Source: Crocinitomicaceae bacterium
GTDB taxonomy: Bacteria > Bacteroidota > Bacteroidia > Flavobacteriales_D > Crocinitomicaceae
Assembly (NCBI GenBank): GCA_030833845.1
Contig: JAURGK010000001.1
Span: 97,468 to 161,467, forward strand
Reading direction: 5' to 3'
DNA length: 64,000 nt
Shown here: piece after piece, positions 1 to 64,000 of the stretch
Numbering within the stretch: position 1 is the stretch's first letter
Layout: every line of letters begins with the position of its first letter
Made by a program: the position numbers and the translations under genes
Notes under the pieces: model-generated
Database searches by the model: none
What the model saw: the letters and a program-made list of their open reading frames with translations, nothing else
What the model was told of the DNA's origin: nothing

Positions 1-1481
1 CCATTTGCAAGCATATCCTACCCGAAATCAAGGGCAGACTTGGTTATTTAAAACAAGTTGGCTTGGGCTACCTAACGCTGAATCGCAGCTCCAATTCTCT
101 TTCGGGAGGAGAAGCCCAGCGCATACAATTGGCCACCTCCATTGGTTCAAGCCTAGTAGGCTCCATGTATATATTAGACGAGCCCTCCATTGGGCTTCAC
201 CCCAAAGATACCCAACAACTCATTTCAGTACTAAAGACACTTAAACAACAAGGCAATACGATTATTGTCGTTGAACATGATGAAGAAATCATGCAGGCTG
301 CAGATGAAATTTTAGATATTGGTCCTTTGGCAGGAAGCCAGGGCGGTCAACTTGTATTCCAAGGAGATTTTCTCGCACTTCAAAAAAGCGATGCACTTAC
401 TGCCCAATACCTCACAGGAAGAAAAAAAATAGAATTGCCAAAGCGTAGCAGAACGAGCATCGGAGCCTTGCAAATACATCATGCTAGTCAAAACAACCTC
501 AAGAACCTTGACCTCGCAATTCCCCTAGGACAATTGGTCTGTGTGAGTGGTGTTTCCGGATCGGGGAAATCCACGCTCATCAAAAGAATCCTTTATCCTT
601 TGGTGCGAAAAGAATTGGGCTTAAGCAGCGAATTAATTGGCAAATGCAATGGGATTAGCGGTGACCTTCAAAAAATTAAATCCGTAGAATTTATAGATCA
701 AAACCCGATTGGGAAGTCCTCGAGAAGCAATCCTATAACCTACGTTAAAGCCTTTGACGACATCAGAGAAATATATGCCCGACAACCCTTAGCTAAGCTC
801 CGTGGATACAAACCCGGTTTCTTTTCATTCAATGTTGCCGGAGGCCGCTGCGAAGTATGTGAAGGAGAAGGAACCATTAGTGTTTCTATGCAATTTATGG
901 CTGATGTTCAATTGCCTTGCAAGCACTGCCATGCCCGTCGCTACAAACCCGAAACCCTTGAAATTCTCTACAGAGATCTTTCAATTGCAGATCTGTTGGA
1001 ACTTAATTTACAGGAAGCTCTTGATTTTTTTAAAGCCGATAGGGACAAACTTGCCCAGCGTGTGGTTGAAAAAATACAACCTCTCATAGATGTTGGACTT
1101 GGCTATCTAACTGTTGGCCAATCATCAAGCACGATGTCAGGAGGCGAGGCGCAACGAATCAAATTGGCTTCCTTTTTAAGCAAAGGATATCAGAACACAC
1201 CTACTCTTTTCATTTTTGATGAACCTACCACCGGCCTACATTTCCATGATATTGCCAAATTACTTATTGCCTTTAATGCACTCCTTGATATGGGACACTC
1301 CTTAGTGGTGATAGAGCATAATATGGAAGTAATAAAGTGCGCCGATCACCTCATCGATCTTGGCCCTACAGGCGGCGATGAAGGCGGCTACATTCTTTTT
1401 TGTGGTCATCCAAAAGAAATACTTCAACTCAAATCGAATGCCACAGCAGCGGCTCTTATTTCAAAGCTTGTTGAAAATTAA
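1..1481 (+). CDS. uvrA: Excinuclease ABC subunit A (UvrA), C-terminal part. The 5' end lies outside the window and the codon phase starts at nt 3.
   Basis: The frame is open from nt 3 (ICKHILPEIKGRLGYLKQVGLGYLTLNRSSNSLSGGEAQRIQLAT...). It has two ABC signature motifs (LSGGEAQR, MSGGEAQR), Walker A GVSGSGKST, Walker B LFIFDEPTTGLH and a Cys-rich zinc module CEVCEGEG...CKHCHARRY. Confidence 0.95.
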   Translation, partial: ICKHILPEIKGRLGYLKQVGLGYLTLNRSSNSLSGGEAQRIQLATSIGSSLVGSMYILDEPSIGLHPKDTQQLISVLKTLKQQGNTIIVVEHDEEIMQAADEILDIGPLAGSQGGQLVFQGDFLALQKSDALTAQYLTGRKKIELPKRSRTSIGALQIHHASQNNLKNLDLAIPLGQLVCVSGVSGSGKSTLIKRILYPLVRKELGLSSELIGKCNGISGDLQKIKSVEFIDQNPIGKSSRSNPITYVKAFDDIREIYARQPLAKLRGYKPGFFSFNVAGGRCEVCEGEGTISVSMQFMADVQLPCKHCHARRYKPETLEILYRDLSIADLLELNLQEALDFFKADRDKLAQRVVEKIQPLIDVGLGYLTVGQSSSTMSGGEAQRIKLASFLSKGYQNTPTLFIFDEPTTGLHFHDIAKLLIAFNALLDMGHSLVVIEHNMEVIKCADHLIDLGPTGGDEGGYILFCGHPKEILQLKSNATAAALISKLVEN

Positions 1482-1515
1482 GCAGGTACAAAGTCATTTG
1501 GAATTGATATTCGCT

Positions 1516-1523
1516 TAACTTTG
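1516..1523 (+). promoter_or_regulatory. Bacteroidota-type -7 promoter box TAacTTTG upstream of the alpha-oxoamine synthase gene
   Basis: Exact match to TAnnTTTG, 15 nt upstream of the ATG at 1539. Confidence 0.45.
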
Positions 1524-1538
1524 CAAAAAAATAGTAGC

Positions 1539-2786
1539 ATGTCAGCAGATATTTTCGAAAAAATCAAAGCCAACCGAGGACCGCTCGGAATGCACGCCAA
1601 AGAATCTCACGGGTACTTTACTTTCCCTAAACTAGAAGGGGAAATTGGTCCTCACATGAATTTTAGAGGCAAAGAAAAACTCAATTGGTCATTGAATAAT
1701 TATCTTGGTTTGGCCAACCATCCTGAAGTTCGCAAAGCAGATGCAGATGCAGCAGCCATTTATGGTTTTGGATCTCCGATGGGCGCACGCATGATGTCGG
1801 GCAATTCCAATTACCACGAACAGCTTGAAAATGAACTGTCAGCTTTTGTAAGCAAGGAAGACACCATTTTGGCCAACTTTGGTTACCAAGCCGTAGTTTC
1901 AGCAATTGACTGCCTCGTTGACCGTCACGATGTCATTGTTTACGACGCAGAATCTCATGCTTGTATTCTTGACGGAGTTCGTTTGCATATGGGCAAGCGC
2001 TTTGTGTTTAAGCACAATGATGTGGAGGATTGTGAAAAACAATTGCAGCGCGCAACCAAGCTTGCTGCCGAAACCGGCGGAGCAATTCTTGTAATCACAG
2101 AAGGTGTATTTGGTATGCGCGGTGACCAAGGAAGACTCAAGGAAATCGTTGCTTTGAAAGAAAAATACAACTTCCGTTTATTCGTAGACGACGCACACGG
2201 CATCGGAGTATTGGGTGCAACTGGTGCTGGTACAGGTGAAGAACAAGGCTGTCAAGACGGGATTGACATTTATTTTGGCACCTTTGCCAAATCATTTGCC
2301 TTGATTGGTGGTTTTATTTCATCAGATGCACAAGTTGTTGAGTATTTGCGCTATAACATGCGTTCTCAAATTTTTGCCAAGGCAATGCCTGCAGCCCTAG
2401 TTTTAGGCTTATTGAAGAGACTTGAGCTCATGAGAAACCATCCTGAACTTAAGACCAAACTTTGGGAGAATACCAATGCCCTACAAAACGGACTCAAAGC
2501 CGCTGGTTTTGAAATTGGTCCAACAAATAGTTGTGTTACACCGGTATACCTAAGCGGTTCTATTCCAGAAGCAACCAACCTGATTTTTGACCTTCGAGAA
2601 AACTACAATGTATTCTGCTCTATGGTAGTCTATCCGGTAGTTCCGAAAGGCATGATTATTTTGCGCTTGATACCAACGGCCTCTCATACTCTTGAAGATG
2701 TCAATTACACCATTGATTGCTTCTCTAAGATTGTTGGCAAGTTGAAAGCCGGTGAATATATGTCAGATAAGATTGCAGCTATCTAG
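1539..2786 (+). CDS. PLP-dependent alpha-oxoamine synthase (KBL/AONS/serine palmitoyltransferase family). It looks more SPT-like or cysteate-acyltransferase-like than classical Kbl.
   Basis: Motifs NNYLGLANHPEV and DDAHGIGVLG, plus PLP-lysine motif GTFAKSFALIGGF. I prefer the ATG at 1539 to the TTG at 1521 in the ORF track, because the TTG lies inside the -7 box. Confidence 0.85.
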   Translation: MSADIFEKIKANRGPLGMHAKESHGYFTFPKLEGEIGPHMNFRGKEKLNWSLNNYLGLANHPEVRKADADAAAIYGFGSPMGARMMSGNSNYHEQLENELSAFVSKEDTILANFGYQAVVSAIDCLVDRHDVIVYDAESHACILDGVRLHMGKRFVFKHNDVEDCEKQLQRATKLAAETGGAILVITEGVFGMRGDQGRLKEIVALKEKYNFRLFVDDAHGIGVLGATGAGTGEEQGCQDGIDIYFGTFAKSFALIGGFISSDAQVVEYLRYNMRSQIFAKAMPAALVLGLLKRLELMRNHPELKTKLWENTNALQNGLKAAGFEIGPTNSCVTPVYLSGSIPEATNLIFDLRENYNVFCSMVVYPVVPKGMIILRLIPTASHTLEDVNYTIDCFSKIVGKLKAGEYMSDKIAAI

Positions 2787-2807
2787 AAAGAAGATGCAAT
2801 TCATTTT

Positions 2808-2844
2808 AAAAAAAAATACGGGTCAATCGACCCGTATTTTTTTT
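2808..2844. terminator. Bidirectional intrinsic terminator between convergent genes
   Basis: Perfect 9-bp stem ATACGGGTC/GACCCGTAT (2816-2824 and 2829-2837) with a 4-nt loop. It is flanked by an A-run (2808-2816) and a T-run (2837-2844). It overlaps the last codons of the helicase gene. Confidence 0.75.
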
Positions 2845-3932
2845 GCAATCAACTTTTCTATCGCTTTAAAATATTTAAAATCTTCGGGCTCACAAAAAAT
2901 AATTGAACGGCCTTCTCTTCCTGCCCTACCCGTTCGTCCTATTCGGTGTACATAAGTTTCTGCTACGGTAGGCACATCGGTATTGACGACCAAATCAAGA
3001 CCGGAGATATCTATTCCTCTGGCAGCGATATCCGTGGCTACCAATATTCGAATCTTGCCTTGCTTGAAATGACTTAATGCCATTTGCCTTGCATTTTGAG
3101 ATTTATTGCCGTGAATGGCCATGGCTTGAAGTTTATTTTTAGCTAGAACGCGTACCAATTTATCTGCGCCATGCTTCGTACGAGCAAAAACCAAAACACT
3201 TTCAGCGGGATCTTTTTGCAAGATTTCCACGAGTGCTGACTCTTTATGTTTGCGATCCGCCACCTGTATCATAGATTGATCAATGCGCTCAGCAGTAGAA
3301 GAAACGGGAGTGACCGTTACTTCTTTGGGGTTGCTAAGCAAACTTTGCGCTAAACTTCTCACTTCACTAGGCATCGTTGCCGAGAAAAGTAAAGTTTGCC
3401 TTTGTTTGGGCAATAGTTTTACAATTCGCTTGACATCGTGGATGAAGCCCATATCAAGCATTCGGTCCGCTTCATCTAGTACAAACATAGATAAGGACTT
3501 TAGATTGACAAAACCTTGTTGGTGTAAATCGAGTAGTCTTCCAGGTGTAGCAATCAATATAGCTGGCTTTTGCTTCAGCGTCTGGATTTGAGCGTGAGGT
3601 TTCACACCTCCAAAAATCACCAAGGAGCGCAAGCCCAAATGCTTCCCGTAAGCTTTAAAATTTTCTGCAATTTGAATGGCTAGCTCTCTTGTTGGGGTAA
3701 CAATTAAGGCTTCTATATTGCCGTTTAATGGTTTTTTATCGTGAAGAAGCTGCAAAATAGGAATGGCAAATGCCGCTGTCTTACCTGTGCCGGTTTGCGC
3801 AAGGCCTATTAAATCTTGCTGATCTAAAATCACAGGAATGGCTTTCTCTTGGATTGGGGTTGCATTTGTATAGCCTTTTTCAGCAATGGCTTCCAGGAGC
3901 TTGGGCTCTAGGGGTAATTCATTAAATAACAT
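2823..3932 (-). CDS. DEAD-box ATP-dependent RNA helicase (RhlE-like)
   Basis: Q-motif region and motif I AQTGTGKT, motif II DEAD, motif III SAT, and motif VI HRIGRTGRAG. Confidence 0.93.
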   Translation of the reverse strand: MLFNELPLEPKLLEAIAEKGYTNATPIQEKAIPVILDQQDLIGLAQTGTGKTAAFAIPILQLLHDKKPLNGNIEALIVTPTRELAIQIAENFKAYGKHLGLRSLVIFGGVKPHAQIQTLKQKPAILIATPGRLLDLHQQGFVNLKSLSMFVLDEADRMLDMGFIHDVKRIVKLLPKQRQTLLFSATMPSEVRSLAQSLLSNPKEVTVTPVSSTAERIDQSMIQVADRKHKESALVEILQKDPAESVLVFARTKHGADKLVRVLAKNKLQAMAIHGNKSQNARQMALSHFKQGKIRILVATDIAARGIDISGLDLVVNTDVPTVAETYVHRIGRTGRAGREGRSIIFCEPEDFKYFKAIEKLIAKKIRVD

Positions 3933-3989
3933 GTAAATGGACAGGTTCTACGTGTTTAAAGAACGTTTTTTATACACGACAACCTCTGA

Positions 3990-3997
3990 CAAAGGTA
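3990..3997 (-). promoter_or_regulatory. -7 promoter box TAccTTTG (minus strand) for the DEAD-box helicase
   Basis: Plus-strand CAAAGGTA is the reverse complement of TAnnTTTG. It lies 57 nt upstream of the ATG at 3932. Confidence 0.4.
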
Positions 3998-4019
3998 AGG
4001 AATATAAACGGGGGTGACA

Positions 4020-4721
4020 CTATATGGCATTTAAGATGCGTTCTAATCTGGCTTCACTTACCTTTAAAATGGTCTCTGAAAATGCAGAATCGGGATCCAA
4101 TTGAACCTTTTGAGTGGCAGAAAAATGAATGGCTGAAAGCCCCTTGATATGCGCTAATTTAGATATATTACCTGCATTTACGCCGCCACCTGCCATGATC
4201 TCAATGTGGCCCTTGGCATAAGCACACATTTCACCAAGTACCCCTATGCCTAATTCAACATTGGAGGCAAAGCCAGAGGTAAGCACCCTTTTGAATCCTA
4301 GTTCTATCAAGACATCTAGGGAGCGTTTCCAATCAATACTCTCGTCAAATGCACGGTGAAAAGTCCAATCTAGGTCGGGTGCTATGTTTTTAAGGTCAAT
4401 AAGCGCTTGCTTATCAATGCCAAAATTCTCTTTCAACACACCGATTACAACTCCTTGAACTCCAAGCAAATGACAATAAGCAATTTCTTTTTGCATCAAA
4501 GCCAGCTCCTCTTCATTGTAACAGAATCCTCCAGCCCTTGGCCTAATAAGAACATGCGTATTCAAGTTGAAATCTTTAGCCATTTGGATGAGTCCGGCTG
4601 ATGGTGTGAGCCCGCCCTGCTCCAAATTCTGACAAAGTTCAACTCGATCAAATTGATGCTTATAGGCCAATTCAAGGGCCTCTAAAGAGGCCGCACAAAG
4701 TTCTAATTGGAGTGCATTCAT
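4020..4721 (-). CDS. cutC: Copper homeostasis protein CutC family (TIM-barrel)
   Basis: Full-length similarity to CutC: LELCAASLEALELA..., HVLIRPRAGGFCY, RVLTSG, IMAGGGVN. Confidence 0.85.
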   Translation of the reverse strand: MNALQLELCAASLEALELAYKHQFDRVELCQNLEQGGLTPSAGLIQMAKDFNLNTHVLIRPRAGGFCYNEEELALMQKEIAYCHLLGVQGVVIGVLKENFGIDKQALIDLKNIAPDLDWTFHRAFDESIDWKRSLDVLIELGFKRVLTSGFASNVELGIGVLGEMCAYAKGHIEIMAGGGVNAGNISKLAHIKGLSAIHFSATQKVQLDPDSAFSETILKVSEARLERILNAI

Positions 4722-4769
4722 AGGTTGTTAAATTGCAATTAATACAGCAAAAATCAGGCCCAATTTACT

Positions 4770-4777
4770 TATATTTG
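4770..4777 (+). promoter_or_regulatory. -7 promoter box TAtaTTTG upstream of the fused E1 gene
   Basis: Exact TAnnTTTG, 17 nt upstream of the ATG at 4795. Confidence 0.45.
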
Positions 4778-4794
4778 TAGGTAATCAACAACAA

Positions 4795-7239
4795 ATGGCC
4801 ACAGAAAAATCTAATACCTCAACTGCTCAACTCGACTTCAGTACATTTCAACAGCAGGTGCTCAACGACTATCAACTAGCTTGTGAATCACGCGAGGCCT
4901 CCTTACTCGGTAGAAAAGAAGTACTTACAGGAAAGGCTAAGTTTGGCATTTTTGGAGATGGCAAAGAATTGGCTCAAATTGCTCTGGCCAAACAATTTCG
5001 AAATGGTGATTTTCGATCCGGATACTACCGTGATCAGACCCTCATGTTGGCCATTGATGCCCTTACCCTTGAGCAGTACTTTTCAGGTTTATATGCGCAC
5101 ACAGATCATCATGTGGAACCGCAATCAGCTGGTAGGCAAATGGGTGGTCATTACGCGACTAGGAATTTAGATGAGCAAGGCCATTGGAAGAACTTAATGG
5201 AACAAAAAAATAGTTCTTCAGATATTTCTCCTACCGGTGGCCAAATGCCACGACTACTCGGGTTAGCCCAAGCCTCAAAAGTTTATCGCGAACACCCCAC
5301 ACTGAAAGAATTAGAGGCATTTAAAAAATTCAGTGCTGGCGGAAATGAAGTTGCCTTTGGCACCATTGGAGATGCTTCAACTTCAGAAGGCCCTTTTTGG
5401 GAAACTATGAACGCAGCAGGTGTATTACAAGTACCGCTCGTGATGTCTGTTTGGGACGATGGCTACGGTATTTCAGTGCCTAGAGAACTGCAAACCACCA
5501 AGGGAAGCATTTCAGATGCCCTTTCGGGCTTTCAGCGCAATGAAAAACAAAAAGGATTTGAAATATTAATTACCAAAGGGTGGGATTATGCGCACCTCTG
5601 CGAAACTTATGAGCGAGCAGTGCAAATTGCGCGAATGGAACACGTTCCGGTTTTAGTGCATGTCAAAGAAGTCAATCAACCTCAAGGACATTCTACCTCT
5701 GGATCTCATGAGCGTTACAAATCTGAGCAAAGGTTGCAGTGGGAAACTGAATTTGATTGTATTGCCAAATTCAGAGAATGGATTTTATCTTTTGGTCAAA
5801 AAGGACTCGTTTTGGCAACGGAGGAGCAGCTCGATGAGATTGCGGCTCGAGCCAAGGAAACGGTAAAAAATGCCAAAAACAATGCTTGGAAGGCATTTAC
5901 CAACGATATTTCACAAGATAAAGATTCCTTACTTCAAATTTTATCAGGATACGAAAATACGCATCCGAACTATTCCCTGGTGAAGGAAATTCAACAACAA
6001 CTCCTCAAAGAAAAAGAAAGCATTCGCAGAGATTTAATGGGATATGCACGTACGATTTTGCGCAACAGCCTTTCAGACAATTCCCCACAGAGAAATAAAC
6101 TCGGTGCATGGGTGAAGGAAATTCAACTTAAAGCACAAGATCGATACAGCTCACATCTTTATTCACAATCGGAAGAAAGCGTGGCTAACGTTACATCTGT
6201 ACCAGTGAATTATAGTACGGAAGTACAAATGGAGGATGGTCGAATCATATTGCGTGAGAATTACCGTAAAATATTAGAAACAAGACCTGAAGTACTTGTG
6301 TTTGGAGAAGATGCAGGTAAAATTGGTGGAGTAAACCAAAGTTTAGAAGGTTTGCAAGAGCAGTTTGGCAGTCTTCGGGTTTCTGATACTGGAATTCGTG
6401 AGTGTACGATAATTGGACAAGGAATTGGAATGGCCATGCGTGGACTCAGGCCCATTGCTGAAATACAATATTTAGATTACCTTCTCTATGGATTACAAAT
6501 CATGTCCGACGACCTCGCTACTGTTCAATACCGCACAAAAGGAGGTCAAAAAGCACCATTAATTGTATCGACACGAGGGCATCGATTGGAGGGTATTTGG
6601 CATAGCGGATCACCGATGGGCATGATCGTCAATGCCTTAAGAGGAGTGCATGTTTGTGTGCCACGCAACATGACCAAGGCTGCCGCCTTTTACAATACTT
6701 TATTACAAGCCGACGAACCTGCGCTAGTCATTGAACCTCTCAATGGTTACAGAAGCAAAGAAAGAATGCCTTTAAATTTTGGAGAATTCACAGAGGCGCT
6801 TGGCATACCAGAAATCGTTAAGCAAGGAAACGACCTTACCCTTGTTTCTTATGGTTCTACCTTTAACATTTGTGAGCATGCCGTGGCCGAATTAGAAAAA
6901 CTCGGTATTTGGGTCGAACTCATTGATGTTCAAACATTGTTGCCTTTTGATACAGGGCATATGATTTCAAAATCGTTGGCCAAGACCAACGCTCTTCTTA
7001 TTGTTGATGAGGATGTGAGCAGTGGAGCAAGTGCATTTATACTCGATCAAATCTTGGTTAAGCAAAATGGTTACCAACATTTAGACCTCGCGCCCCAAAC
7101 GATGGCTGCCAAAGATCATCGACCTGCTTATGGTTCAGACGGCGACTATTTTTCTAAACCCAACATCGATGACATCATAGAAAAGGTGCTCGAGATGTTA
7201 AACGACATCAATCCGAACCAATTTCCAAAAGTCTATTGA
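4795..7239 (+). CDS. Fused alpha/beta E1 component of a 2-oxoacid (branched-chain/pyruvate-type) dehydrogenase, thiamine-diphosphate dependent
   Basis: The N-terminal half has an E1-alpha-like TPP-binding region (GTIGDASTSEGPFWETMNAAGVLQVPLVMSVWDDGYGIS). The C-terminal half is E1-beta/transketolase-like (VFGEDAGKIGGVNQSLEGLQEQFG, RVSDTGIRECTIIGQGIGMAMRGLRPIAEIQYLDY). It is a single 814-aa ORF. Confidence 0.85.
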   Translation: MATEKSNTSTAQLDFSTFQQQVLNDYQLACESREASLLGRKEVLTGKAKFGIFGDGKELAQIALAKQFRNGDFRSGYYRDQTLMLAIDALTLEQYFSGLYAHTDHHVEPQSAGRQMGGHYATRNLDEQGHWKNLMEQKNSSSDISPTGGQMPRLLGLAQASKVYREHPTLKELEAFKKFSAGGNEVAFGTIGDASTSEGPFWETMNAAGVLQVPLVMSVWDDGYGISVPRELQTTKGSISDALSGFQRNEKQKGFEILITKGWDYAHLCETYERAVQIARMEHVPVLVHVKEVNQPQGHSTSGSHERYKSEQRLQWETEFDCIAKFREWILSFGQKGLVLATEEQLDEIAARAKETVKNAKNNAWKAFTNDISQDKDSLLQILSGYENTHPNYSLVKEIQQQLLKEKESIRRDLMGYARTILRNSLSDNSPQRNKLGAWVKEIQLKAQDRYSSHLYSQSEESVANVTSVPVNYSTEVQMEDGRIILRENYRKILETRPEVLVFGEDAGKIGGVNQSLEGLQEQFGSLRVSDTGIRECTIIGQGIGMAMRGLRPIAEIQYLDYLLYGLQIMSDDLATVQYRTKGGQKAPLIVSTRGHRLEGIWHSGSPMGMIVNALRGVHVCVPRNMTKAAAFYNTLLQADEPALVIEPLNGYRSKERMPLNFGEFTEALGIPEIVKQGNDLTLVSYGSTFNICEHAVAELEKLGIWVELIDVQTLLPFDTGHMISKSLAKTNALLIVDEDVSSGASAFILDQILVKQNGYQHLDLAPQTMAAKDHRPAYGSDGDYFSKPNIDDIIEKVLEMLNDINPNQFPKVY

Positions 7240-7257
7240 TCAAATAGTCATACAAAC

Positions 7258-7288
7258 AAAAAGGGAGGCTAAAGCCTCCCTTTTTTTT
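7258..7288. terminator. Bidirectional intrinsic terminator between the E1 gene and the rhodopsin gene
   Basis: Stem GGGAGGC/GCCTCCC (7263-7269 and 7274-7280) with loop TAAA. An A-run precedes it and a T8 run follows. Confidence 0.8.
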
Positions 7289-7302
7289 CTAGTTATTGAT
7301 TG

Positions 7303-8052
7303 TTAAGCTTTTGAATCAGATTTGGCCAATGCATAAATTACCAAACCGAAACCGATTTTATTAACGGCATCACCGATGTTGTAAACGACATCCATCCAAG
7401 GGTTTGGATCTGAACTACCAAACGCACCAAACAAACCGCCTGGAGTTCCGATGATGTATCCTAATGGATAAATAGCCCATCCTACCAATACGAACCAAGC
7501 AAGAATTCGTGTTGCTTTTGCTACCGCTGGACCTGCAGACTCTGCCAACTGTGCAACTTCGCCCATCCAAACAAGGTAAGCAATATAGAAATAAGCTGCA
7601 CCAGAAAGTACACCCCACATAACACTGTTGTCACGATCAACTGCCTCTCCGAAATAGCCGGTAACAAGCATCACTACTGACGCAAAAATTAGCTTCCATA
7701 ACAAACTTGTTTTGGCACCTGCTTTTTTGGTAATCAAGTAGAATTCTACACACATGAGCGGCACAGTAAGCATCCAGTCAACATATCGGAAGAATGTTGG
7801 TGAAGTGGAAGTTTCTGTGAAATAATCACGCATGTAATAATAGTGAACCGCGGCAATGAAAGTGATGAGACCTGAAACCAAAATGGAGGTTCTCCATTTT
7901 TCTTCCATGTTGCGCATTTCCATAAAGAAAAATGCTGCAGCAGCCATCATGGCCATCGTTCCAATGAAAAAGGTAAATGCTGTGTAGGTGTACACATCTC
8001 CTTTTTCAAATAGTGCTTGCACATTGAGTGCACTAGATAAAGAAATTAACAT
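7303..8052 (-). CDS. Proteorhodopsin (light-driven proton pump, DTE motif, Met at tuning position 105)
   Basis: Seven hydrophobic helices. Helix C is RYVDWMLTVPLMCVEFYLI (D97, T101, M105, E108 in green-PR numbering). His75-equivalent is in AAVHYYYMR. The retinal Schiff-base lysine is in YNIGDAVNKIGFGLVIY. Confidence 0.93.
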   Translation of the reverse strand: MLISLSSALNVQALFEKGDVYTYTAFTFFIGTMAMMAAAAFFFMEMRNMEEKWRTSILVSGLITFIAAVHYYYMRDYFTETSTSPTFFRYVDWMLTVPLMCVEFYLITKKAGAKTSLLWKLIFASVVMLVTGYFGEAVDRDNSVMWGVLSGAAYFYIAYLVWMGEVAQLAESAGPAVAKATRILAWFVLVGWAIYPLGYIIGTPGGLFGAFGSSDPNPWMDVVYNIGDAVNKIGFGLVIYALAKSDSKA

Positions 8053-8223
8053 AATAGATAGGTTTAATTTTTCCTACTCTTTTGAGGCTTTTCGGAAACC
8101 GCCTTTAAACATTTGAATAACAATGATATATATTTTTTGTTTAAATATCACTAAAAATTATTCAACAAAATATAAAAAACCTAAACTACTTAATGTCAAT
8201 AAATTATTAAAAACCTAGTAAAA

Positions 8224-10014
8224 TCAATGGATGTCGAGAATAAAAGGCAAGCGCATTTGCATACCCTTCATTTGATGAATTTTTGCAAATTTTTCATAGA
8301 AACGCAAAAAATCTGTTGGAATTGAGGCTCTTGTATGCGCCTCTTCGTTTTCAAACTCCTCGTCTAATAGCGCTAGAAGTGTATCGAATGTATTTGTTTG
8401 TTTCTTAGGGTAAAAAACCGACTCTTTTACCCCACAAGAGCGCTGCATGTCTTTAATTGCCTTCATCAAACCTCCCAATTGATCAACCAAACCACGGTTG
8501 CGTGCATCTGAACCGGTCCAAACACGACCACGCGCTATGGCATGCACTGCCTTCTTATTCTTGTTTCTGCCATCTGCCACACGCCCGATAAATTGCTCAT
8601 AAATTAAATCTACTTCGGACTGCATCATAGCAAATTCCTCTTCTTCTAAGCGGTGTGTTAGGGAAATATCACCAAAGCGGTGTGTTCGAACTTGATCTGT
8701 TGTGATGCCCAATTTAGCATTTAAAAAATCGCCGGCATAGGGTAAAATACCAAAAACACCTATTGACCCGGTAACTGTCATTGGTGATGCATAAATTTTT
8801 GCAGCGGGAGTTGCAATGTAATAACCACCCGAAGCTGCGTAATCACCCATCGAGACATATAATTTTTTCTTTGCTGCGGTGAGGGCAACTTCCTTCCAGA
8901 TTTCTTCACTTGCCATTGCAGACCCACCCGGACTATTAATGCGCAAAACGACTCCCTTCACGTCCTTATCTTCACGAACTTGACGTAACATTTTTGCCAT
9001 ACGTGCTGTGCTTATTTGATCTCCATCGGTTTGTACATCACCCTCGGCAAGAATGACTGCAATGTGCGCGGATTGCCTCGCCAATAATTGGTTGTCTTGA
9101 AAATTCTCTTTGGCGTATTTTGAGAAAGATTGCAAATGCAAGGGCGAATTTTTATCAATACCAACTTTTTTCTTGAGCAATGTTAAAACCTCATGCTTGT
9201 AAAGATTTTTATCAATGAAGCTAAACCTTTGGGCTTGTGTAAGATTTCTAATAGTCAAAGCATTGGCCAAAGAATCTAAGAGCAGGGTATCGGCTTTTAT
9301 AGAAGATGAAATCTCATTGCGCATTTGCCTCCAAATATTTGACAATAATACCTGCATTTGTTGACGACTAGAGTCGGACATTTCAGTGCGAAAGAAGGGC
9401 TCTACAGCACTTTTAAAATCATTCTCCTTTCCACGAACTACTACAATGCCTATCTGCAACTCATCTAGTAATTTTTTAAAAAACATACTCTCTGCATGCA
9501 GACCATTCCATAAAAAGGTAGCGCCATACATACCGTATTGCTCATTGCAAGCACTACTCACAAAATAATCTTGCTTGCCAATTTGTTCTCCCGACAAATA
9601 GGCTACGGCAAATTTTCCCGAAAGCTGGAATTCTTTGATTGCTTCGCGCAACTCAGAAGCGGTTGCCATTCCCATAGACACACCCTTCATTTCAAGAAAA
9701 ATTCCCTTGACTTTTGGGTCACTTGCTGCCTCCTTCAAGCCAAACAATATTTCTGGTAGCCCCATGGCTTGGTTCAGTTGAAAGGTACTAGGATCAAAAG
9801 ATTCCTCTGAAACATCTTGAATCGTTCCAGATAATTTTAAATGTAAGACCGTTTTATCTTCAAGAGCAAGAGGCGCTGGTCCAAAATCACCAAAAGAACC
9901 AATGATTCCGCCTAAAATCAAGAAGAAAAAAATCATCCCGACTAAACCCGCAATAAAAACGGCTAAAAAACTTGGCCAAAATATCTTTGAAAAAGAAGTA
10001 CTGTTTTCTGACAT
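8224..10014 (-). CDS. sppA: Signal peptide peptidase SppA, 67K type (protease IV, S49 family)
   Basis: N-terminal TM segment, two S49/ClpP-like halves, and Ser-nucleophile region GDYAASGGYYIATPAAKIYASPMTVTGSIGV. Confidence 0.9.
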   Translation of the reverse strand: MSENSTSFSKIFWPSFLAVFIAGLVGMIFFFLILGGIIGSFGDFGPAPLALEDKTVLHLKLSGTIQDVSEESFDPSTFQLNQAMGLPEILFGLKEAASDPKVKGIFLEMKGVSMGMATASELREAIKEFQLSGKFAVAYLSGEQIGKQDYFVSSACNEQYGMYGATFLWNGLHAESMFFKKLLDELQIGIVVVRGKENDFKSAVEPFFRTEMSDSSRQQMQVLLSNIWRQMRNEISSSIKADTLLLDSLANALTIRNLTQAQRFSFIDKNLYKHEVLTLLKKKVGIDKNSPLHLQSFSKYAKENFQDNQLLARQSAHIAVILAEGDVQTDGDQISTARMAKMLRQVREDKDVKGVVLRINSPGGSAMASEEIWKEVALTAAKKKLYVSMGDYAASGGYYIATPAAKIYASPMTVTGSIGVFGILPYAGDFLNAKLGITTDQVRTHRFGDISLTHRLEEEEFAMMQSEVDLIYEQFIGRVADGRNKNKKAVHAIARGRVWTGSDARNRGLVDQLGGLMKAIKDMQRSCGVKESVFYPKKQTNTFDTLLALLDEEFENEEAHTRASIPTDFLRFYEKFAKIHQMKGMQMRLPFILDIH

Positions 10015-10015
10015 T

Positions 10016-13012
10016 TTATGAATTTAAAAGTGTATGTAGACCGATGCGATTTACCGGATTGATACGCAACGTGAAACGTATTTTTTGCGCGTAATTGGTA
10101 AATAATTCATCGGCCATAAAATTACCTTCAGGCCCGGCATTTGAACCCGACAATAGCGGGAAGTATAGTCCAAATACCTTGCCGAATCGAAGCGCAAGGC
10201 CCGCATTGTAGTATGAATCTATCGTTTTGAATGCGCCAGCACCCATGCCGTAATCGACAAAAGCACCCAAAATATTTGGCTTGATGGGCAATTGTGCAAA
10301 AACAGTTGCAGTAGAAAGCCAACGAAGATTACTACCGGCAGCGTTACCAGTATGGAATTGTCCATGCCGATCCATACGCTGCGAAGACCATAGTCCGCTT
10401 GTTTCAGATCTTCCAAAATTATAATCTTCCAAAAATAAATCTTGCTGCCCTTGCAAGCCATTTATGGACCAAAACAAACGGCTTGCATCCAAATTATTCG
10501 ATAACTGACTTGCAAAAGTATAAGCACCAAACAAATTGAGTTCAATTTTACGATCTAAAGTACCAACTCGATATTTGAACGTTTGGTTCAAATTAGACCA
10601 CATTCGAGAAGTAAATTGTTTGTCATCTGGGCTAATTTCTTGCTCAAAAAACTCGTATCGATTGATCCATTGTAACTGATAGGCTGGTTTTCTGTAGTTC
10701 ATAGTATGCTGTACAAAGAAGCCACGTTCTTTTGAAAAAATCGACGCCACATTGCTCTTAGCAAGCCCTTGAATCAATAAATCATAATGCACAGAGTGAC
10801 GCGCTTTGCGCTCGCCGTAATTGATGGCTAAGTAAGGAGATAATGCGACAAAATATTGGTTTTTATTGATGCGGTCGGTGCCAAAAGATTTAACAGAGAG
10901 GCCCAAGCGCATGAGTTCAATAGCTTTAGTGGGCAAAATTTGATAGGAGAATTCAGCGATTCCAACTGGACGTATTCGAGATGTGCTGAGCATTGGGCTC
11001 ATGAGATAGGTGAATTTTTTGGGAGCCAAACCAATATTATGCAAGGTAAGACCAGTCATGAGGCCATCATAAGCATTGCCTCCAAGCATTGGTGTCCAGA
11101 AAATTGCAGTTTGGTCTTTTTGATGGTCACCGAATAAAAATTCAAATTTGATGGGTTCAAGTTTATGAAAAGTCTGGTCTTTGACCCAAAGGTTATTTTG
11201 ACGATTGAGTTCGGGGATATCATTATTGCGATCTATTTCCACCTTGGTGATTTCTCCTATGGGTGTTGTTGCTGTTACTGATTTTTGACCTGGCTCAGCC
11301 CATATTGTTTCTAGCAGTTCGTTTTGTCCATAAACATTCACTTCCACAGGGCCGTTTATTTGGCCTTTGTTAACTAAGTTAATCACAGTGCCATTCTTGC
11401 CCATCTGAACCGATTTTAACTTGTAATCTAGGTGTTTGGTTGTTTCAATGAGATCATCGAATAACCAAGTTAAATCTTTACCCGTTTGAGTCTCGAGCAC
11501 TTTTCTAAGATCTGCAGGCTGCGGATGTTTAAATTTCCACTCTTGATAATAGGCAGACATCGCTGCATCAAATTTTTCTGCACCCAAATAATCCATCAAA
11601 TAGTAGAATACTACACCGGTCTTTTGATACATGATTGCTCCATAATTCAGACTCGAAAAATCATCAGAATGCAATTCAAGTGGCTGATCAAGGCCAAAAC
11701 TTGCCAAACTACGGTACGTTATGTCACCCGAATCATGATGATCGAGGTCATTGAGATGAAAACGACCACCAGCCACCATATCAGAAAAACGGGTGTTGTT
11801 TGGGTACTTGGTTTGGACGTAGCGCATTTCATTGAGTGTATTGAGACCCTCGTCCATCCAACCGTGAATGCGTTCGTTGGATCCTAAAATCCCATAAAAC
11901 CAATTATGCCCCACTTCGTGCACTATGACTACCTCTAATTCTTCCTTTGAACTGGCATTTCCAATGACAGTGATCATAGGGTATTCCATGCCGCCACCCG
12001 CACTGATTGTACCATCTATGGCTGTTACATGCTTGTAAGGATAGTCACCGTTCCAAAGCGAATAATAATAAGTGCCGTCATTGATATACTCTAAAGAATT
12101 GGCCCAGAGTTTGGCATTCTGAGGCGTAAACATGGCCCAACTTGTAACGGTATCTTTTGAATGAGGCAAAACTACTTCGCCTTTGAGTACTAAAAAGCGC
12201 TTATCGGCAAACCAAGCAAAGTCGTGGACACGATCTTGTTTGTATTGAATTGTTTTCCATTCTGATGACGACTCAGGGAAAGTTTTAGAGCGGTCGGTTT
12301 GTTCTTTTAAAAGTTTCTCGAGTTTTTTCTTACTCTCAGCCACTTTGGTATCGAGAAAGTTTAGTTCGCTTTGTGTTTGAAGCTCACCTGTTGCACCAAC
12401 GATGTAGTTTACCGGCACAGTAATTTTTACATCGAAACTACCAAACTCTGAATAAAATTCACCTTGATTCAGGTAAGGCATAGCATTCCAACCGTTCTGA
12501 TCATACACCGCAGGCTTAGGGTACCATTGTGTAATCTGATAAGACTGCCCAATATGACCTAATCGAGATAAGCTACCTGATGGGATTTGTACTTTAAAAG
12601 GTGTGGAAATCAAAAGTGTTTCTCCAGGCCTTAACGGATCTGCTAAATGAATAACCGCAATATCAATGTGTTCAGCACTATATTCCCAAGAAGCTGAAAG
12701 TCCATTGATTTTAAAATCCAAGGAATCAATAAATCCTAGATCCGTAGGATCTGCCTTGGCTAATTTATCGCCTTCATTTCGCTTGAGTTGCTGCGCCAAT
12801 GCCGTCTCTTTGTTTTTATAGGCATTGGGCCAAATATGCATATAGATCTCATTGAGATCGCTCGAAGAATTGTTCTTGTATGCTATGGATTCATTGCCAC
12901 GCAATACATGGTTGCGATCATCGAGCTTAACTTCAATCTGGTAACTCACATCTTGTTGAAAATATTGCGAAAACCCAGTAAAAGGCAGTAATAACAAAAG
13001 GATTTTTTTCAT
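10016..13012 (-). CDS. Secreted M1-family zinc metallopeptidase with a roughly 380-aa C-terminal extension of unknown fold
   Basis: Signal peptide MKKILLLLLPFTGFSQ. Gluzincin motif HEVGHNWFYG...(18 aa)...WMDEG. The stop codon lies 1 nt before the sppA start. Confidence 0.85.
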   Translation of the reverse strand: MKKILLLLLPFTGFSQYFQQDVSYQIEVKLDDRNHVLRGNESIAYKNNSSSDLNEIYMHIWPNAYKNKETALAQQLKRNEGDKLAKADPTDLGFIDSLDFKINGLSASWEYSAEHIDIAVIHLADPLRPGETLLISTPFKVQIPSGSLSRLGHIGQSYQITQWYPKPAVYDQNGWNAMPYLNQGEFYSEFGSFDVKITVPVNYIVGATGELQTQSELNFLDTKVAESKKKLEKLLKEQTDRSKTFPESSSEWKTIQYKQDRVHDFAWFADKRFLVLKGEVVLPHSKDTVTSWAMFTPQNAKLWANSLEYINDGTYYYSLWNGDYPYKHVTAIDGTISAGGGMEYPMITVIGNASSKEELEVVIVHEVGHNWFYGILGSNERIHGWMDEGLNTLNEMRYVQTKYPNNTRFSDMVAGGRFHLNDLDHHDSGDITYRSLASFGLDQPLELHSDDFSSLNYGAIMYQKTGVVFYYLMDYLGAEKFDAAMSAYYQEWKFKHPQPADLRKVLETQTGKDLTWLFDDLIETTKHLDYKLKSVQMGKNGTVINLVNKGQINGPVEVNVYGQNELLETIWAEPGQKSVTATTPIGEITKVEIDRNNDIPELNRQNNLWVKDQTFHKLEPIKFEFLFGDHQKDQTAIFWTPMLGGNAYDGLMTGLTLHNIGLAPKKFTYLMSPMLSTSRIRPVGIAEFSYQILPTKAIELMRLGLSVKSFGTDRINKNQYFVALSPYLAINYGERKARHSVHYDLLIQGLAKSNVASIFSKERGFFVQHTMNYRKPAYQLQWINRYEFFEQEISPDDKQFTSRMWSNLNQTFKYRVGTLDRKIELNLFGAYTFASQLSNNLDASRLFWSINGLQGQQDLFLEDYNFGRSETSGLWSSQRMDRHGQFHTGNAAGSNLRWLSTATVFAQLPIKPNILGAFVDYGMGAGAFKTIDSYYNAGLALRFGKVFGLYFPLLSGSNAGPEGNFMADELFTNYAQKIRFTLRINPVNRIGLHTLLNS

Positions 13013-13050
13013 CGTGGAGATTTGAAATAAAGGTACAAAGTTTTAAATTA

Positions 13051-13074
13051 AAAAAAAGCCACCCGAAGGTGGCT
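13051..13074 (-). terminator. Intrinsic terminator downstream of the 13105-15777 gene
   Basis: Stem AGCCACC/GGTGGCT (13057-13063 and 13068-13074) with loop CGAA. A T-run follows on the minus strand (plus-strand A-run 13051-13057). Confidence 0.75.
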
Positions 13075-13104
13075 TTTTGAATCAAAAGGTTTAAATGAAA
13101 TTTA

Positions 13105-15777
13105 TTAATATTTTACAATTCTTTGAACGTTATAGGACGTTTCGCTTTGAATTGATATCAAATAAGTACCTGAGGTTAAAGATGACAAATCGAGGAGGTA
13201 TTCCATACCATTAATAAAATTCTCAACGATGATTTTGCCACTTAGATCTGTCAAGATTAAGGATGCTGAAATTTGGTTATTGAATGAAATTTTCACCTCT
13301 CCAGAAGTTGGATTTGGTGAAATTTGAGCACTTAATTCTAGGTCATTCAATCCAAGAATACCATCCACTCCATCGCAGTTTTCATCTATTCCGTTGCCTT
13401 GGGTGTCTGGGGCTCCAGGATAGACTGCGTTGTTGCTGTCATCGCAGTCTCCGTTTTGAGTGGAATAACCAACAATTGGATCACAAGAAACTGTAGGGTT
13501 ACCAATTCCAAATCCATCACCATCACCATCGAAATAATAATTCAAGAACGTAAGGCCTTCATCTACCTGGCCATCACAATTGTTATCCAATCCATCACAG
13601 ATCTCCGGTGCACCCGGATAAATGGTATTGTCCATATCATCACAGTCGCCACCGATTGTAATAGTGTTGGCTGGTTGAACGCAAGTTACAACACCTGTAG
13701 CATCGTCACCAAAGCCATCTTGATCGGCATCGATATAGTAGGCCACTGGATATGTGATGGAGGCATCGTTATCGTTACAATCATCAAATGCCAATACATA
13801 ACCATTGGGTTGATCACATCCGGTAATAGACACATTATAATTACCTACCTGATCATTATCTAAATCCTGATACCAAATCGTATTTGGATTGATCGCCGCA
13901 TCGGCATCGTTACAATCTAGGTTGTTGGATACGTAACCTAAAGGTGCATTACAAAGGAGTGTATCGTTAGAAGGATCTCCAAATCCGTCGCCATCCGCAT
14001 CCACATAATAAAGACTTGGTGTAATGGAAAGGGCATTACCCCAAACTGAAACATTGTCCATGCGCAAGGTAGAGGTAGCAGTTGCTTGACTAGTCACATA
14101 GAACCTAAAAGTAACGCTTGCAATATTGGCAAAAGCTGCTGGTAGATTCACAGTATCTGCCAAAAATACATTACCATTCCAAGCAGATCCGATGGTGTCG
14201 ATGTCTGAGGCGAAGTTGTCTAGGCTTGAACGTAAGTGGATTGTTGGAGTACCCCCCGTTGAACTCGTGCGGTGGTTGAATGCCAATTTAGACAAACTTA
14301 AATTCGTACAGTTCGCACCTGTGAGGGTGAATTCATTGTATTGATTTAAGTCTAAAACAGCACTTTGATTCCAACCGCTGCGGTTAAAAATACCACCACC
14401 GGCTGCACAGTTTGTCCCAGTGGCTGAAAAGTCTGAGAAAGTCCAGTTGGCACTAGAGTTAGTTGCAGCTACGTCTTGAACAGAACAATCCGTTGTGCCA
14501 GCAAATTCATAGATACCTAATTGTAAAGGTGCATCAAAACCGCTGCAATCTTCATCAATACCGTTGCCCGGAATGTCAAAAGCACCTGGGTAAATTGCAT
14601 TATTGGTGTCGTCACAATCCAAATCGTTAGCAACGTATCCTGCAATGGGACTACAACCAACTTGAGATACAGCGGCATTTCCAAAACCATCATTATCTAG
14701 ATCTTGATAATAGGTAATTGAGCCAACGATCGATAAATTCAGCGTGATGGTACTATCACAACCATTTGTATTTTGTGTGAGTTGCGTGTAGGTCCCAGAT
14801 GCGGTATAAGTTTGACCATTGAGCGTATAGTCTCCACAATTGGTGATGTTCAAGGTGGATGTCGTAGGATTATTGATCGTCAGATTTAAATTAATGATTG
14901 AATCGCAACCCGCCGCATTCGCATTGCTGAGTGTCTGTACGTAGGTGCCTGAAGAAGTGTATGTTTGTGCGTTGAGTGTATAGCTTGAACAAGCTGTAGC
15001 ACTCATGGTATTATAAGTGATACAAGAAGTTGCAGAAGAAGGCGTTACCGATGTCCAGGTCTCTCCTGCACGTATTTCATCTATTTCAAAAGTACCAATT
15101 CCCGTTGCCTGACGCAGTGCAATGGATTGGATACCATTTGTTGGCCATGAAGAACTGCCCTGAGAGTTAGTAGCACCTGCTACGGGTTCAGCAGCTCCAG
15201 GAATAGGATTCAACCATATACTCGCATCAATGCCCCCACCTGCATTTTGAGCAGCCTTGGCAACAACAAAATACGTTGTATTTGGATTTAGATCTTGTGC
15301 GATGTAATCAGGAGTCACGGCTCCTCCACTCGTATTTAAAATACCAAGTTTAAATGTAGTTGCTGTGGACCCAAGTGCGACATATAATCTTGGGAAATAA
15401 ATGGACAATGATGATCCGGTAGTACCCCCAAAAGCTATGAAATAACTACCTGTGGCCGTCATATTGGATAAATCAGTCACGTTGATTAAAAATGAAAAAT
15501 AGCCCACATTGCCTGAAGTTGTGAATGGAAAATTGATGTCCTCTGCAACCGAACCAGACATCGCAACCCTATTTCCTTGTGGTATTGGGAGGCCAGGATA
15601 AACCAAACTATTGCCACTTCCTGAAGGTGTAGTCAATGCTGTGATTGGCCCTGTTGTTCCGCTGTGAACAGTCCAACCATTGGCTGAAGCTAGGCCGCTG
15701 AAGTTAAATGGCTCATAAAGCTGAGCTGAAATATTAAAAGTAAAAAAGACAAACAATGTAAGTAATACTCTAATCAT
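13105..15777 (-). CDS. T9SS-secreted protein with a LamG-like N-terminal region and multiple MopE-like putative metal-binding Cys/Asp repeats
   Basis: Start placed at MIRVLLTLFVFFTFNISAQ (signal peptide). Repeated modules have the form Y.D.D.DGFG...C....GYV.N..DC.D....I.PGA.E..(D)G.D..CDG. The C-terminal T9SS sorting domain is ISPNPTSGEVKISF...SGTYLISIQSE...RIVKY. Confidence 0.8.
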   Translation of the reverse strand: MIRVLLTLFVFFTFNISAQLYEPFNFSGLASANGWTVHSGTTGPITALTTPSGSGNSLVYPGLPIPQGNRVAMSGSVAEDINFPFTTSGNVGYFSFLINVTDLSNMTATGSYFIAFGGTTGSSLSIYFPRLYVALGSTATTFKLGILNTSGGAVTPDYIAQDLNPNTTYFVVAKAAQNAGGGIDASIWLNPIPGAAEPVAGATNSQGSSSWPTNGIQSIALRQATGIGTFEIDEIRAGETWTSVTPSSATSCITYNTMSATACSSYTLNAQTYTSSGTYVQTLSNANAAGCDSIINLNLTINNPTTSTLNITNCGDYTLNGQTYTASGTYTQLTQNTNGCDSTITLNLSIVGSITYYQDLDNDGFGNAAVSQVGCSPIAGYVANDLDCDDTNNAIYPGAFDIPGNGIDEDCSGFDAPLQLGIYEFAGTTDCSVQDVAATNSSANWTFSDFSATGTNCAAGGGIFNRSGWNQSAVLDLNQYNEFTLTGANCTNLSLSKLAFNHRTSSTGGTPTIHLRSSLDNFASDIDTIGSAWNGNVFLADTVNLPAAFANIASVTFRFYVTSQATATSTLRMDNVSVWGNALSITPSLYYVDADGDGFGDPSNDTLLCNAPLGYVSNNLDCNDADAAINPNTIWYQDLDNDQVGNYNVSITGCDQPNGYVLAFDDCNDNDASITYPVAYYIDADQDGFGDDATGVVTCVQPANTITIGGDCDDMDNTIYPGAPEICDGLDNNCDGQVDEGLTFLNYYFDGDGDGFGIGNPTVSCDPIVGYSTQNGDCDDSNNAVYPGAPDTQGNGIDENCDGVDGILGLNDLELSAQISPNPTSGEVKISFNNQISASLILTDLSGKIIVENFINGMEYLLDLSSLTSGTYLISIQSETSYNVQRIVKY

Positions 15778-15850
15778 GATATTTTTTTTTATTCTATAAA
15801 AATACGCAATTCTATTCTTTTGCAAATAAAATTTAAGTAAAGGATATATT

Positions 15851-15874
15851 AAAAAAGGCGGAGTATTCTCCGCC
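15851..15874 (-). terminator. Intrinsic terminator downstream of pnp
   Basis: Stem GGCGGAG/CTCCGCC (15857-15863 and 15868-15874) with loop TATT. A T6 run follows on the minus strand. Confidence 0.75.
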
Positions 15875-15896
15875 TTTCATATTGATTATTAGCAAA

Positions 15897-18047
15897 TTAT
15901 TCTGCTGAAGCTTGCTCAGGAGCTGGGCGTTCTGGGCGTGGCAACAAAACTTTGCGAGATAATTTCCACTTCTTAGTTTTAGGATCTTTGCCTATCACCT
16001 TAAAGGTTAACATCTCACCTTCTTTGACTACGTCGTCCATTTTTGCGGTTTTCTCCCAGGCAAATTCAGAAATATGAATCAAGCCATCGGTACCGGGAAC
16101 TATCTCAACAAAACAACCAAACTCTTTGACAGACTTCACCTTGCCTTCGTAAGTGGCTCCGTCTTCAACTTGAGGTGGGAAGGCAATCTGACGAATGAGG
16201 CGAATCGCTTCAGCCATATCATTGCCATTGTTAGAGAGCACTTGAACACGACCTTCACCATTTGGCAATTCTTCAATTGTAATGGTGGTTTTGGTTTCTT
16301 TTTGAAGACCTTGGATAATCTTACCACCAGGGCCAATAATAGCACCAATCATTTCATTTGGCACATTAAATGCTTCTAAACGCGGCGTTTGAGGCTTCAT
16401 TTCTGGACGCGGAGCTGGCATCGTTTCGGTGATTTTACCTAAAATATGCATACGGCCGGCTTTTGATTGCTCTAAGGCCTGCGTAAGGACTTCATATGGC
16501 AAACCATCTACCTTGATATCCATTTGGCAAGCTGTGATTCCTTTGGCAGTACCTGTAACTTTGAAGTCCATGTCTCCAAGGTGATCTTCATCTCCAAGGA
16601 TGTCTGAAAGTACAGCAAATTTACCTTCATCAGCGACCAAACCCATGGCGATTCCTGAAACTGGTGCTTTGATGGGCACACCGCCATCCATGAGCGCTAA
16701 AGTTCCTGCACAAACTGTTGCCATCGAAGAAGAACCGTTTGACTCTAAAATATCCGAAACAATACGCACTGCATAAGGATAATCTTCTGGCATCACAGGC
16801 TTAAGTGCACGGAGTGCTAAGTTTCCATGACCAATCTCACGACGTGAGGTACCACGCAAAGGCTTGGCTTCTCCGGTTGAGAATGGCGGGAAATTGTAGT
16901 GTAGTAAAAATTTCTCCGTACCTTGAAAGGTAGCACCATCGATGAGTTGCTCATCCATTTTACCACCGAGGGTGAGTGTGGTGAGCGATTGTGTTTCACC
17001 GCGAGTGAAAACTGCTGAACCATGCACCATCGGCAAATAATCTACCTCGGCCCAAATTGGTCGAATCTCGTCAAACTGGCGGCCATCTAGGCGCTTGCGG
17101 TCATTGAGCATCACCCAACGCACTGCTTTTTTCTTTACTTCAGAGAAATATGTTGAAATGAATTTCGAAGCATGTTCAAGTTCTTCTTCGGCAAATGCCG
17201 CCTTAACTTCTGCTTTAATTTCGTCGAATAGTTCAGTTCTTTTTGCTTTGTTAGCAAGTCCCATTCTAGCGACATCTTTACATTTTTCCATGGCCAAATC
17301 GAATACTTTGGCACGAACTTCATCGTCGTGGATTTCATGCGAGTATTCGCGCTTTGGATTGGCAGTTGGAATCTCAGCTGCCAAAGACAGTTGAAAATTA
17401 CATTGATCAATGATCGCAGTATGTGCCAATTTAATTACCTCTACCAACTCAGCCTCAGAAATCTCTTGCATTTCTCCTTCGAGCATATTGATGTCCTTGG
17501 CAGTACCGGCAATCATCACATCGATATCTGATAGTGCCATTTCTGCCATTGTAGGATTGATAATAAATTCACCATTCACACGGCCCACTCGCACTTCAGA
17601 CATTGGCCCATTGAATGGAATATCTGAAACTGCAATAGCAGCAGAAGCCGCAAAACCGCAAAGCGCATCTGGATTATTGACGCCATCGTAAGATAACAAT
17701 TGAATCATTACCTGAACTTCTGCATGGTAATCATCTGGAAAAAGCGGACGCAATGCGCGGTCTACCAAACGCATCACTAAAATTTCTGTCTCAGAAGGAC
17801 GAGCTTCGCGGCGGAAAAAACCACCAGGAAAACGTCCTGCGGCCGCATATTTTTCACGGTAATCAACCGTTAATGGAAGAAAATCTACTCCTTCCTTTGC
17901 ATCTTGTGCTGCCACAACAGTAGCGAGCAACATGGTGTCGCCCATGCGCACCACAACAGAACCGTCGGCCTGCTTTGCCAATTTTCCGGTCTCTACAAGG
18001 ATTTCCTTGCCACCGGTCATTATTGACTTTCTTGTTCCTATATTCAT
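15897..18047 (-). CDS. pnp: Polyribonucleotide nucleotidyltransferase (PNPase)
   Basis: 716 aa with two RNase PH domains, a KH domain ([15 protein letters not shown]) and an S1 domain ([17 protein letters not shown]). Confidence 0.97.
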
Positions 18048-18070
18048 CTTTATTTATTTACAACTTTTAA

Positions 18071-18106
18071 AACAAAAGAAGGGGCTCTCGATGTTATCGA
18101 AGCCCC
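18071..18106 (-). terminator. rpsO terminator / pnp leader hairpin
   Basis: GC-rich hairpin GGGGCT(C)TCGAT-GTT-ATCGAAGCCCC at 18081-18106. On the minus strand it is followed by TTCTTTTGTTTT. It lies between the rpsO stop and the pnp start. Confidence 0.6.
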
Positions 18107-18141
18107 CTCTCCCATAAATTTTATTCCGACTTGACCTAGGA

Positions 18142-18411
18142 TTAACGACGTAATCCTAATTCTTTGATCAAAGCACGGTATTTCTCAATATCTTTCGCCT
18201 TGAGGTAATCAAGTAAACTACGGCGCTTACCAACGAGCAACTGAAGTGCACGTTGTGTACCGAAGTCTTTGCGGTTCTTTTTCAAATGCTCAGTAAGGTG
18301 AGCAATACGAAAGGTGAAAAGAGCAATTTGCCCCTCTGTTGAACCGGTGTTAGTTTCCGAACCACCGTGTTTTGCGAAGATTTCTTTCTTCTTTGCTGAA
18401 TCTAAATACAT
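18142..18411 (-). CDS. rpsO: 30S ribosomal protein S15
   Basis: 89 aa: MYLDSAKKKEIFAKHGGSETNTGSTEGQIALFTFRIAHLTEHLKKNRKDFGTQRALQLLVGKRRSLLDYLKAKDIEKYRALIKELGLRR. The ORF-track N-terminal extension to 18666 is rejected. Confidence 0.97.
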   Translation of the reverse strand: MYLDSAKKKEIFAKHGGSETNTGSTEGQIALFTFRIAHLTEHLKKNRKDFGTQRALQLLVGKRRSLLDYLKAKDIEKYRALIKELGLRR

Positions 18412-18468
18412 GCTAATATTTTTGTAAATGATTATTATGTAGACTGGCCACCTTGGCCAATACGGCTG

Positions 18469-18476
18469 CAAATATA
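18469..18476 (-). promoter_or_regulatory. -7 promoter box TAtaTTTG (minus strand) for rpsO
   Basis: Plus-strand CAAATATA, 57 nt upstream of the rpsO ATG. A palindromic hairpin TGGCCA-CCT-TGGCCA (18445-18459) lies in the predicted 5' UTR. Confidence 0.45.
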
Positions 18477-18525
18477 GGTACTTTTTTTGATTCCTACAAA
18501 TTAACGCTTGGCGCACAATTAATGT

Positions 18526-18533
18526 TATCTTTG
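18526..18533 (+). promoter_or_regulatory. -7 promoter box TAtcTTTG placed immediately before the riboswitch
   Basis: Exact TAnnTTTG ending 2 nt before the P1-like 5' arm of the riboswitch. Confidence 0.5.
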
Positions 18534-18535
18534 TC

Positions 18536-18699
18536 CTGTTCTTGGGTATTCGCTTGTCGAACTTAAAAAGGAATCCGGTTAGAATCCGGAGCTGTATCTG
18601 CAGCTGTAAGTGTTTGAAAAGTATTTCCAATTTGCCACTGCGCTTGCGGGAAGGCTGAAAATGCAAAAAGCACGAGCCAGAAGACTTGCCTTAGAACAG
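18536..18699 (+). promoter_or_regulatory. Cobalamin (B12) riboswitch aptamer
   Basis: The conserved strings appear in canonical order. AAAAAGGAATCCGGTTAGAATCCGGAGCTG...CAGCTGTAAG is nearly collinear with the E. coli btuB leader GGGAAUCCAGUGCGAAUCUGGAGCUGACGCGCAGCGGUAAGG. GCCACTG is at 18634-40 and GGGAAGGC at 18648-55. The B12 box GAGCCAGAAGACTTGCC is at 18674-90. Closing helix is CTGTTCT (18536-42) / AGAACAG (18693-99). Confidence 0.88.
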
Positions 18700-18727
18700 C
18701 GTGAAGACTTCAGATTAAAGTCGGTAT

Positions 18728-18766
18728 CGCCCGGGGCTTCGTATACCCCGGCCGCTCCACTTTTTT
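18728..18766 (+). terminator. Possible riboswitch expression platform (terminator-like hairpin plus T6)
   Basis: Stem CCGGGG/CCCCGG (18731-36 and 18746-51), extendable by CG/CG across one mismatch. The T6 run at 18761-66 starts 7-9 nt after the stem, so this is not a canonical terminator. Confidence 0.3.
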
Positions 18767-18800
18767 CCATGTCCTTGTTTAATTTTTAAATTTTCAAAAC

Positions 18801-20054
18801 ATGAAAAAAGGATTATTATTTGCCGCTGTGTTATGCAGCTTTGGGCTTTTAGCTCAACAGTACACACACCAAGTACTCATTGCCAATGAGGGCTTCTTTG
18901 ATTTTCAAACCAACGCCATTCTCGAACCTGCTACAATAGGCAGCTATGACCCCATTTCTCAGACCTATACCGTTGTAGACACCCTAGAGGGCCAACGATT
19001 TAGCTCAGACGTAGTCATTGACGGGAATGTCTACTTTGTAGCTGCCGATACAAAAATCTTCAAATACGACCTCAATACACATCAGGCCCTTGGCAGCATT
19101 AGCCTCCCTGGTGTACGCAACCTAGCAGTTGCAGGAAATAAACTTGTTGCCACACGTGGCGAGTATCTTCAAACCTATGATTCTTATTTATCTGTTTTTG
19201 ATAAAAACACGCTTCAATTATTGGTTGCTTTTGACACCATTCAAGGCCCCAAATGGGCAACTCAAAATGTAGTGGTGGTGAATAACATCGCTTACATTGC
19301 TGTGAATAACGCATATGAATGGGGGAATGAAAAAGGAATCATTGGGCAACTAAACCTCAATACACTCAGCTATGGTTCGGAAATCGACTTGGGGCCGGAA
19401 GGAAAAAATCCAGACAACCTTTTTGTCTTTAACAATGCGCTTTATTCGGTGAATAATAAAGACTGGTCTGGAACATCTGTTTCCAAAATAGATTTTAATG
19501 GCTCTGTAAATACCCAAAATATTTCAAATGCCACTACAGGTTGTGGCACTTCAGCACTCAGAGAGGATAAATTAATTTATCAAATCTCCCTCGAAAATAC
19601 ACTCAACGATTACAATCTTCTTGACATGAGCGCAGTTGGGCCAGTTGCAGGAATCAGTATGAATTTTTACGAGCTTTCCTTTAATGCTATTGAGAATTTG
19701 CTTTACACTTCAACAACTGATTTCTTTTCACAAGGAGCAGTACAAATCTTCGATGCAAACAACGCCTTAACTCACCAATTTAATGTGGGCGTATCACCCG
19801 GCACCATTGTATTTGATATTCGTTCAAGTGCCAACTTGTTAGAATCAAAATCAAATTTAAGCATCTTCCCCAATCCATCGAACGGTGTTTTTAACTTAAA
19901 TGGCCTTGATCAGTCCACAAACTATACGGTGCACAATGCAGCAGGACAAGAAATTCTTAGAGCTAATGCAAGTACGCTGGATCTAAATGAATTTAACAGT
20001 GGGATCTATTTTTTACATTATGGCTCGACTTGTTACAAACTTGTCAAAAATTAA
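18801..20054 (+). CDS. T9SS-sorted secreted protein with a repetitive beta-propeller-like body (YncE/BtuG-like by pattern). It is the sole gene under the cobalamin riboswitch.
   Basis: Signal peptide MKKGLLFAAVLCSFGLLAQQ. About 330 aa of recurring blade-like beta segments (e.g. VYFVAADTKIFKYDLNT, NKLVATRGE..YLSVFDKNT, NIAYIAVNN...IIGQLNLNT, NALYSVNNK..SVSKIDFNG, GVSPGTIVFD). T9SS CTD is LSIFPNPSNGVFNLNG...SGIYFLHYGSTCYKLVKN. Confidence 0.8.
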   Translation: MKKGLLFAAVLCSFGLLAQQYTHQVLIANEGFFDFQTNAILEPATIGSYDPISQTYTVVDTLEGQRFSSDVVIDGNVYFVAADTKIFKYDLNTHQALGSISLPGVRNLAVAGNKLVATRGEYLQTYDSYLSVFDKNTLQLLVAFDTIQGPKWATQNVVVVNNIAYIAVNNAYEWGNEKGIIGQLNLNTLSYGSEIDLGPEGKNPDNLFVFNNALYSVNNKDWSGTSVSKIDFNGSVNTQNISNATTGCGTSALREDKLIYQISLENTLNDYNLLDMSAVGPVAGISMNFYELSFNAIENLLYTSTTDFFSQGAVQIFDANNALTHQFNVGVSPGTIVFDIRSSANLLESKSNLSIFPNPSNGVFNLNGLDQSTNYTVHNAAGQEILRANASTLDLNEFNSGIYFLHYGSTCYKLVKN

Positions 20055-20076
20055 TTCCAAACTACAACACAAAAAA

Positions 20077-20102
20077 GGCTGTCCAAAAGGATGGCCTTTT
20101 TT
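20077..20102 (+). terminator. Intrinsic terminator after the riboswitch-controlled gene
   Basis: 8-bp stem GGCTGTCC/GGATGGCC (two G-U pairs) with loop AAAA, followed by T6. Confidence 0.7.
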
Positions 20103-20111
20103 GTGTTTGTT

Positions 20112-20119
20112 TATCTTTG
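20112..20119 (+). promoter_or_regulatory. -7 promoter box TAtcTTTG, 4 nt upstream of the PRTase ATG
   Basis: TATCTTTG-TTGT-ATG. This geometry predicts a leaderless or near-leaderless transcript. Confidence 0.5.
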
Positions 20120-20123
20120 TTGT

Positions 20124-20618
20124 ATGCAAACGATCCTCAATCAGCAGCAAATAGAGCAAAAAATAATCAGGCTTGGGCATCAACTCATAGAAGATGCCTT
20201 TGATCAAGATCAAATATACATAGGTGGAATTGTAGGTAACGGCTTTACGTTTGCCCAACAATTGGCAGAGGTCATTACTCAAAATAGCAATATTCAAATT
20301 GTTTGTTTTGAAATCAAGCTCAATAAGGATGAACCTTGGAACCACCCAATTGAATTTTCAATTGAGCACAAACGCTTAAAAAATTCATACATCATTCTTG
20401 TTGATGATGTTGTGAATAGTGGTAAAACCATGCAATATGCTTTACTGAAGTTTTTGGAACAAGCCACCAAGGCAATCAAAACCGTTGCCCTTATTGATCG
20501 ACAACATCGCCGTTATCCGATTAAAACAGATTTTGCAGGCTTAAGTCTTTCTACAACACTCAAAAATCATGTAGAAGTGGACCTCAGCGAACAGAATGCT
20601 AAAGTATTTTTATACTAA
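20124..20618 (+). CDS. Phosphoribosyltransferase family protein (PyrR-like type I PRTase)
   Basis: PRPP-binding motif YIILVDDVVNSGKTM. Start set at MQTILNQQQIEQKI, because the upstream part of the ORF overlaps the terminator and promoter. Confidence 0.8.
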   Translation: MQTILNQQQIEQKIIRLGHQLIEDAFDQDQIYIGGIVGNGFTFAQQLAEVITQNSNIQIVCFEIKLNKDEPWNHPIEFSIEHKRLKNSYIILVDDVVNSGKTMQYALLKFLEQATKAIKTVALIDRQHRRYPIKTDFAGLSLSTTLKNHVEVDLSEQNAKVFLY

Positions 20619-21445
20619 TGAAACGAATCACAGAATCCGAATCTGTTTTTAATCAACTTGAGCAAATGAGCACCAAAGCTTTGCTCGAAGGCATCAATTC
20701 TCAAGATCAACTCGTGCCGTTGGCTGTAGAAAAAATAATTCCTGAGATTGAAGCATTTATTGATGATTGCTTTAAACGCATGCTCAAAGGTGGTCGCTTA
20801 TTTTACATCGGAGCAGGCACAAGTGGCAGATTAGGTATTGTAGATGCCAGTGAATGCCCTCCCACCTTTGGTGTTGAACACGGGCGGGTAATCGGTTTGA
20901 TAGCGGGCGGCGACAGCGCTATAAGAAAAGCTGTTGAATTTGCCGAAGACGACCCAACTCAAGGGTGGAAAGATATCCTTGAACATCAACCTAACTCAAT
21001 GGACTCACTCATTGGGATCGCCGCATCGGGCACCACACCCTATGTTTTAGGAGCTATCAAAGCTGCAAAGGAATTTGGAATATTGACCGCTGGGTTATCA
21101 TGCAACCCAAATTCACCACTTTCCACCTTGGCACAACACCCCTTAACCCCTGTGGTTGGGCCCGAGTTTTTGACAGGCAGTACACGAATGAAATCAGGTA
21201 CAGCCCAAAAACTAGTGCTCAATATGATATCAACAAGTTTGATGATTAAATTAGGACATGTGAAAGGCAACCGAATGGTTGATATGCAACTTTCCAATGA
21301 AAAACTTGTGCTCCGTGGTTCAGCAATGGTAGCAGAAGAACTACAAATAGACATGGACTTGGCTCAAAAATGGCTACTAGCCAATGGTTCAGTGCGCAAA
21401 GCAATTGAGGCCTACCAAAAACAACACAACAATGAGCAACTTTGA
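20618..21445 (+). CDS. murQ: N-acetylmuramic acid 6-phosphate etherase
   Basis: SIS-domain motifs GAGTSGRLGIVDASECPPTFG, IGIAASGTTPYV and GSTRMKSGTAQKLVLNMIST. The start overlaps the upstream stop (TAATG). Confidence 0.92.
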   Translation: MKRITESESVFNQLEQMSTKALLEGINSQDQLVPLAVEKIIPEIEAFIDDCFKRMLKGGRLFYIGAGTSGRLGIVDASECPPTFGVEHGRVIGLIAGGDSAIRKAVEFAEDDPTQGWKDILEHQPNSMDSLIGIAASGTTPYVLGAIKAAKEFGILTAGLSCNPNSPLSTLAQHPLTPVVGPEFLTGSTRMKSGTAQKLVLNMISTSLMIKLGHVKGNRMVDMQLSNEKLVLRGSAMVAEELQIDMDLAQKWLLANGSVRKAIEAYQKQHNNEQL

Positions 21446-22475
21446 TCCAAACGGCGTTGGTATAGCTAATGGAAATATTTTTGGTTTTCCTTACAATGAA
21501 AATGAAGCCGATATTGTCCTAATTCCCGTGCCTTGGGATGCAACTGCCTCGTATGGTAAAGGAACAAGTAAGGGGCCACAAGCCATTCTCGAGGCCTCAA
21601 CGCAACTTGATTTTTACCATCCGCAATTGCCCGCCGCCTACGAGACTAAAATCTTCATGTCGCCGGTTTCTATGGAATGGTTAGAAATCAATGATCGGCT
21701 TTGTCTTGAGGGGCAACAATACATTGACTATCTTGAGCAAGTAGGTGAAGAACAAGCTAGGCAGCGCTACAGCGACACCCTTCAACAAATTAACGAGGCC
21801 CATCAAGCCCTTCGTCAGCACCTCAAGGAACGATGCCTCCACTTGTTGTCAGATCAAAAAATCCCCTGTGTTTTGGGAGGTGAACACTCCACCCCACTCG
21901 GGTTGTTAGAAGCGCTCGATTCACAATACGAGGCATTTGGAATTTTACAAATAGATGCTCATGCAGACTTACGAGATGCCTATGAAGGATTCTCACAATC
22001 TCATGCCAGTATCATGTTCAACGCACTCAAAGAATTAAAACACCTTGAAATTCTGACCCAAGTAGGTATCAGAGATGTATCGGAAAAAGAAGTTGAATTG
22101 GCTGCAAGCGATCCACGCATCCACACCTTTTACGACTGGGACCTAAAAAACGCTCAATATAACGGCATCACTTGGGCCCAACAAGTGCAACAAATCATTG
22201 CTACACTGCCTCAAAAGGTATATATCTCCTTTGACATCGATGGGCTCTTGCCAAGTTTGTGCCCGCATACAGGTACTCCGGTTGCAGGTGGCTTTGAACT
22301 TCAGGAGGTTGCCTATTTATTTTTTGAGCTAGTAAAGAGTGGCCGCCAAATCATCGGATTTGATCTAAATGAGGTAGCACCAGGAGCTGAAGGTGATTGG
22401 GATGCCAATGTTGGCGCACGTGCTTTGTGGCATCTTGTTTGCGCTACAGAACTCAGCAGAAGAAAACACCCATGA
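21432..22475 (+). CDS. Ureohydrolase family protein (agmatinase/formimidoylglutamase-like, Mn-dependent)
   Basis: Metal-binding motifs GGEHS, DAHADLRD and SFDIDGL. Start at MSNFDPNG, overlapping the murQ 3' end by 14 nt. Confidence 0.85.
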   Translation: MSNFDPNGVGIANGNIFGFPYNENEADIVLIPVPWDATASYGKGTSKGPQAILEASTQLDFYHPQLPAAYETKIFMSPVSMEWLEINDRLCLEGQQYIDYLEQVGEEQARQRYSDTLQQINEAHQALRQHLKERCLHLLSDQKIPCVLGGEHSTPLGLLEALDSQYEAFGILQIDAHADLRDAYEGFSQSHASIMFNALKELKHLEILTQVGIRDVSEKEVELAASDPRIHTFYDWDLKNAQYNGITWAQQVQQIIATLPQKVYISFDIDGLLPSLCPHTGTPVAGGFELQEVAYLFFELVKSGRQIIGFDLNEVAPGAEGDWDANVGARALWHLVCATELSRRKHP

Positions 22476-22993
22476 AATTTACCTTCAATAAATTATTTAT
22501 AACGCTGAGTGCCCTTTTTGGATTACTGAGCTTATTTAGCATTTGGAATGTATATCATTGGGATGTGATTGGTTGGGGCAACCAACTTTTTTTATTTCCA
22601 TTCCTGACTATTATTTCTCTCTTGGCCTCTTTTAGTGTTAAAGAAAGATCACCTTGGGTTTTTATTCAAACAGGTTTGATGCTTTTGCATTGGCTGTTAT
22701 ATTTCTTGATTACAACACGTGTCATTGAACCTCGATTACTCCTGTTTTTATTACCAGTTTTGTTTTCCTCTGTTGCCTATATTTGGTCAAAGGCCCAACA
22801 AATCAATGAATTATCTTTAGGTAGAAAGCCAAAAAGTAAAACCAATCAGATTTATGTAGCACTGAGTATTGCGCTATTGTTTTATGTTGGCATGGCAATA
22901 TCCTCTAGTCAAATATTGTTGCTTCCTGGAATTCTAGTAGAAATTTTAGGCTACGTACTTTATTTTGCAACTTTTTCCCAAAAGAAAGATTAA
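22472..22993 (+). CDS. Small integral membrane protein of unknown function
   Basis: Several hydrophobic helices (LFITLSALFGLLSLFSIW, LFLFPFLTIISLLASF, and others). ATGA overlap with the upstream gene. Confidence 0.6.
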   Translation: MKFTFNKLFITLSALFGLLSLFSIWNVYHWDVIGWGNQLFLFPFLTIISLLASFSVKERSPWVFIQTGLMLLHWLLYFLITTRVIEPRLLLFLLPVLFSSVAYIWSKAQQINELSLGRKPKSKTNQIYVALSIALLFYVGMAISSSQILLLPGILVEILGYVLYFATFSQKKD

Positions 22994-23643
22994 GGAATTC
23001 TACCAAAGCCCACGAGTCGCTTTTGCCAATAGGGTGAATTTTCTAATTCGGTTATAATGATTCCTTTGGAGGAGCTTGCATGAATCATTTTTTTTGGCGT
23101 TCCTTCTGCCGACACAATGATGCCTACATGGCTCACTTCCTGTTTCTCTGCAAAAAAGACCAGATCTCCAGCTCTGACATCAGCAGAACTCACTTTTTGA
23201 CAGAACTCATACTGAAGTACTGCGCGTCTCGGTAAGTTTTGTCCATTTTTTTCAAAAACGTAACACACAAAACCGCTACAATCAAATCCATTGGTGTCAT
23301 TACCCCCGTATTTATATGGTATACCCAGGTGATTTTCTGCCTCCTGGATTATTGCTTGAGTTTGATCGATGCTTTTGGGCATCCATTCAATTTCAAAACC
23401 ATGTCTTTGGGCCCAATGGTTCCAAGGGATATCTTTGGACAGTTCTTGGGCGGCTAAAATTCTATAATTGGACAGCTCTTGATTGTGTTCATAGGCTGGG
23501 TTCATCATTAAACGACCTGCCCTTCGGTATACCATTTTATAATGACCTTGATTGTATAAGATTTTTAACTTTTCTATTTTAACATCTTGGGCTTGAATGT
23601 CTCCGATCCATAAAATAAAAAAAAATGGAATGATATACCTCAT
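22990..23643 (-). CDS. NlpC/P60 (C40) family cell-wall peptidase, secreted
   Basis: Signal peptide. Catalytic Cys region YKYGGNDTNGFDCSGFVCYVF and His region SHVGIIV. Confidence 0.88.
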   Translation of the reverse strand: MRYIIPFFFILWIGDIQAQDVKIEKLKILYNQGHYKMVYRRAGRLMMNPAYEHNQELSNYRILAAQELSKDIPWNHWAQRHGFEIEWMPKSIDQTQAIIQEAENHLGIPYKYGGNDTNGFDCSGFVCYVFEKNGQNLPRRAVLQYEFCQKVSSADVRAGDLVFFAEKQEVSHVGIIVSAEGTPKKMIHASSSKGIIITELENSPYWQKRLVGFGRIP

Positions 23644-23645
23644 GA

Positions 23646-24740
23646 TTAATTGGAATATATGCGCCCATTTGCGTATACAATAGAAGTCAGATTGGGTAGT
23701 TTTACCAAAACTTTGTTGCCATAGATTTCAAAATCGGCATTCTGAAAATTGGTGATTTCATTCAAAACACCATCCACCAAAGCGCTTGTGCCTCCGATGA
23801 TGTTTCTAAAAACCAGAACGTTATTCTTCAAAACATACGATTGAGGCAAATAAGTAGCCACTTGAATTCGCTGCTGATCGGTATAGGCAAAAAAGTAAGA
23901 ATTTTCCATCCAAACACAGATATCATCTTTGACGTCCCAATGATCTGTAGAAAAATTTGAAAGAGCAGTTTTCTGACCATTCTGATAATGCCAAAGATTG
24001 CCGTTCATATCTTCATAAACGACAAAGCCTCTACCTGCCTTGTATTTTTTAATTGGAAAGGACTCAAGCTCTACAAAAACACCCTTGTCGAAGGCAAAAA
24101 AAGATTGCGTGTATGGATCCTTGAAACACAGCACATCTGTGCCCAATTGAAAATCAAGAATTTCTTCATTGTAGGTGCCGATTTCAAATTTTTGACCGTG
24201 CCAGTACACAAAATAAGTGTTGCTATTGTCTTTGTAAACTACCAGGTTTTCACCCACTTGCGCATTCATTGAAAGGCCGTTGGTTAGGGTAACTAAGCTT
24301 TCAATTTGGTCATTCCAATAAACCTTGAGGGCTTGGTATCTGGTGTCTTCAAAAACAATGAGGCTATCTTTGACGATGAAATCACGACCAAAATTCGTCA
24401 ATACCGTAAATTTACCCGCATCCCACATGCGCAAACCGTTTGCAATGCGATAAGCCATTAAATGATCCGACACCTGGTAATCTACATTTAGTGTTGTGAC
24501 GTCGATGCGCTGATTGCCATCATAAAGCTTCAAATTTCCTCGGGTGTCAATGTATGCGATAATTTCGTCTCCCGCTTTGTAGCTCACAATAGGTTGTATT
24601 TCAATCGGACGAAAAAAACCTTCCTGGAATGCAACAAAATAATTATTGAAGTCCATTGTAGGAACCATGCCTTGTGCGTGGCTTTCGTTAAATAACAAGG
24701 TACTTACAACAAGGCCCAAAAACAATCTTTTCAACAGCAT
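23646..24740 (-). CDS. Secreted beta-rich hypothetical protein
   Basis: Signal peptide MLLKRLFLGLVVSTLLFNESHAQ. Repetitive Y/W/D-rich beta-strand segments. No recognisable catalytic motif. Confidence 0.6.
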   Translation of the reverse strand: MLLKRLFLGLVVSTLLFNESHAQGMVPTMDFNNYFVAFQEGFFRPIEIQPIVSYKAGDEIIAYIDTRGNLKLYDGNQRIDVTTLNVDYQVSDHLMAYRIANGLRMWDAGKFTVLTNFGRDFIVKDSLIVFEDTRYQALKVYWNDQIESLVTLTNGLSMNAQVGENLVVYKDNSNTYFVYWHGQKFEIGTYNEEILDFQLGTDVLCFKDPYTQSFFAFDKGVFVELESFPIKKYKAGRGFVVYEDMNGNLWHYQNGQKTALSNFSTDHWDVKDDICVWMENSYFFAYTDQQRIQVATYLPQSYVLKNNVLVFRNIIGGTSALVDGVLNEITNFQNADFEIYGNKVLVKLPNLTSIVYANGRIYSN

Positions 24741-24744
24741 TGTT

Positions 24745-24752
24745 CAAAGTTA
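24745..24752 (-). promoter_or_regulatory. -7 promoter box TAacTTTG (minus strand), 4 nt upstream of the ATG at 24740
   Basis: Plus-strand CAAAGTTA. On the minus strand it reads TAACTTTG-AACA-ATG. Confidence 0.5.
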
Positions 24753-24802
24753 TCAAAATTTGGACCATTCGCCGTATCTTAGTGGCTCATATTGAAAAGT
24801 CT

Positions 24803-26269
24803 ATGAAAAAATCAATTTTATTTAGTTTTCTATTGCTTGGCAGCCCTATCATTTGGAGCCAACAAAAGATCAATTACACCTCCTATGATTTGGCCAATGG
24901 CCTGCACGTCATTTTGCATGAAGAACATGCCACGCCAATAGTAGCAGTATCGGTACTCTACCATGTTGGGTCTAAAAATGAAAATCCGAATAGAACAGGA
25001 TTCGCACACTTTTTTGAACACCTACTTTTTGAAGGTAGTGCCAATATTGACAGAGGTGAGTACAGTGAACTTGTTGAAAAAAACGGTGGTACACTCAATG
25101 CCAATACATCCCAAGATCGCACTTATTACTACGAAGTGTTGCCATCCAATCAATTGGAATTAGGCATTTGGCTTGAGAGTGAACGCATGCTCCATGCCAA
25201 AGTTGATATCAAGGGCATTGAAACACAAAGGAGCGTTGTCAAAGAAGAAAAAAGACAAAGAGTTGACAACCAACCCTACGGCTCATTTTTTACTGAAATG
25301 TTCAAGCGGGTATTTACTGCTCACCCCTACAATTGGGCGCCTATCGGCAGCATGGAACACCTTGATGCAGCCCAAGAAGAGGACTATGTGAATTTTTACA
25401 AAACATTTTATGTGCCTTCAAATGCGACACTTTCAATAGCTGGTGACATTGATATAGAACAAACTAAAAAGTGGATAGAGTTATATTTTGGTAGCATACC
25501 TAAAGGGCAGGCTATCAATTTGTATCGCGACTATGTGAATTTAAATGACGAAGATTTTTTGAGCCGCTACAGCCTTGAAAAATCTGGGTTCAACCAGAAA
25601 AACTTCTTAGCAACCACAGACCCAGCGGCCAATAAAATGATTACCTACATGAGTAATCAGCCCTGTCAAATTGATAGACCAAGTAAAGATAAAACGCCCT
25701 TGGTGGGAATCATAAAAGATACCATTTACGACAATATCCAATTGCCGGCCTTGTTTATGGGTTTTAAAATGCCAGCACAAACGCATCCAGACACCTATGC
25801 CTTGGAGTTCTTAAATGAAGTACTTTCGAGCGGAAGCTCTTCAAGAATCAATAAAGAAATTGTTGAAAAGCGACAACTTGCACAATTTGCCTTTTCTTTC
25901 AATTACGGACTTGAAGATGCCGGAATCGGCATCATGGCAGCTATCGCCCCTCAAGATGTAGCGCTAGATACGCTGCTCCTTGCTTTTGACGAGCAAATTG
26001 TGCGCATCAAGAGTGAACTCATCAGTGAGGAGGAATTTCAAAAAGTGAGAAATAAGTTTGAAAATGACATAGCATCGAGCAATGCTAGTATTGCCGGAAT
26101 TGCTGAAAACCTTGCAGACAACCACGTGTATTTTGGTTCTGCAGACCGTGTAAATACCTTGCTTTCTAATTATTTAAATGTAACGCGTGAAGATATCATG
26201 CGCGTTGCAAATACCTATCTTACTCAAGACGCTCGCGTCATTCTTTATTACCTACCAAAAGAAAAATAA
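24803..26269 (+). CDS. M16 (pitrilysin) family zinc peptidase, active subunit
   Basis: Signal peptide MKKSILFSFLLLGSPIIWSQQ. Inverted zinc motif HFFEHLLFEG (HxxEH). Confidence 0.88.
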   Translation: MKKSILFSFLLLGSPIIWSQQKINYTSYDLANGLHVILHEEHATPIVAVSVLYHVGSKNENPNRTGFAHFFEHLLFEGSANIDRGEYSELVEKNGGTLNANTSQDRTYYYEVLPSNQLELGIWLESERMLHAKVDIKGIETQRSVVKEEKRQRVDNQPYGSFFTEMFKRVFTAHPYNWAPIGSMEHLDAAQEEDYVNFYKTFYVPSNATLSIAGDIDIEQTKKWIELYFGSIPKGQAINLYRDYVNLNDEDFLSRYSLEKSGFNQKNFLATTDPAANKMITYMSNQPCQIDRPSKDKTPLVGIIKDTIYDNIQLPALFMGFKMPAQTHPDTYALEFLNEVLSSGSSSRINKEIVEKRQLAQFAFSFNYGLEDAGIGIMAAIAPQDVALDTLLLAFDEQIVRIKSELISEEEFQKVRNKFENDIASSNASIAGIAENLADNHVYFGSADRVNTLLSNYLNVTREDIMRVANTYLTQDARVILYYLPKEK

Positions 26270-26273
26270 GCTC

Positions 26274-28355
26274 ATGAAAAGTCTATATATACTCTTGATT
26301 TGGATTGTAAGCAATTCATTATACGCTCAACTAGATCGATCTACAAGACCAAACGCCGCTCCGGCAAAAAAAATCAATATTCCTCCCTCGCAGGTCTTTA
26401 CCCTTTCTAATGGGATTACAGTCATTTTGTCTGAAAACCACAAAATACCTAAAGTTTCTGTTGAATTAAGTCTAGAAGCTACTCCCCGCCTAGAAGGAAT
26501 CAAAGCTGGGTTGGCGGAATTCACAGGATCATTAATGATGTCCGGAACTACCACCCGTAGCAAAGATCAACTCGACCGAGAAATTGACTTCATTGGGGCT
26601 AGTATCAATGCTGGTTTTTCAGGAATCAATATGTCTTGCCTAACCAAACACCTCGATAAAGGTCTGGAGTTAATGACCGATGTGCTCTACAACGTGAGTT
26701 TCCCTGATTCAGAAATTGAGCGCATTCGCAAACAAAATATGTCTGGGCTACAATCTACAAAAGCCGATGCGGGTGAAATGGCCAGAAATGCAACCAAAGC
26801 GGTCAACTTCCCAGGACATCCCTTTGGTGAAATCATGACTGAGGCAACCCTACAAAATATCACCCGCGAAGATTTAATCAATTATTATAAATCGACTTTT
26901 ACTCCTCAAGGAAGTTATTTGGTTGTGGTTGGTGATATTACTAGAGCACAAACCGAGGCATTGGCAAATACCTATTTTGCCTCATGGCAGGGCGCCCCTA
27001 TGTACCTGGCAGATTTAGGCAAAGGGGCATTTGATCGTGGAAACCGTGTCATTTTTGTAAAAAAACCAGGGGCAGTTCAATCGGTAGTTTACGTCACTTT
27101 TCCAATCGATATCCGCTCTGGCCACAAAGACCAACTCGCACTCAATGTGTTGAATGGAATTCTTGGAGGAGGAGGATTTGGTACACGCCTCATGCAAAAT
27201 TTACGTGAAGACAAAGCCTTTACTTACGGCTGTTATTCAAGTTTAAACATTACCGAACATGGTTCATGGATGTCTGCAGGTGGCAACTTCAAAAATGCAG
27301 TGACCGATTCTGCAATAACAGAAATACTCAAAGAATTCGAAGGTATCATTGCCGCTCACGTTACTGATGAGGAACTTAGCCTGACTAAAAATAACATGGC
27401 AGGAAGCTTCGCAAGGTCATTAGAACGCCCACAAACGGTTGCAAGGTTTGCACTCAATACAAGCAAACTTAAATTAGCGCCAGACTACTACCAGAACTAC
27501 CTCCAAATGCTTGAGGCTATCACCAAGGAAGATGTGTTGCGCGTTGCCCAGCAGTACTTTACTGCTAAAAACTGTCATATCATCGTGGTTGGCAACGAAG
27601 AAATTTTACCCAAATTGTTGGCCTTTGACGCTGATGGGCAAATTGAAAAACTAGATGCCTTTGGCGCACCCTTGAAGGAAATGAAAGCCACTCCAATCAG
27701 CGCAGAAGAATTCATTGAAAATCATGCCAAAGCCATGACCAATACAACTAGCTTAAAAGCGGCGAATAAAAAAATAAAAGCCTTAAAGTCATATATTCGG
27801 GTTACTGAAATGAGTGCTGCTCAAATTCCTTTTCCTCTAACCTCAACTGATTATTTCTGGGATAAAGAAAAAGAGGCCAGCAAAATGGAGGCGCCAGGGA
27901 TGGTTTTACAAAAATCATATTTTGATGGTGCTTCAGGATATACTTTTAGCATGCAAGCAGGCAAAGAAGACCTCAGTGAGGAACAAATTGCCGCCAAGAA
28001 AAAGGCTACAGGATGGCTTCCAGAATTAGCTTACCAAGCCAGCGGCATGGCTTATGAACTACAAGGCATCGAAAACATCAATGGCAATGATTATTATGTG
28101 CTTCGTTGTCAGGACGGGATGGCAGAAAGTTTGGATTATTACGATACAAAATCATTTTTAAAGTACAAATCCATCAATATCAGTAAGGTTGGAGAAGAAA
28201 CAGTTCAAACTACCACGACCTACAGCGACTATCAGTGGGTAGATGGGTATCTATTTGCCCATTCGTTTACATTGAATGTTGGCCCTATGACCCTTGAAGG
28301 TAAGGTGAGGTCTGTGACGGTCAATCCAAGTGAAGTATTGCCCAAAGACTTTTAG
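26274..28355 (+). CDS. M16 family peptidase-like protein lacking the HxxEH motif (non-catalytic partner), with a roughly 230-aa C-terminal extension
   Basis: Signal peptide MKSLYILLIWIVSNSLYAQ. The position equivalent to HxxEH reads GLAEFTGSLMMSG. M16 middle and C-terminal domains are conserved. It starts 4 nt after the upstream stop. Confidence 0.8.
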   Translation: MKSLYILLIWIVSNSLYAQLDRSTRPNAAPAKKINIPPSQVFTLSNGITVILSENHKIPKVSVELSLEATPRLEGIKAGLAEFTGSLMMSGTTTRSKDQLDREIDFIGASINAGFSGINMSCLTKHLDKGLELMTDVLYNVSFPDSEIERIRKQNMSGLQSTKADAGEMARNATKAVNFPGHPFGEIMTEATLQNITREDLINYYKSTFTPQGSYLVVVGDITRAQTEALANTYFASWQGAPMYLADLGKGAFDRGNRVIFVKKPGAVQSVVYVTFPIDIRSGHKDQLALNVLNGILGGGGFGTRLMQNLREDKAFTYGCYSSLNITEHGSWMSAGGNFKNAVTDSAITEILKEFEGIIAAHVTDEELSLTKNNMAGSFARSLERPQTVARFALNTSKLKLAPDYYQNYLQMLEAITKEDVLRVAQQYFTAKNCHIIVVGNEEILPKLLAFDADGQIEKLDAFGAPLKEMKATPISAEEFIENHAKAMTNTTSLKAANKKIKALKSYIRVTEMSAAQIPFPLTSTDYFWDKEKEASKMEAPGMVLQKSYFDGASGYTFSMQAGKEDLSEEQIAAKKKATGWLPELAYQASGMAYELQGIENINGNDYYVLRCQDGMAESLDYYDTKSFLKYKSINISKVGEETVQTTTTYSDYQWVDGYLFAHSFTLNVGPMTLEGKVRSVTVNPSEVLPKDF

Positions 28356-28360
28356 ATGGA

Positions 28361-28387
28361 AAGCCACTGCAAGGTGGCTTTTTTTGT
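28361..28387 (+). terminator. Intrinsic terminator after the M16 pair
   Basis: Stem AAGCCAC/GTGGCTT (28361-67 and 28374-80) followed by a T-run. Confidence 0.7.
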
Positions 28388-28414
28388 TTGATAAATGAGT
28401 AGCTCTAATCAATA

Positions 28415-29929
28415 ATGAAGTACTTTCTTTTAGGTCTGGCCTTTTTTTTATTTGGATGGCTGAACGGACAAAATGTATTGGTATCTGCTGGAAATATTTT
28501 CGAAGGCGAACCATATCTTGCCATCAACCCAACCAATCCACAACATATGGTGGCCGCATGGATGGGCTATCAATGGAATCAAAAAATTGTCATTAAAAAC
28601 GCCGTATCCTTTGATGGTGCATTGAGTTGGAGTACGCCCACTTGGCAAGCCCATCAGCAAAGCGGAAACACAAGTGCCGATGTTTCTTTGGCCTTTAATG
28701 CTCAAGGAGAGCTTTTTATGAGCTATGTAGATTATGATAATATCAATTTTAGCAACGGTCAGGTGGTTTGTAGAAAGTCAGTTGATGGTGGGCTTAGTTG
28801 GGGCGCCGCTGTAATTGCCTGTTCGGATATTATTTGCCCAAACCAACTATGTATTGACCGACCGTGGCTTGCAATAAATCCCTTGAACGGAGCAATTGTC
28901 ATTACGAGTATGAATGCCGATCAGCCGAGTATTGTACAGGCTCCATTCCATCCTTACCTATCCATTTCTACAGACAATGGCCTCTCATTTACTACACAAT
29001 ACTTGGACAGCGCACCTTATTTATCTGGCAGCGCTATCAAACAACCTATGCCTTCACCAGCCTATGCCAATGACGGTCTTTTTATGGCTATTTACCCAAG
29101 TTATGAGCCAGCGCAAAGTATTTTGCCTCGAGTTATAGAGGTACAAAAAACATCATTGGGTTCTAATTACAGTTACCAAGTCGCGTTTCAAGGATTGGGC
29201 TTTGGCACCAACAACGACACCCTTAAAGCAGGCCCGCATCTATCACTCAATCCGAACAATAGCTCCAATGCAGCTTATTTTTTTGTTACGGATGTTTTTG
29301 GCGATCCTGATATAGCCATGATCGAAAAAAATGGCGGCGCTTGGTCTGCACCCGTGCGTGTCAATAATGATGTGCCAAACAATGGCAATATTCAAGACCT
29401 GGTGTGGGCAGACTATGATACAGACGGAGATTTAGGCGTTTGTTGGAGAGACCGACGTGCTGGTTTGCCAAATAATTACCAAACCACAACCCAAATATAT
29501 TGTCGGATTCAACATAATGGCAACTGGGGAGATGAATTTGTAATTACCCCCATGGTTGAGAATGATTCCATTTTGCTTGAAAATGGAAACGATTTTTTGA
29601 ATGTGCAATTTGAAAACAACACGCTTTTAACACTATGGGGTGATGTGCGTAGTGGTACACTTAAAATATACCTCAACCGATTCAATCAATTAGACAGCAC
29701 CAACCAAATTCATGAAATACCAACTTTTCAAAACGCCTTCCCCAACCCAAGTGCTGCTATTTTTGAGATTCCACCTTCTTTTATACATAAAGAATTCACG
29801 GTATTTGACGCCAATGGAAAATTGTTGCTCAATGGGATTCTTTCCCAATACCTGGACTTAGGAGCCTTTGAAAATGGTACATATTTCTTAAATGTTGCAG
29901 ACACCCAATTGAAGTTGCTCAAAAATTGA
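28415..29929 (+). CDS. T9SS-sorted BNR/Asp-box repeat (sialidase-fold-like) protein
   Basis: Signal peptide. Asp-box motifs SFDGALSW, SVDGGLSW and STDNGLSF. T9SS CTD is FPNPSAAIFEIPP...NGTYFLNVADTQLKLLKN. Confidence 0.8.
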   Translation: MKYFLLGLAFFLFGWLNGQNVLVSAGNIFEGEPYLAINPTNPQHMVAAWMGYQWNQKIVIKNAVSFDGALSWSTPTWQAHQQSGNTSADVSLAFNAQGELFMSYVDYDNINFSNGQVVCRKSVDGGLSWGAAVIACSDIICPNQLCIDRPWLAINPLNGAIVITSMNADQPSIVQAPFHPYLSISTDNGLSFTTQYLDSAPYLSGSAIKQPMPSPAYANDGLFMAIYPSYEPAQSILPRVIEVQKTSLGSNYSYQVAFQGLGFGTNNDTLKAGPHLSLNPNNSSNAAYFFVTDVFGDPDIAMIEKNGGAWSAPVRVNNDVPNNGNIQDLVWADYDTDGDLGVCWRDRRAGLPNNYQTTTQIYCRIQHNGNWGDEFVITPMVENDSILLENGNDFLNVQFENNTLLTLWGDVRSGTLKIYLNRFNQLDSTNQIHEIPTFQNAFPNPSAAIFEIPPSFIHKEFTVFDANGKLLLNGILSQYLDLGAFENGTYFLNVADTQLKLLKN

Positions 29930-29973
29930 ATAAAGTGTTGATATCTTCAAATTCAATTTTGAAAAAATAGCGG

Positions 29974-29981
29974 TATCTTTG
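29974..29981 (+). promoter_or_regulatory. -7 promoter box TAtcTTTG, 4 nt upstream of the dnaX ATG
   Basis: TATCTTTG-ATAC-ATG. Confidence 0.5.
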
Positions 29982-29985
29982 ATAC

Positions 29986-31101
29986 ATGAGTGAATTTGTT
30001 GTATCGGCCCGCAAATACCGCCCGCAAACCTTTGACACGGTTGTCGGACAGCAAGCCATCACCAATACGCTTAAAAATGCTATCAAAAATGAGCACTTGG
30101 CTCAAGCATTTTTGTTTTGTGGTTCAAGAGGAGTCGGGAAAACAACCACGGCTAGAATTCTTGCCAAAACCATTAATTGCTTTGAACCTACGGCTAATAT
30201 TGAAGCATGTGATCAGTGTGATTCTTGTCTTTCCTTCCATACAGGTAATTCACTCAATATTTACGAACTTGATGCGGCCTCAAACAACTCCGTCGATGAC
30301 ATTCGTAGCCTCATTGATCAAGTCCGTATTGCTCCACAGCTAGGCACCCACAAGGTATACATCATCGATGAGGTACACATGCTTTCTACCTCTGCATTCA
30401 ATGCTTTTCTTAAGACCTTGGAAGAGCCGCCTAAACATGCCATTTTCATTCTAGCGACCACTGAAAAACATAAAATCATCCCAACGATATTATCAAGGTG
30501 TCAGATTTTTGACTTTCAAAGAATTAGAGTCAAAGATATCGCTGAACACCTGAGCACCGTAGCAACTAAAGAGGGAGTTTCAGCTGATGCTGAAGCGCTG
30601 CACCAAATTGCGATGAAAGCAGATGGTGCGCTTAGGGATGCCCTGTCTATTTTTGATCAAATCGTCACCTTTGCAGGCAACACCCTTACCTATAAGGATG
30701 TATTAGATAATTTACACATCCTAGACTACGAATATTATTTTAAGGTTATCAATGCGGCAGAAAAAGAAGACATACCTACTGCCCTGCTCATCTTAAATGA
30801 CATCTACGAAAAAGGATTTGATGGACATCATTTTGTAGTTGGCTTGGCTGAACATTACCGCAACCTTTTGGTTTGCAAAGATGCTCAAACTGCTAGCCTT
30901 CTTGAGGTCCCAGATACCATCAAACAGCGCTACCAACAACAAGCGGCTGAAGTTGAATCTGTTCGAATCTTAAGAAGCTTACAAGTATTATCCAAGACCG
31001 ACGTTGATTTCAAAGCATCAAAAAACCAACGATTACTCATTGAGGTAGCGCTCATGCAACTCTGCTCATTAAAGCAAGAGCAAGAAAAAAAAAAGGCCTA
31101 A
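29986..31101 (+). CDS. dnaX: DNA polymerase III subunit gamma/tau, zero-frame product (gamma-like, domains I-III only)
   Basis: Walker A GSRGVGKTT. Zinc module CDQCDSC. Walker B/DEXX motif YIIDEVHML. SRC motif SRC. The ORF ends ...CAA GAA AAA AAA AAG GCC TAA, two codons after an A10 run. Confidence 0.9.
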   Translation: MSEFVVSARKYRPQTFDTVVGQQAITNTLKNAIKNEHLAQAFLFCGSRGVGKTTTARILAKTINCFEPTANIEACDQCDSCLSFHTGNSLNIYELDAASNNSVDDIRSLIDQVRIAPQLGTHKVYIIDEVHMLSTSAFNAFLKTLEEPPKHAIFILATTEKHKIIPTILSRCQIFDFQRIRVKDIAEHLSTVATKEGVSADAEALHQIAMKADGALRDALSIFDQIVTFAGNTLTYKDVLDNLHILDYEYYFKVINAAEKEDIPTALLILNDIYEKGFDGHHFVVGLAEHYRNLLVCKDAQTASLLEVPDTIKQRYQQQAAEVESVRILRSLQVLSKTDVDFKASKNQRLLIEVALMQLCSLKQEQEKKKA

Positions 31102-31703
31102 CTGACCGCATAGACATTCTTCCTTTTCCAAAACAGTCCTTAAGAAAGTCCGAAGCAAGGCAGCATAAACCTTCAGAACAACCCCCAACACAACCTACAT
31201 CTAGCCCCGCAACTGCACCCTTAGTTGTTCAGCCACAACTCGCAACTAAATCAGCTATCATTTCTATCAAAGAAACGATAGAAAAAGATAAACAAAGTAA
31301 GCAGCAAATCCGACAAGAGGACTTGCCAAGAGAAGGGTTTCATCTTGACCATGTTAAAATGTATTGGAAACAGTTTGCTTTCCAACTCAAAGAAGATGGA
31401 ATGGAAACCTTTTACAATGCCTTGATCAAGCGAGATCCTGTATTGAAATCAGACGAAGTATTAGAACTTACCGTGGATAATCTTGTACAGTATAACTACA
31501 TTCAAACACATCTCATCACCTTTAAAGAATTCATGCGCAAGCAACTCAACAATTACTATTTAGACATTGTTGTGGTGCAAGCCGCCCCTAGTGATGAAGA
31601 GGTAAAGTTTTTAAGCGGCAAGGACAAATTTGCAGCGATGGCACGTAAAAACCCAAATCTGCACACGCTCAAAAATAGATTTAACCTAGATATTGACTAT
31701 TGA
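31085..31703 (+). CDS. dnaX: Tau-specific C-terminal part of dnaX, reached only by a -1 shift (or a +1 A insertion) within the A10 run at 31085-31094
   Basis: The -1 frame is open from 31044 to 31703. It reads ...KKKGLTDRIDILPFPKQS..PSEQPPTQPTSSPATAPLVVQPQ.. (Pro/Gln linker), then the 126-aa region that the ORF track lists as 31323-31703 with a TTG start. Confidence 0.7.
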
Positions 31704-32716
31704 TGCAGCCCAAATGGCGTTTTGTAGATAAGCACCCAGAACTTGTTCTGTTAGCCAATGATTTTCTTCACAGATGGGAACACAACGCGCATTTTGAAAT
31801 CAAAAGCTCTGGTACTACCTCTGAACCAAAAACATTTCGTTTCACCAAAGACCAACTCATTCATTCAGCGAAGCTCAGTATTGCTGCCTTTGGATTAAAT
31901 CAGCATTCACGGGCCTTGATGTGCCTTCCCTTAAATAGTGTTGGAGGATTGATGCTTTTGGCTCGTTCTTTGGTAGGAAATTTTGAATTATATCTTCAAA
32001 ATCCAACATCGAGGCCTTTAGAAAAAATTGAATTGACATTTGATTTTGTATCCATGGTCCCTACTCAACTGCAGCAATCTCTAACTTATGATATTAAAAA
32101 TTTGGTAAATATTTCCAATATCCTGATTGGTGGTGGTGCAATAAATACAGCGCTCATCGAAGCATGTCAAAAGCAAAAAATGAATGTCTGGCAAAGTTAT
32201 GGCATGAGCGAAACGCTTTCTCATGTTGCTTTGCGCAAATTAAGCCCTACAGAAACGCTGAATTATGAAGCATTACCCGGTATTAAATTTTCCAAAGTAA
32301 ATGACTGTTTGAGCATTGCGTATCCTGAAATATCCGAAGTGCCGCTTCAAACCACAGATATAATTGAACTTCATAGCCCCACTTCATTTAGGTGGCTTGG
32401 GCGTGCCGATCATGCCATCAATTCAGGTGGGTTCAAAATTATTCCCGAATTACTCGAAAACAAGCTCTCTTCAGGAATAAATATACCTTTTTATATTGCG
32501 GGATTAGCAGATGAAAAATGGGGAGAGATTGTTGTTTTGGTGCTAGAAACCTACAACTCACCCGATTTAACATTTTTAAAACAAATGGGATTGCCAACAC
32601 ATGAAATTCCTAAAAAATATGCTGTTATTCCAACTTTTATACGCACTACAACAGGAAAAGTAAAGAGAAGTGAAACATCTAAACTAATTCAAATTGAGCA
32701 TTGGCGATCCATTTAA
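31703..32716 (+). CDS. AMP-dependent synthetase/ligase, short MenE-like (o-succinylbenzoate-CoA ligase-like)
   Basis: Adenylate-forming motifs SSGTTSEPK, YGMSET, GGFKI and the terminal GKVKR. TGATG overlap with the dnaX stop. Confidence 0.75.
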   Translation: MQPKWRFVDKHPELVLLANDFLHRWEHNAHFEIKSSGTTSEPKTFRFTKDQLIHSAKLSIAAFGLNQHSRALMCLPLNSVGGLMLLARSLVGNFELYLQNPTSRPLEKIELTFDFVSMVPTQLQQSLTYDIKNLVNISNILIGGGAINTALIEACQKQKMNVWQSYGMSETLSHVALRKLSPTETLNYEALPGIKFSKVNDCLSIAYPEISEVPLQTTDIIELHSPTSFRWLGRADHAINSGGFKIIPELLENKLSSGINIPFYIAGLADEKWGEIVVLVLETYNSPDLTFLKQMGLPTHEIPKKYAVIPTFIRTTTGKVKRSETSKLIQIEHWRSI

Positions 32717-33557
32717 AATACTTGGTATTAACAATGATGCATCACCAGCCGAAATACGGAAGGCATATCGCCTTTTGGCTAAAAAATACCACCCGGATAC
32801 AAACAAAGATCAAGCGGCTGCCCAACAGTTTTTGATGATCCAAGAGGCCTATGAACAAATTTCTAATGGGGCTAATGAAATTGACAATTCAATTAAACAA
32901 AAAGAACAACAAACAGAGGATCAATACCAAAAAGATCTAGAGGCGTATCGCCAAAAGCGCAACGCTGCTAGAGAAAAATTGCGTCAAAAAAAACAGCGTG
33001 AAGAAGCCTACAAATTAGCTTATTTAGAACGCTTGAAAACAGGCAATATAGGCCGTTGGCATCAATTGGTGGCCTATTTAGGCCTGATCATGTTTTTTAT
33101 CCTATGGCTAGACTTTTTTTTAAAGCCAAGGACTCAAGCGCTTGTTGTTGAATCTTACGGCATAAAGACCTACGGAAGTATTGATAATCACACCGTACAA
33201 TTGATAAAATGCACTGATGGTCGCTATTTTTGGTGTGCGGACATACATGGCCACCAAATTGCCACCTCACAGTCTTTAAAAGCAATTCAAACACCTTGGC
33301 TTCACCAGGTCAAAGCCTTGAGTTTTCATCGGGACACTTTGCTACACACGACACCTGTACACTTCAGTTTTTATTGGGCGCAAATTTGGTTGAGTCTTCT
33401 TTTGATCATTCCAATTATAAGTTGGTATTTTGCCAGTGCCGATATTATTTTTGTATTGGGTTCATATGTCTCGAGGTACTTCATATTTACACTCATTTTA
33501 TGGTTTTTATTCACTGAAAATCGTATCGTTCATCTTTTTACATTCGGACAGCTATGA
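32694..33557 (+). CDS. J-domain (DnaJ-like) membrane protein
   Basis: J domain DPFKILGINNDASPAEIRKAYRLLAKKYHPDTNKD, a charged helical region, then several TM helices. Only the TTG start at 32694 preserves the J domain. Confidence 0.75.
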   Translation: MSIGDPFKILGINNDASPAEIRKAYRLLAKKYHPDTNKDQAAAQQFLMIQEAYEQISNGANEIDNSIKQKEQQTEDQYQKDLEAYRQKRNAAREKLRQKKQREEAYKLAYLERLKTGNIGRWHQLVAYLGLIMFFILWLDFFLKPRTQALVVESYGIKTYGSIDNHTVQLIKCTDGRYFWCADIHGHQIATSQSLKAIQTPWLHQVKALSFHRDTLLHTTPVHFSFYWAQIWLSLLLIIPIISWYFASADIIFVLGSYVSRYFIFTLILWFLFTENRIVHLFTFGQL

Positions 33558-34201
33558 AAACGAAAAAAGAAAAAGCCGCTTTTGTAACCGAAACCCTCGA
33601 AGCACTTTATCCGCAAACACCCATTCCTCTCGACCACAAAGACCCATATACCTTGCTTATAGCCGTGCTGCTCTCTGCCCAATGTACCGATGCTCGGGTT
33701 AATACCGTTACTCCGGCTTTATTTGCCCTTGCCGACACTCCATACAAAATGATTCAAGTACGGACTGAAAAAATTCAGCAAATCATTAGACCTTGCGGCT
33801 TGTCTCCTAAAAAAGCAAAAGCCATCAGTGAACTTTCTCATATTTTAGTAAACCAATACAGTGGACAAGTACCTGCATCGTATGAAGCGCTAGAAGCCCT
33901 TCCGGGTGTCGGACACAAAACGGCATCTGTGGTGATGTCACAAGGTTTTGGCTTTGCCGCCTTTCCGGTAGACACGCACATCCATCGTTTGCTTACTCGA
34001 TGGGGACTTACCAACGGTAAAAATGTGGAGCAAACTGAACGTGATGCCAAGAAGCTTTTTGCAGAACATACCTGGAATAAATTACATCTTCAAATTATCT
34101 TTTATGGCCGGGAATATTCGCCTGCGCGCTCACCTAAAAAGGAGAAAGACTTCATTACAATGAAAATAGGTACAGCCAAAGCCATCAGGGAATTGATATG
34201 A
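33554..34201 (+). CDS. nth: Endonuclease III-like HhH-GPD DNA glycosylase lacking the C-terminal [4Fe-4S] Cys cluster
   Basis: HhH-GPD motif LPGVGHKTASVVM with catalytic Lys. Asp is in FPVDTHIHRL. The C-terminus (YGREYSPARSPKKEKDFITMKIGTAKAIRELI) contains no cysteine. Confidence 0.85.
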   Translation: MKTKKEKAAFVTETLEALYPQTPIPLDHKDPYTLLIAVLLSAQCTDARVNTVTPALFALADTPYKMIQVRTEKIQQIIRPCGLSPKKAKAISELSHILVNQYSGQVPASYEALEALPGVGHKTASVVMSQGFGFAAFPVDTHIHRLLTRWGLTNGKNVEQTERDAKKLFAEHTWNKLHLQIIFYGREYSPARSPKKEKDFITMKIGTAKAIRELI

Positions 34202-34284
34202 TATGAACAATTGTTTATAACCAACCTTTACAACTTTTTTAAAACTAAGTCATCGAGTCGCTTTTTGTTGAAAGCGCCATTGCC

Positions 34285-34292
34285 TATATTTG
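34285..34292 (+). promoter_or_regulatory. -7 promoter box TAtaTTTG, 4 nt upstream of the dnaB ATG
   Basis: TATATTTG-TTCT-ATG. Confidence 0.5.
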
Positions 34293-34296
34293 TTCT

Positions 34297-35847
34297 ATGG
34301 ACCAAACAGAGAACAATCGCAAACCTATCAATCGGATAAAAAATCCTGCTCAACCCTTTACAGATATAGGCAGAATACCTCCTCAAGCAATTGATATTGA
34401 GCAAGTTGTGCTTGGCGCCATGATGCTGGAAAGCAAGGCCATCAATGATACGATCGATATACTTTCGGAGAAAACATTCTATGACGTCCGGCATCAACAC
34501 ATATTTAAGGCGATCAGGGCCTTGTTTGCCGCTACCAACCCCATTGACCTTGTTACGGTCACTGCCTATTTACAAAAAAGTGGCGAACTTGAATTGGCTG
34601 GCGGTCCTGGCTATGTGAGCTCCCTCACTACAAGAGTGGCAAGTGCAGCTCACGTGCAGCACCATGCACGAATTTTAGCTGAAAAATTTATCAAAAGGGA
34701 ATTAATTAACGTGAGTTCTCAAATTATCCGCGATGCCTATGATGACACTCGAGATGTCTTTGATCTTCTCAATGATGCGGAAGCAGATCTCTTTAGTATT
34801 GCCGAAAACAATATGTCCAAACAAGTTGGTACCATGTCGTATATTGTTCAAGAAGCTATTCATGAGATAGAATTGGCATCCAAAAACACTGATGGCGTTT
34901 CGGGAATTCCAACGGGCTTTCATGACCTTGACAAGGTAACCTCTGGTTGGCAGCGTTCAGATATGATTGTCTTGGCAGCCAGACCTGGTATGGGAAAAAC
35001 GGCATTTGTTTTGTCCATGGCTAGAAATACAGCAGTTGAGTATGGCAAAGGTGTAGCCATTTTTTCCTTAGAGATGTCTTCGGTACAGCTAGTCAAAAGG
35101 CTCATTGCAAGTGAGTCAAGACTTTCGGCCGAAAAATTAAGAAAAGGTGATCTCAAGGAACACGAATTCCAGCAATTGCACACCCGCATTACCAAACTTG
35201 CCGAAGCGCCAATTTTTATTGACGACACTCCAGGCATCAATATTTTTGATTTTCGTGCCAAATGCCGCCGACTCAAAGCGCAATATAACATCGATTTGGT
35301 CATCATTGACTATTTGCAGCTAATGAGTGCCAGAGATTCAAAAAGCGGCGGCAATCGCGAACAAGAAATCTCAACTATTTCAAGATCCATCAAAGAAATT
35401 GCCAAGGAGCTGAATGTTCCTATCATTGCCTTGTCTCAGCTAAGTCGATCGGTAGAGACGCGAGGTGGTGACAAGCGCCCCATGCTTTCTGACTTGCGCG
35501 AATCCGGAGCCATAGAGCAAGATGCCGATATTGTTTCGTTTATCTACAGACCTGAATACTATGATTTGACTCAAGATGCCGACGGTAACTCGACTATAGG
35601 CATGGGCGAAATTATCATCGCAAAACATAGAAACGGGGCCTTAAAAAATGTGCGACTGAGGTTTGTGCCCGAATTTGCCCGATTTGAAAACTTTGATGAG
35701 GTAGAACCGCTTGATTTGGCAGAAAATTCAAATTCAGGGCTCGCCCAGTTTAACCAATCGTTCTCCACCTACACCATCAAAAGTAAAATGGATGAAACCG
35801 AAGAAGATATTTTCAGTAAAGATGACAATGAACAAGATCCATTCTAA
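34297..35847 (+). CDS. dnaB: Replicative DNA helicase DnaB
   Basis: N-terminal domain PPQAIDIEQVVLGAMML. Walker A ARPGMGKTAF. Walker B VIIDYLQLM. SQLSR motif. Confidence 0.96.
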   Translation: MDQTENNRKPINRIKNPAQPFTDIGRIPPQAIDIEQVVLGAMMLESKAINDTIDILSEKTFYDVRHQHIFKAIRALFAATNPIDLVTVTAYLQKSGELELAGGPGYVSSLTTRVASAAHVQHHARILAEKFIKRELINVSSQIIRDAYDDTRDVFDLLNDAEADLFSIAENNMSKQVGTMSYIVQEAIHEIELASKNTDGVSGIPTGFHDLDKVTSGWQRSDMIVLAARPGMGKTAFVLSMARNTAVEYGKGVAIFSLEMSSVQLVKRLIASESRLSAEKLRKGDLKEHEFQQLHTRITKLAEAPIFIDDTPGINIFDFRAKCRRLKAQYNIDLVIIDYLQLMSARDSKSGGNREQEISTISRSIKEIAKELNVPIIALSQLSRSVETRGGDKRPMLSDLRESGAIEQDADIVSFIYRPEYYDLTQDADGNSTIGMGEIIIAKHRNGALKNVRLRFVPEFARFENFDEVEPLDLAENSNSGLAQFNQSFSTYTIKSKMDETEEDIFSKDDNEQDPF

Positions 35848-37105
35848 GTTTCTATTCTTACTTTTTGTATCCATCTTTACCCTTCGTGCTTTTGGTTCAC
35901 AAATATTGGTGCCGATGGATGAAGGTCAACGAGATCATCTCAAGGCCTATGGACTTGCCTATTGGACGCTTGAAAACGACATCACCATCGAATGGCTACT
36001 CAATTACCGTGGTGGCAGCTTTTTAATTCCCCATTTGCAACGCATTGAAGAGGAACTGCTTGTAAGAAACATTAGCTATCAAATATTGGCAGATGGGCAA
36101 GTGAATCGAATCAAATCTGAAATTGCAAATCCGGAAGTAAATATGGAGGTGGTGCAACTTGAGAAGGCACCAAAGATTGCCGTATATACACCATCTAACA
36201 AACTCCCCTGGGACGACGCCGTTACACTTGTACTAACTTACGCAGAAATTAAATACGACCAGATATACGATTCAGCTATCGTCAGTGGAGTGCTTCCGAA
36301 ATATGATTGGTTGCACTTACATCATGAAGATTTTACTGGCCAATACGGTAAATTTTATGGCTCTGCAAGAATGCAAAGTTGGTACCAACAAGAAGTGAAG
36401 CGCACCGAAGCATCGGCGCAGCAACTAGGTTTTGCTTCCACTGCCGCCTTGAAGCGCGCTGTAGCCTTGAACATTAGGAATTTTGTAATAGGTGGCGGAT
36501 TTCTATTTACAATGTGTTCTGGTACTGATTCCTTTGACATTGCTCTGGCCGCACAAAATGTGGATATCCAAGAAACTGTTTTTGATGGCACCCCATCTGA
36601 TCCAAGGGCACAAGAAAAACTTGACTATAACGAAACTTTTGCTTTCAAAGATTTTCATATCATCAAGGATCCAATGATTTATGAATACAGCGATATTGAC
36701 GGTACGGATTTACGCACTCAAAGGCAAATCACTGAAAAAACCGATCAATTTACCTTATTTGAATTTTCTGCCAAATGGGATGTTGTGCCCACTATGCTCA
36801 CCCAGTGTCATGTAGATGTCGTTAATGGATTTATGGGGCAAACTACTGATTTTCATAAAGAATTCATCAAACCAAATGTGCTTATCTTAGGCGAAAACAA
36901 AGCGGCCAATACGGCCAAATATATTCACGGCGAATTTGGACAAGGAACTTGGACTTTCTACGGTGGCCATGACCCAGAAGACTACCAGCACCTTGTTGGG
37001 GACCCACCCACAGACCTCAATTTACATCCAAACTCACCTGGTTATCGCCTTATTTTAAATAATATCTTATTTCCAGCAGCTAAAAAGCAAAAACGAAAAA
37101 CATAG
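35822..37105 (+). CDS. Conserved secreted hypothetical protein (possible GATase1/DJ-1-like Cys elbow)
   Basis: Signal peptide MTMNKIHSKFLFLLFVSIFTLRAFG (alternative start at 35828). Motif IGGGFLFTMCSGTD. The start lies inside the last 26 nt of dnaB. Confidence 0.65.
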   Translation: MTMNKIHSKFLFLLFVSIFTLRAFGSQILVPMDEGQRDHLKAYGLAYWTLENDITIEWLLNYRGGSFLIPHLQRIEEELLVRNISYQILADGQVNRIKSEIANPEVNMEVVQLEKAPKIAVYTPSNKLPWDDAVTLVLTYAEIKYDQIYDSAIVSGVLPKYDWLHLHHEDFTGQYGKFYGSARMQSWYQQEVKRTEASAQQLGFASTAALKRAVALNIRNFVIGGGFLFTMCSGTDSFDIALAAQNVDIQETVFDGTPSDPRAQEKLDYNETFAFKDFHIIKDPMIYEYSDIDGTDLRTQRQITEKTDQFTLFEFSAKWDVVPTMLTQCHVDVVNGFMGQTTDFHKEFIKPNVLILGENKAANTAKYIHGEFGQGTWTFYGGHDPEDYQHLVGDPPTDLNLHPNSPGYRLILNNILFPAAKKQKRKT

Positions 37106-37113
37106 TTTTTGAT

Positions 37114-37140
37114 AGAATTTGTTTGTCGTAACAAATTTTT
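37114..37140 (+). terminator. AT-rich hairpin plus T-run between the 35822-37105 gene and rho (weak terminator or rho leader element)
   Basis: Stem AATTTGTT/AACAAATT (37116-23 and 37130-37) with loop TGTCGT, followed by TTT. Confidence 0.3.
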
Positions 37141-37211
37141 ACTTAAACTTGCAGCACAATTCTAAACCCAAATTCTGGGCTTCTCCAAATTCAGTACCTA
37201 AGACCCCATTA

Positions 37212-38783
37212 ATGGACATTACCACCCTAGAGAGCAAAAAAATCTCGGATTTGCGCGTTATCGCTCAATCTGTTGGCATCGATGCTAGCAATATGAAAAA
37301 AAATGAAATCATTTCAGCACTTAGCTCTAGTCAAGAGACTAAACAAACTCAACAAGAGCCTGAACAATCAGCTCAAGAACCCAAAAAGCGAGGTAGAAAG
37401 CCAAAAAATCAAAGCGATGTTGAGGCAGAACTAACGAAAAGTTCCGAAGCTCAAGAAGACGAAAAAGCTAATCAAAGCGAGATTAATTCCCAAAATAATC
37501 AGCCTGAAAATCAGCGCCAACATAAAACGGAAGCTCCATCTCAAGAGCAACGCAGTGCACGTCATGAGCAAAACAATCAACGTCATGAGCAGCAAAGAAA
37601 TGCGCGCCATGAGCAAGAACGTGCTCAACGTCAAGAACAAGCAGCAAAAGAGGAACAATTTGATTTAGTAGGCATTGTATCTGCTGAAGGTGTTTTGGAG
37701 GTAATCCAAGACGGATATGGATTCTTGAGGTCTTCTGACTATAACTACCTCCCTTCTCCTGATGACATCTATGTTTCTCAACACCAAATTAAACTTTACG
37801 GTCTCAAAACCGGAGACACCGTAAAAGCAACCATTAGGCCTCCACGAGAAGGAGAGAAATTCTTTCCTTTAGTTAAAGTGGCGTCAATCAATGGCCGCGA
37901 TCCATCATATATCCGTGATCGTGTACCTTTCCAATACCTTACCCCTCTTTTTCCTTCTGAAAAATTCAAATTGACAGGGCATCCTCAAGAAACGCTATCC
38001 ACTCGTGTAATGGATCTTTTTGCCCCAATCGGAAAGGGCCAGCGTGGTATGATTGTCGCACAACCCAAGACAGGGAAAACCATGTTACTTAAAGATGTTG
38101 CCAATGCAATAGCGGCAAACCATCCTGAAACTTATTTGATTGTCCTACTCATCGACGAACGGCCAGAAGAAGTTACCGATATGGCACGTTCAGTAAAAGC
38201 GGAGGTCATTGCTTCAACTTTTGATGAACCTGCAGATCGCCATGTGAAAGTGGCCAATATGGTGTTAGAAAAAGCCAAGCGCATGGTGGAATGTGGCCAC
38301 GACGTATGTATACTTTTGGATTCCATTACCCGATTGGCTAGAGCATACAATACTGTTTCGCCAGCCTCGGGCAAAGTGTTGTCTGGAGGGGTGGATGCCA
38401 ATGCATTGCACAAACCAAAGCGCTTTTTTGGATCGGCACGTAAAATTGAAAACGGTGGTTCACTTTCTATTTTAGCTACCGCCTTGACTGAAACGGGCTC
38501 TAAAATGGATGAAGTAATTTTTGAGGAATTCAAAGGCACGGGTAATATGGAGCTTCAGTTAGACCGTAAAATTTCCAACAGACGTATTTATCCAGCCATT
38601 GATATCACTGCATCTGGTACCCGTAGAGAAGATTTACTCGTTGGTAAAGATGTATTGCAACGTGTTTGGTTGATTCGTAAGTTTATCGCTGATATGAATC
38701 CTGTAGAGGCGATGGAATTCATGAAATCACATATGGAAAATACGCTTTCCAACGAAGAATTTCTGGTATCGATGAATAGCTAA
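37212..38783 (+). CDS. rho: Transcription termination factor Rho with a roughly 110-aa low-complexity insertion in the N-terminal domain
   Basis: Start at [18 protein letters not shown] (Rho N-terminal helix bundle). CSD-like RNA-binding region [15 protein letters not shown]. Walker A AQPKTGKT. Conserved ATPase core and C-terminus. Confidence 0.95.
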
Positions 38784-39322
38784 TGAAAAGCGGTTGGTTT
38801 TATGCACTTTGCTTCAGTGCTTTGTGGATCGCACTGAAAATGTTGGCCTTCTCTTTGAATTGGCAATTAGAGCAGATTCAAGTTTTTGTGCTTTTAAACA
38901 TGGCTTTACTCACTGCTGCAATTGCACTTTTTTTATACAGCACAAAAAGAAATGAAACTGAGAGCAATTTGTTGAATGATATCAAAAATGGACTCAAAGT
39001 AGGCCTTCCTTATACGCTTATTGTAAGTTTTTTTCTTTTCTTTTACTACCGTGATATCTATCCTGAGTTCAATGAAAATAAGCGCGCTGCATTTGAACAA
39101 AAAATAAATACCCCACAGAAAATTGCGGTAATACGCAAGGGTAATTCCGCACTTGAAAACAAGAGCGACGAAGAAATCAAAATATTGGCTAGACAAAACA
39201 CCGCTATGATGTACAACCCCCAATTCACCCTGAGTATTAGCCTCTTGGCTTTACTAGTTTACAGTACACTTAATAGCTTGATGATTGCAGTAATTTACCG
39301 TAAAGTGGTGTTTAGAGCCTAG
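38783..39322 (+). CDS. Small integral membrane protein of unknown function
   Basis: Four hydrophobic helices. TAATG overlap with the rho stop. Its 3' end overlaps the convergent mpl gene by 11 nt. Confidence 0.6.
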   Translation: MKSGWFYALCFSALWIALKMLAFSLNWQLEQIQVFVLLNMALLTAAIALFLYSTKRNETESNLLNDIKNGLKVGLPYTLIVSFFLFFYYRDIYPEFNENKRAAFEQKINTPQKIAVIRKGNSALENKSDEEIKILARQNTAMMYNPQFTLSISLLALLVYSTLNSLMIAVIYRKVVFRA

Positions 39323-40670
39323 CCACTATTTGCTGACCTAAAGCATCGTAGTCGATGCCATCAAAATTTCCACTAGACATCATGAGCAGCACTTTATTGT
39401 GCCAATCTTGACTGTTGATATGTTCAATTACATCATCAGTTTGGGTACAAATCAGCACTTTTCCGCCAAAACCTTCTTGTACTTCACTTGGATCAAGGGC
39501 TGGTAATTTCTTATGAGCCACAACCGAAGGGCTAAAATAAACCAAGGCTTGATCAGCAGCATCCATGGAGCCTTCATATTGCGGTAAAAATGATTTTTGT
39601 AAGGAGCTAAAGGTATGTAGCTCCATACACGCTACTACCTCCCTACCTGAATACTGTTGTTTGATGGCTGCCGTGGTTGCCTTTAATTTGGAAGGAGAGT
39701 GTGCAAAATCCTTGAACATCACAAAATCAGTTGATTCAATTACTTTTTGAAGACGCTTGCCAGCACCTGTAAAATCAGACATCACAGTAAAAAAATCATG
39801 CGGACCAATACCCATTTGTTCAGCAACGCGCATTGCTCCAAATAAATTCTGAAGATTATGGGCCCCAAAAATGCGAAGTGGATAACTTTTACTATCAAAA
39901 TTTAGTGTGGTTCCTGTGCTCGTTGGAGAATAATCCGGTGTTTGATAAGGCACGAGCTTAATCCCTTTGGCATTGCGAGCAATTGGCTCAATATTGACAT
40001 CTTCGCTATTGAATATCAAAGATCCATTTGCTTCTATGAGCTTAACAAATTTGTCAAACTGTTCTAAGTAATTTTCAAAAGTGGGAAAGACATTGATATG
40101 GTCCCAGGCGATGCCAGATAAAAGTGCAATGTTTGGTTGATAAAGATGAAATTTGGGCCGCAGGTCAATTGGTGAACTCAAGTATTCGTCACCTTCTAGG
40201 ATCATATATTTGGCAGTCTCAGTTAAACGCACCATACAGTCGTAACCCTCAAGTTGGGCGCCCACCATGTAATCAACTTCAATACCTAATTTTGCAACTG
40301 CGTGTAGCAACATGGAGGTAATGGTTGTTTTACCGTGGCTCCCTCCTATCACCACCCGAATTTTATCTTTACTTTGTTCGAAAAGGTATTCTGGGTAGCT
40401 AAAAATAGGAATGTTGAGCGCCTTGGCTGCTGCTAATTCCGGATTATCTCCGCGTGCATGCATGCCTAATATCACAGCAGAGAGCCCCTCGTGAATGCGT
40501 TTGCTGTCCCAACCAAGTTGCTTGGGTAAAATTCTTTGTTTATCTAATCTCGAACGCGATGGCTCAAAGATTTCATCATCAGATCCAGTAACGCTTATTC
40601 CCTTTCTTGAAAGCGCAATGGCCAAATTGTGCATGGCGCTGCCGCCGATGGCGATAAAATGAACTTGCAT
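39312..40670 (-). CDS. mpl: Mur ligase family enzyme, Mpl-like (UDP-N-acetylmuramate:L-Ala-gamma-D-Glu-meso-DAP ligase)
   Basis: HFIAIGGSAMHNLA, P-loop GSHGKTTITSM, EGDEY, GAHNLQN, DFAHSP. Collinear with E. coli Mpl. Confidence 0.8.
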   Translation of the reverse strand: MQVHFIAIGGSAMHNLAIALSRKGISVTGSDDEIFEPSRSRLDKQRILPKQLGWDSKRIHEGLSAVILGMHARGDNPELAAAKALNIPIFSYPEYLFEQSKDKIRVVIGGSHGKTTITSMLLHAVAKLGIEVDYMVGAQLEGYDCMVRLTETAKYMILEGDEYLSSPIDLRPKFHLYQPNIALLSGIAWDHINVFPTFENYLEQFDKFVKLIEANGSLIFNSEDVNIEPIARNAKGIKLVPYQTPDYSPTSTGTTLNFDSKSYPLRIFGAHNLQNLFGAMRVAEQMGIGPHDFFTVMSDFTGAGKRLQKVIESTDFVMFKDFAHSPSKLKATTAAIKQQYSGREVVACMELHTFSSLQKSFLPQYEGSMDAADQALVYFSPSVVAHKKLPALDPSEVQEGFGGKVLICTQTDDVIEHINSQDWHNKVLLMMSSGNFDGIDYDALGQQIVARL

Positions 40671-40674
40671 GGTA

Positions 40675-43200
40675 TTATTTAATCAAAACATTGGCACCAG
40701 TTGAGTCATTGAACCAAACATATTCTGTGCTCACTTGCCCATCTCGTGTAAAATATGTTTTACCATTCTCATCGGTTGTTTGTTCGTAAACCACACCATA
40801 GCCGTTGGCATCAACCACTACGCGACGCACAATAACTTTGGTCACATAGCCTTCCTTGTTCTTAATCTGGTAAGTTTTTTCTGTCATTGAATTGGCAGGA
40901 AACAAGACTCCATTTTCATCACGAAGATAATTAGCAGAAGTCTTGAGCTGTGGGCGTGAGGCTGCTGTTTGCTGTATTTTCTCATATTGCTGCAACCCTG
41001 TGTTTGTGGCTTGATCTTGTTGTTTTTGCTTGACATAAGACACCTCTTGGGTGCGTTGATTCATCTCATTTACATTTTTATTCTCTTGAATGTTGCCATT
41101 GGCAAGTTTTAGATCTTTTTGATTTTGAATGGTGTTGAGTCTGTTGAGTTCATATTGTTGCCTCTCGTTGCTTGCCTGTACCTCCACCTGTTCTTGGTAA
41201 TCTTTGGCATCTTTCCAAGCGCTCAAATTTTGTGAATTTTCTTGTTGGCGTTCGGCTGTGGCTGCATTTCTATCCGCGATTGCTACTTCTGTTTTTTGCA
41301 AGGAATTTTGCTGTATACTTTGTAAATCTGCTTGTGTTTGATTGGACTCTTTGACATTCAATTCCCTTTGAGAGCGAGTTAACTCTAACTGCGCTGCAGT
41401 TTCAAAAGAACCAATTTGAGCGCTTTGTCCTGCAAAGTAATTTTGATATTCTATTTGATTACGTATATCCTGTTGGATGCGATAGGGCGCCTCTTCTTTG
41501 TTATCACGGGTTTGTCTTAAATCTGAAAAAACCATTGAATTATCTGCCGTTACTTCGGTACCAGGAGCCGTTAATTGTTTGCCTGCAGGAGTTTCAATCA
41601 CGGCTTCGCGCACAACTAAAGCCGTAGCAGGAGTCAAAAGCAAACGTAATGAATCAGCACTTTTTTGAACGGCATTGAGTTCAGCGATCCCTAAATAAGC
41701 TTGGTGACTAAGGCCTACGGTATGTAATTTTTCAAGAGATTTAAGTGCTGCAGAATTATCTTTAGATTTGACAAGAGCATAGGCGCTTTTGCGGTCTGAA
41801 TAATAGGCCTCCATTTCGCTAATTTTTTGTTTCAATTCAATCACCTCTGGCTCGTTTTGACGACTTTTCATTGGATCTGAATTCAAAATATTCTTAGCAA
41901 CATTATAATACTGTGGGCCTTTATTGAAGTTTTCATTGGCTTTGGCCAACTGATTTTGATACACCTGTGACATGGAGTTGATACCTTCTGTCACCCTTTT
42001 GAGCCCCCCTTGTAACTCCTTAGAATAATTATCAATAAGGACTTGTTTGTGAAAAAGACCAATTTGTTTGTCCGCATTCTTATACGTTTCTAGAGCCAAC
42101 TCATACTTTTTCTGCAGGTATTGATCATTGGCTAATTTCAAGGTTTTTTTCAGCTCAGCTTCAGTGAGAATATCTTGTTTGAACTCTTTTATTTTTCGCA
42201 GTTCAATTTCAACAACTTCTTTTTCACTTGGTTGAATTTGTATGGCTTCATCATATTTTTTGGCCGCCTCATCGTAGCGCTTGGCGTTCATGAGTGCTGC
42301 TGCCGCCTGCATTGCTTTTTGAAAGTCTAAGGCCTTCACTTTGTTCTGTTCTGCAGCGATGCGCTCAGCGCTTACTTCTGCTAATTCTTTTTCAATTTCG
42401 GTATTACCAGCACGCAGAGCTGAGGCTTCTTTGAGTTTCTTTTCGGCTAAGTTCAAGTCACCGGCAGCTCTGGCTGCTAGGGCCTCATTCAATAAACTAT
42501 TTTGACTTTCCGATTGTTCTGCAGCTAACTTGGCTTCTTGTTGTCTTGCATAAATAAGTTGCTTCTGTTGTAATGCAAATTGATCATCAGGGCGAATGAC
42601 CAACATGGAGTCTAAATAAACAATAGCTTTTGTCTCGTTTTGTTCACCGAGGTATTTTAGCGCTTTTTGTTGTAACGAAGCACATTTTTTATTTTCAGCG
42701 GCGAGTTGATAGGCTTCTTTGGCCTTGGTATCTGCCTCTATTTTAACAGCACTAATTTGTTCTAGTTTTTTGGTGGTAGATGACCACTCATATTTGTCTG
42801 TAGCTACATTTTTTGCAAAACTCAAATCGACATCTGGTTGTAACCTATATAGATCTGCGTTGAGGTTTCGACTCAATTGCAAACCATTTGGAGAGGGGCT
42901 TTGCCCTTGTAAATTTGTCAGATCCAACAATACATACTTAGTGAGGTATCCTCCTTTGGTAAAACGTAATTCTATGGGTTGGGCCTGTGTAATTTTGGCT
43001 GAAATGAAATAGGCACCGTCTTCATTTGAAAGCACTTTGGTCAAAACAGCATCTTGCTGCAAAAGATCAACATTTACACCATACAGATCCGAATGATCAA
43101 TAAAATTTTTTGTATTTCCCTCAATGACAACTAAATAGTCTCGTTGTGCGGTAAAGTGCAGCGGAAAAATAAGTAAGCAGAATAATAAAATTCTAGTCAT
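40675..43200 (-). CDS. Large secreted protein: N-terminal carboxypeptidase-regulatory-like beta domain, long TPR/coiled-coil and Gln-rich region
   Basis: Signal peptide MTRILLFCLLIFPLHFTAQ. Helical repeats rich in A/K/E/Q. A Q/N-rich low-complexity stretch near residues 580-740. No catalytic motif recognised. Confidence 0.65.
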   Translation of the reverse strand: MTRILLFCLLIFPLHFTAQRDYLVVIEGNTKNFIDHSDLYGVNVDLLQQDAVLTKVLSNEDGAYFISAKITQAQPIELRFTKGGYLTKYVLLDLTNLQGQSPSPNGLQLSRNLNADLYRLQPDVDLSFAKNVATDKYEWSSTTKKLEQISAVKIEADTKAKEAYQLAAENKKCASLQQKALKYLGEQNETKAIVYLDSMLVIRPDDQFALQQKQLIYARQQEAKLAAEQSESQNSLLNEALAARAAGDLNLAEKKLKEASALRAGNTEIEKELAEVSAERIAAEQNKVKALDFQKAMQAAAALMNAKRYDEAAKKYDEAIQIQPSEKEVVEIELRKIKEFKQDILTEAELKKTLKLANDQYLQKKYELALETYKNADKQIGLFHKQVLIDNYSKELQGGLKRVTEGINSMSQVYQNQLAKANENFNKGPQYYNVAKNILNSDPMKSRQNEPEVIELKQKISEMEAYYSDRKSAYALVKSKDNSAALKSLEKLHTVGLSHQAYLGIAELNAVQKSADSLRLLLTPATALVVREAVIETPAGKQLTAPGTEVTADNSMVFSDLRQTRDNKEEAPYRIQQDIRNQIEYQNYFAGQSAQIGSFETAAQLELTRSQRELNVKESNQTQADLQSIQQNSLQKTEVAIADRNAATAERQQENSQNLSAWKDAKDYQEQVEVQASNERQQYELNRLNTIQNQKDLKLANGNIQENKNVNEMNQRTQEVSYVKQKQQDQATNTGLQQYEKIQQTAASRPQLKTSANYLRDENGVLFPANSMTEKTYQIKNKEGYVTKVIVRRVVVDANGYGVVYEQTTDENGKTYFTRDGQVSTEYVWFNDSTGANVLIK

Positions 43201-43216
43201 AGCAAATGGAATAGTT

Positions 43217-43224
43217 CAAATGTA
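43217..43224 (-). promoter_or_regulatory. -7 promoter box TAcaTTTG (minus strand) for the 40675-43200 gene
   Basis: Plus-strand CAAATGTA, 16 nt upstream of the ATG at 43200. Confidence 0.45.
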
Positions 43225-43241
43225 TTTCTAACGCAAATTGG

Positions 43242-43249
43242 TACATTTG
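43242..43249 (+). promoter_or_regulatory. -7 promoter box TAcaTTTG for the FAD oxidoreductase gene
   Basis: Exact TAnnTTTG, 40 nt upstream of the ATG at 43290. It is the mirror image of the box at 43217-43224. Confidence 0.45.
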
Positions 43250-43289
43250 TTTCACACACAAATTTGCTAAAAAACAACGAGTAAAAAAA

Positions 43290-44411
43290 ATGCTATCTTT
43301 TGATCAACTCAGCTTCTGGGAAAGGCAAGAATATTTAGAAGACAACACCTTTGTAATTGTCGGTGCTGGACTCGTTGGAATGTCTGCTGCCATTGCACTA
43401 CGCGAACGTTATCCGAATGAAAAAATTCTAATTTTGGAACGTGGCTACATGCCCACTGGAGCAAGTACCAAAAATGCAGGTTTCGCATGTTTTGGCAGTC
43501 CAACCGAAATACTTGATGATTTGAGTTGCATGGCCGAACAATCAGTATGGCAAACAATTGCACTCAGAATTGAAGGATTGCAAAAGCTCAAGGAGAGAAT
43601 TGGTTTGGCTTCCATGGACTTTGATTCATGCGGCTCATGGGATTTGATTTCGTCCAATATGAATGCGCCAAAGAGCGAAGAGCTCCATTACCTGAATTCA
43701 GAATTTGAAAGGTTATTCGGATTCAAAGAAGTGTATTGTAATGATACTGACAAAATAGAAAAATCAGGGTTCAAGGGTTTTACCTTCGCCATAAAAAATC
43801 AGTACGAAGGAAGTATCAACACCGGTAAACTAATGCACGCTTTGCATCAAAAATGCATTGCTAAAAATATTCGATTTTTATTTTCAACAGCAGTATTAGG
43901 CTGGACGGCCACCGCTTCGGAGGTAAGCATCGAAACAACCTTTGGACTATTAAGAAGCTCACAACTATTTATCTGTACCAATGGATTTGCACAGCACATA
44001 TTCAAGAATGAACTCAAGCCGGCAAGGGCCCAAGTAATCATCACCAAACCTCTTTCACATCAAATTCGAGGAACTTTTCATACGGATAGGGGTTATTATT
44101 ACTTTAGAGATATTGGCAATCGCATTCTTTTTGGCGGGGGCCGACACCTCGACTTAATTACTGAAACCACCGAAGAATTACATGCTAATTCTTTAATTCA
44201 CGAAGCCTTGATATATAAATTAAGAGAAGAGATTTTACCTCACGCACCGTTTGAAATTGATTATGGTTGGTCTGGAATTATGGGTATGGGTCAGGACAAA
44301 CAACCCATCATCAGATCTGTGAACAAAAACGTGCACGCAGGTGTTCGTATGGGTGGAATGGGTGTAGCAATCGCGTCTGCGGTTGGCGATGCACTGAGTA
44401 AACTTGCTTAA
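43290..44411 (+). CDS. FAD-dependent oxidoreductase (DAO/glycine-oxidase-like family)
   Basis: N-terminal dinucleotide-binding motif FVIVGAGLVGMSAA...E. About 370 aa, as is typical for the DAO family. Confidence 0.8.
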   Translation: MLSFDQLSFWERQEYLEDNTFVIVGAGLVGMSAAIALRERYPNEKILILERGYMPTGASTKNAGFACFGSPTEILDDLSCMAEQSVWQTIALRIEGLQKLKERIGLASMDFDSCGSWDLISSNMNAPKSEELHYLNSEFERLFGFKEVYCNDTDKIEKSGFKGFTFAIKNQYEGSINTGKLMHALHQKCIAKNIRFLFSTAVLGWTATASEVSIETTFGLLRSSQLFICTNGFAQHIFKNELKPARAQVIITKPLSHQIRGTFHTDRGYYYFRDIGNRILFGGGRHLDLITETTEELHANSLIHEALIYKLREEILPHAPFEIDYGWSGIMGMGQDKQPIIRSVNKNVHAGVRMGGMGVAIASAVGDALSKLA

Positions 44412-44413
44412 CA

Positions 44414-44896
44414 ATGACCAAAGACGACGAAAAACAAGCTAAAAAATCGATCATCAATCCAATTGATTCCGATAAGATAGCTGATCATCCTCATCTTTTA
44501 CCCTATGCCCATACGGTTGGAGGCGCAGTAATCAAGCCTGAAGATACCGGCAAACTCAAAGGAAGGGCCTTGAGCGCCATGAACCAACAAACCGATATGC
44601 AGCTTTCTCAGATCTATGAACAGATGCAATTATTGGCAGCTCAAGCACAGAAAATACAGGCCCGAAAAATCATTTCTGATTACATTTATCAAACAGAACT
44701 GCGCTTCGAACCACTCATTAATCACGTCTATCACCTCTATCGTAAAGCGGATCAAAAACTGATGCTATCTCTCATAGATAAGGAGGCTTGGGGTAAATCT
44801 AAAAAAGATTTACAATTCTTAGCGAGTGTGAAGTTATTGGCCGATCATACTTGGGATATCATCGAGCAAAGCCCAGATTTTAACTTTGATTCCTAA
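44414..44896 (+). CDS. Conserved hypothetical protein (160 aa)
   Basis: It starts 2 nt after the oxidoreductase stop. No recognisable motif. The central segment is helical and Gln-rich. Confidence 0.55.
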   Translation: MTKDDEKQAKKSIINPIDSDKIADHPHLLPYAHTVGGAVIKPEDTGKLKGRALSAMNQQTDMQLSQIYEQMQLLAAQAQKIQARKIISDYIYQTELRFEPLINHVYHLYRKADQKLMLSLIDKEAWGKSKKDLQFLASVKLLADHTWDIIEQSPDFNFDS

Positions 44897-44903
44897 ATTT
44901 ATT

Positions 44904-45650
44904 TCACCGCACAAATACCCATTCTGTTGCATTTGATAGCTCTTTAGAAAAACGGTAGCCTAGTAAATCAAAATGCTTGATTTTTTCGGGATCCTTCACC
45001 TGATTTGAAGCACACCACCTGATCATTGCTCCACGGGCCTGTTTTGAAAACACCGAAATGGCCTTCAGTTGGCCATTTTTTAGTTCAAAAAAAGTTGGGG
45101 TAATCATTTTAGAACGCAAAACTCCATCTTGGATTACCGCACTGTATTCTGAGCTAGCTAAATTGATAAGGGCTTGGTTTTCATAAATCAAATGAAAATA
45201 GGTATTGACAGCCTTTTCCCAATAAGCGTATAAGGATATTCCGGTTGGCAGCAAGCCTCTTTGTGCCATTTCCAAACGATAGGGCTCAATGAAATCATCG
45301 GCGCGCAATACTCCGTACAGACCAGATAAAATATAAAGACTTTCTTTGAGATAGATCAATTCATCCAAATTCAACGAATCGGCATCCAACGACTTGTAAG
45401 CCTCGCCAATATAGGCATACAATGCTGGCGCACCATTGACTTGATTTGTCTTTTTTCCCCAATTTTTTAACATCACATGTGTCTGATGTGCTTTCTCTTT
45501 GGAAAGCTTCATGTGCGTTTGGAGGTCATTAACTGACCACTTTTTTAATAAACCACTTAGATAACGTGTCTCTTTAATAAAGGCCCTATCATGCCTAGAT
45601 TGAGCATCATGGCTACGCATCATTTTAGCAGGAGACATCAATAGGATCAT
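44904..45650 (-). CDS. yaaA: Peroxide stress protein YaaA (UPF0246/DUF328)
   Basis: MILLMSPAKMM N-terminus, LSGLYGVLRADDFIEPYRLEM, LINLASSEY and FSKQARGAMIRW are collinear with E. coli YaaA. Confidence 0.88.
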   Translation of the reverse strand: MILLMSPAKMMRSHDAQSRHDRAFIKETRYLSGLLKKWSVNDLQTHMKLSKEKAHQTHVMLKNWGKKTNQVNGAPALYAYIGEAYKSLDADSLNLDELIYLKESLYILSGLYGVLRADDFIEPYRLEMAQRGLLPTGISLYAYWEKAVNTYFHLIYENQALINLASSEYSAVIQDGVLRSKMITPTFFELKNGQLKAISVFSKQARGAMIRWCASNQVKDPEKIKHFDLLGYRFSKELSNATEWVFVR

Positions 45651-45656
45651 CGTTTA

Positions 45657-45664
45657 CAAAATTA
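45657..45664 (-). promoter_or_regulatory. -7 promoter box TAatTTTG (minus strand), 6 nt upstream of the yaaA ATG
   Basis: Plus-strand CAAAATTA. Confidence 0.4.
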
Positions 45665-45730
45665 TCGCTTTATGCAACGAATTTGATAAAAATATCATAA
45701 ATTCATCTCACCTAATTCAATATTCAGATA

Positions 45731-48700
45731 ATGAAAAAACTACTCCTTATTTTCTTGATCGTATCGTCTTGGAAATTCAGTGCGCAACAAACTGAATTTT
45801 ACGGCTTTGTTAGTCCTGGTTTAGCTCACCTTGTGCCAGCACCTGTCCAAGATAATGGCAAAAAAGACATCATTGTGCCCAACTTTAAAGGCCGAGAACT
45901 ACCATTAGAAATCTCCAGCAATACGCATCATCCAGATTGGGTGTGGCAGCAGCATCAATCGGTACAAAAATCGACAACGGCGAGTATCCTTTGGCAAGTC
46001 CAGGGAATTGGAAATGGCATTTCGCCCCCAGATCCTACTGGTGAGGCAGACTCGACAGTATATATACAAGGTACGAATGCAGGGAGCGGAGGATCCTATA
46101 AAATTTTCAACAAAACCACAGGGGCCGCAGTAAGTGGCACCCTAGTGATGGCATCCTTAGGATCACCGAATGTGACAGGATTAGGCGACCCTGTTGTGCT
46201 CTATTACAAAACGGCCAAACGCTGGATCATTACACAATTTTCTACGCAGTCTCAAAAGAAGCTGCTTGTTTATGTATCCCAAACCAGCAACCCGCAAGGT
46301 GCCTATTATTTCTATCAGTTTACCTGTCCAAATTTTCCGGATTATCCCAAATGGAGTATTTGTGAATCTTCAGACGCCCTGTTGGCCTCTACCAATGAAG
46401 GTGGCCCCCCACGTGTTTATGCTATGAAATTAAGTGCCCTAGTAAGTGGTACAACTTCACCATTTATAGGTGTGCCAATTGGTTATACGCTCAACGGCTT
46501 TGGTTTTCAATCCATTACTCCCGTTGATTTAGAAGGTGATTTACCTGCACCCATTGGGCAAAAACCATTATTTGTGCGGCATCGAGACGACGAAAAACAC
46601 AGCAATGGCTCACCCGATAGCCCAACCAATGATTGGATAGAAATTTGGGAAATGACCATCAACTGGACAAACAATACCGCAAGTGTGGCAAAAATTCAAG
46701 ATGTACCCATAACCGAAATAGATTCAGATTTATGTGGATTAACTAGTTTTTCTTGCATCCCACAACCAGGCACAACAGTCAAATTGGACCCCTTACGTGA
46801 ATGTGTAATGTACAAAGCTCCTATGCGAATATTTGCAGACCATCAGGCTATGGTGTTGTGTTTGGCTACAGATGTCAATGGAAATAACCGTGCAGGAGTG
46901 CGTTGGTTAGAGTTGCGCCGACCAACAGGCAGCACAGGTTCATGGAGTTTATATCAAGAAGGGACTTATGCCCCTGGAACAACCCTCAATCGCTGGATGC
47001 CTGCAATCAACATTGACAAATATGGCAATATCATGATGGCCTATTCTACCTCGAGCAGTAATACGCCAGACTACCCCTCCATTCAATTGACAGGAAGAAA
47101 AGCTTGCGACCCGTTGGGTCAAATGACTGTGCCAGAAACAATCATCAAACAAGGGCTTTCAGCCCGTACGTCCAACACCCGTTGGGGTGATTACCACCAC
47201 ATGTGCATTGATGATTTCGACGGTCTGACATTCTACTACACAGGCGTTGTAATGAATAATAGCAATAATATTGTGACCAACGTATCTGCATTCAAAATGG
47301 ACCCAGACACCTTAGATTTAGCACTAATTGGTGCTTTTACTACACAAAATGGGGGCATATGTGGCTCTTCGACCCAAATAGGAGTGGTAGTAGAAAACCG
47401 GGGCTTGAATGCCATCAATTCATTTGAATTGAATGCCACCATAGGTTCTACTACTAGCAACAACCAAACCTTTAGCAGTTTAAACCTGGCCAATTATCAA
47501 TCTATTGACACGATTTATTATACCGTTGGTGGACTTCAACCTGGTTGGAATACTGTTTTGCTAAATCTTGCAAATATCAATGGCATGGGCAATGATCAAA
47601 ACACTTGTGACGACCAATTTAATTTAGAAATTCAAGTTTCTGGAACCTTGTCTATTAATGTTCTACCACTCATCGTTCAGCAACCCTCATGCAACGGCAA
47701 TGACGGTATCATTGATCTCAATGTTTCTGGAGCTTCTGGAACTTTAACTTTCCAATTGGGCACACTTCCACTTCAGAATGCTCCCGTCTTTAATGGTTTA
47801 AGCGCAGGAATGTACCCTTATACCGTAGAAGATTCTTTTGGCTGCGCAGTATCAGGTTCTGTAGACTTACTTTCAAGTACTAATATATCAGCATCTGTGA
47901 CTCAATTGGTAGGCATAGCTTGTGCCGGCGACCAAACGGCAAGCATTGAAGTCAATCCAAATGGAGGTACTGCTCCATACAGCTTCAGCATCAACAACGG
48001 AGCAGACCAGCCAAGCAATACTTTTGTCAATTTAGGTGCAGGGACCTATAACATTGGCATCATTGATGCCAACGGTTGCAGTGCACAAATTGAATATGTG
48101 ATAAGTGCGCCAAGTGCCTTGACAGGCAATGTAATCCCAACGATGATCAGCTGCAATGGCGCCAATGATGGCGCCCTTTCAGTACAAGTTTCAGGCGGAA
48201 CCGCTCCTTATTTGTATGAGGTCAATGGAATGAGTTCAAGTAACTCGTTTTTTAATAATCTTTCTGCAGGAACTTATTCAGTAAATATAACTGATGTCAA
48301 TGGATGCATCCAAAACGTCAGTGCTACGATAGTAGAACCGGATGCTTTGCAAGTTACGGCCAATACAACAGTTTCAAATTTTAACGACGGAACAATTTCT
48401 ATCAGCGCGAGTGGCGGAAATGCGCCATATAGTTATTCAATCGATGGCTTTGTTTACTATAGCGGATCTTTCTTCTCTAATTTACTAGTTGGGAATTATA
48501 CCTGCTATGTGAAAGACAATAACGGTTGTATTTCAACCATTATTGTTACCGTAAATAGCTCTAGCTTGACGGATCTTAGCTTTGAAGCTATTGCTATTTA
48601 TCCCAACCCAAACAGTGGGAAGTTTCAAATTGAAATCAACGGAGCACAAGGGCAAGAAGTGGAATTAAGGTTATTTGATTTGAGTGGGCAACTTGTTGGA

Positions 48701-48835
48701 ACTTTTCAACTCAACACCTCTAATGGTAGTGTAAATAAAACGATAGAATTGAGTCCGAAAATTTCGGCAGGTATCTATTATCTTGGTGTCTACGACGGTC
48801 AAAGATCAGCTGTTTTGGAATTGGTGAAAGAATAA
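45731..48835 (+). CDS. Large T9SS-sorted adhesin-like protein: N-terminal propeller-like region, SprB-type repeats, CTD
   Basis: Signal peptide. RWGDYHHM motif in the N-terminal roughly 530 aa. Repeats include SCNGNDGIIDLNVSGASGTLTF, CAGDQTASIEVNPNGGTAPYSFSINNG, SCNGANDGALSVQVSGGTAPYLYEVNG and NDGTISISASGGNAPYSYSIDG. CTD is IYPNPNSGKFQIEI...AGIYYLGVYDG...LELVKE. Confidence 0.82.
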   Translation: MKKLLLIFLIVSSWKFSAQQTEFYGFVSPGLAHLVPAPVQDNGKKDIIVPNFKGRELPLEISSNTHHPDWVWQQHQSVQKSTTASILWQVQGIGNGISPPDPTGEADSTVYIQGTNAGSGGSYKIFNKTTGAAVSGTLVMASLGSPNVTGLGDPVVLYYKTAKRWIITQFSTQSQKKLLVYVSQTSNPQGAYYFYQFTCPNFPDYPKWSICESSDALLASTNEGGPPRVYAMKLSALVSGTTSPFIGVPIGYTLNGFGFQSITPVDLEGDLPAPIGQKPLFVRHRDDEKHSNGSPDSPTNDWIEIWEMTINWTNNTASVAKIQDVPITEIDSDLCGLTSFSCIPQPGTTVKLDPLRECVMYKAPMRIFADHQAMVLCLATDVNGNNRAGVRWLELRRPTGSTGSWSLYQEGTYAPGTTLNRWMPAINIDKYGNIMMAYSTSSSNTPDYPSIQLTGRKACDPLGQMTVPETIIKQGLSARTSNTRWGDYHHMCIDDFDGLTFYYTGVVMNNSNNIVTNVSAFKMDPDTLDLALIGAFTTQNGGICGSSTQIGVVVENRGLNAINSFELNATIGSTTSNNQTFSSLNLANYQSIDTIYYTVGGLQPGWNTVLLNLANINGMGNDQNTCDDQFNLEIQVSGTLSINVLPLIVQQPSCNGNDGIIDLNVSGASGTLTFQLGTLPLQNAPVFNGLSAGMYPYTVEDSFGCAVSGSVDLLSSTNISASVTQLVGIACAGDQTASIEVNPNGGTAPYSFSINNGADQPSNTFVNLGAGTYNIGIIDANGCSAQIEYVISAPSALTGNVIPTMISCNGANDGALSVQVSGGTAPYLYEVNGMSSSNSFFNNLSAGTYSVNITDVNGCIQNVSATIVEPDALQVTANTTVSNFNDGTISISASGGNAPYSYSIDGFVYYSGSFFSNLLVGNYTCYVKDNNGCISTIIVTVNSSSLTDLSFEAIAIYPNPNSGKFQIEINGAQGQEVELRLFDLSGQLVGTFQLNTSNGSVNKTIELSPKISAGIYYLGVYDGQRSAVLELVKE

Positions 48836-48841
48836 TTTTAA

Positions 48842-51800
48842 TTAAAAAGTAAAGGTGGCCAAATCAATTTCTTGGTCTACGGTTTCTAACCTTCGTGTGA
48901 TGACTTGATGTTTTTCATGCGCAGTACCATAATACTTATACAAGTGAACAGTTAAAATGGCTTTCCCATTCAAAGCTGGTTGGTAGTCTCCAAAGAAATG
49001 TGCTTGTATCCGATAAGTGCCTTTGGGTGCCTTGCGAATTAGGTATTCCTCCGGACCATATCCTTGTGTAAAATCATTTGAAATTCGCCCGCCATTTTTG
49101 GTCAATTGATAGGAATACATACATTTTTCGCCATTGGGTTCATTGACCCACAAATCTACGTCTGTGTTGTCTTGATCCCAATCTAGCACCACACGAATGT
49201 CCATAGGCATGGAAACTTTGAAGTATGTTGGAATGTATGTGGCTTGAATTTCATTGGGATGCTTTTTCAATAAGTGATTGATTTCATTGAGTGCAATGAG
49301 GTGAATTCCTTCAAATCTTGCATCAAATTCCTTAGAAACTAAGGTGTATAATATTTTTACTGCCTTATTAAACTCGCCAATTTGAGCCAAGGCTAAGGCA
49401 TAATCTCTATAAGACTGTGGTTCTTCCGGCCTTAAATCCACGACATCTATGAGCACCTTTATCGCCAAATCGTAAGCCTTCAATTGCAATAATTTTTGAG
49501 CCAAGACACGCATGAGCGCCACCTCTTTGAGTTGCATTTCTGATAGATTACCCAACACACGAATGGCCATATTATTTTGATCGTGAGCAGCAAAATAATC
49601 CGCAACATCTATATAAAACGAAGGTTGATTGGCATATTTTTCACTGAGTTCAATATACTTTGAATATGCAATATCTAAGCTGACTGTCCTTAGTTTAGAT
49701 AAATAAGGTGTTTTGGGATTCCATGCGGCAAGTGTTATTTTTGCATGAGCAGTAGTTGCTCCTTGTGTGCTGGCACAAGCATTGGCTAGGGTCATAGTAT
49801 AGCTGCCGCTTGAATTAAAGGCATCAAATCCGACACTATTAGCCGATACCGAGGCATTGGTCCATGTATAAGAGTTAGTACCAAAAGCATTGGTATTCAG
49901 TACTGCAGTGGCGGTATTAATGCTATCAACTTTTATATTTATGGTGTCGGGGGTGCTTCTTAACGAGGAGTCTTGGATTACAGGTGTAGTGAGCAATGCA
50001 TTGGGTGTTGAGGCCTGCAATGAGATTTTTGTACTTGTTGAAATGGGTGGTTTTTTATACCACCTCTGAAAACCTATCCATTCCTTTTTAATCTTTTGCA
50101 GATGCGATATGGATTGTTTGAGTTCTCTTGACTTATTATTTTTCAATGCTTTGTAATAGGCAGCTCGCATTTCTTTTGGGGGCAAAACACTGTGTTGAAT
50201 GTAATCTTCTAGTTCATCCAAAACGAGTAAAGAAGTCGCAGAGCTGACCACGTTTTGCTTTAAACCCAGCGTAAGAATTTGATCATGATTCTTCTCTGGC
50301 TCCTTTTCAAGTGCTGCAAGCTTTAAAAGCTGAAATTGTCTATATAAATCGCTGAATTCTGTATGCTGCGCTACACGTTTCACTTTGATTTTTTGGGAAT
50401 TCAAGATATGATCCTTGTCTAAACCAAATTGTGCAGTGAGGAGAGTTGTAGATTTTGAATTTTTCAATATCAGCAACAAATTTTGAGCTCCAATGGGGTG
50501 CTGATAATATTCCAATGCGGGTATTTTTTCACGGAAACCCAAAAATTTAAGGTATCGTCTTTGTAATTGCTGCAATGCATGATCTAACCCTAATAGCTTT
50601 AAATCAAGGTAGGATCCGTTAGTTGAAGCTGCTAAATTTTCTAAAAATCCATTTTGGGCAACCTGTGCACTAGTTACAGAATAAATTGGCACGCTAGATT
50701 TTAGCTTGGGTGGTTTAGCAATGGTTTGAATTCCATCAGAAAAAAGTATAATTTCCTGGCCTTCAACTTTCCCAAATGGCAAGGAGGAAAGAACTGTTGC
50801 CCCATCATAGTTGACATTATCCAATAGTGAATCCAACTCTTTAACCGTGCCGTTTTGAATAGAGAAAGTATGTCTTTGAAGTACCTCATGAGCAAAGAAA
50901 AGGAACTCCAGACGGCCTTTTTTTACCCAATGTATATATTCCTTTAGTAGTTTTTTTTCAGTGACTAACTGTGCATTAAGACGAGACCTTGACACATCCC
51001 AAAAAACCGTAATGCATTTTGGCTTAGCCTTTTTGGCATATTTCTTTGGAATTTGAATTGTGGTGCGTATGTAATCAAAATCACCTCTACTGTAGTGCTG
51101 AATAGCATCCTCATTTGCTGAAAAATCCAAAGTGAAGCTATTATTTATCTTTTCATTATTGGTTGCGATTTCCTTAAGCACTCTAAATTCATTTCCATTT
51201 TGCTGAGTAGCTGAAAAATTAAATCTAGACACGGCTTGCTTACTCATTAAGCTATATTGAATTTGGGCCTTGGGTCCTTTTGATTTTAACAGTGTAGTGA
51301 CTTGAACACGAATGCGCTTTGATTGCCTGGGCTGCAAAGGAAATACGCGCATTTTAAAAAGATTTGCCGTGTTGTGTTCCACGAGGCCTGGGTCTATTCC
51401 TTTTCGCACTGTAGTTTCATAAGCGATGCGTGCTTGTTGTTTCTCAACGGCTACGGCTTTACGCATCTGATGATTGATTTGTAGTTCGAAAGAACTTATT
51501 ACCGAACCGGCAGACAAAGGCATTTCAAAATTGGCCTCTAAGATTTTATCATTTGGGTTGTAGTAAACCAAATCATAATCTGTTGTTGCTATACCTTGAT
51601 CGATTTGGGTAGTAATGTGCATCTTTCGACACTTCAAAGGGTTTGATAGCGTGCCACTGGCTTTGAGTTCGGGCAAGTTCAAATAGGACTGAATACTATC
51701 TGCACTTTGATCAGCAGCTTCATCTAAAATCAATGAGGCATAAGGATCTGCGATTGACTTGGCTGAAGGAATAGTAAGAAGCCATACTAGCCCAGCCAAT

Positions 51801-51850
51801 AAAGTGGCAGCCCCAATGACTAATCCAATCTTTAGTTTTTTAATTTTCAT
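48842..51850 (-). CDS. Membrane-anchored VIT domain + vWA (MIDAS DVSRS) + TPR-like + DUF2135/YfaP-like C-terminal domain protein
   Basis: N-terminal TM segment IGLVIGAATLLAGLVWLL. VIT-like block ...ATTDYDLVYYNPNDKILEANFEMPLSAGSVISSFELQI...IDPGLVEH...FKMRVFPLQP. vWA block ITVFWDVSRS...ILFSDG. C-terminus VVLDWDQDNTDVDLWVNEPNGEKC...DFTQGYGPEEYLIRKAPKGTYRIQAHFFGD. Confidence 0.75.
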   Translation of the reverse strand: MKIKKLKIGLVIGAATLLAGLVWLLTIPSAKSIADPYASLILDEAADQSADSIQSYLNLPELKASGTLSNPLKCRKMHITTQIDQGIATTDYDLVYYNPNDKILEANFEMPLSAGSVISSFELQINHQMRKAVAVEKQQARIAYETTVRKGIDPGLVEHNTANLFKMRVFPLQPRQSKRIRVQVTTLLKSKGPKAQIQYSLMSKQAVSRFNFSATQQNGNEFRVLKEIATNNEKINNSFTLDFSANEDAIQHYSRGDFDYIRTTIQIPKKYAKKAKPKCITVFWDVSRSRLNAQLVTEKKLLKEYIHWVKKGRLEFLFFAHEVLQRHTFSIQNGTVKELDSLLDNVNYDGATVLSSLPFGKVEGQEIILFSDGIQTIAKPPKLKSSVPIYSVTSAQVAQNGFLENLAASTNGSYLDLKLLGLDHALQQLQRRYLKFLGFREKIPALEYYQHPIGAQNLLLILKNSKSTTLLTAQFGLDKDHILNSQKIKVKRVAQHTEFSDLYRQFQLLKLAALEKEPEKNHDQILTLGLKQNVVSSATSLLVLDELEDYIQHSVLPPKEMRAAYYKALKNNKSRELKQSISHLQKIKKEWIGFQRWYKKPPISTSTKISLQASTPNALLTTPVIQDSSLRSTPDTINIKVDSINTATAVLNTNAFGTNSYTWTNASVSANSVGFDAFNSSGSYTMTLANACASTQGATTAHAKITLAAWNPKTPYLSKLRTVSLDIAYSKYIELSEKYANQPSFYIDVADYFAAHDQNNMAIRVLGNLSEMQLKEVALMRVLAQKLLQLKAYDLAIKVLIDVVDLRPEEPQSYRDYALALAQIGEFNKAVKILYTLVSKEFDARFEGIHLIALNEINHLLKKHPNEIQATYIPTYFKVSMPMDIRVVLDWDQDNTDVDLWVNEPNGEKCMYSYQLTKNGGRISNDFTQGYGPEEYLIRKAPKGTYRIQAHFFGDYQPALNGKAILTVHLYKYYGTAHEKHQVITRRLETVDQEIDLATFTF

Positions 51851-51873
51851 TACTTATACAGACGTATAGGAAA

Positions 51874-51898
51874 CAAAAAAGCCGCTTTTCAGCGGCTT
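51874..51898 (-). terminator. Intrinsic terminator downstream of secDF
   Basis: Stem AAGCCGCT/AGCGGCTT (51879-86 and 51891-98) with loop TTTC. A T-run follows on the minus strand. Confidence 0.75.
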
Positions 51899-51921
51899 TA
51901 ATTTTCAATTATTTTTTGTTC

Positions 51922-54915
51922 CTATCCGCGAAGACGCTTAGAGAAGTCAAGTAAAATTGGTGTAGCAACACAAAGTGAAGAATAGGTACCAATAACTACA
52001 CCCACTAATAATGCAAATAAGAAGCCTTTGATGGCTGGGCCACCAAAAATAAACATGATTAACACAACGACAAACAAGGTCATTGAGGTGTTAAATGTAC
52101 GCGAAAGCGTTCTGTTGAGTGATGCATTGATGATTTGTACGTGGTTGTCATCAGGCTTGCTTTTGCGCATGTTTTCGCGTACACGGTCAAATACAATTAC
52201 TGTATCGTTCATCGAGTAACCAATGACTGTTAGAATGGCTGCTATAAATGCTTGATTCACATCAAGAGAGAAAGGCAAGAAGCCATGAAGTAAAGAGAAT
52301 ACAGAAATTACAAAGAAAGCATCGTGAATCAAACCTACAATAGCTCCTAAGGAATATTGCCAGTGTCCGAAACGAATGAGGATATATGCAAAAATTGCAA
52401 TTAAAGCCAGCGTAATAGCTATGCTCGAAGATGTCCAGAGCTCGCTTGAGATTGATGCTGAAATAGCGCGTGAACCTTCTATTTCATAGGAACCCATTTT
52501 ATCTTTACATGCATTGAGACCCTCTTTCAATTTGGCATTGACCTGGTCTGTTGCTCCATCGTTATTGAGCAAATAGTTCGTAACGATTTCTACGTTATAA
52601 TCGTTAGATTTTGTTTTGAGATCAACGGAGGCCTGCTCACCGTTTTCAACAAAAACTTTATTGAGTTCTTTACGAATCACTTCGATATCAGCCTTCTTTT
52701 CGAATTTAACTGCAAAGGTGCGGCCACCTGTAAATTCCACACTTTGCTTGAGGCCACGTTGCGTTAAAGAAACTATTCCGGCAACCGTTACAAGAATAGA
52801 GAATATATAAAAATATTTTCTCTTGCCCATCCAGTCAAAATTGAAATTCTGGAAAAGTCCTTTTGAATAGGTGGTATTGAAACTTACATTTTTTCCTTTG
52901 GACATCCAAGTATGAATAGCCAATTCAGCTACCACAAGGGCAGAAAACATCGAAGTAAAGATACCAATGATCAATGTGGTTGCAAATGATTCAATTTCAC
53001 CCGTACCGAATACTTTGAGGATAATTGCTACCAAAAGGTGTGTTACGTTGGCATCAATGATTGAAGGTAGTGCTTTGCGGAAACCTGTACCGATTGCAGT
53101 TTCGGTATCTGCTCCTTGGGCTTGTTCTTCGCGGACGCGCTCAAAAATCAAGATATTGGCATCTACTGCCGTACCGATGGTGAGTACAATACCAGCAATA
53201 CCTGCAAGGGTCAAGACAGCACCAAAAGATGCAAGCGAACCAAAAATAAACAGTACGTTCACAATAAGTGCAATATTGGCAGCCTGACCTGCTTTGCCAT
53301 AATAGAACATCATGTAAATCAATACTGCAATGAAGGCCACGCCAAAGGAGATTAAACCAGCTTTAGAGTTTTCAGCTCCAATGGTTGGTCCTACTTTTTG
53401 TAATTCCTTAATGACACAAGGAACCGGAAGTGCACCACCATTTAATAGTCCGGCAAGGTCTTCGGCTTCTTGGAATGAAAAACTTCCAGAAATCTGGGTA
53501 TTTCCATTAGTAATGGCATTGATTACACGTGGAGCACTGTATACCACACTATCCATAGAAATAGCAATGATGCGATCTTTATTTTCTGTAGTCATGCGGC
53601 CCCATTCATCAGCACCCTCATCTGTCATAGACAAACTAACTACGATACTACCGTCTGTTTGGTCATAATCCACTTTCGCATTGTTTACATGCTCTCCGCG
53701 CACGCGCGCCTTACCGTTGTCTGGTATGCGGCAAGCATAAAGGAAATAAGCTGTTTTTTTGGTTTTGTTGTCAATACTCTCCGGTTTTGCAGACCACATA
53801 AATTTAAGATCTTGCGGAAAGGTATTTTTGATGTCTTTGCGACGCAAAATTTGATCAACAACTGCCTTGTCAGCAGCATTTACATATCCAATGGCATAAC
53901 CACCTACTGGAGTTACATATTCAGCCAAACTTTTCTTGGCTGCATTGGAAACGGTTTGTTGTGTATTTGCTGCTTGGGTTTGAACTGCTGTATCATTGGC
54001 AATTGCCGTTGAATCTGCAGTAGAGTCAGCGACCACTAAGTCTTCAATCACTACCTCATTGAGCTTGCTCAAACGAGCAGCCTCTTGCCATTGGCGTTGG
54101 ATTTGCTCAGGCATGTAGGTTTCGTAGAATTCAAGATTTGCGGTGGATCGAATTTTGCGTGAAACTGTTTCTTCGTCTTGTACACCAGGAAGTTCAATAT
54201 AAAGGCGATTTGTGGAAAGGTCTCTTTGGATATTTGGTTGAGCCACGCCAAATTGGTTGATGCGGCGACCAATGATGTCTTCAATTCCTTTCATAGAAGA
54301 GGCAACCAACTCACGAAGGTAGTTTTCTACTTCAGCATCCGTTGTTTTGATACCAATAGATTCTCCACGAATGATGTAACTCAAAGGCAAAGAGCCATTG
54401 GCTTTTTTATAGGCTGTAATGAAGGTGGCAATGAAATCACCACCGTCGCGGTTGTAAGCAGCCACTGCACGATTGAACGGTTTGGTAAATTTAGGATCTG
54501 TAATGCTTTTCACCTGACCGCGAAGAAGGTCTGGGTAAGAGATTTCAACAGTAACGCTCATTCCACCAACAAGGTCTAGACCAAAGGCTAAAGACATCTT
54601 TTTGACTTGGGCAAACGTGGACCCTAGTACCGGATAAACAGGCTTTTCACCTTTTTCTCTTAAGATCTCATTTAAGAAGGCAGCCTTGGCCAATTCTGTA
54701 GCTTCAGGGTCATTGAAGTCAATTTCTGTACTGTTAGGTAAAATTGCTTTACCGCCATTGGCTTTGGCTTCGTCTTGAAGCATTCTCACCTTGAGGTCAG
54801 CCTCTTTTGCTGCTTTGGTTTCGACGTTGCTTGCTACCCAAGTAAATGATAGCTGGTAAAGGCAAACAGCTGTAAGCAGTATGGATAAGAACCAAAAAAA
54901 TCCTTTTAAACGCAT
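51922..54915 (-). CDS. secDF: Fused protein translocase subunit SecDF
   Basis: 997 aa. N-terminal TM segment plus a large periplasmic domain, then two 6-TM bundles with conserved SecD/SecF motifs (GLDLVGG, TLAGIAGIVLTIGTAVDANILIFERVREE, GYSMNDTVIVFDRVREN). Confidence 0.95.
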   Translation of the reverse strand: MRLKGFFWFLSILLTAVCLYQLSFTWVASNVETKAAKEADLKVRMLQDEAKANGGKAILPNSTEIDFNDPEATELAKAAFLNEILREKGEKPVYPVLGSTFAQVKKMSLAFGLDLVGGMSVTVEISYPDLLRGQVKSITDPKFTKPFNRAVAAYNRDGGDFIATFITAYKKANGSLPLSYIIRGESIGIKTTDAEVENYLRELVASSMKGIEDIIGRRINQFGVAQPNIQRDLSTNRLYIELPGVQDEETVSRKIRSTANLEFYETYMPEQIQRQWQEAARLSKLNEVVIEDLVVADSTADSTAIANDTAVQTQAANTQQTVSNAAKKSLAEYVTPVGGYAIGYVNAADKAVVDQILRRKDIKNTFPQDLKFMWSAKPESIDNKTKKTAYFLYACRIPDNGKARVRGEHVNNAKVDYDQTDGSIVVSLSMTDEGADEWGRMTTENKDRIIAISMDSVVYSAPRVINAITNGNTQISGSFSFQEAEDLAGLLNGGALPVPCVIKELQKVGPTIGAENSKAGLISFGVAFIAVLIYMMFYYGKAGQAANIALIVNVLFIFGSLASFGAVLTLAGIAGIVLTIGTAVDANILIFERVREEQAQGADTETAIGTGFRKALPSIIDANVTHLLVAIILKVFGTGEIESFATTLIIGIFTSMFSALVVAELAIHTWMSKGKNVSFNTTYSKGLFQNFNFDWMGKRKYFYIFSILVTVAGIVSLTQRGLKQSVEFTGGRTFAVKFEKKADIEVIRKELNKVFVENGEQASVDLKTKSNDYNVEIVTNYLLNNDGATDQVNAKLKEGLNACKDKMGSYEIEGSRAISASISSELWTSSSIAITLALIAIFAYILIRFGHWQYSLGAIVGLIHDAFFVISVFSLLHGFLPFSLDVNQAFIAAILTVIGYSMNDTVIVFDRVRENMRKSKPDDNHVQIINASLNRTLSRTFNTSMTLFVVVLIMFIFGGPAIKGFLFALLVGVVIGTYSSLCVATPILLDFSKRLRG

Positions 54916-54946
54916 TTCTAGTGTATTTGAATTTGAATTAAGGTTG

Positions 54947-54954
54947 CAAATATA
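54947..54954 (-). promoter_or_regulatory. -7 promoter box TAtaTTTG (minus strand) for secDF
   Basis: Plus-strand CAAATATA, 31 nt upstream of the secDF ATG. Confidence 0.45.
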
Positions 54955-54986
54955 GGATTTTGCATCATCAAATTCAAATAAAATAA

Positions 54987-56114
54987 CTAGGTGTTTTGAG
55001 CAATTTCAATCAGGCCCGAAGCAAAATCTTTCCATGCTTGCTCGATATTCAAATTACTTTGAGAAAGATGGGCCTTACACTTTAGTATATCTCCTTGATT
55101 AAAAAGACTTTGAATGCGTTTTGAAAAATTTATTGGGTCGGTTTCCAATAACTCAAAACCTTGATTTGTGGCCTCTAAACCTTCGGCTAATCCGCCAACA
55201 TTTGTGCACAATACCGGACATTGCTGACTCAAGGCCAAGGCGCGTACACCAGACTGAGTTGCACTGAGATAGGGTAAAACAACCAAATCTGAAGCTTGAA
55301 AATAAGTCGCCACCTCTTCTTCGGGTATGAATCGTTGGTCAAAACGCCAATTTGAGCTGCTCAAAAGCTCGAGTTTTTTTTGATAGGCTGCCGCATCACC
55401 ATAAACTTCACCTGCAATCAATAACTGGTAATCTTGGCCTAATAGTTCAAAGGCAGAAATCAATTCCATCAGGCCCTTATAAGATCTAATCAGTCCAAAA
55501 AACAATAAAGTCTTCTTGTGAGGATTTAAATTCAAGGCTGCGCAGGCCTGCTCTTTAGAAAGACGAGGTGTATCAAGCTCATAAGGAGGATGAGGTAGCA
55601 AAATGATATTGGCGTCCGGTTTCAAGGCTAATACTTCCTTTTTGACTGCCGCAGAAAGCACCACAAAGGCATCATAAGCACGTAGAAAGCGCTTGTTTAA
55701 CCATGTATCGTAAAAACGTTTTTCATGCGGATTCAAATTATGGATGATGGCAATTTTTTTGGTGCGCCTTGGAAGAAACCAAGTCCAGAAAATCATCATA
55801 GGCGCCATGAATGTCATCCAATAGGAGCTGACAAAAACATCGGGCTTCTCCTTTCTAAAACGTAGTGCCGAAAATAAATAAGTGAAGGGGTTAAATGTGG
55901 AAACAACGCGTTTGGCACCCACGTCTTGAAGCTCAAAATCATACTGGCTTGAGCCGGGAAAAAGCATGTCGGGGTATTGTTTTTTAAAGGTAAATGCCTT
56001 TAGCTCCACACTGGTGTGTAATGCTTTAATTGTAGCTGCACTAAACTTTGAAATCCCTCCCCGAAACGGAGGCAAAGCTGAAAAAAAAAGCCATTTTGCT
56101 GGATTTTGTCTCAT
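54987..56114 (-). CDS. Glycosyltransferase, GT4/GT-B fold family
   Basis: About 375 aa with GT-B architecture. The C-terminal half has LLIAGE...VLPY...SGV...A...PV motifs typical of the 'glycosyl transferases group 1' family. 4-nt overlap with the upstream gene. Confidence 0.8.
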   Translation of the reverse strand: MRQNPAKWLFFSALPPFRGGISKFSAATIKALHTSVELKAFTFKKQYPDMLFPGSSQYDFELQDVGAKRVVSTFNPFTYLFSALRFRKEKPDVFVSSYWMTFMAPMMIFWTWFLPRRTKKIAIIHNLNPHEKRFYDTWLNKRFLRAYDAFVVLSAAVKKEVLALKPDANIILLPHPPYELDTPRLSKEQACAALNLNPHKKTLLFFGLIRSYKGLMELISAFELLGQDYQLLIAGEVYGDAAAYQKKLELLSSSNWRFDQRFIPEEEVATYFQASDLVVLPYLSATQSGVRALALSQQCPVLCTNVGGLAEGLEATNQGFELLETDPINFSKRIQSLFNQGDILKCKAHLSQSNLNIEQAWKDFASGLIEIAQNT

Positions 56115-56869
56115 TGGTTGGGGTCAATGTTTTTTGCCTTGCATCGTTCCAAAAACACTTTGAGTTCACTTTCAGAGAGGGCGTATCCATCCCGATACAT
56201 AACTCGGCTTTGTGTTTTGCCAAATTTATCATAGGAGGTTGTCCAGCCATGCTGTAAGTCGTTCTTGTAGTTGATGCGCGCTTGGAGCTGACCAGTGTTG
56301 TAATACTCCGACCAAAGACCTATTTTTTCGCCATTCTTGTAGGTGCCGGTTAATTTCAATTTTCCGTTATAAAAATACTCTTCAAAGAGGCCATTGGGTT
56401 CATCGTTAGTCCAATATTGCACGCTGCGTACTTGTAATTTATTTTCTAAATACTGACCTTCCTTGTAGTAATAAATAGATTTGCCTTCATGGACATCGTT
56501 TTTATAGTTTTCGGCACTCATCAGTTCACCACTCATCGCATAGTTATACCAAAGTGAATCTTTGCGGCCACTTTTATAAAAGCCATCGCTCATGACTTGC
56601 CCATTTTCATAGTACAGGAGTACGGCTGCAGTTTTATTTGGCAAACCGTGTTGAATTTCAGCCTGTTTTTGCCCACTTTCAAAATAGTACGTAAACAGTC
56701 CTGTGGGCAAATCATCTATGAATTGACCTCTGTATTGAGGAATATTGGTGCCAGGATAGTTTTTTTGCCAAGGGCCTTGCTTCTTGCCTTTGGCATCTGT
56801 TTGATTGAGTTGCGCAGTGGCACACAATACCGCCAAGCATGTAAGTAAGAAAGAAAAAACATATTTCAT
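56111..56869 (-). CDS. Secreted MORN-repeat-variant (YwqK-like) protein
   Basis: Signal peptide MKYVFSFLLTCLAVLCATAQ. Repeated units of the form YYENGQ....G.Y..G...G.W..YY. Confidence 0.75.
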   Translation of the reverse strand: MKYVFSFLLTCLAVLCATAQLNQTDAKGKKQGPWQKNYPGTNIPQYRGQFIDDLPTGLFTYYFESGQKQAEIQHGLPNKTAAVLLYYENGQVMSDGFYKSGRKDSLWYNYAMSGELMSAENYKNDVHEGKSIYYYKEGQYLENKLQVRSVQYWTNDEPNGLFEEYFYNGKLKLTGTYKNGEKIGLWSEYYNTGQLQARINYKNDLQHGWTTSYDKFGKTQSRVMYRDGYALSESELKVFLERCKAKNIDPNQ

Positions 56870-57405
56870 AAGTAAGTACTTAAGTGTGCCAAATGCGGAA
56901 GCCTTAAATCTGCAACTTCCTTGACTCGTTCTTCAGACTCCACTAAAATAGTGAACATTCCTAGTCGTTTGCCAAAGAGAATGTCTGTATTGGTGTCTCC
57001 AATCATTATAGAGCGGCTAAAATCAATGGAAGGAATTAGCTCCTTTGCTTCAAGTCCCATCCGAATATTTGGTTTTCTGCGTTGGGCCGTTCCATTTTTA
57101 AATTCCGTCGCCGCTAAAACAAGATCTATATGCATTCCGGCTGCATGTAGCGCTTCAAGCATTTGTTGATGTATGGCATCAAGTTCTTCTTGTTTGAGTA
57201 GCCCTTTGGCAACACATTGTTGGTTCGTTACAACGATAATCTTATCAAAAGCCTTGCCAATTTTAGCTGCCGCATTTAATAATCCTGGAGTAAATTCAAA
57301 CGCCGACCAGTCAAGCACATAACTATCGAAGAGTCGTTTATTGATGACTCCATCTCGGTCTAAAAAAAGCGTCCAGCCCGGGCCTATTTTGGGAAGTTCA
57401 TTCAT
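56866..57405 (-). CDS. HAD-IIIA family phosphatase, GmhB-like (D,D-heptose 1,7-bisphosphate phosphatase-like)
   Basis: Motif I LFLDRDGVIN, motif II VVTNQ, and motif III/IV RKP...GDTNTD. Confidence 0.8.
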   Translation of the reverse strand: MNELPKIGPGWTLFLDRDGVINKRLFDSYVLDWSAFEFTPGLLNAAAKIGKAFDKIIVVTNQQCVAKGLLKQEELDAIHQQMLEALHAAGMHIDLVLAATEFKNGTAQRRKPNIRMGLEAKELIPSIDFSRSIMIGDTNTDILFGKRLGMFTILVESEERVKEVADLRLPHLAHLSTYL

Positions 57406-58346
57406 TGACCAATCTTGCTTGAGATCAGGTAATGATTGCGGGTGCTGGAATTTCTTCCAATCAATTCGGCAATGAAACCTGCCATAAAGAATTGCACACC
57501 AATTACCATGGCCACAAGTGCAACATAAAAGTCTGAACGGCTAGAAAGCCTTTCGGCCGATTGGTGAATGAGCAATTTATCAATGCCCATGTAGGCAAAT
57601 AATCCAAAGCCAAGTAGGAACATAAATACCCCAATGGCACCAAAAAAATGCATCGGTTTTTTGCCAAATTTGCCCATAAAGGCCACGGTCATGAGGTCTA
57701 GTGGGCCGTTTAAGAAACGATTGAGACCAAATTTTGTCACGCCATATTGCCTAGCTCTATGCACCACTACCTTTTCTCCAATTTTTTGAAAACCTGCGTA
57801 TTTTGCCAGTGCAGGTATATAGCGATGCATATCTCCATATAATTCGATGCTTTTGATCACCTCATTTTTATAGGCTTTCAGACCGCAATTAAAATCGTGT
57901 AAATAAATTCCGGTAATGCGGCGAGCAGCCCAATTATAGAGCTTGGTTGGTATGGTTTTAGACAATGGGTCATGACGCACTTTTTTCCAACCCGAGACCA
58001 CATCGAGGTCTTCTTGCATTACCATGCGGTAGAGCTCAGGGATTTCATCAGGTGAATCTTGTAAGTCGGCATCCATGGTAATGACAACCTGGCCTTGAGC
58101 GGCTTCAAAACCAACTTGGAGGGCAGCAGATTTGCCGTAATTGCGCTGAAATTTTAAGGCTTTTACAGCGGCATTTTGTGCACTTAATTGTGTAATCACC
58201 TCCCAGGAATTGTCTTTACTGCCATCGTCGATGAACCAAATTTCATAACTAAGTTGCTCGGCGGCCATCACGCTCACAATCCAGTCGTGCAATTCTGGTA
58301 AGGACTCAGCTTCGTTGTATAATGGAATAACAATTGATAGTTGCAT
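57402..58346 (-). CDS. GT2 family polyprenyl-phosphate glycosyltransferase (GtrB/ArnC/DPM1-like) with two C-terminal TM helices
   Basis: LSIVIPLYNEAESL, FIDDGSKDNS and the DxD motif in MDADLQD, plus a C-terminal hydrophobic hairpin. Confidence 0.85.
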   Translation of the reverse strand: MQLSIVIPLYNEAESLPELHDWIVSVMAAEQLSYEIWFIDDGSKDNSWEVITQLSAQNAAVKALKFQRNYGKSAALQVGFEAAQGQVVITMDADLQDSPDEIPELYRMVMQEDLDVVSGWKKVRHDPLSKTIPTKLYNWAARRITGIYLHDFNCGLKAYKNEVIKSIELYGDMHRYIPALAKYAGFQKIGEKVVVHRARQYGVTKFGLNRFLNGPLDLMTVAFMGKFGKKPMHFFGAIGVFMFLLGFGLFAYMGIDKLLIHQSAERLSSRSDFYVALVAMVIGVQFFMAGFIAELIGRNSSTRNHYLISSKIGQ

Positions 58347-58374
58347 GGGGTCTTTCTTACTTCAAAGATATATG

Positions 58375-60720
58375 TTATTGTCCTGATTTGAGCCAAGGAT
58401 AATACTTGCTACCAATTTTCAGTAAGTAAAATCCAGAGGGCAATGCACTTGTATTGATGGTCGGAAGACTAGGTGAAATGCTTCCTGAACTTAGTATTTT
58501 ACCATCCATTTGATAGACCTCAAAAGCACATTCATTTTGAATGCCACTGACTGATATTTGATCTATGCCCGGGTTTGGATAAAGCCGTAGCTCATCGGAA
58601 ATTGGAGCATTCGGTGCTGATAACACGGGCTCATTGGTTATGCTAAAATGATCAAAAGCAGCCTCAGTAATATTCGGACTACCAGGATAATCCGCAATCG
58701 TTACACTCAACATCATGGTATTGCTAAAAGGAATTAAATTATCGAGGGCAATACTTTTGTATTCCCACTCCATGGGATTTCCTTGCGGACCTATGATTTG
58801 TTCAATGAGCACACTTTGGAGGCCATTGGACAACCAAATACTGAGGGTGTCATCGAAAGTTCCTGGCCCATGAAAACAGAAAAAAGAACGGGCATAATTC
58901 AGATAGGGGGTGCTCATGCCATTCAAATCAAAAATGGGTGATTTCAAGGTCGTAAATCCATTGTCGACATCATTTTGGTCCGGGTTTGGTGTCGTGCCAT
59001 TGCCGGTGAGCATACATTGATCAAAGCAGTCCAGTGGCGAATCATTGTCAAATACTGTATTGGTAGTTGCATTAGGTTTGGCGCGTTCCCAATTGCCTGT
59101 TTGGGCATTGGAAAGTACGGTCCATCCAAAGTCGAAGGTAAAGTCGTCGTAATATCCTTTGTTGAGATAGACGATCAATTGTTGGGTATTGGCATCAATT
59201 TGTACAGTTGAGCATTTGGTTTGATAAGACCATTTGCCAACCACCAGCTCATAGCTATCCTGGTAATAAAGTGTGAAATCTTCCTGTCCCAATCCATTAG
59301 AGACGCCCTGATGAATGAGCTGAGGGTGGACCAATTTGATTTCTGCATTTGAAATGGGCAGGTTTGTTGCTTGGTCCAAAACCTTGATTTGCAATGCATA
59401 AGGAGGGATAGGCAATAAATTGAAATTTTGGGTTGTTGTAAAGCCCTCTACTAATGAAACTTGAACTGTTTGCGGATAATAACCTGGTTTATTGACCTCC
59501 ACGACATAGTTACCCGAGGTGGCTATCCCGGTTTTATAAACCCCCTGGGCATTGGTATTTTCTTGCATTGCTGCCCCGAGTAAGGAAACACTCACCCCGG
59601 AGAGTACTTGCCCGCTTGTCAGGTCCTTTACCACACCTACCAAACTAGCTGCCGGAGCATAATTGATTTTCAAGATGTAAAGACCTTCAGTGATATCTGC
59701 TGCCACAGCTTTGTCTGAAGCAAAAAAAGGATATACTCCCCAACAACCATCAAAACCTGGAGTTTGGCCTGGGTAGGTATCATAGCGCCCGAGCTGAATG
59801 AGATTTGCCGGGTCATGGGCATCATGAACAACGATGCCATCGCTGTAGTAACTTGTAATTAAATAATCGCCTTTTACGTGAGTGTTGTGTGGTATGACAC
59901 TCGTGCCTTGCATTGTTTGTATGCGGTCTAGCTCTGTAATTTGTTGTAAATTACTGATATCATAGGCGGCTACGTATGCACCCGAAATTTCATCGGTGGT
60001 GTAGACCGTTTGCCCATTGGCACTTGGCCATATGTTGTGGGTAAAAAAGTTTGGTGTATTGTGGGTTGCTAAAAGTACTGGGTTACTATGATCTGATACA
60101 TCCACAATGCAAAAATAACCATCATAAATATGCGCTGTGTATAAGGTGTCGTTGCGTTCAAAACCGTCGTGCACATAAGAAATATCAAATACACCAACTT
60201 CCTGGGGCTGCATTGGATTGTTATTTAAATCCAAAATTATGACCCCTTGATTTTCGCGATTGGCTCCAAAAATATACCCGTAACCACTCTCAGAGGTAAA
60301 ACAAGTATGCGCACTTTGCCAAGGATTAGATGCAGGACCTGTATAGATGGCAGTGGGTAGGTTGGTGGATTGAGGCAGCGGGCTAAGATCAATGATCAAC
60401 AGTCCGTCTTCAGCCTCGGTAGTGACATAAGCGTAATCTCCGAATACACAAGGGTCTCGCCAGATGGATTCGGTGCCTGCCATCCAAAATACCTCTTGGG
60501 GTTGGGCGCCATTTGTAATGTTTACAATCGACGTGCCTTTGGAGGTTCCTACAATGGCATATTCATTGCCGAATTCATCGGTGTATCCCCAAACGTCATT
60601 GAGATTTGCCCCATGCAAAGCCTGGTAATCAATATGAGAAAGCGAATCAATTGAGAATTGACCATAAGCCAAAGAAAAAAAAGCACATTGAACAATGAAA
60701 AGAATTCGCAGTATATACAT
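58375..60720 (-). CDS. T9SS-sorted LVIVD-repeat (choice-of-anchor-B-like) beta-propeller protein with CarboxypepD_reg-like and MAM-like domains
   Basis: Signal peptide. LVIVD-type strands GLLIIDLS, GVIILDLN, YFCIVDVS, GIVVHDAH and GLYILKIN. VGVVKDLTSGQVLSGVSVSL (Cpd-reg-like). CTD is LRLYPNPGIDQISV...SGFYLLKIGSKYY. Confidence 0.8.
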   Translation of the reverse strand: MYILRILFIVQCAFFSLAYGQFSIDSLSHIDYQALHGANLNDVWGYTDEFGNEYAIVGTSKGTSIVNITNGAQPQEVFWMAGTESIWRDPCVFGDYAYVTTEAEDGLLIIDLSPLPQSTNLPTAIYTGPASNPWQSAHTCFTSESGYGYIFGANRENQGVIILDLNNNPMQPQEVGVFDISYVHDGFERNDTLYTAHIYDGYFCIVDVSDHSNPVLLATHNTPNFFTHNIWPSANGQTVYTTDEISGAYVAAYDISNLQQITELDRIQTMQGTSVIPHNTHVKGDYLITSYYSDGIVVHDAHDPANLIQLGRYDTYPGQTPGFDGCWGVYPFFASDKAVAADITEGLYILKINYAPAASLVGVVKDLTSGQVLSGVSVSLLGAAMQENTNAQGVYKTGIATSGNYVVEVNKPGYYPQTVQVSLVEGFTTTQNFNLLPIPPYALQIKVLDQATNLPISNAEIKLVHPQLIHQGVSNGLGQEDFTLYYQDSYELVVGKWSYQTKCSTVQIDANTQQLIVYLNKGYYDDFTFDFGWTVLSNAQTGNWERAKPNATTNTVFDNDSPLDCFDQCMLTGNGTTPNPDQNDVDNGFTTLKSPIFDLNGMSTPYLNYARSFFCFHGPGTFDDTLSIWLSNGLQSVLIEQIIGPQGNPMEWEYKSIALDNLIPFSNTMMLSVTIADYPGSPNITEAAFDHFSITNEPVLSAPNAPISDELRLYPNPGIDQISVSGIQNECAFEVYQMDGKILSSGSISPSLPTINTSALPSGFYLLKIGSKYYPWLKSGQ

Positions 60721-60723
60721 TTT

Positions 60724-63700
60724 CTATGGTTTTATTATTTTTTTCGTGTAGGTGCCAAGTGGTGTATCAATTTGAATCAGATAAGTGCCAGATAAATAGG
60801 CACTCATATCTATGAAACTTTCAGCAAAGAGATCTGTGGCATGCATCGATTCTTGATAAAGCTGCCTTCCTGTCAAATCGAGCAATTTAAGTTGTGCCTC
60901 CCCATTAATTGGCCCACTCAATTCAACGGTGGTTAAACCAGCTGTTGGGTTGGGAAAAATTTTAATCTCTGCATTTTGATTCATTTCTGGGACATCTAAA
61001 GTGAAGCCCACGGTGAAATCATAACGATGATAATGGCCAAAATCACCTGGGAAAAATTCGATGTAGCTCCCCCCTACTTTACGCAAGCGCATCTGACCAG
61101 CGGTTTCACCTTCTACTTGTGCCGAATACCAAAATGACAAACCATCATGATCAGTATCCTCTATAATAATTGAATAACAACCCGGAGCCAAGTCAAAAGT
61201 ATCTTTGTATTGAGTGGAATTCTGAAGGTTATTGCGCTCAAACAATACATTGCCAGCATGGTCTAATAGCTGGTAACTGTTTTCAACAGCCTTGTTGTTG
61301 GTGGTTAGCCACACAAAAAACGGCCCATCTATGCGCTCTGGGGCATCGTATTTTACTGTCATTAAACTATTCTGATTGTATAAATCTGGGCCGATATTTC
61401 CATTGACATCAGCAACCCAGGCCGTGAAGGTATAGGAGCTGTCTTGCTCGTACCACCAATTCATATCAGTAATAGGAATTTCAACGACAGCTTGTTCCAT
61501 AAAGTCAAGATTACCCGTCCAATCATAGACCATGTTGGAACCGTAATCGAGCCAACAAAAAATTCTACAGGAAGTCAGTGGCTGAGCACCGGTATTTTTG
61601 AGAATAATTCTCGGGTTTTGACATGTAGGATTCCACTTGGAATAATACTCGTAGTTATTAGGATTGAGCACATCAACAATGGCCGCATCATAATCAAAAT
61701 TTGGTGCTGAATAAGATATCAAATCGTAGGCAGCAATGTAATTTCCACCTGCTTGCCCCGGATCATTGGCGGGTACGGAATTGACAGCGTAATCTAATTC
61801 TACGGTATCGCCGGGGCTGACATAAGGTGTGAGTTCAAATTCAAAATCCTTGACCATATCGCCAGGGCACCAACCTTCTCTGGCATAGGGCCACGTACCA
61901 CCTTGGCCAATATTGGGGTTGTCTCCGCACACCATCGCATCCCAAATGCTCCAATTGAAGCGCGGGATGCCATCAACCTTGATTTGATGACTGTTATTGA
62001 CCCATTCACAACAAGCGTAGTCTCCAACTTGTCCGTGGCCAGACATGCGCGTTTTGATTTTAAACATTTCGGCGCTATCTGAAAGCACAATGGGTTTGGC
62101 TTGCAAGACAGCATCTGCGGCCATTTGACCAAAATTATAAGATTTGGATTCGGCCCAAATGGGTTCCCTCTTGATGACATCTCTAGGAGGAGTACCCTTG
62201 ATGAATGCAAATTTCAAATCGAGAAGTTCTTGGGTATTATGTGCAGATAGGTCAACAAGCCCGTGCAGGTATTGCTGATAGTCCGTCACATCATAGATCC
62301 ACGTAAATCCGTTCGGGCCTAAATCAAATTGGATACCATAGGGTGTAATGTAACGAGCAATCTCCACATTATTGATGACTTCATATGGTGGGTTGTAAAC
62401 CACAATGGGTTGGTTATTTAAGGAAAGAGTTGTTTGCACTGGTGTTGAACTTAGCACAGTTCCGTTGCCGTCAATGATTGCCTCCACACCCTCAGGTGCG
62501 CCAATGTAGGTTTCAATCAATTCAAAATGCCTGTTTAATGGGGCCTGTTCAAATACAACTACGGGCTCTTTAAGAATTGGTTGATTCACTAAGGTGGTGC
62601 TCATGCCTTGCGCAACATCCTGGCCAATTTTCAGTACTGGCCTTAAATTCTGCGCTTGTGCCCCTGCATAAACGCCAAAAATAGGGTCTGGTGCTACCAT
62701 CCCGAATTCAGAGGGCATGAGGGTATGGCCGTGGCCACTCAAATCAATGGCATAGCGCAGGTTATCAAAATCATGGTATAGCACCAAATCATTCCAATTA
62801 GGATGCGTATTATCTACCTTTTGTTGGTAGAAAGAGGCGATGGTAGTTTCATTCAAAGCCGCTTTATAAACACGGAGTTCGTCTATTTTTCCACTCCAAA
62901 AATTGGCAGCATTGCCATTGGCTCCAATGATGAATTTTTGTAAGTAGCCTATTTCTCTGTTTTTGTTCGTGCCACTATGCCAAAGCGTGCCATTTTTATA
63001 AATAAACATTTGACCGCTGGCTTGATCCTTGACAAAGGCCCAATGATTCCATTGGTAATCACCAATATCATTGCTTGTGGCAACCTTATTGATTCTGTCG
63101 TAGCCTGTTTCATCACCGGCATCGAAATAAATATTGTTATTGCTCCAAGGCATGTGAATGTTAAAGACCCTGCGGCCAGCGCTGTCAAGTGCTTCCATGA
63201 TGCTTGTATTTACACCCATATTGAATTCTGAACGCGCCCAAAATTCAACGGTAAAGGCGCCGCCAATTTCCTCGTTAACAAATGAAGACATGGTATAATT
63301 TGAACCCGAAAGCGAGAGTGTGCCGTTGCGGCTTCCATAGGCTAAAGACATCGGGCTTGAAGTCTGCTCCATAAGGAATTCCAAGTTCTGACTGGCTGGA
63401 AAATCATTGTTGTTTAAATCAAATTGCACCAAGATATTTGACGTGCCGTCCCAAACAAAATCTTGAAAAAATACAAAGGTATTCCAACCCGCAACTAAGG
63501 GTGCATTTGCCATACCCGGGCCAAAGGAAGCATTAAAAACACCTAAAAATGGCGCTTGAATAAACTCCGAAAGGGTAGTTTGCTGGGTATGGGCCATCCA
63601 TATTTGGGGCCATTGTAATTCTCCTCCAGTTACAAGATTGAGTTGTATTGAACTAATCGGCCCTGCTTGAATTCCTGCAGCGCTAAGTTCTGCTGCAGTC

Positions 63701-64000
63701 ATGATGAACTGATAACGACTACCTTGAGCACTATTGACAAAAGGTTGTGTTGACACAACACTACCGTTATTGAATGCAACATGACTCAGCGGCGCCCCTC
63801 CTGGGCCTGTATCAGGCCTTGTATATACTGGCATTTGGTATTGATCCACTTCTGTATATGGAAGCGGTTTGAGGTTAATTTGAGCCGGACTGGCGCAATT
63901 GGCTAAAAACTGCATTCCGTTGACGGCAACTGAATCAAATGCACCGGTATGGTCGTAAACTTTTGTGTAAGTCAAATAATCCCATTCGCCGCAGTTGTAT
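60724..64000 (-). CDS. Very large T9SS-sorted protein with LamG/ConA-like and PNGase F-like domains. The 5' end lies outside the window.
   Basis: The ORF stays open to nt 64000, and the M at 63975 in the ORF track is an internal TTG. LamG block is FTVEFWARSEF...WNHWAFV...SGKIDELRVYKAAL. PNGase F-like blocks are RYITPYGIQFDLGP..WIYDVTDY and RMSGHGQVGDYACCEWVNNSHQIKVDG...CGDNPNIGQGGTWPYAREGWCPGDMV. CTD is IKIFPNPTAGLTTVEL...SGTYLIQIDTPLGTYTKKIIKP. Confidence 0.82.
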   Translation of the reverse strand, partial: YNCGEWDYLTYTKVYDHTGAFDSVAVNGMQFLANCASPAQINLKPLPYTEVDQYQMPVYTRPDTGPGGAPLSHVAFNNGSVVSTQPFVNSAQGSRYQFIMTAAELSAAGIQAGPISSIQLNLVTGGELQWPQIWMAHTQQTTLSEFIQAPFLGVFNASFGPGMANAPLVAGWNTFVFFQDFVWDGTSNILVQFDLNNNDFPASQNLEFLMEQTSSPMSLAYGSRNGTLSLSGSNYTMSSFVNEEIGGAFTVEFWARSEFNMGVNTSIMEALDSAGRRVFNIHMPWSNNNIYFDAGDETGYDRINKVATSNDIGDYQWNHWAFVKDQASGQMFIYKNGTLWHSGTNKNREIGYLQKFIIGANGNAANFWSGKIDELRVYKAALNETTIASFYQQKVDNTHPNWNDLVLYHDFDNLRYAIDLSGHGHTLMPSEFGMVAPDPIFGVYAGAQAQNLRPVLKIGQDVAQGMSTTLVNQPILKEPVVVFEQAPLNRHFELIETYIGAPEGVEAIIDGNGTVLSSTPVQTTLSLNNQPIVVYNPPYEVINNVEIARYITPYGIQFDLGPNGFTWIYDVTDYQQYLHGLVDLSAHNTQELLDLKFAFIKGTPPRDVIKREPIWAESKSYNFGQMAADAVLQAKPIVLSDSAEMFKIKTRMSGHGQVGDYACCEWVNNSHQIKVDGIPRFNWSIWDAMVCGDNPNIGQGGTWPYAREGWCPGDMVKDFEFELTPYVSPGDTVELDYAVNSVPANDPGQAGGNYIAAYDLISYSAPNFDYDAAIVDVLNPNNYEYYSKWNPTCQNPRIILKNTGAQPLTSCRIFCWLDYGSNMVYDWTGNLDFMEQAVVEIPITDMNWWYEQDSSYTFTAWVADVNGNIGPDLYNQNSLMTVKYDAPERIDGPFFVWLTTNNKAVENSYQLLDHAGNVLFERNNLQNSTQYKDTFDLAPGCYSIIIEDTDHDGLSFWYSAQVEGETAGQMRLRKVGGSYIEFFPGDFGHYHRYDFTVGFTLDVPEMNQNAEIKIFPNPTAGLTTVELSGPINGEAQLKLLDLTGRQLYQESMHATDLFAESFIDMSAYLSGTYLIQIDTPLGTYTKKIIKP

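Follow-up and report, generated by a model that had tools for sequence, protein, structure and literature searches.

A cobalamin riboswitch and a predicted BtuG-like propeller with a T9SS sorting domain form a monocistronic module in a Crocinitomicaceae bacterium

Few microbes make vitamin B12, most need it, and the mode of its capture shapes communities. To our knowledge, the only well-studied extracellular B12 capture machinery in Bacteroidota is that of gut Bacteroides, i.e. the lipoproteins BtuG, BtuH, BtuJ and BtuK. BtuG (BT1490/BtuG1, BT1954/BtuG2 and BT2095/BtuG3 in Bacteroides thetaiotaomicron; PF16819, DUF5074) is a seven-bladed beta-propeller and a surface lipoprotein, with a lipoprotein export signal after its lipobox cysteine, and is encoded in 106 of 109 btuB operons (PMC6143338). 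Its N-terminal linker and lipid form a hinge on BtuB, and the negative charge of BtuG2 has been tied to long-range B12 attraction (PMC10404256). BtuH, BtuJ and BtuK of B. thetaiotaomicron are likewise riboswitch-controlled and are additional corrinoid binders that extend capture beyond the BtuBG complex; all are lipoproteins encoded inside btu operons and none is a T9SS substrate. Hemophores such as HasA and HmuY follow the same concept: the cell exports a protein to its surface or into the medium, where it captures a scarce tetrapyrrole-type cofactor on behalf of a TonB-dependent receptor.

The gene described here lies in a 64 kb window, which is the whole stretch of DNA that was analysed, from a Crocinitomicaceae bacterium. 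As with BtuG, its product is a predicted extracytoplasmic protein of a member of the Bacteroidota and the gene stands under a cobalamin riboswitch. The features of the locus, with positions in the window, are:

18526–18533, + strand: Bacteroidota-type –7 promoter box TAtcTTTG, read in the sequence; the Rfam match starts within this box
18527–18707, + strand: cobalamin riboswitch aptamer, RF00174, full model length (Rfam cmscan)
18536–18542 (CTGTTCT) with 18693–18699 (AGAACAG), + strand: P1 closing helix, read in the sequence
18595–18600, + strand: loop L5 (UAUCUG)
18675–18691, + strand: B12 box GAGCCAGAAGACTTGCC, read in the sequence
18706–18722, + strand: P13 hairpin GACUU-CAGAUUA-AAGUC of the expression platform, directly after P1
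18723–18758, + strand: imperfect G+C-rich hairpin, followed by AC and six T (18761–18766), terminator-like
18800–18811, + strand: start-codon region CAUGAAAAAAGG, complementary to CUUUUUUC(C)AUG at 18760–18771
18801–20054, + strand: the sole sizeable open reading frame between aptamer and terminator, 417 aa
18801–18857, + strand: predicted signal peptide, aa 1–19, MKKGLLFAAVLCSFGLLAQ (by inspection: MKK, a hydrophobic stretch and an A-Q site)
18858–19835, + strand: predicted seven-bladed beta-propeller, aa 20–345, remote BtuG homologue
19863–20051, + strand: T9SS type A C-terminal sorting domain (CTD), aa 355–417 (PF18962, TIGR04183)
20066–20107, + strand: intrinsic terminator that closes the monocistronic unit (terminator scan: 19-pair stem with seven G-C pairs and a 4-nt loop, then a T-run)

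The first-pass annotation had read a cobalamin riboswitch at 18536–18699 on the + strand from its P1 helix, B12 box and the motifs GCCACTG and GGGAAGGC, all of which are legible in the aptamer, and had proposed a check against RF00174. The match reaches 99.6 bits (E 1.1e-23), where the gathering score is 31.5, covers model positions 1–189 of 189 and is the only RF00174 match in the entire window. A further trait shared with RF00174 cobalamin riboswitches is a peripheral P6 extension that contains GCCACUG and GGGAAGGC, and the aptamers of seven diverse related loci score 93–106 bits, with exactly one RF00174 match each. The element is thus a genuine, full-length cobalamin riboswitch. The –7 box that had been noted just upstream is a recurrent feature: 65 of 83 related upstream regions have TAnnTTTG in the corresponding position, 4–6 nt 5' of a conserved GTTCTTGGG.

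The unit formed by the riboswitch and its gene is flanked by rpsO and pnp on the – strand and by genes for a phosphoribosyltransferase, murQ and agmatinase on the + strand. Open reading frame and terminator scans agree with the earlier reading of a single gene between the aptamer and a clean terminator. That reading had also found no gene for BtuB or another TonB-dependent receptor, and no btuFCD, metE, nrd or cob gene, alongside; no TonB-dependent receptor, btu, cob, metE or nrd gene was found among the window open reading frames scanned (about 28, including all of at least 450 aa), and a tblastn search with a genuine BtuB found no homologue in the 64 kb window. The riboswitch and the propeller gene are a self-contained monocistronic module.

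The pairing of riboswitch and gene is widely conserved. An orthologue survey, as the first-pass annotation had suggested, covered 80 orthologous loci of Crocinitomicaceae/Flavobacteriales, and the pair is present in all 77 that could be assessed (the other three have no upstream sequence), with the aptamer 91–142 nt upstream of the gene. Of 11 sampled distant relatives (25–48% identity), seven keep the riboswitch and four have none. The gene is also carried by assembly GCA_974487045.1, on contig CDDJFX010000009.1.

Compared with known cobalamin riboswitches, this one has an unusual target gene, and its platform joins P13 to a long imperfect hairpin and to a U-run for which the start codon is an alternative pairing partner. 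Complementarity between P13 and L5 is common to the window leader and those RF00174 riboswitches that have an L5-L13 kissing-loop platform. P13 is near-invariant, with 100% of cells paired (61 distinct sequences), and its loop bases CAGAU (18711–18715) are complementary to AUCUG of L5, which makes a potential kissing loop. The two loop sequences differ by clade while complementarity is kept (CCCG/CGGG in loci L089 and L090, CCAG/CUGG in L083). The CCGG hairpin loop had been considered as the partner of L13 and was rejected in favour of L5, as it shows no loop-loop covariation; a lower extension of P13 (GCG with CGC, elsewhere GAG with CUC) was dropped since its register varies by clade.

When 28 related leaders are folded with RNAfold, the stem of the long hairpin nearly always extends into the U-run, of which two or three U stay unpaired (exceptions are L003, L013, L019, L025 and L076), with energies of –14 to –20 kcal/mol. 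In its upper stem, seven of eight pairs are changed on both sides and the covariation score is greater than in all 500 shuffles. A simple terminator scan does not call this hairpin at 18723–18758 because of its bulges and 9-nt loop. The T-run at 18761–18766 is also complementary to the start-codon region, and the pairing of that region with 18760–18771 may form a sequestering helix, for which 87.6% of cells pair (61 sequences). One of its pairs is U-A in 28 sequences and C-G in 24, through a synonymous change of AAA to AAG; this covariation is only suggestive because the switch may be a single evolutionary event.

Cobalamin binding would probably lock P13 through the L5-L13 kissing loop. Since the AAAGUC strand of P13 is shared with the base of the long hairpin, such a lock would either free the U-run for pairing with the start codon or leave a compact terminator, and the switch could be either transcriptional (terminator) or translational (start-codon pairing). 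Folding and covariation of the related leaders revealed no convincing antiterminator, and for this reason the direction of the switch is read by analogy with other B12 uptake genes, according to which high B12 would turn the gene off.

We then compared the encoded protein with known folds. The family profile searched against the PDB matches chains of BtuG2 and BtuG3 at E values of 4e-5 to 2e-3 and otherwise only CTD chains; the matched PDB codes are confirmed as BtuG (PMC10404256; bioRxiv 10.1101/2024.02.16.580637). Alignment with BtuG sequences by hhalign gives a probability of 98% and an E value of 2.3e-13 over 294 columns, and the homology spans the whole propeller. In tblastn, a genuine BtuG orthologue with 32% identity to BT1954 matches family members directly. 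An AF2 model built from 91 sequences reaches a pLDDT of 94.4; it supersedes an earlier model from 20 close homologues (pLDDT 67, with aa 242–290 disordered). The first-pass annotation had likened the repetitive beta body to the BtuG propeller and had proposed a structure prediction with a Foldseek comparison. In that comparison the best 14 matches are all BtuG1, BtuG2 or BtuG3 (TM 0.75–0.82, rmsd 2.5–2.8 Å), followed by another propeller, the B12 binder BtuK1 (TM 0.73), and then by a drop to generic propellers. The BtuG family profile PF16819 matches nine of nine known BtuGs tested; it has no match in the query at E ≤0.01 and none in 88 of 91 family members, and the other three match weakly (best 3.5e-4). 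Taken together, the predicted propeller is specifically BtuG-like, not merely propeller-like, and lies outside Pfam DUF5074. The folds of BtuH and BtuJ are unrelated to it. An Olfactomedin Pfam match (20.7 bits, below the cut-off) was taken as generic propeller noise.

We also analysed the residues that correspond to the ligand contacts of BtuG2. The contacts N54, E55, G56 and F58 align with N29, E30, G31 and F33 of the query, hereafter the NEG-F loop, and the close family shows no variation at these four positions; R133 corresponds to R106 and Y316 to Y290. Conservative replacements are found for Y335 (F308), Y239 (W222), Q219 (N203) and S195. About half of the contacts are not conserved (Q93, S131, W149, W194, W272 and I359), including tryptophans that line the BtuG2 pocket, and the alignment is of low confidence in the middle blades. 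For comparison, BtuG1 is a binder although it has only about 60% of the contacts of BtuG2. The strong acidity of BtuG is also shared, with a net charge of –17 against –18 for BtuG2. These likenesses suggest that the propeller may bind corrinoids.

A possible objection is that corrinoid binding was lost or never present and that the protein has some other extracellular job (e.g. as an enzyme or adhesin), which the riboswitch merely ties to B12 status. Such a reading would fit the contacts that are not conserved, the four distant relatives without a riboswitch and the absence of DUF5074 membership, and it has a precedent in BtuK2 and BtuL of B. thetaiotaomicron, which are riboswitch-controlled yet do not bind cobalamin (PMC12751083). 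However, the NEG-F loop, which is the most conserved ligand clamp, and the arginine are invariant, the structural likeness is specific to B12-binding propellers, and the riboswitch association holds down to 25% identity. We therefore consider the loss or lack of binding quite improbable.

BtuG and the query differ most clearly in their predicted export. In the AF2 model, the predicted signal peptide contains a helix at aa 2–13 and the first strand starts at aa 20. The family alignment has no conserved cysteine in the signal peptide that could form a lipobox: Cys12 of the query is replaced by T, W, F, A or L in other members, and the mature N-terminus reads Q-Q/N-Y. The query thus has neither the lipobox cysteine nor the lipoprotein export signal of BtuG and carries a T9SS type A CTD instead. 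This domain (aa 355–409: 35.7 bits for PF18962 with a cut-off of 27; 30.7 bits for TIGR04183 with a cut-off of 23) is the only Pfam/NCBIfam match above cut-off in the 417-aa protein and forms a separate beta-sandwich in the AF2 model. The family profile also matches the solved CTDs 7pzj and 8glk, a CTD is present in 93 of 103 full-length family representatives, and at least six CTD-bearing proteins are encoded in the window. The three-part architecture that had been described from the sequence, i.e. signal peptide, beta body and T9SS domain, is thereby retained, with a predicted non-lipoprotein signal, a seven-bladed propeller and a type A CTD. From these signals, the protein would be exported by Sec and then by the T9SS.

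Type A CTD cargo of Porphyromonas gingivalis is attached to the cell surface. A strict BtuG role is conceivable, in which the protein is a stable lid on a BtuB encoded elsewhere, anchored to lipopolysaccharide by the T9SS where BtuG has its N-terminal lipid, and not a separate upstream scavenger. The fold and homology are indeed nearest to BtuG and not to BtuH, BtuJ or BtuK, and the acidic charge and ligand loop are kept. By contrast, both the N-terminal linker and the lipid of BtuG are missing here, and T9SS cargo cannot use the lipid hinge on BtuB, so the mode of hand-over to the transporter is hypothetical. Gene neighbourhoods also speak against a lid. While BtuG almost always adjoins btuB (PMC6143338), the gene of this family does so in none of the 80 orthologous loci, and no BtuB homologue lies within their 10 kb flanks.

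In at least one distant clade, represented by locus L089, the gene does lie in a btuB operon. The order there is riboswitch, T9SS propeller, 491-aa protein, small CTD protein, BtuB, which matches BtuB2 of B. thetaiotaomicron at E 2e-54, and lastly a DUF5074 BtuG. Because this operon already contains btuB together with a canonical lipoprotein BtuG, the T9SS propellers look like accessory capture proteins and not like a replacement for BtuG; the pairing suggests different roles for the two propellers, and we regard the lid as a rather unlikely role. The proposal that the gene is uncoupled from its transporter gene accordingly stands for the window and for the 80 loci, and does not extend to L089. 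A TonB-dependent receptor gene found upstream of the riboswitch in loci L068–L080 was rejected as the missing btuB: the receptor is closest to heme/hemoglobin receptors, only its plug matches Escherichia coli BtuB, it is unlike the Bacteroides-type BtuB of L089, and its gene has no riboswitch of its own.

A solitary binder might also serve ends other than uptake by its own cell, either by withholding B12 from competitors or as a surface buffer or store. Purified BtuG2 is able to starve B12-dependent competitors (review PMC13616437), and the gene stands alone, without a transporter. Nevertheless, a riboswitch that is expected to be ON only when the cell itself is short of B12 suits acquisition better than interference, and the L089 relative is co-transcribed with btuB; withholding or storage thus has a slim chance of being the main role.

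We favour, with moderate confidence, a corrinoid-capture protein that is repressed by B12, exported by the T9SS and serves a transporter whose gene lies elsewhere. According to this proposal, (i) a dedicated promoter would drive the cobalamin riboswitch, and high intracellular cobalamin would turn the single gene off; (ii) Sec would take the BtuG-type propeller across the inner membrane, and the T9SS, by way of the type A CTD, across the outer one; (iii) the CTD would be removed after export and the propeller either attached to the surface or released; (iv) when B12 is limiting, cobalamin or other corrinoids would be captured by the central pocket of the acidic propeller; and (v) a TonB-dependent transporter of the BtuB type, encoded in another part of the genome, would receive the captured corrinoid. 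On this reading, carriers of the gene would be B12 auxotrophs whose btuB, at a separate locus, is under a riboswitch. BtuJ on vesicles is an analogue of such a distal scavenger (PMC12751083).

A bolder version of the capture proposal, which we hold to be doubtful, is that the T9SS frees the propeller as a diffusing 'corrinophore' of very high affinity, a B12 counterpart of the hemophores that is recaptured by a receptor encoded elsewhere. HasA and HmuY differ from the query in fold, ligand and secretion route, and release of the query into the medium is hypothetical. If this version is true, abundant freshwater Bacteroidota would scavenge B12 over long range, and environmental B12 traffic would have a major, so far unrecognized participant in this family, which comprises at least 403 clusters at 50% identity.

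Our literature search found no paper that links the T9SS with BtuG or with B12 capture. The findings point to an undescribed B12 scavenging route in freshwater Bacteroidota and to a large family, spread over environmental Flavobacteriales and further Bacteroidota, that combines a BtuG-type propeller, a predicted T9SS route and a B12 riboswitch of its own. Should the favoured reading be true, vitamin acquisition would join the known T9SS functions, BtuG-type capture would be uncoupled from BtuB genetically and perhaps physically, and the gene would be a clean marker of B12 limitation in freshwater metagenomes and metatranscriptomes. Direct tests of all three consequences could use a small soluble protein and a leader of 270 nt. 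Present annotations of family members go no further than "T9SS sorting domain protein" or hypothetical. A single-protein scan of metagenome contigs returned one fragment.

The first-pass annotation proposed a cobalamin riboswitch at 18536-18699 (+) with a -7 box just upstream and a single open reading frame (ORF) ahead of a terminator, and each of these elements is borne out. Scanned with Rfam, the full 64 kb window contains a sole cobalamin riboswitch, RF00174 at 18527-18707 (+), with 99.6 bits (gathering score 31.5), an E value of 1.1e-23 and full model length. Its claimed hallmarks (i.e. the P1 pair, GCCACTG, GGGAAGGC and the B12 box) are all legible in the aptamer sequence. The unit reads as follows:

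18526-18533 (+), -7 box TAtcTTTG, read in the sequence
18536-18542 with 18693-18699 (+), P1 stem of the riboswitch, CTGTTCT with AGAACAG, read in the sequence
18706-18722 (+), P13 hairpin GACUU-CAGAUUA-AAGUC, directly after P1
18801-20054 (+), ORF of 417 aa, encoding the T9SS propeller
20066-20107 (+), terminator with a 19-pair stem (terminator scan), starting 12 nt past the ORF end

Boxes of the TAnnTTTG type are the -7 element of Bacteroidota promoters, and the TAtcTTTG box fits this element. Of 83 related upstream regions, 65 have the motif equally far from the aptamer, so it is no chance match. Because the 417-aa ORF is the only sizeable + strand ORF 3' of the riboswitch before the terminator, the unit is monocistronic. 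Its flanking genes are unrelated housekeeping genes: rpsO (preceded by an S15 leader of its own) and pnp on the - strand, and phosphoribosyltransferase, murQ and agmatinase genes on the + strand. As claimed earlier, no B12 genes are adjacent: TonB-dependent receptor, btu, cob, metE and nrd genes are absent from the ~28 window ORFs scanned, which include every ORF of at least 450 aa, and a genuine BtuB used as tblastn query has no match in the 64 kb window.

Other regulatory elements lie nearby. The S15-Flavobacteria ribosomal protein leader (RF03161, 18409-18476 (-), 65.3 bits), upstream of rpsO (~18142-18411, -), and the riboswitch unit are divergently transcribed, with only ~50 nt between the two regulatory RNAs. 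The descending arm of the terminator bears a second TAtcTTTG box (20112-20119, +), only 4 nt ahead of the in-frame ATG 20124 of the phosphoribosyltransferase/PyrR-like gene (the site spans 20112-20126). This spacing points to a transcript that is leaderless or nearly so, whose start codon lies downstream of the ATG at 20091 listed by the ORF finder. Elsewhere in the window, a DUF805b RNA motif (RF02914, 8071-8105 (-), 48.8 bits, E 7.5e-11) is found just upstream of a 249-aa ORF (7303-8052, -).

In the expression platform, P13 is nearly invariant, its stem being paired in 100% of cells across 61 distinct sequences, and its loop bases CAGAU are complementary to AUCUG in loop L5; other clades carry the complementary L5/L13 pairs CCCG with CGGG and CCAG with CUGG. 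Cobalamin riboswitches have a regulatory L5-L13 kissing loop, which would predict such joint changes. P13 is followed by a covarying hairpin of variable sequence that ends 2 nt ahead of 6-7 U (the U-run). As an alternative, AAAGU of P13 can form pairs with the beginning of the U-run, which lengthens the downstream hairpin. The U-run is also able to pair with the start region AUGAAAAAAGG, and one U-A pair of this helix becomes C-G in 24 of the 61 sequences via a synonymous codon change. Two OFF routes are conceivable: (i) ligand would lock P13, freeing the U-run to sequester the start codon; or (ii) P13 and the compact hairpin together would act as a terminator. No antiterminator was found in the leader. 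By analogy with other B12 uptake genes, we infer that the riboswitch is an OFF switch.

The signal peptide and T9SS C-terminal sorting domain (CTD) read earlier in the 417-aa product are both recovered. The only domain that Pfam and NCBIfam find in it is a T9SS type A sorting domain (aa 355-409), and the N-terminus is a typical predicted Sec signal. Its one cysteine varies among homologues, so the signal is not of the lipoprotein type. Five more window proteins carry this sorting domain (13105-15825 (-), 28415-29929 (+), 45731-48835 (+), 58375-60720 (-) and 60724-63975 (-)), with MopE metal-binding repeats, SprB repeats, LVIVD/CarboxypepD_reg and Laminin_G/PNGase-F-like domains among them; T9SS cargo density in the window is unusually high.

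The propeller itself is related to BtuG. A PDB search with a profile from 20 homologues matched, apart from CTD chains, only 3dsm, 8bmy, 8bn0, 8baz, 8bai, 8bmx_D, 8puj, 8p97 and 8okv (E 4e-5 to 2e-3). The matches form two collinear stretches over the first and last blades, and the entries are BtuG2/BtuG3 of Bacteroides thetaiotaomicron (PMC10404256; bioRxiv 10.1101/2024.02.16.580637). Profile-profile comparison (hhalign) of the family with BtuG sequences from Table S2 of Wexler et al. 2018 spans the entire propeller (294 columns, probability 98%, E 2.3e-13). The claimed propeller fold is likewise predicted by an AlphaFold model from 91 diverse family members (pLDDT 94.4), whose best 14 PDB structure matches are all BtuG1, BtuG2 or BtuG3 (E 2e-17 to 4e-15, TM 0.75-0.82, rmsd 2.5-2.8 A), followed by the B12-binding propeller BtuK1 (TM 0.73) and generic propellers (TM <=0.64). 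A bona fide BtuG orthologue of a related locus, 32% identical to BT1954 (BtuG2), matches family members directly in tblastn. PF16819 (DUF5074) is matched by 9/9 known BtuGs tested, whereas it is absent from the query and weak in 3/91 family members; the query's family is thus a sister family of BtuG outside current models.

Published BtuG2 contacts were transferred through the hhalign alignment. The clamping loop N54-E55-G56-x-F58 is N29-E30-G31-x-F33 in the query, R133 (family-invariant) is R106 and Y316 is Y290, and these six query residues are invariant in the close family. Contacts Y335, Y239, Q219 and S195 are conservatively replaced; Q93, S131, W149, W194, W272 and I359 are not conserved. 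Since BtuG1 has only ~60% of the BtuG2 contacts in common yet binds with picomolar affinity, this partial conservation is compatible with corrinoid binding, no proof of it. Net charge is -17 for the query propeller, -16 to -22 for the family and -18 for BtuG2, whose charge has been proposed as an electrostatic attractant of B12 (PMC10404256).

Homologues number 1123 in a 90% clustered collection, with 403 representatives at E <=0.001 in a 50% clustered library. The CTD is present in 93/103 full-length representatives, and none of the 103 has a convincing lipoprotein signal. We compared 80 loci from Crocinitomicaceae, Cryomorphaceae and other Flavobacteriales MAGs (50-79% identity). In 77 a same-strand aptamer precedes the gene by 91-142 nt, and in the remaining three the sequence ahead of the gene is <190 nt long; RF00174 matched exactly once (93-106 bits) in every one of seven diverse loci. 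The gene occupies the identical slot in close relatives, between rpsO-pnp and phosphoribosyltransferase-murQ-agmatinase, and at least four other contexts in more distant ones, where the riboswitch is kept every time. The proposed uncoupling from a transporter gene extends to this set, none of the 80 loci having a BtuB homologue in its 10 kb flanks. Among 11 representatives at 25-48% identity, RF00174 is immediately upstream in seven (P0122, P0127, P0150, P0215, P0239, P0235 and P0252) and absent upstream of four (P0125, P0133, P0182 and P0224).

One distant locus, L089, has the order riboswitch, T9SS propeller, 491-aa FGE-sulfatase-like protein, small CTD protein, BtuB (E 2e-54 to B. thetaiotaomicron BtuB2 and BtuB3) and DUF5074 BtuG. 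This order ties the family to B12 uptake and shows that a canonical BtuG and the T9SS propeller can occur together. The FGE-sulfatase-like protein (~490-500 aa) always follows the propeller in the most distant clade (25-30% identity):

L089, 6329-7804, FGE-sulfatase-like protein
L090, 2166-3668, FGE-sulfatase-like protein
L095, 9241-10725, FGE-sulfatase-like protein

Identity between the L089 and L090 copies is 41%, and the protein has no match among PDB sequences; we know of no B12 link for it.

By published accounts, BtuG is a surface lipoprotein exclusive to Bacteroidetes whose gene almost always adjoins btuB (PMC6143338), and it forms a lipid-hinged lid of BtuB (PMC10404256). The accessory B12 binders of B. 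thetaiotaomicron are all lipoproteins encoded within btu operons (PMC12751083), and T9SS goes unmentioned in a 2026 review on the Bacteroides system (PMC13616437). Full-text literature searches found nothing linking T9SS with BtuG or B12 capture; given their incomplete coverage, this amounts only to absence of evidence. The query shares the BtuG-type propeller, with its gene under its own riboswitch, but differs in its predicted export and anchoring route and in having no linked transporter. As far as computation goes, the earlier reading of a T9SS-delivered corrinoid-capture protein under a B12 riboswitch is supported. We regard it as highly likely that the query is a BtuG homologue under riboswitch control and tagged for T9SS; it represents a large unannotated family. 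The full model, in which a B12-repressed, T9SS-exported capture protein would feed a transporter encoded elsewhere, is somewhat favoured.

Several neighbours recur among relatives. In L068-L080 a TonB-dependent receptor (811-818 aa; e.g. L070 5792-8227, +), whose N-terminus is CarboxypepD_reg and whose closest relatives are heme/hemoglobin receptors, ends 8 to ~25 nt upstream of the riboswitch on the same strand without a riboswitch of its own; read-through into the riboswitch unit is conceivable. In some genomes the gene for a conserved 632-aa protein separates rpsO from the riboswitch (L001 7674-9572, L030 7689-9587 and L096 7686-9584, all -), and in another clade that for a conserved protein of 886-889 aa lies downstream of the propeller gene (e.g. 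L070 10486-13146, +); neither has a Pfam or NCBIfam match. P0122 (48% identity) is a riboswitch-controlled propeller with a short, atypical C-terminal tail, directly followed at the contig end by a second BtuG/DUF5074-like propeller gene (L083 1631-2611, +), whose product is 27% identical to the L089 BtuG over 290 aa.

Follow-up and report, generated by a model that had tools for sequence, protein, structure and literature searches.

The dnaX gene of the 64,000-nt stretch of DNA analysed here, called the window throughout, is truly split at a run of ten A residues (A10), and tau can be obtained from it only after recoding. The gene has two frames and constitutes a further example of the two-ORF dnaX organisation described in 2013, in which the genome directly encodes a gamma-like product. 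The tau protein is probably generated through transcriptional slippage of RNA polymerase on the A10 run.

The zero-frame dnaX ORF occupies positions 29986..31101 of the forward strand, as are all features below, and the ORF list and its translation give a gamma-like product of 371 aa covering clamp-loader domains I-III. Its 3′ end reads CAA GAA AAA AAA AAG GCC TAA. The A10 run (T10 on the template strand), i.e., the proposed RNA polymerase slippage site, is located at 31085..31094, and the zero-frame TAA stop follows two codons past the run, at 31099..31101. This stop is embedded in a conserved CTA ACT (Leu-Thr) of the -1 frame, and relatives carry either TAA or TGA at the same position through the synonymous use of CTA or CTG in that frame. 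A TGA at 31103..31105 closes the +1 frame, where translation of A9 or A12 transcripts would end in a second short, gamma-like product terminating in ..RPN. Two of the frames are thus stopped 4 and 8 nt past the run, and the third stays open for 606 nt. Upstream of the run, the -1 frame is shut by a TGA at 31041..31043, which sets the 5′ limit of the joining window; from 31044 it reads without interruption up to the TGA at 31701-31703, and the zero and -1 frames can only be joined inside 31044-31101 (58 nt). The -1-frame continuation, at 31095..31703, consists of 202 tau-specific residues followed by the TGA stop, and translation in silico of a transcript with A11 or A8, or with a -1 shift, yields a protein of 572 or 571 aa. 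The tau stop belongs to a TGATG motif (31701..31705), in which it overlaps the ATG of a downstream AMP-binding gene by one base of the gene calls, as in translationally coupled genes. Every element of this layout as originally predicted (ORF, A10 run, stops, 58-nt joining window, 371-aa product and fusion of about 570 aa) matches the sequence.

The domain content of the two parts corresponds to this layout. The 371-aa product matches PF13177 (E=8e-45), PF22608 (E=3e-13) and PF12169 (E=3e-12), which correspond to domains I-III. A natural A8 variant of the fused protein, P0001, which differs by one Lys only, scores 435 bits on TIGR02397 (dnaX_nterm) for a cut-off of 250, and 735.8 bits on NF011531 (DnaX gamma/tau) for an equivalog cut-off of 685. 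By itself, the -1-frame part aligns to positions 428-614 of the 614 positions of NF011531 (E=7e-20). The original prediction held that the zero frame gives a gamma-like protein only and that tau needs recoding; the former agrees with the frame anatomy and the matches to domains I-III, and the latter with the homology of the -1-frame C-terminus to the DnaX gamma/tau profile.

Conservation of the run was addressed through a census of 158 Bacteroidota dnaX loci among the matches listed in a metagenome scan, which are mostly distant relatives. These loci come mostly from metagenome assemblies, in which a few odd cases (A11, A13 or the +1 type) may be assembly errors. A run of A9-A13 occupies the homologous site in 117 of the 158 listed loci, i.e., about three quarters. 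Within these A-run loci, the genomic frame leads to tau in 87 and to gamma in 30, and the run is exactly A10 in 66 of the former and 27 of the latter. On a rough tree, this distribution may correspond to at least about 17 changes between tau-in-frame and gamma-in-frame genes, which would have taken place via indels outside the run; such repeated frame switching was not found in the accessible parts of the literature on dnaX recoding. In the window itself, the mere presence of the run is not unusual, as there are 6 matches to A9 for 11.4 expected from shuffles. The A10 run is nevertheless the only such run deep within an ORF of the 64-kb window, and its position and conservation exceed chance.

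Faithful A10 transcripts would yield the 371-aa gamma-like clamp-loader subunit only. Slippage of RNA polymerase on the T10 template tract would produce mRNAs with added or lost A's, among which those with A11, and more rarely those with A8 or A14, would bring the -1 frame in register and allow tau (about 572 aa) to be made by ordinary translation. The frequency of slippage would then set the tau:gamma ratio, and it may be raised by a nascent-RNA hairpin located just 5′ of the run. That recoding takes place at transcription, and how efficiently it would do so, we infer from the sequence.

The -1 frameshift of Escherichia coli dnaX relies on an A_AAA_AAG heptamer combined with a Shine-Dalgarno-like element and a stem-loop (Rfam RF00382). 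An A_AAA_AAG heptamer is present at 31089..31095 of the window, and -1 programmed ribosomal frameshifting on the unslipped A10 mRNA could be envisaged as the main source of tau, in an E. coli-like mechanism with the products reversed. This seems unlikely to us, although the heptamer stands as a rival or minor route: it is in the correct phase (codons GAA AAA AAA AAG), the predicted tau product is identical to that of slippage, and Chlorobium phaeobacteroides, with an A7 run, is a candidate for frameshifting with E. coli-like stimulators (PMC5009743). An in-phase A_AAA_AAN is moreover contained in any ten-A run. The ten A's are three more than the heptamer needs, yet exactly 10 are conserved. 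The stimulators are also absent from the window: the 36 and 66 nt downstream of the run fold worse than shuffles (z of +0.8 and +1.4, for a phylum mean z of -0.24), which bears out the earlier impression that there is no convincing downstream hairpin; no Shine-Dalgarno-like element (GGAG or AGGA) is found in the 25 nt upstream of the run; and an Rfam search of 30800-31400 at E<=10 returned four chance matches, none of which is RF00382. The last base of the heptamer does not appear to be constrained either, since close relatives whose dnaX is likewise split have T in place of the G of AAG, and phylum-wide the nucleotide following the run is G in 40, T in 38 and C in 42 loci. Furthermore, four of the 30 split genes (L035, L066, L070 and L148), each from a different lineage, need the opposite shift direction, i.e., +1 or -2, on the same A10. 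Finally, two of the three frames are shut within 30 nt past the run in 112 of 120 loci, compared to 29% of background positions, and this quick closure of both non-tau frames is not demanded by a -1 shift alone. Slippage is favoured because both shift directions are served by the same A10, the next base is free, the frames close quickly, and neither a downstream hairpin nor RF00382 is found. The comparative data therefore lean, by inference, towards the original view that slippage is likelier than ribosomal frameshifting. No experimental work on Bacteroidota dnaX recoding was found in the searchable literature, and the window contains no tRNA genes, hence none for tRNA-Lys, whose repertoire influences how slippery AAG is to the ribosome.

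The hairpin invoked above has a weak candidate in the window, where folding predicts a nascent-RNA structure (GCUC.UGC / GCA.GAGC) at 31050..31081 that ends 3 nt before the run. Its folding energy is -8.2 to -8.4 kcal/mol, with z of about -1.3, or z of -1.6 (6th percentile) when compared to synonymous recodings. Across the phylum, when the 30 nt located 5′ of the run are ranked by MFE within their own gene, they belong to the lowest decile at 49% of loci, and at 42% of 74 non-redundant loci (p=8e-13). With synonymous recodings as the null, the phylum mean z is -0.84, compared to -0.04 to -0.21 at control positions, and in 92 of 120 loci 0-3 nt separate the 3′ arm of the hairpin from the run. 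The consensus hairpin of the close clade reaches -3 kcal/mol, with few compensatory pairs and almost no covariation support, and because of this weak covariation no hairpin is claimed for the window. The folding statistics suggest instead that an upstream hairpin may be a tendency enriched across the phylum. It may represent a new detail, as an upstream dnaX hairpin was not found in the accessible parts of the literature on dnaX recoding.

The -1 frame immediately downstream of the run encodes the conserved peptide LTDRIDILPFPKQSLR (31098..31145), which begins one codon past the run and falls under the consensus KKKxLTDxxDxxPFPxQxLR drawn from about 25 relatives of 43-76% identity. The first start codon of this frame is the TTG at 31323, and there is none earlier. 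The peptide is followed by a Pro/Gln-rich linker of low predicted order (31146..31334; pLDDT 37-58), which varies at 31177/31178 in the copy number of a 12-nt, in-frame unit: ACAACCCCCAAC is present as a single copy in the window and in the related locus L084 and as two copies in L082, where it adds QPPT to the -1 frame. The same 12-nt difference in linker length is seen in L083 and L085-L088, and linker indels are multiples of 3. The adjoining motif, the lack of an early start codon, the indels in multiples of three and the NF011531 match together suggest that translation continues across the junction in the -1 frame. The linker leads to a predicted folded C-terminal domain (31335..31700), which the structure model delimits with a pLDDT of 67 overall and of 83-89 for residues 81-160. 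The 202 C-terminal residues have no match in the local Pfam copy and a PDB sequence profile search with this region returned nothing; homologues of the -1-frame part (n=457) are all assigned to PF28557 (DUF8439). The nearest PDB folds of the model, all weak, are DnaA domain I (4tps, E=9e-3, TMt 0.67), DciA and FliK; the fold search gave nothing at E<=1e-3 and did not list 2AYA. These three folds are also reported as neighbours of tau domain V by Marsin et al. 2021 (PMC8216460), and the DUF8439 domain is proposed here as a putative counterpart of tau domain V, whose fold is type II KH-like.

It could be argued that no fusion takes place and that the locus produces two proteins, namely the gamma-like subunit of 371 aa and a DUF8439 protein with its own initiation at TTG 31323 or ATG 31359. 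Gene callers indeed routinely report a stand-alone ORF of 114-223 aa in this region, but the predicted starts are not conserved, as this spread of lengths reflects, and the best-conserved part of the linker (LTDxxDxxPFPxQxLR) abuts the run and precedes every start codon. Moreover, none of the sampled loci has a -1-frame stop in the first 471 nt past the run, and the region is covalently joined to DnaX in about three quarters of relatives. On these grounds, we rejected a separate start of the C-terminal part as very improbable.

Tau recoded from an A10 gene requires that A10 be the true genomic length, which is the case. The run is A10 in 7 of 7 independent JGI and ENA assemblies, from different projects and assemblers, that were read out of the 21 indexed contigs encoding exactly this 371-aa protein, and the A10 product is found on at least 18 contigs. 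An exact look-up of the A7, A9, A11, A12 and A13 products in a collection of 15 billion proteins, which covers assemblies, i.e., consensus sequence, and is silent on RNA, retrieved none of them. In agreement with the check proposed originally, which was to compare run length and frame structure in relatives, A10 and the split are kept in relatives at 92, 83, 79, 76 and 72% identity; among the species representatives of the genome collection, the nearest has 76% identity. The upkeep of A10 is informative because synonymous sites are saturated between relatives: dS is saturated in comparisons of the window with L171 or L172, and dN/dS is not computable for most segments. All members of the window's clade (72-100% identity) have both the split and A10, except for two single contigs. 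One is the 9.4-kb contig L081, which encodes P0001 and has A8 and an intact ORF of 571 aa; the other is the 2.7-kb contig L174, from a relative at 76% identity, which has A11.

These in-frame variants, together with the mutation-prone nature of A10 tracts, might point to phase variation at the DNA level, whereby replication slippage in the A10 run would give A11 or A8 subpopulations that supply tau. We nonetheless rejected this possibility as highly improbable: tau is required in all replicating cells, yet the consensus is A10 in all sampled populations but one, and the arrangement is stable across species. The two contigs are also all that speaks for a homopolymer sequencing or assembly error hiding an ordinary in-frame tau gene with A11 (or A8), the trivial alternative of the original prediction, which is the least credible of all given the seven other A10 assemblies, the A10 product on at least 18 contigs with neither an A9 nor an A11 product in the protein collection, the retention of the A10 split in relatives at the species level, to as low as 72% identity, and the A10 run of in-frame genes elsewhere in the phylum, which places the frame difference outside the run.

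Taken jointly, these observations lead to a model that we consider about as likely to be right as wrong, in which the A10 run and the upstream hairpin would form a slippage cassette conserved in Bacteroidota dnaX, held at ten A's whichever product is genome-encoded. The repeated switches between tau and gamma frames would have arisen by indels outside the run, and, in the window, an essential replisome subunit would come only from mis-copied transcripts. If true, the error rate of RNA polymerase would set replisome stoichiometry in lineages like that of the window, and an essential protein would depend wholly on non-templated transcription. Bacteroidota dnaX would then offer a natural system for studying how slippage is tuned by run length and by an upstream hairpin, which also bears on why bacteria retain both tau and gamma. 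Annotation is concerned as well: hundreds of protein clusters from this clade record dnaX as two entries, a 371-aa 'gamma/tau' protein and a 'hypothetical protein' (DUF8439). Recognition of the recoding would correct these records, and DUF8439 would acquire a function, that of the tau C-terminus. The principle itself was published in 2013, and the window alone adds one example.

The closest known genes are those of Antonov et al. 2013 (NAR 41:6514, PMC3711429), whose computational work, in its accessible part, reports two-ORF dnaX in 17 genes of 12 genera including Flavobacterium. Examples given there include Flavobacterium johnsoniae, F. psychrophilum, Cytophaga hutchinsonii, Capnocytophaga ochracea, Chlorobium species and Coraliomargarita, and transcriptional realignment was proposed by analogy, without an experimental dnaX test as far as the accessible text goes (PMC3711429). 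The polarity that the original prediction described as inverted is indeed found, with gamma in the genomic frame, but it is not new, being already present in the accessible text of that report. As far as that text describes them, these genes resemble the window in three respects: domain III ends at an A10 run, the zero frame stops immediately past this run, and the tau C-terminus is encoded in the -1 frame. The window differs in belonging to another, uncultured Flavobacteriales lineage, and neither the phylum-wide A10 of in-frame genes nor the upstream hairpin was found in the accessible part of PMC3711429.

In Thermus thermophilus, dnaX is subject to RNA polymerase slippage on A9 (Larsen et al. 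2000, via review PMC5009743). The window resembles Thermus in the A-run at the domain III/IV boundary, the nearby stops in both non-tau frames and the probable formation of two products from one gene. Thermus-type genes have at least 9 A's on the coding strand at this boundary, and the window has A10. They also have tau in the genomic zero frame, which is absent in the window (stop at 31101) and present in 87 related loci. The genomic frame of Thermus gives tau and its slipped transcripts give gamma, whereas the situation is reversed in the window, on A10 instead of A9. With E. coli, the window shares the gene, the boundary and the in-phase heptamer, but it lacks the Shine-Dalgarno-like element, the stem-loop and the Rfam match, its products are reversed, and the end base of the heptamer is unconserved.

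Two other systems are comparable in their logic. The IS630 element of Roseiflexus has a hairpin 5′ of a T5C5 motif, on which no slippage takes place without the hairpin (Penno et al. 2015, via PMC5009743). The position of that nascent-RNA hairpin, directly 5′ of the slippage motif, recalls the dnaX loci; an A10 run is however expected to slip unaided, and the dnaX hairpin would be a statistical tendency that is weak in the window. In Shigella, transcriptional slippage in spa13 and mxiE gives a C-terminally extended product (PMC5009743). These genes are unrelated to dnaX and their extended product is not essential for replication, but they share with the proposed expression of tau in the window that the functional long product is made only after slippage.

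The zero frame of the clamp-loader gene dnaX runs on the forward strand from 29986 to 31101 and ends CAA GAA AAA AAA AAG GCC TAA, with an A10 run at 31085-31094 and the TAA stop at 31099-31101, two codons on. The 371-aa product is gamma-like, with the AAA+ module of DnaX, its lid and domain III. The −1 frame is closed upstream by a TGA at 31041-43 and is open from 31044 up to a TGA at 31701-03, which leaves a stretch of 58 nt around the run as the only place where the two frames can be joined. Re-reading the sequence returned exactly the coordinates of the original prediction and bore out its assignment of domains I-III to the 371 aa and its estimate of roughly 570 aa for the fusion: an A11 or A8 transcript, or a −1 ribosomal shift, is predicted to yield a tau of 572 or 571 aa. 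An A9 or A12 transcript would give a short product ending ..RPN, and in the gamma from an A7 or A13 transcript one Lys would be missing or added, respectively. The tau stop and the ATG start of the following gene overlap as TGATG at 31701-31705; that gene, at 31700..32716, is AMP-binding and acyl-CoA synthetase-like. An A9 or A10 run alone is not improbable in the A+T-rich window (6 A9 matches observed, 11.4 expected). The dnaX run is the sole A9/T9 run deep inside a gene there; the other four (2808-2816, 15782-15790 on the reverse strand, 23617-23625 and 56081-56089) are intergenic or lie no more than ~45 nt from an ORF start that was called mechanically.

To judge from its sequence, the −1 frame appears to be translated as the continuation of dnaX. 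A strongly conserved motif, KKK-x-LTDxxDxxPFPxQxLR, sets in one codon past the run, no ATG, GTG or TTG occurs in this frame of the window 5′ of 31323, and gene-caller starts for the C-terminal ORF are inconsistent among relatives (114 to 223 aa). In the Pro/Gln-rich linker, the 12-nt tandem unit ACAACCCCCAAC is present once or twice depending on the strain (window 31177/31178; about 4190-4215 in the dnaX locus L082), the extra copy encoding QPPT in the −1 frame. The fused protein scores 735.8 bits against the NCBIfam DnaX equivalog NF011531 (curated cut-off 685), and the −1-frame part alone matches the last 187 positions of that model (E=7e-20). Tau very probably requires recoding, as had been proposed. 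The C-terminal part was modelled with moderate confidence in its core (pLDDT 83-89), and the folds nearest to it in the PDB are those of DnaA domain I, DciA and FliK, the type II KH-like set reported for tau domain V by Marsin et al. 2021 (PMC8216460); with a best E of 9e-3 the matches are weak, and a tau domain V type of fold is suggestive only. Three relatives' ORFs of this C-terminal family, DUF8439 (P0128, P0132, P0139), carry a ~60-aa extension past the usual ..NLDIDY stop, which could reflect stop-codon loss or assembly error.

Genome and metagenome scans gave 158 non-redundant Bacteroidota dnaX loci among the matches listed. The gene is in frame in 124, and 87 of these carry A9-A12 at the homologous site, about codons 350-387 (exactly A10 in 66; L003, L006-L012, L014-L020, L022-L024 and others), and there both other frames run into stops a few nt 3′ of the run. 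The remaining 34 are split, with the run right at the break in 30 (27 A10, 2 A11, 1 A13). Of the latter, 26 have tau in the −1 frame and four, from three lineages (L035, L066, L070, L148), have it in the +1 frame; in these four, the A10 has to drop one A or take on two before tau is in register, a shift opposite to that of the window. L070 and L148 were assembled independently, from related organisms. In 112 of 120 loci, stops close two of the three frames within 30 nt of the run's 3′ end (background 29%), and the third is open for at least 471 nt past the run, whichever frame is genomic. The base right after the run is G in 40, T in 38 and C in 42. At least 17 switches between split and in-frame dnaX are needed on a rough neighbour-joining tree, and since A10 is kept in both states, they occurred by indels outside the run. 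Another 36 in-frame loci (L021, L025, L037, L094, L096, L097, L099, L100, L103-L107 and others), mostly gut Bacteroides/Bacteroidaceae where named, lack a run of A8 or longer at the boundary between domains III and IV; in this group the slippage site seems to have been lost, or gamma is made otherwise or not at all. Interrupted dnaX genes are also seen without an A-run, in L077 (about 4060-4210) and L130 (about 1170-1320), which both continue in the +1 frame, and in L046 (about 2700-2850), where an in-frame TAG is followed by an open frame, or with merely a short A stretch, in L157 (about 2260-2410); each of them could be an error, a pseudogene or a case of some other recoding.

If RNA polymerase slips, products are expected in all three frames, the flanking bases should not matter and the run should match the RNA:DNA hybrid in length. 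The features of the census appear to fit RNA polymerase slippage rather than a −1 frameshift cassette of the E. coli type. RNA polymerase would slip on the A10, and the resulting A11 or A8 mRNAs would be translated into tau; slippage is probably the main route. A ribosomal −1 shift may possibly contribute a minor or even a major share, as the run in the window holds A_AAA_AAG in phase, but the E. coli-type cassette does not predict two fast-closing frames, a variable next base or an unstructured downstream region. No structure was found in the 60 nt 3′ of the run across the phylum (mean z −0.24) or in the 66 nt 3′ of it in the window (z +1.4), where the original prediction had likewise seen no convincing hairpin; the window dnaX has no match to the Rfam DnaX frameshift element and no Shine-Dalgarno-like sequence upstream of the run. 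The earlier preference for slippage is thus strengthened by the two-way shifts, the free next base and the rapid closure of two frames.

The remaining alternative, a homopolymer error (A10 for A11), fails, with A10 in all seven inspected contigs of the exact 371-aa protein and no A11 product in the collection. At least 21 contigs in the index carry this protein, and the seven inspected come from different JGI and ENA samples. Exact look-up among ~15 billion proteins found the A10 product on at least 18 contigs from four sources and none of the products of A7, A9, A11, A12 or A13. One contig (L081, ena:ERZ27246435:k141_439123, 2485-4200) has A8 at the run, is otherwise identical to the window across dnaX and hence encodes an intact 571-aa tau (P0001); it could be a real in-frame population allele or an assembly artefact. 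A length of exactly 371 aa recurs in hundreds of 90%-identity clusters at 79-99% identity, and a few related clusters have 375-383 aa owing to a different start call. The suggested check on close relatives also came out in favour of a split gene: at 92, 83, 79, 76 and 72% identity, the relatives' DNA keeps the A10, its phase and the stop two codons on, with G or T as the base right after the run. Synonymous sites are saturated between these relatives, so chance would not preserve a run spelled with AAA in place of AAG codons. The split dnaX is real and no sequencing artefact.

The 30-40 nt 5′ of the run fold more stably than stretches elsewhere in the gene (mean MFE −5.98 vs −2.91 kcal/mol). 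The region directly 5′ of the run falls in the lowest MFE decile of its own gene in 49% of loci, and in 42% of 74 loci after collapse to dissimilar upstream sequences (p=8e-13). Compared with synonymous recodings of the same 12 codons, the mean z is −0.84, with 28% at or below the 5th percentile, against −0.04 to −0.21 and 4-8% at control positions. In 92 of 120 loci, the 3′ arm of the hairpin ends 0-3 nt 5′ of the run; stem sequences vary between lineages. In the window, the candidate stem at 31050-31081 reaches a z of −1.3 to −1.6, which is weak, and its clade shows poor covariation. The hairpin enriched across Bacteroidota may act as a nascent-RNA stimulator of slippage.

Antonov et al. 2013 (PMC3711429) describe dnaX of the same two-ORF type, 17 genes in 12 genera, nine of them with A10, including Flavobacterium johnsoniae, F. 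psychrophilum, Cytophaga hutchinsonii, Capnocytophaga, Chlorobium and Coraliomargarita, and propose transcriptional realignment by analogy with Thermus, an account repeated in the review of Atkins et al. 2016 (PMC5009743). As this arrangement was already described computationally, the window dnaX is a further example; the reasoning behind the inverted polarity was sound, but its novelty had been rated too high. Our literature search found no experimental test of dnaX recoding in Bacteroidota. Possibly new are the phylum-wide extent, the repeated switches of polarity and the hairpin 5′ of the run. In-frame Bacteroidota genes with the run have the Thermus-type layout, and the hairpin 5′ of the run resembles the nascent-RNA stem-loop of Roseiflexus IS630, which stimulates slippage (Penno et al. 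2015, as cited in PMC5009743).
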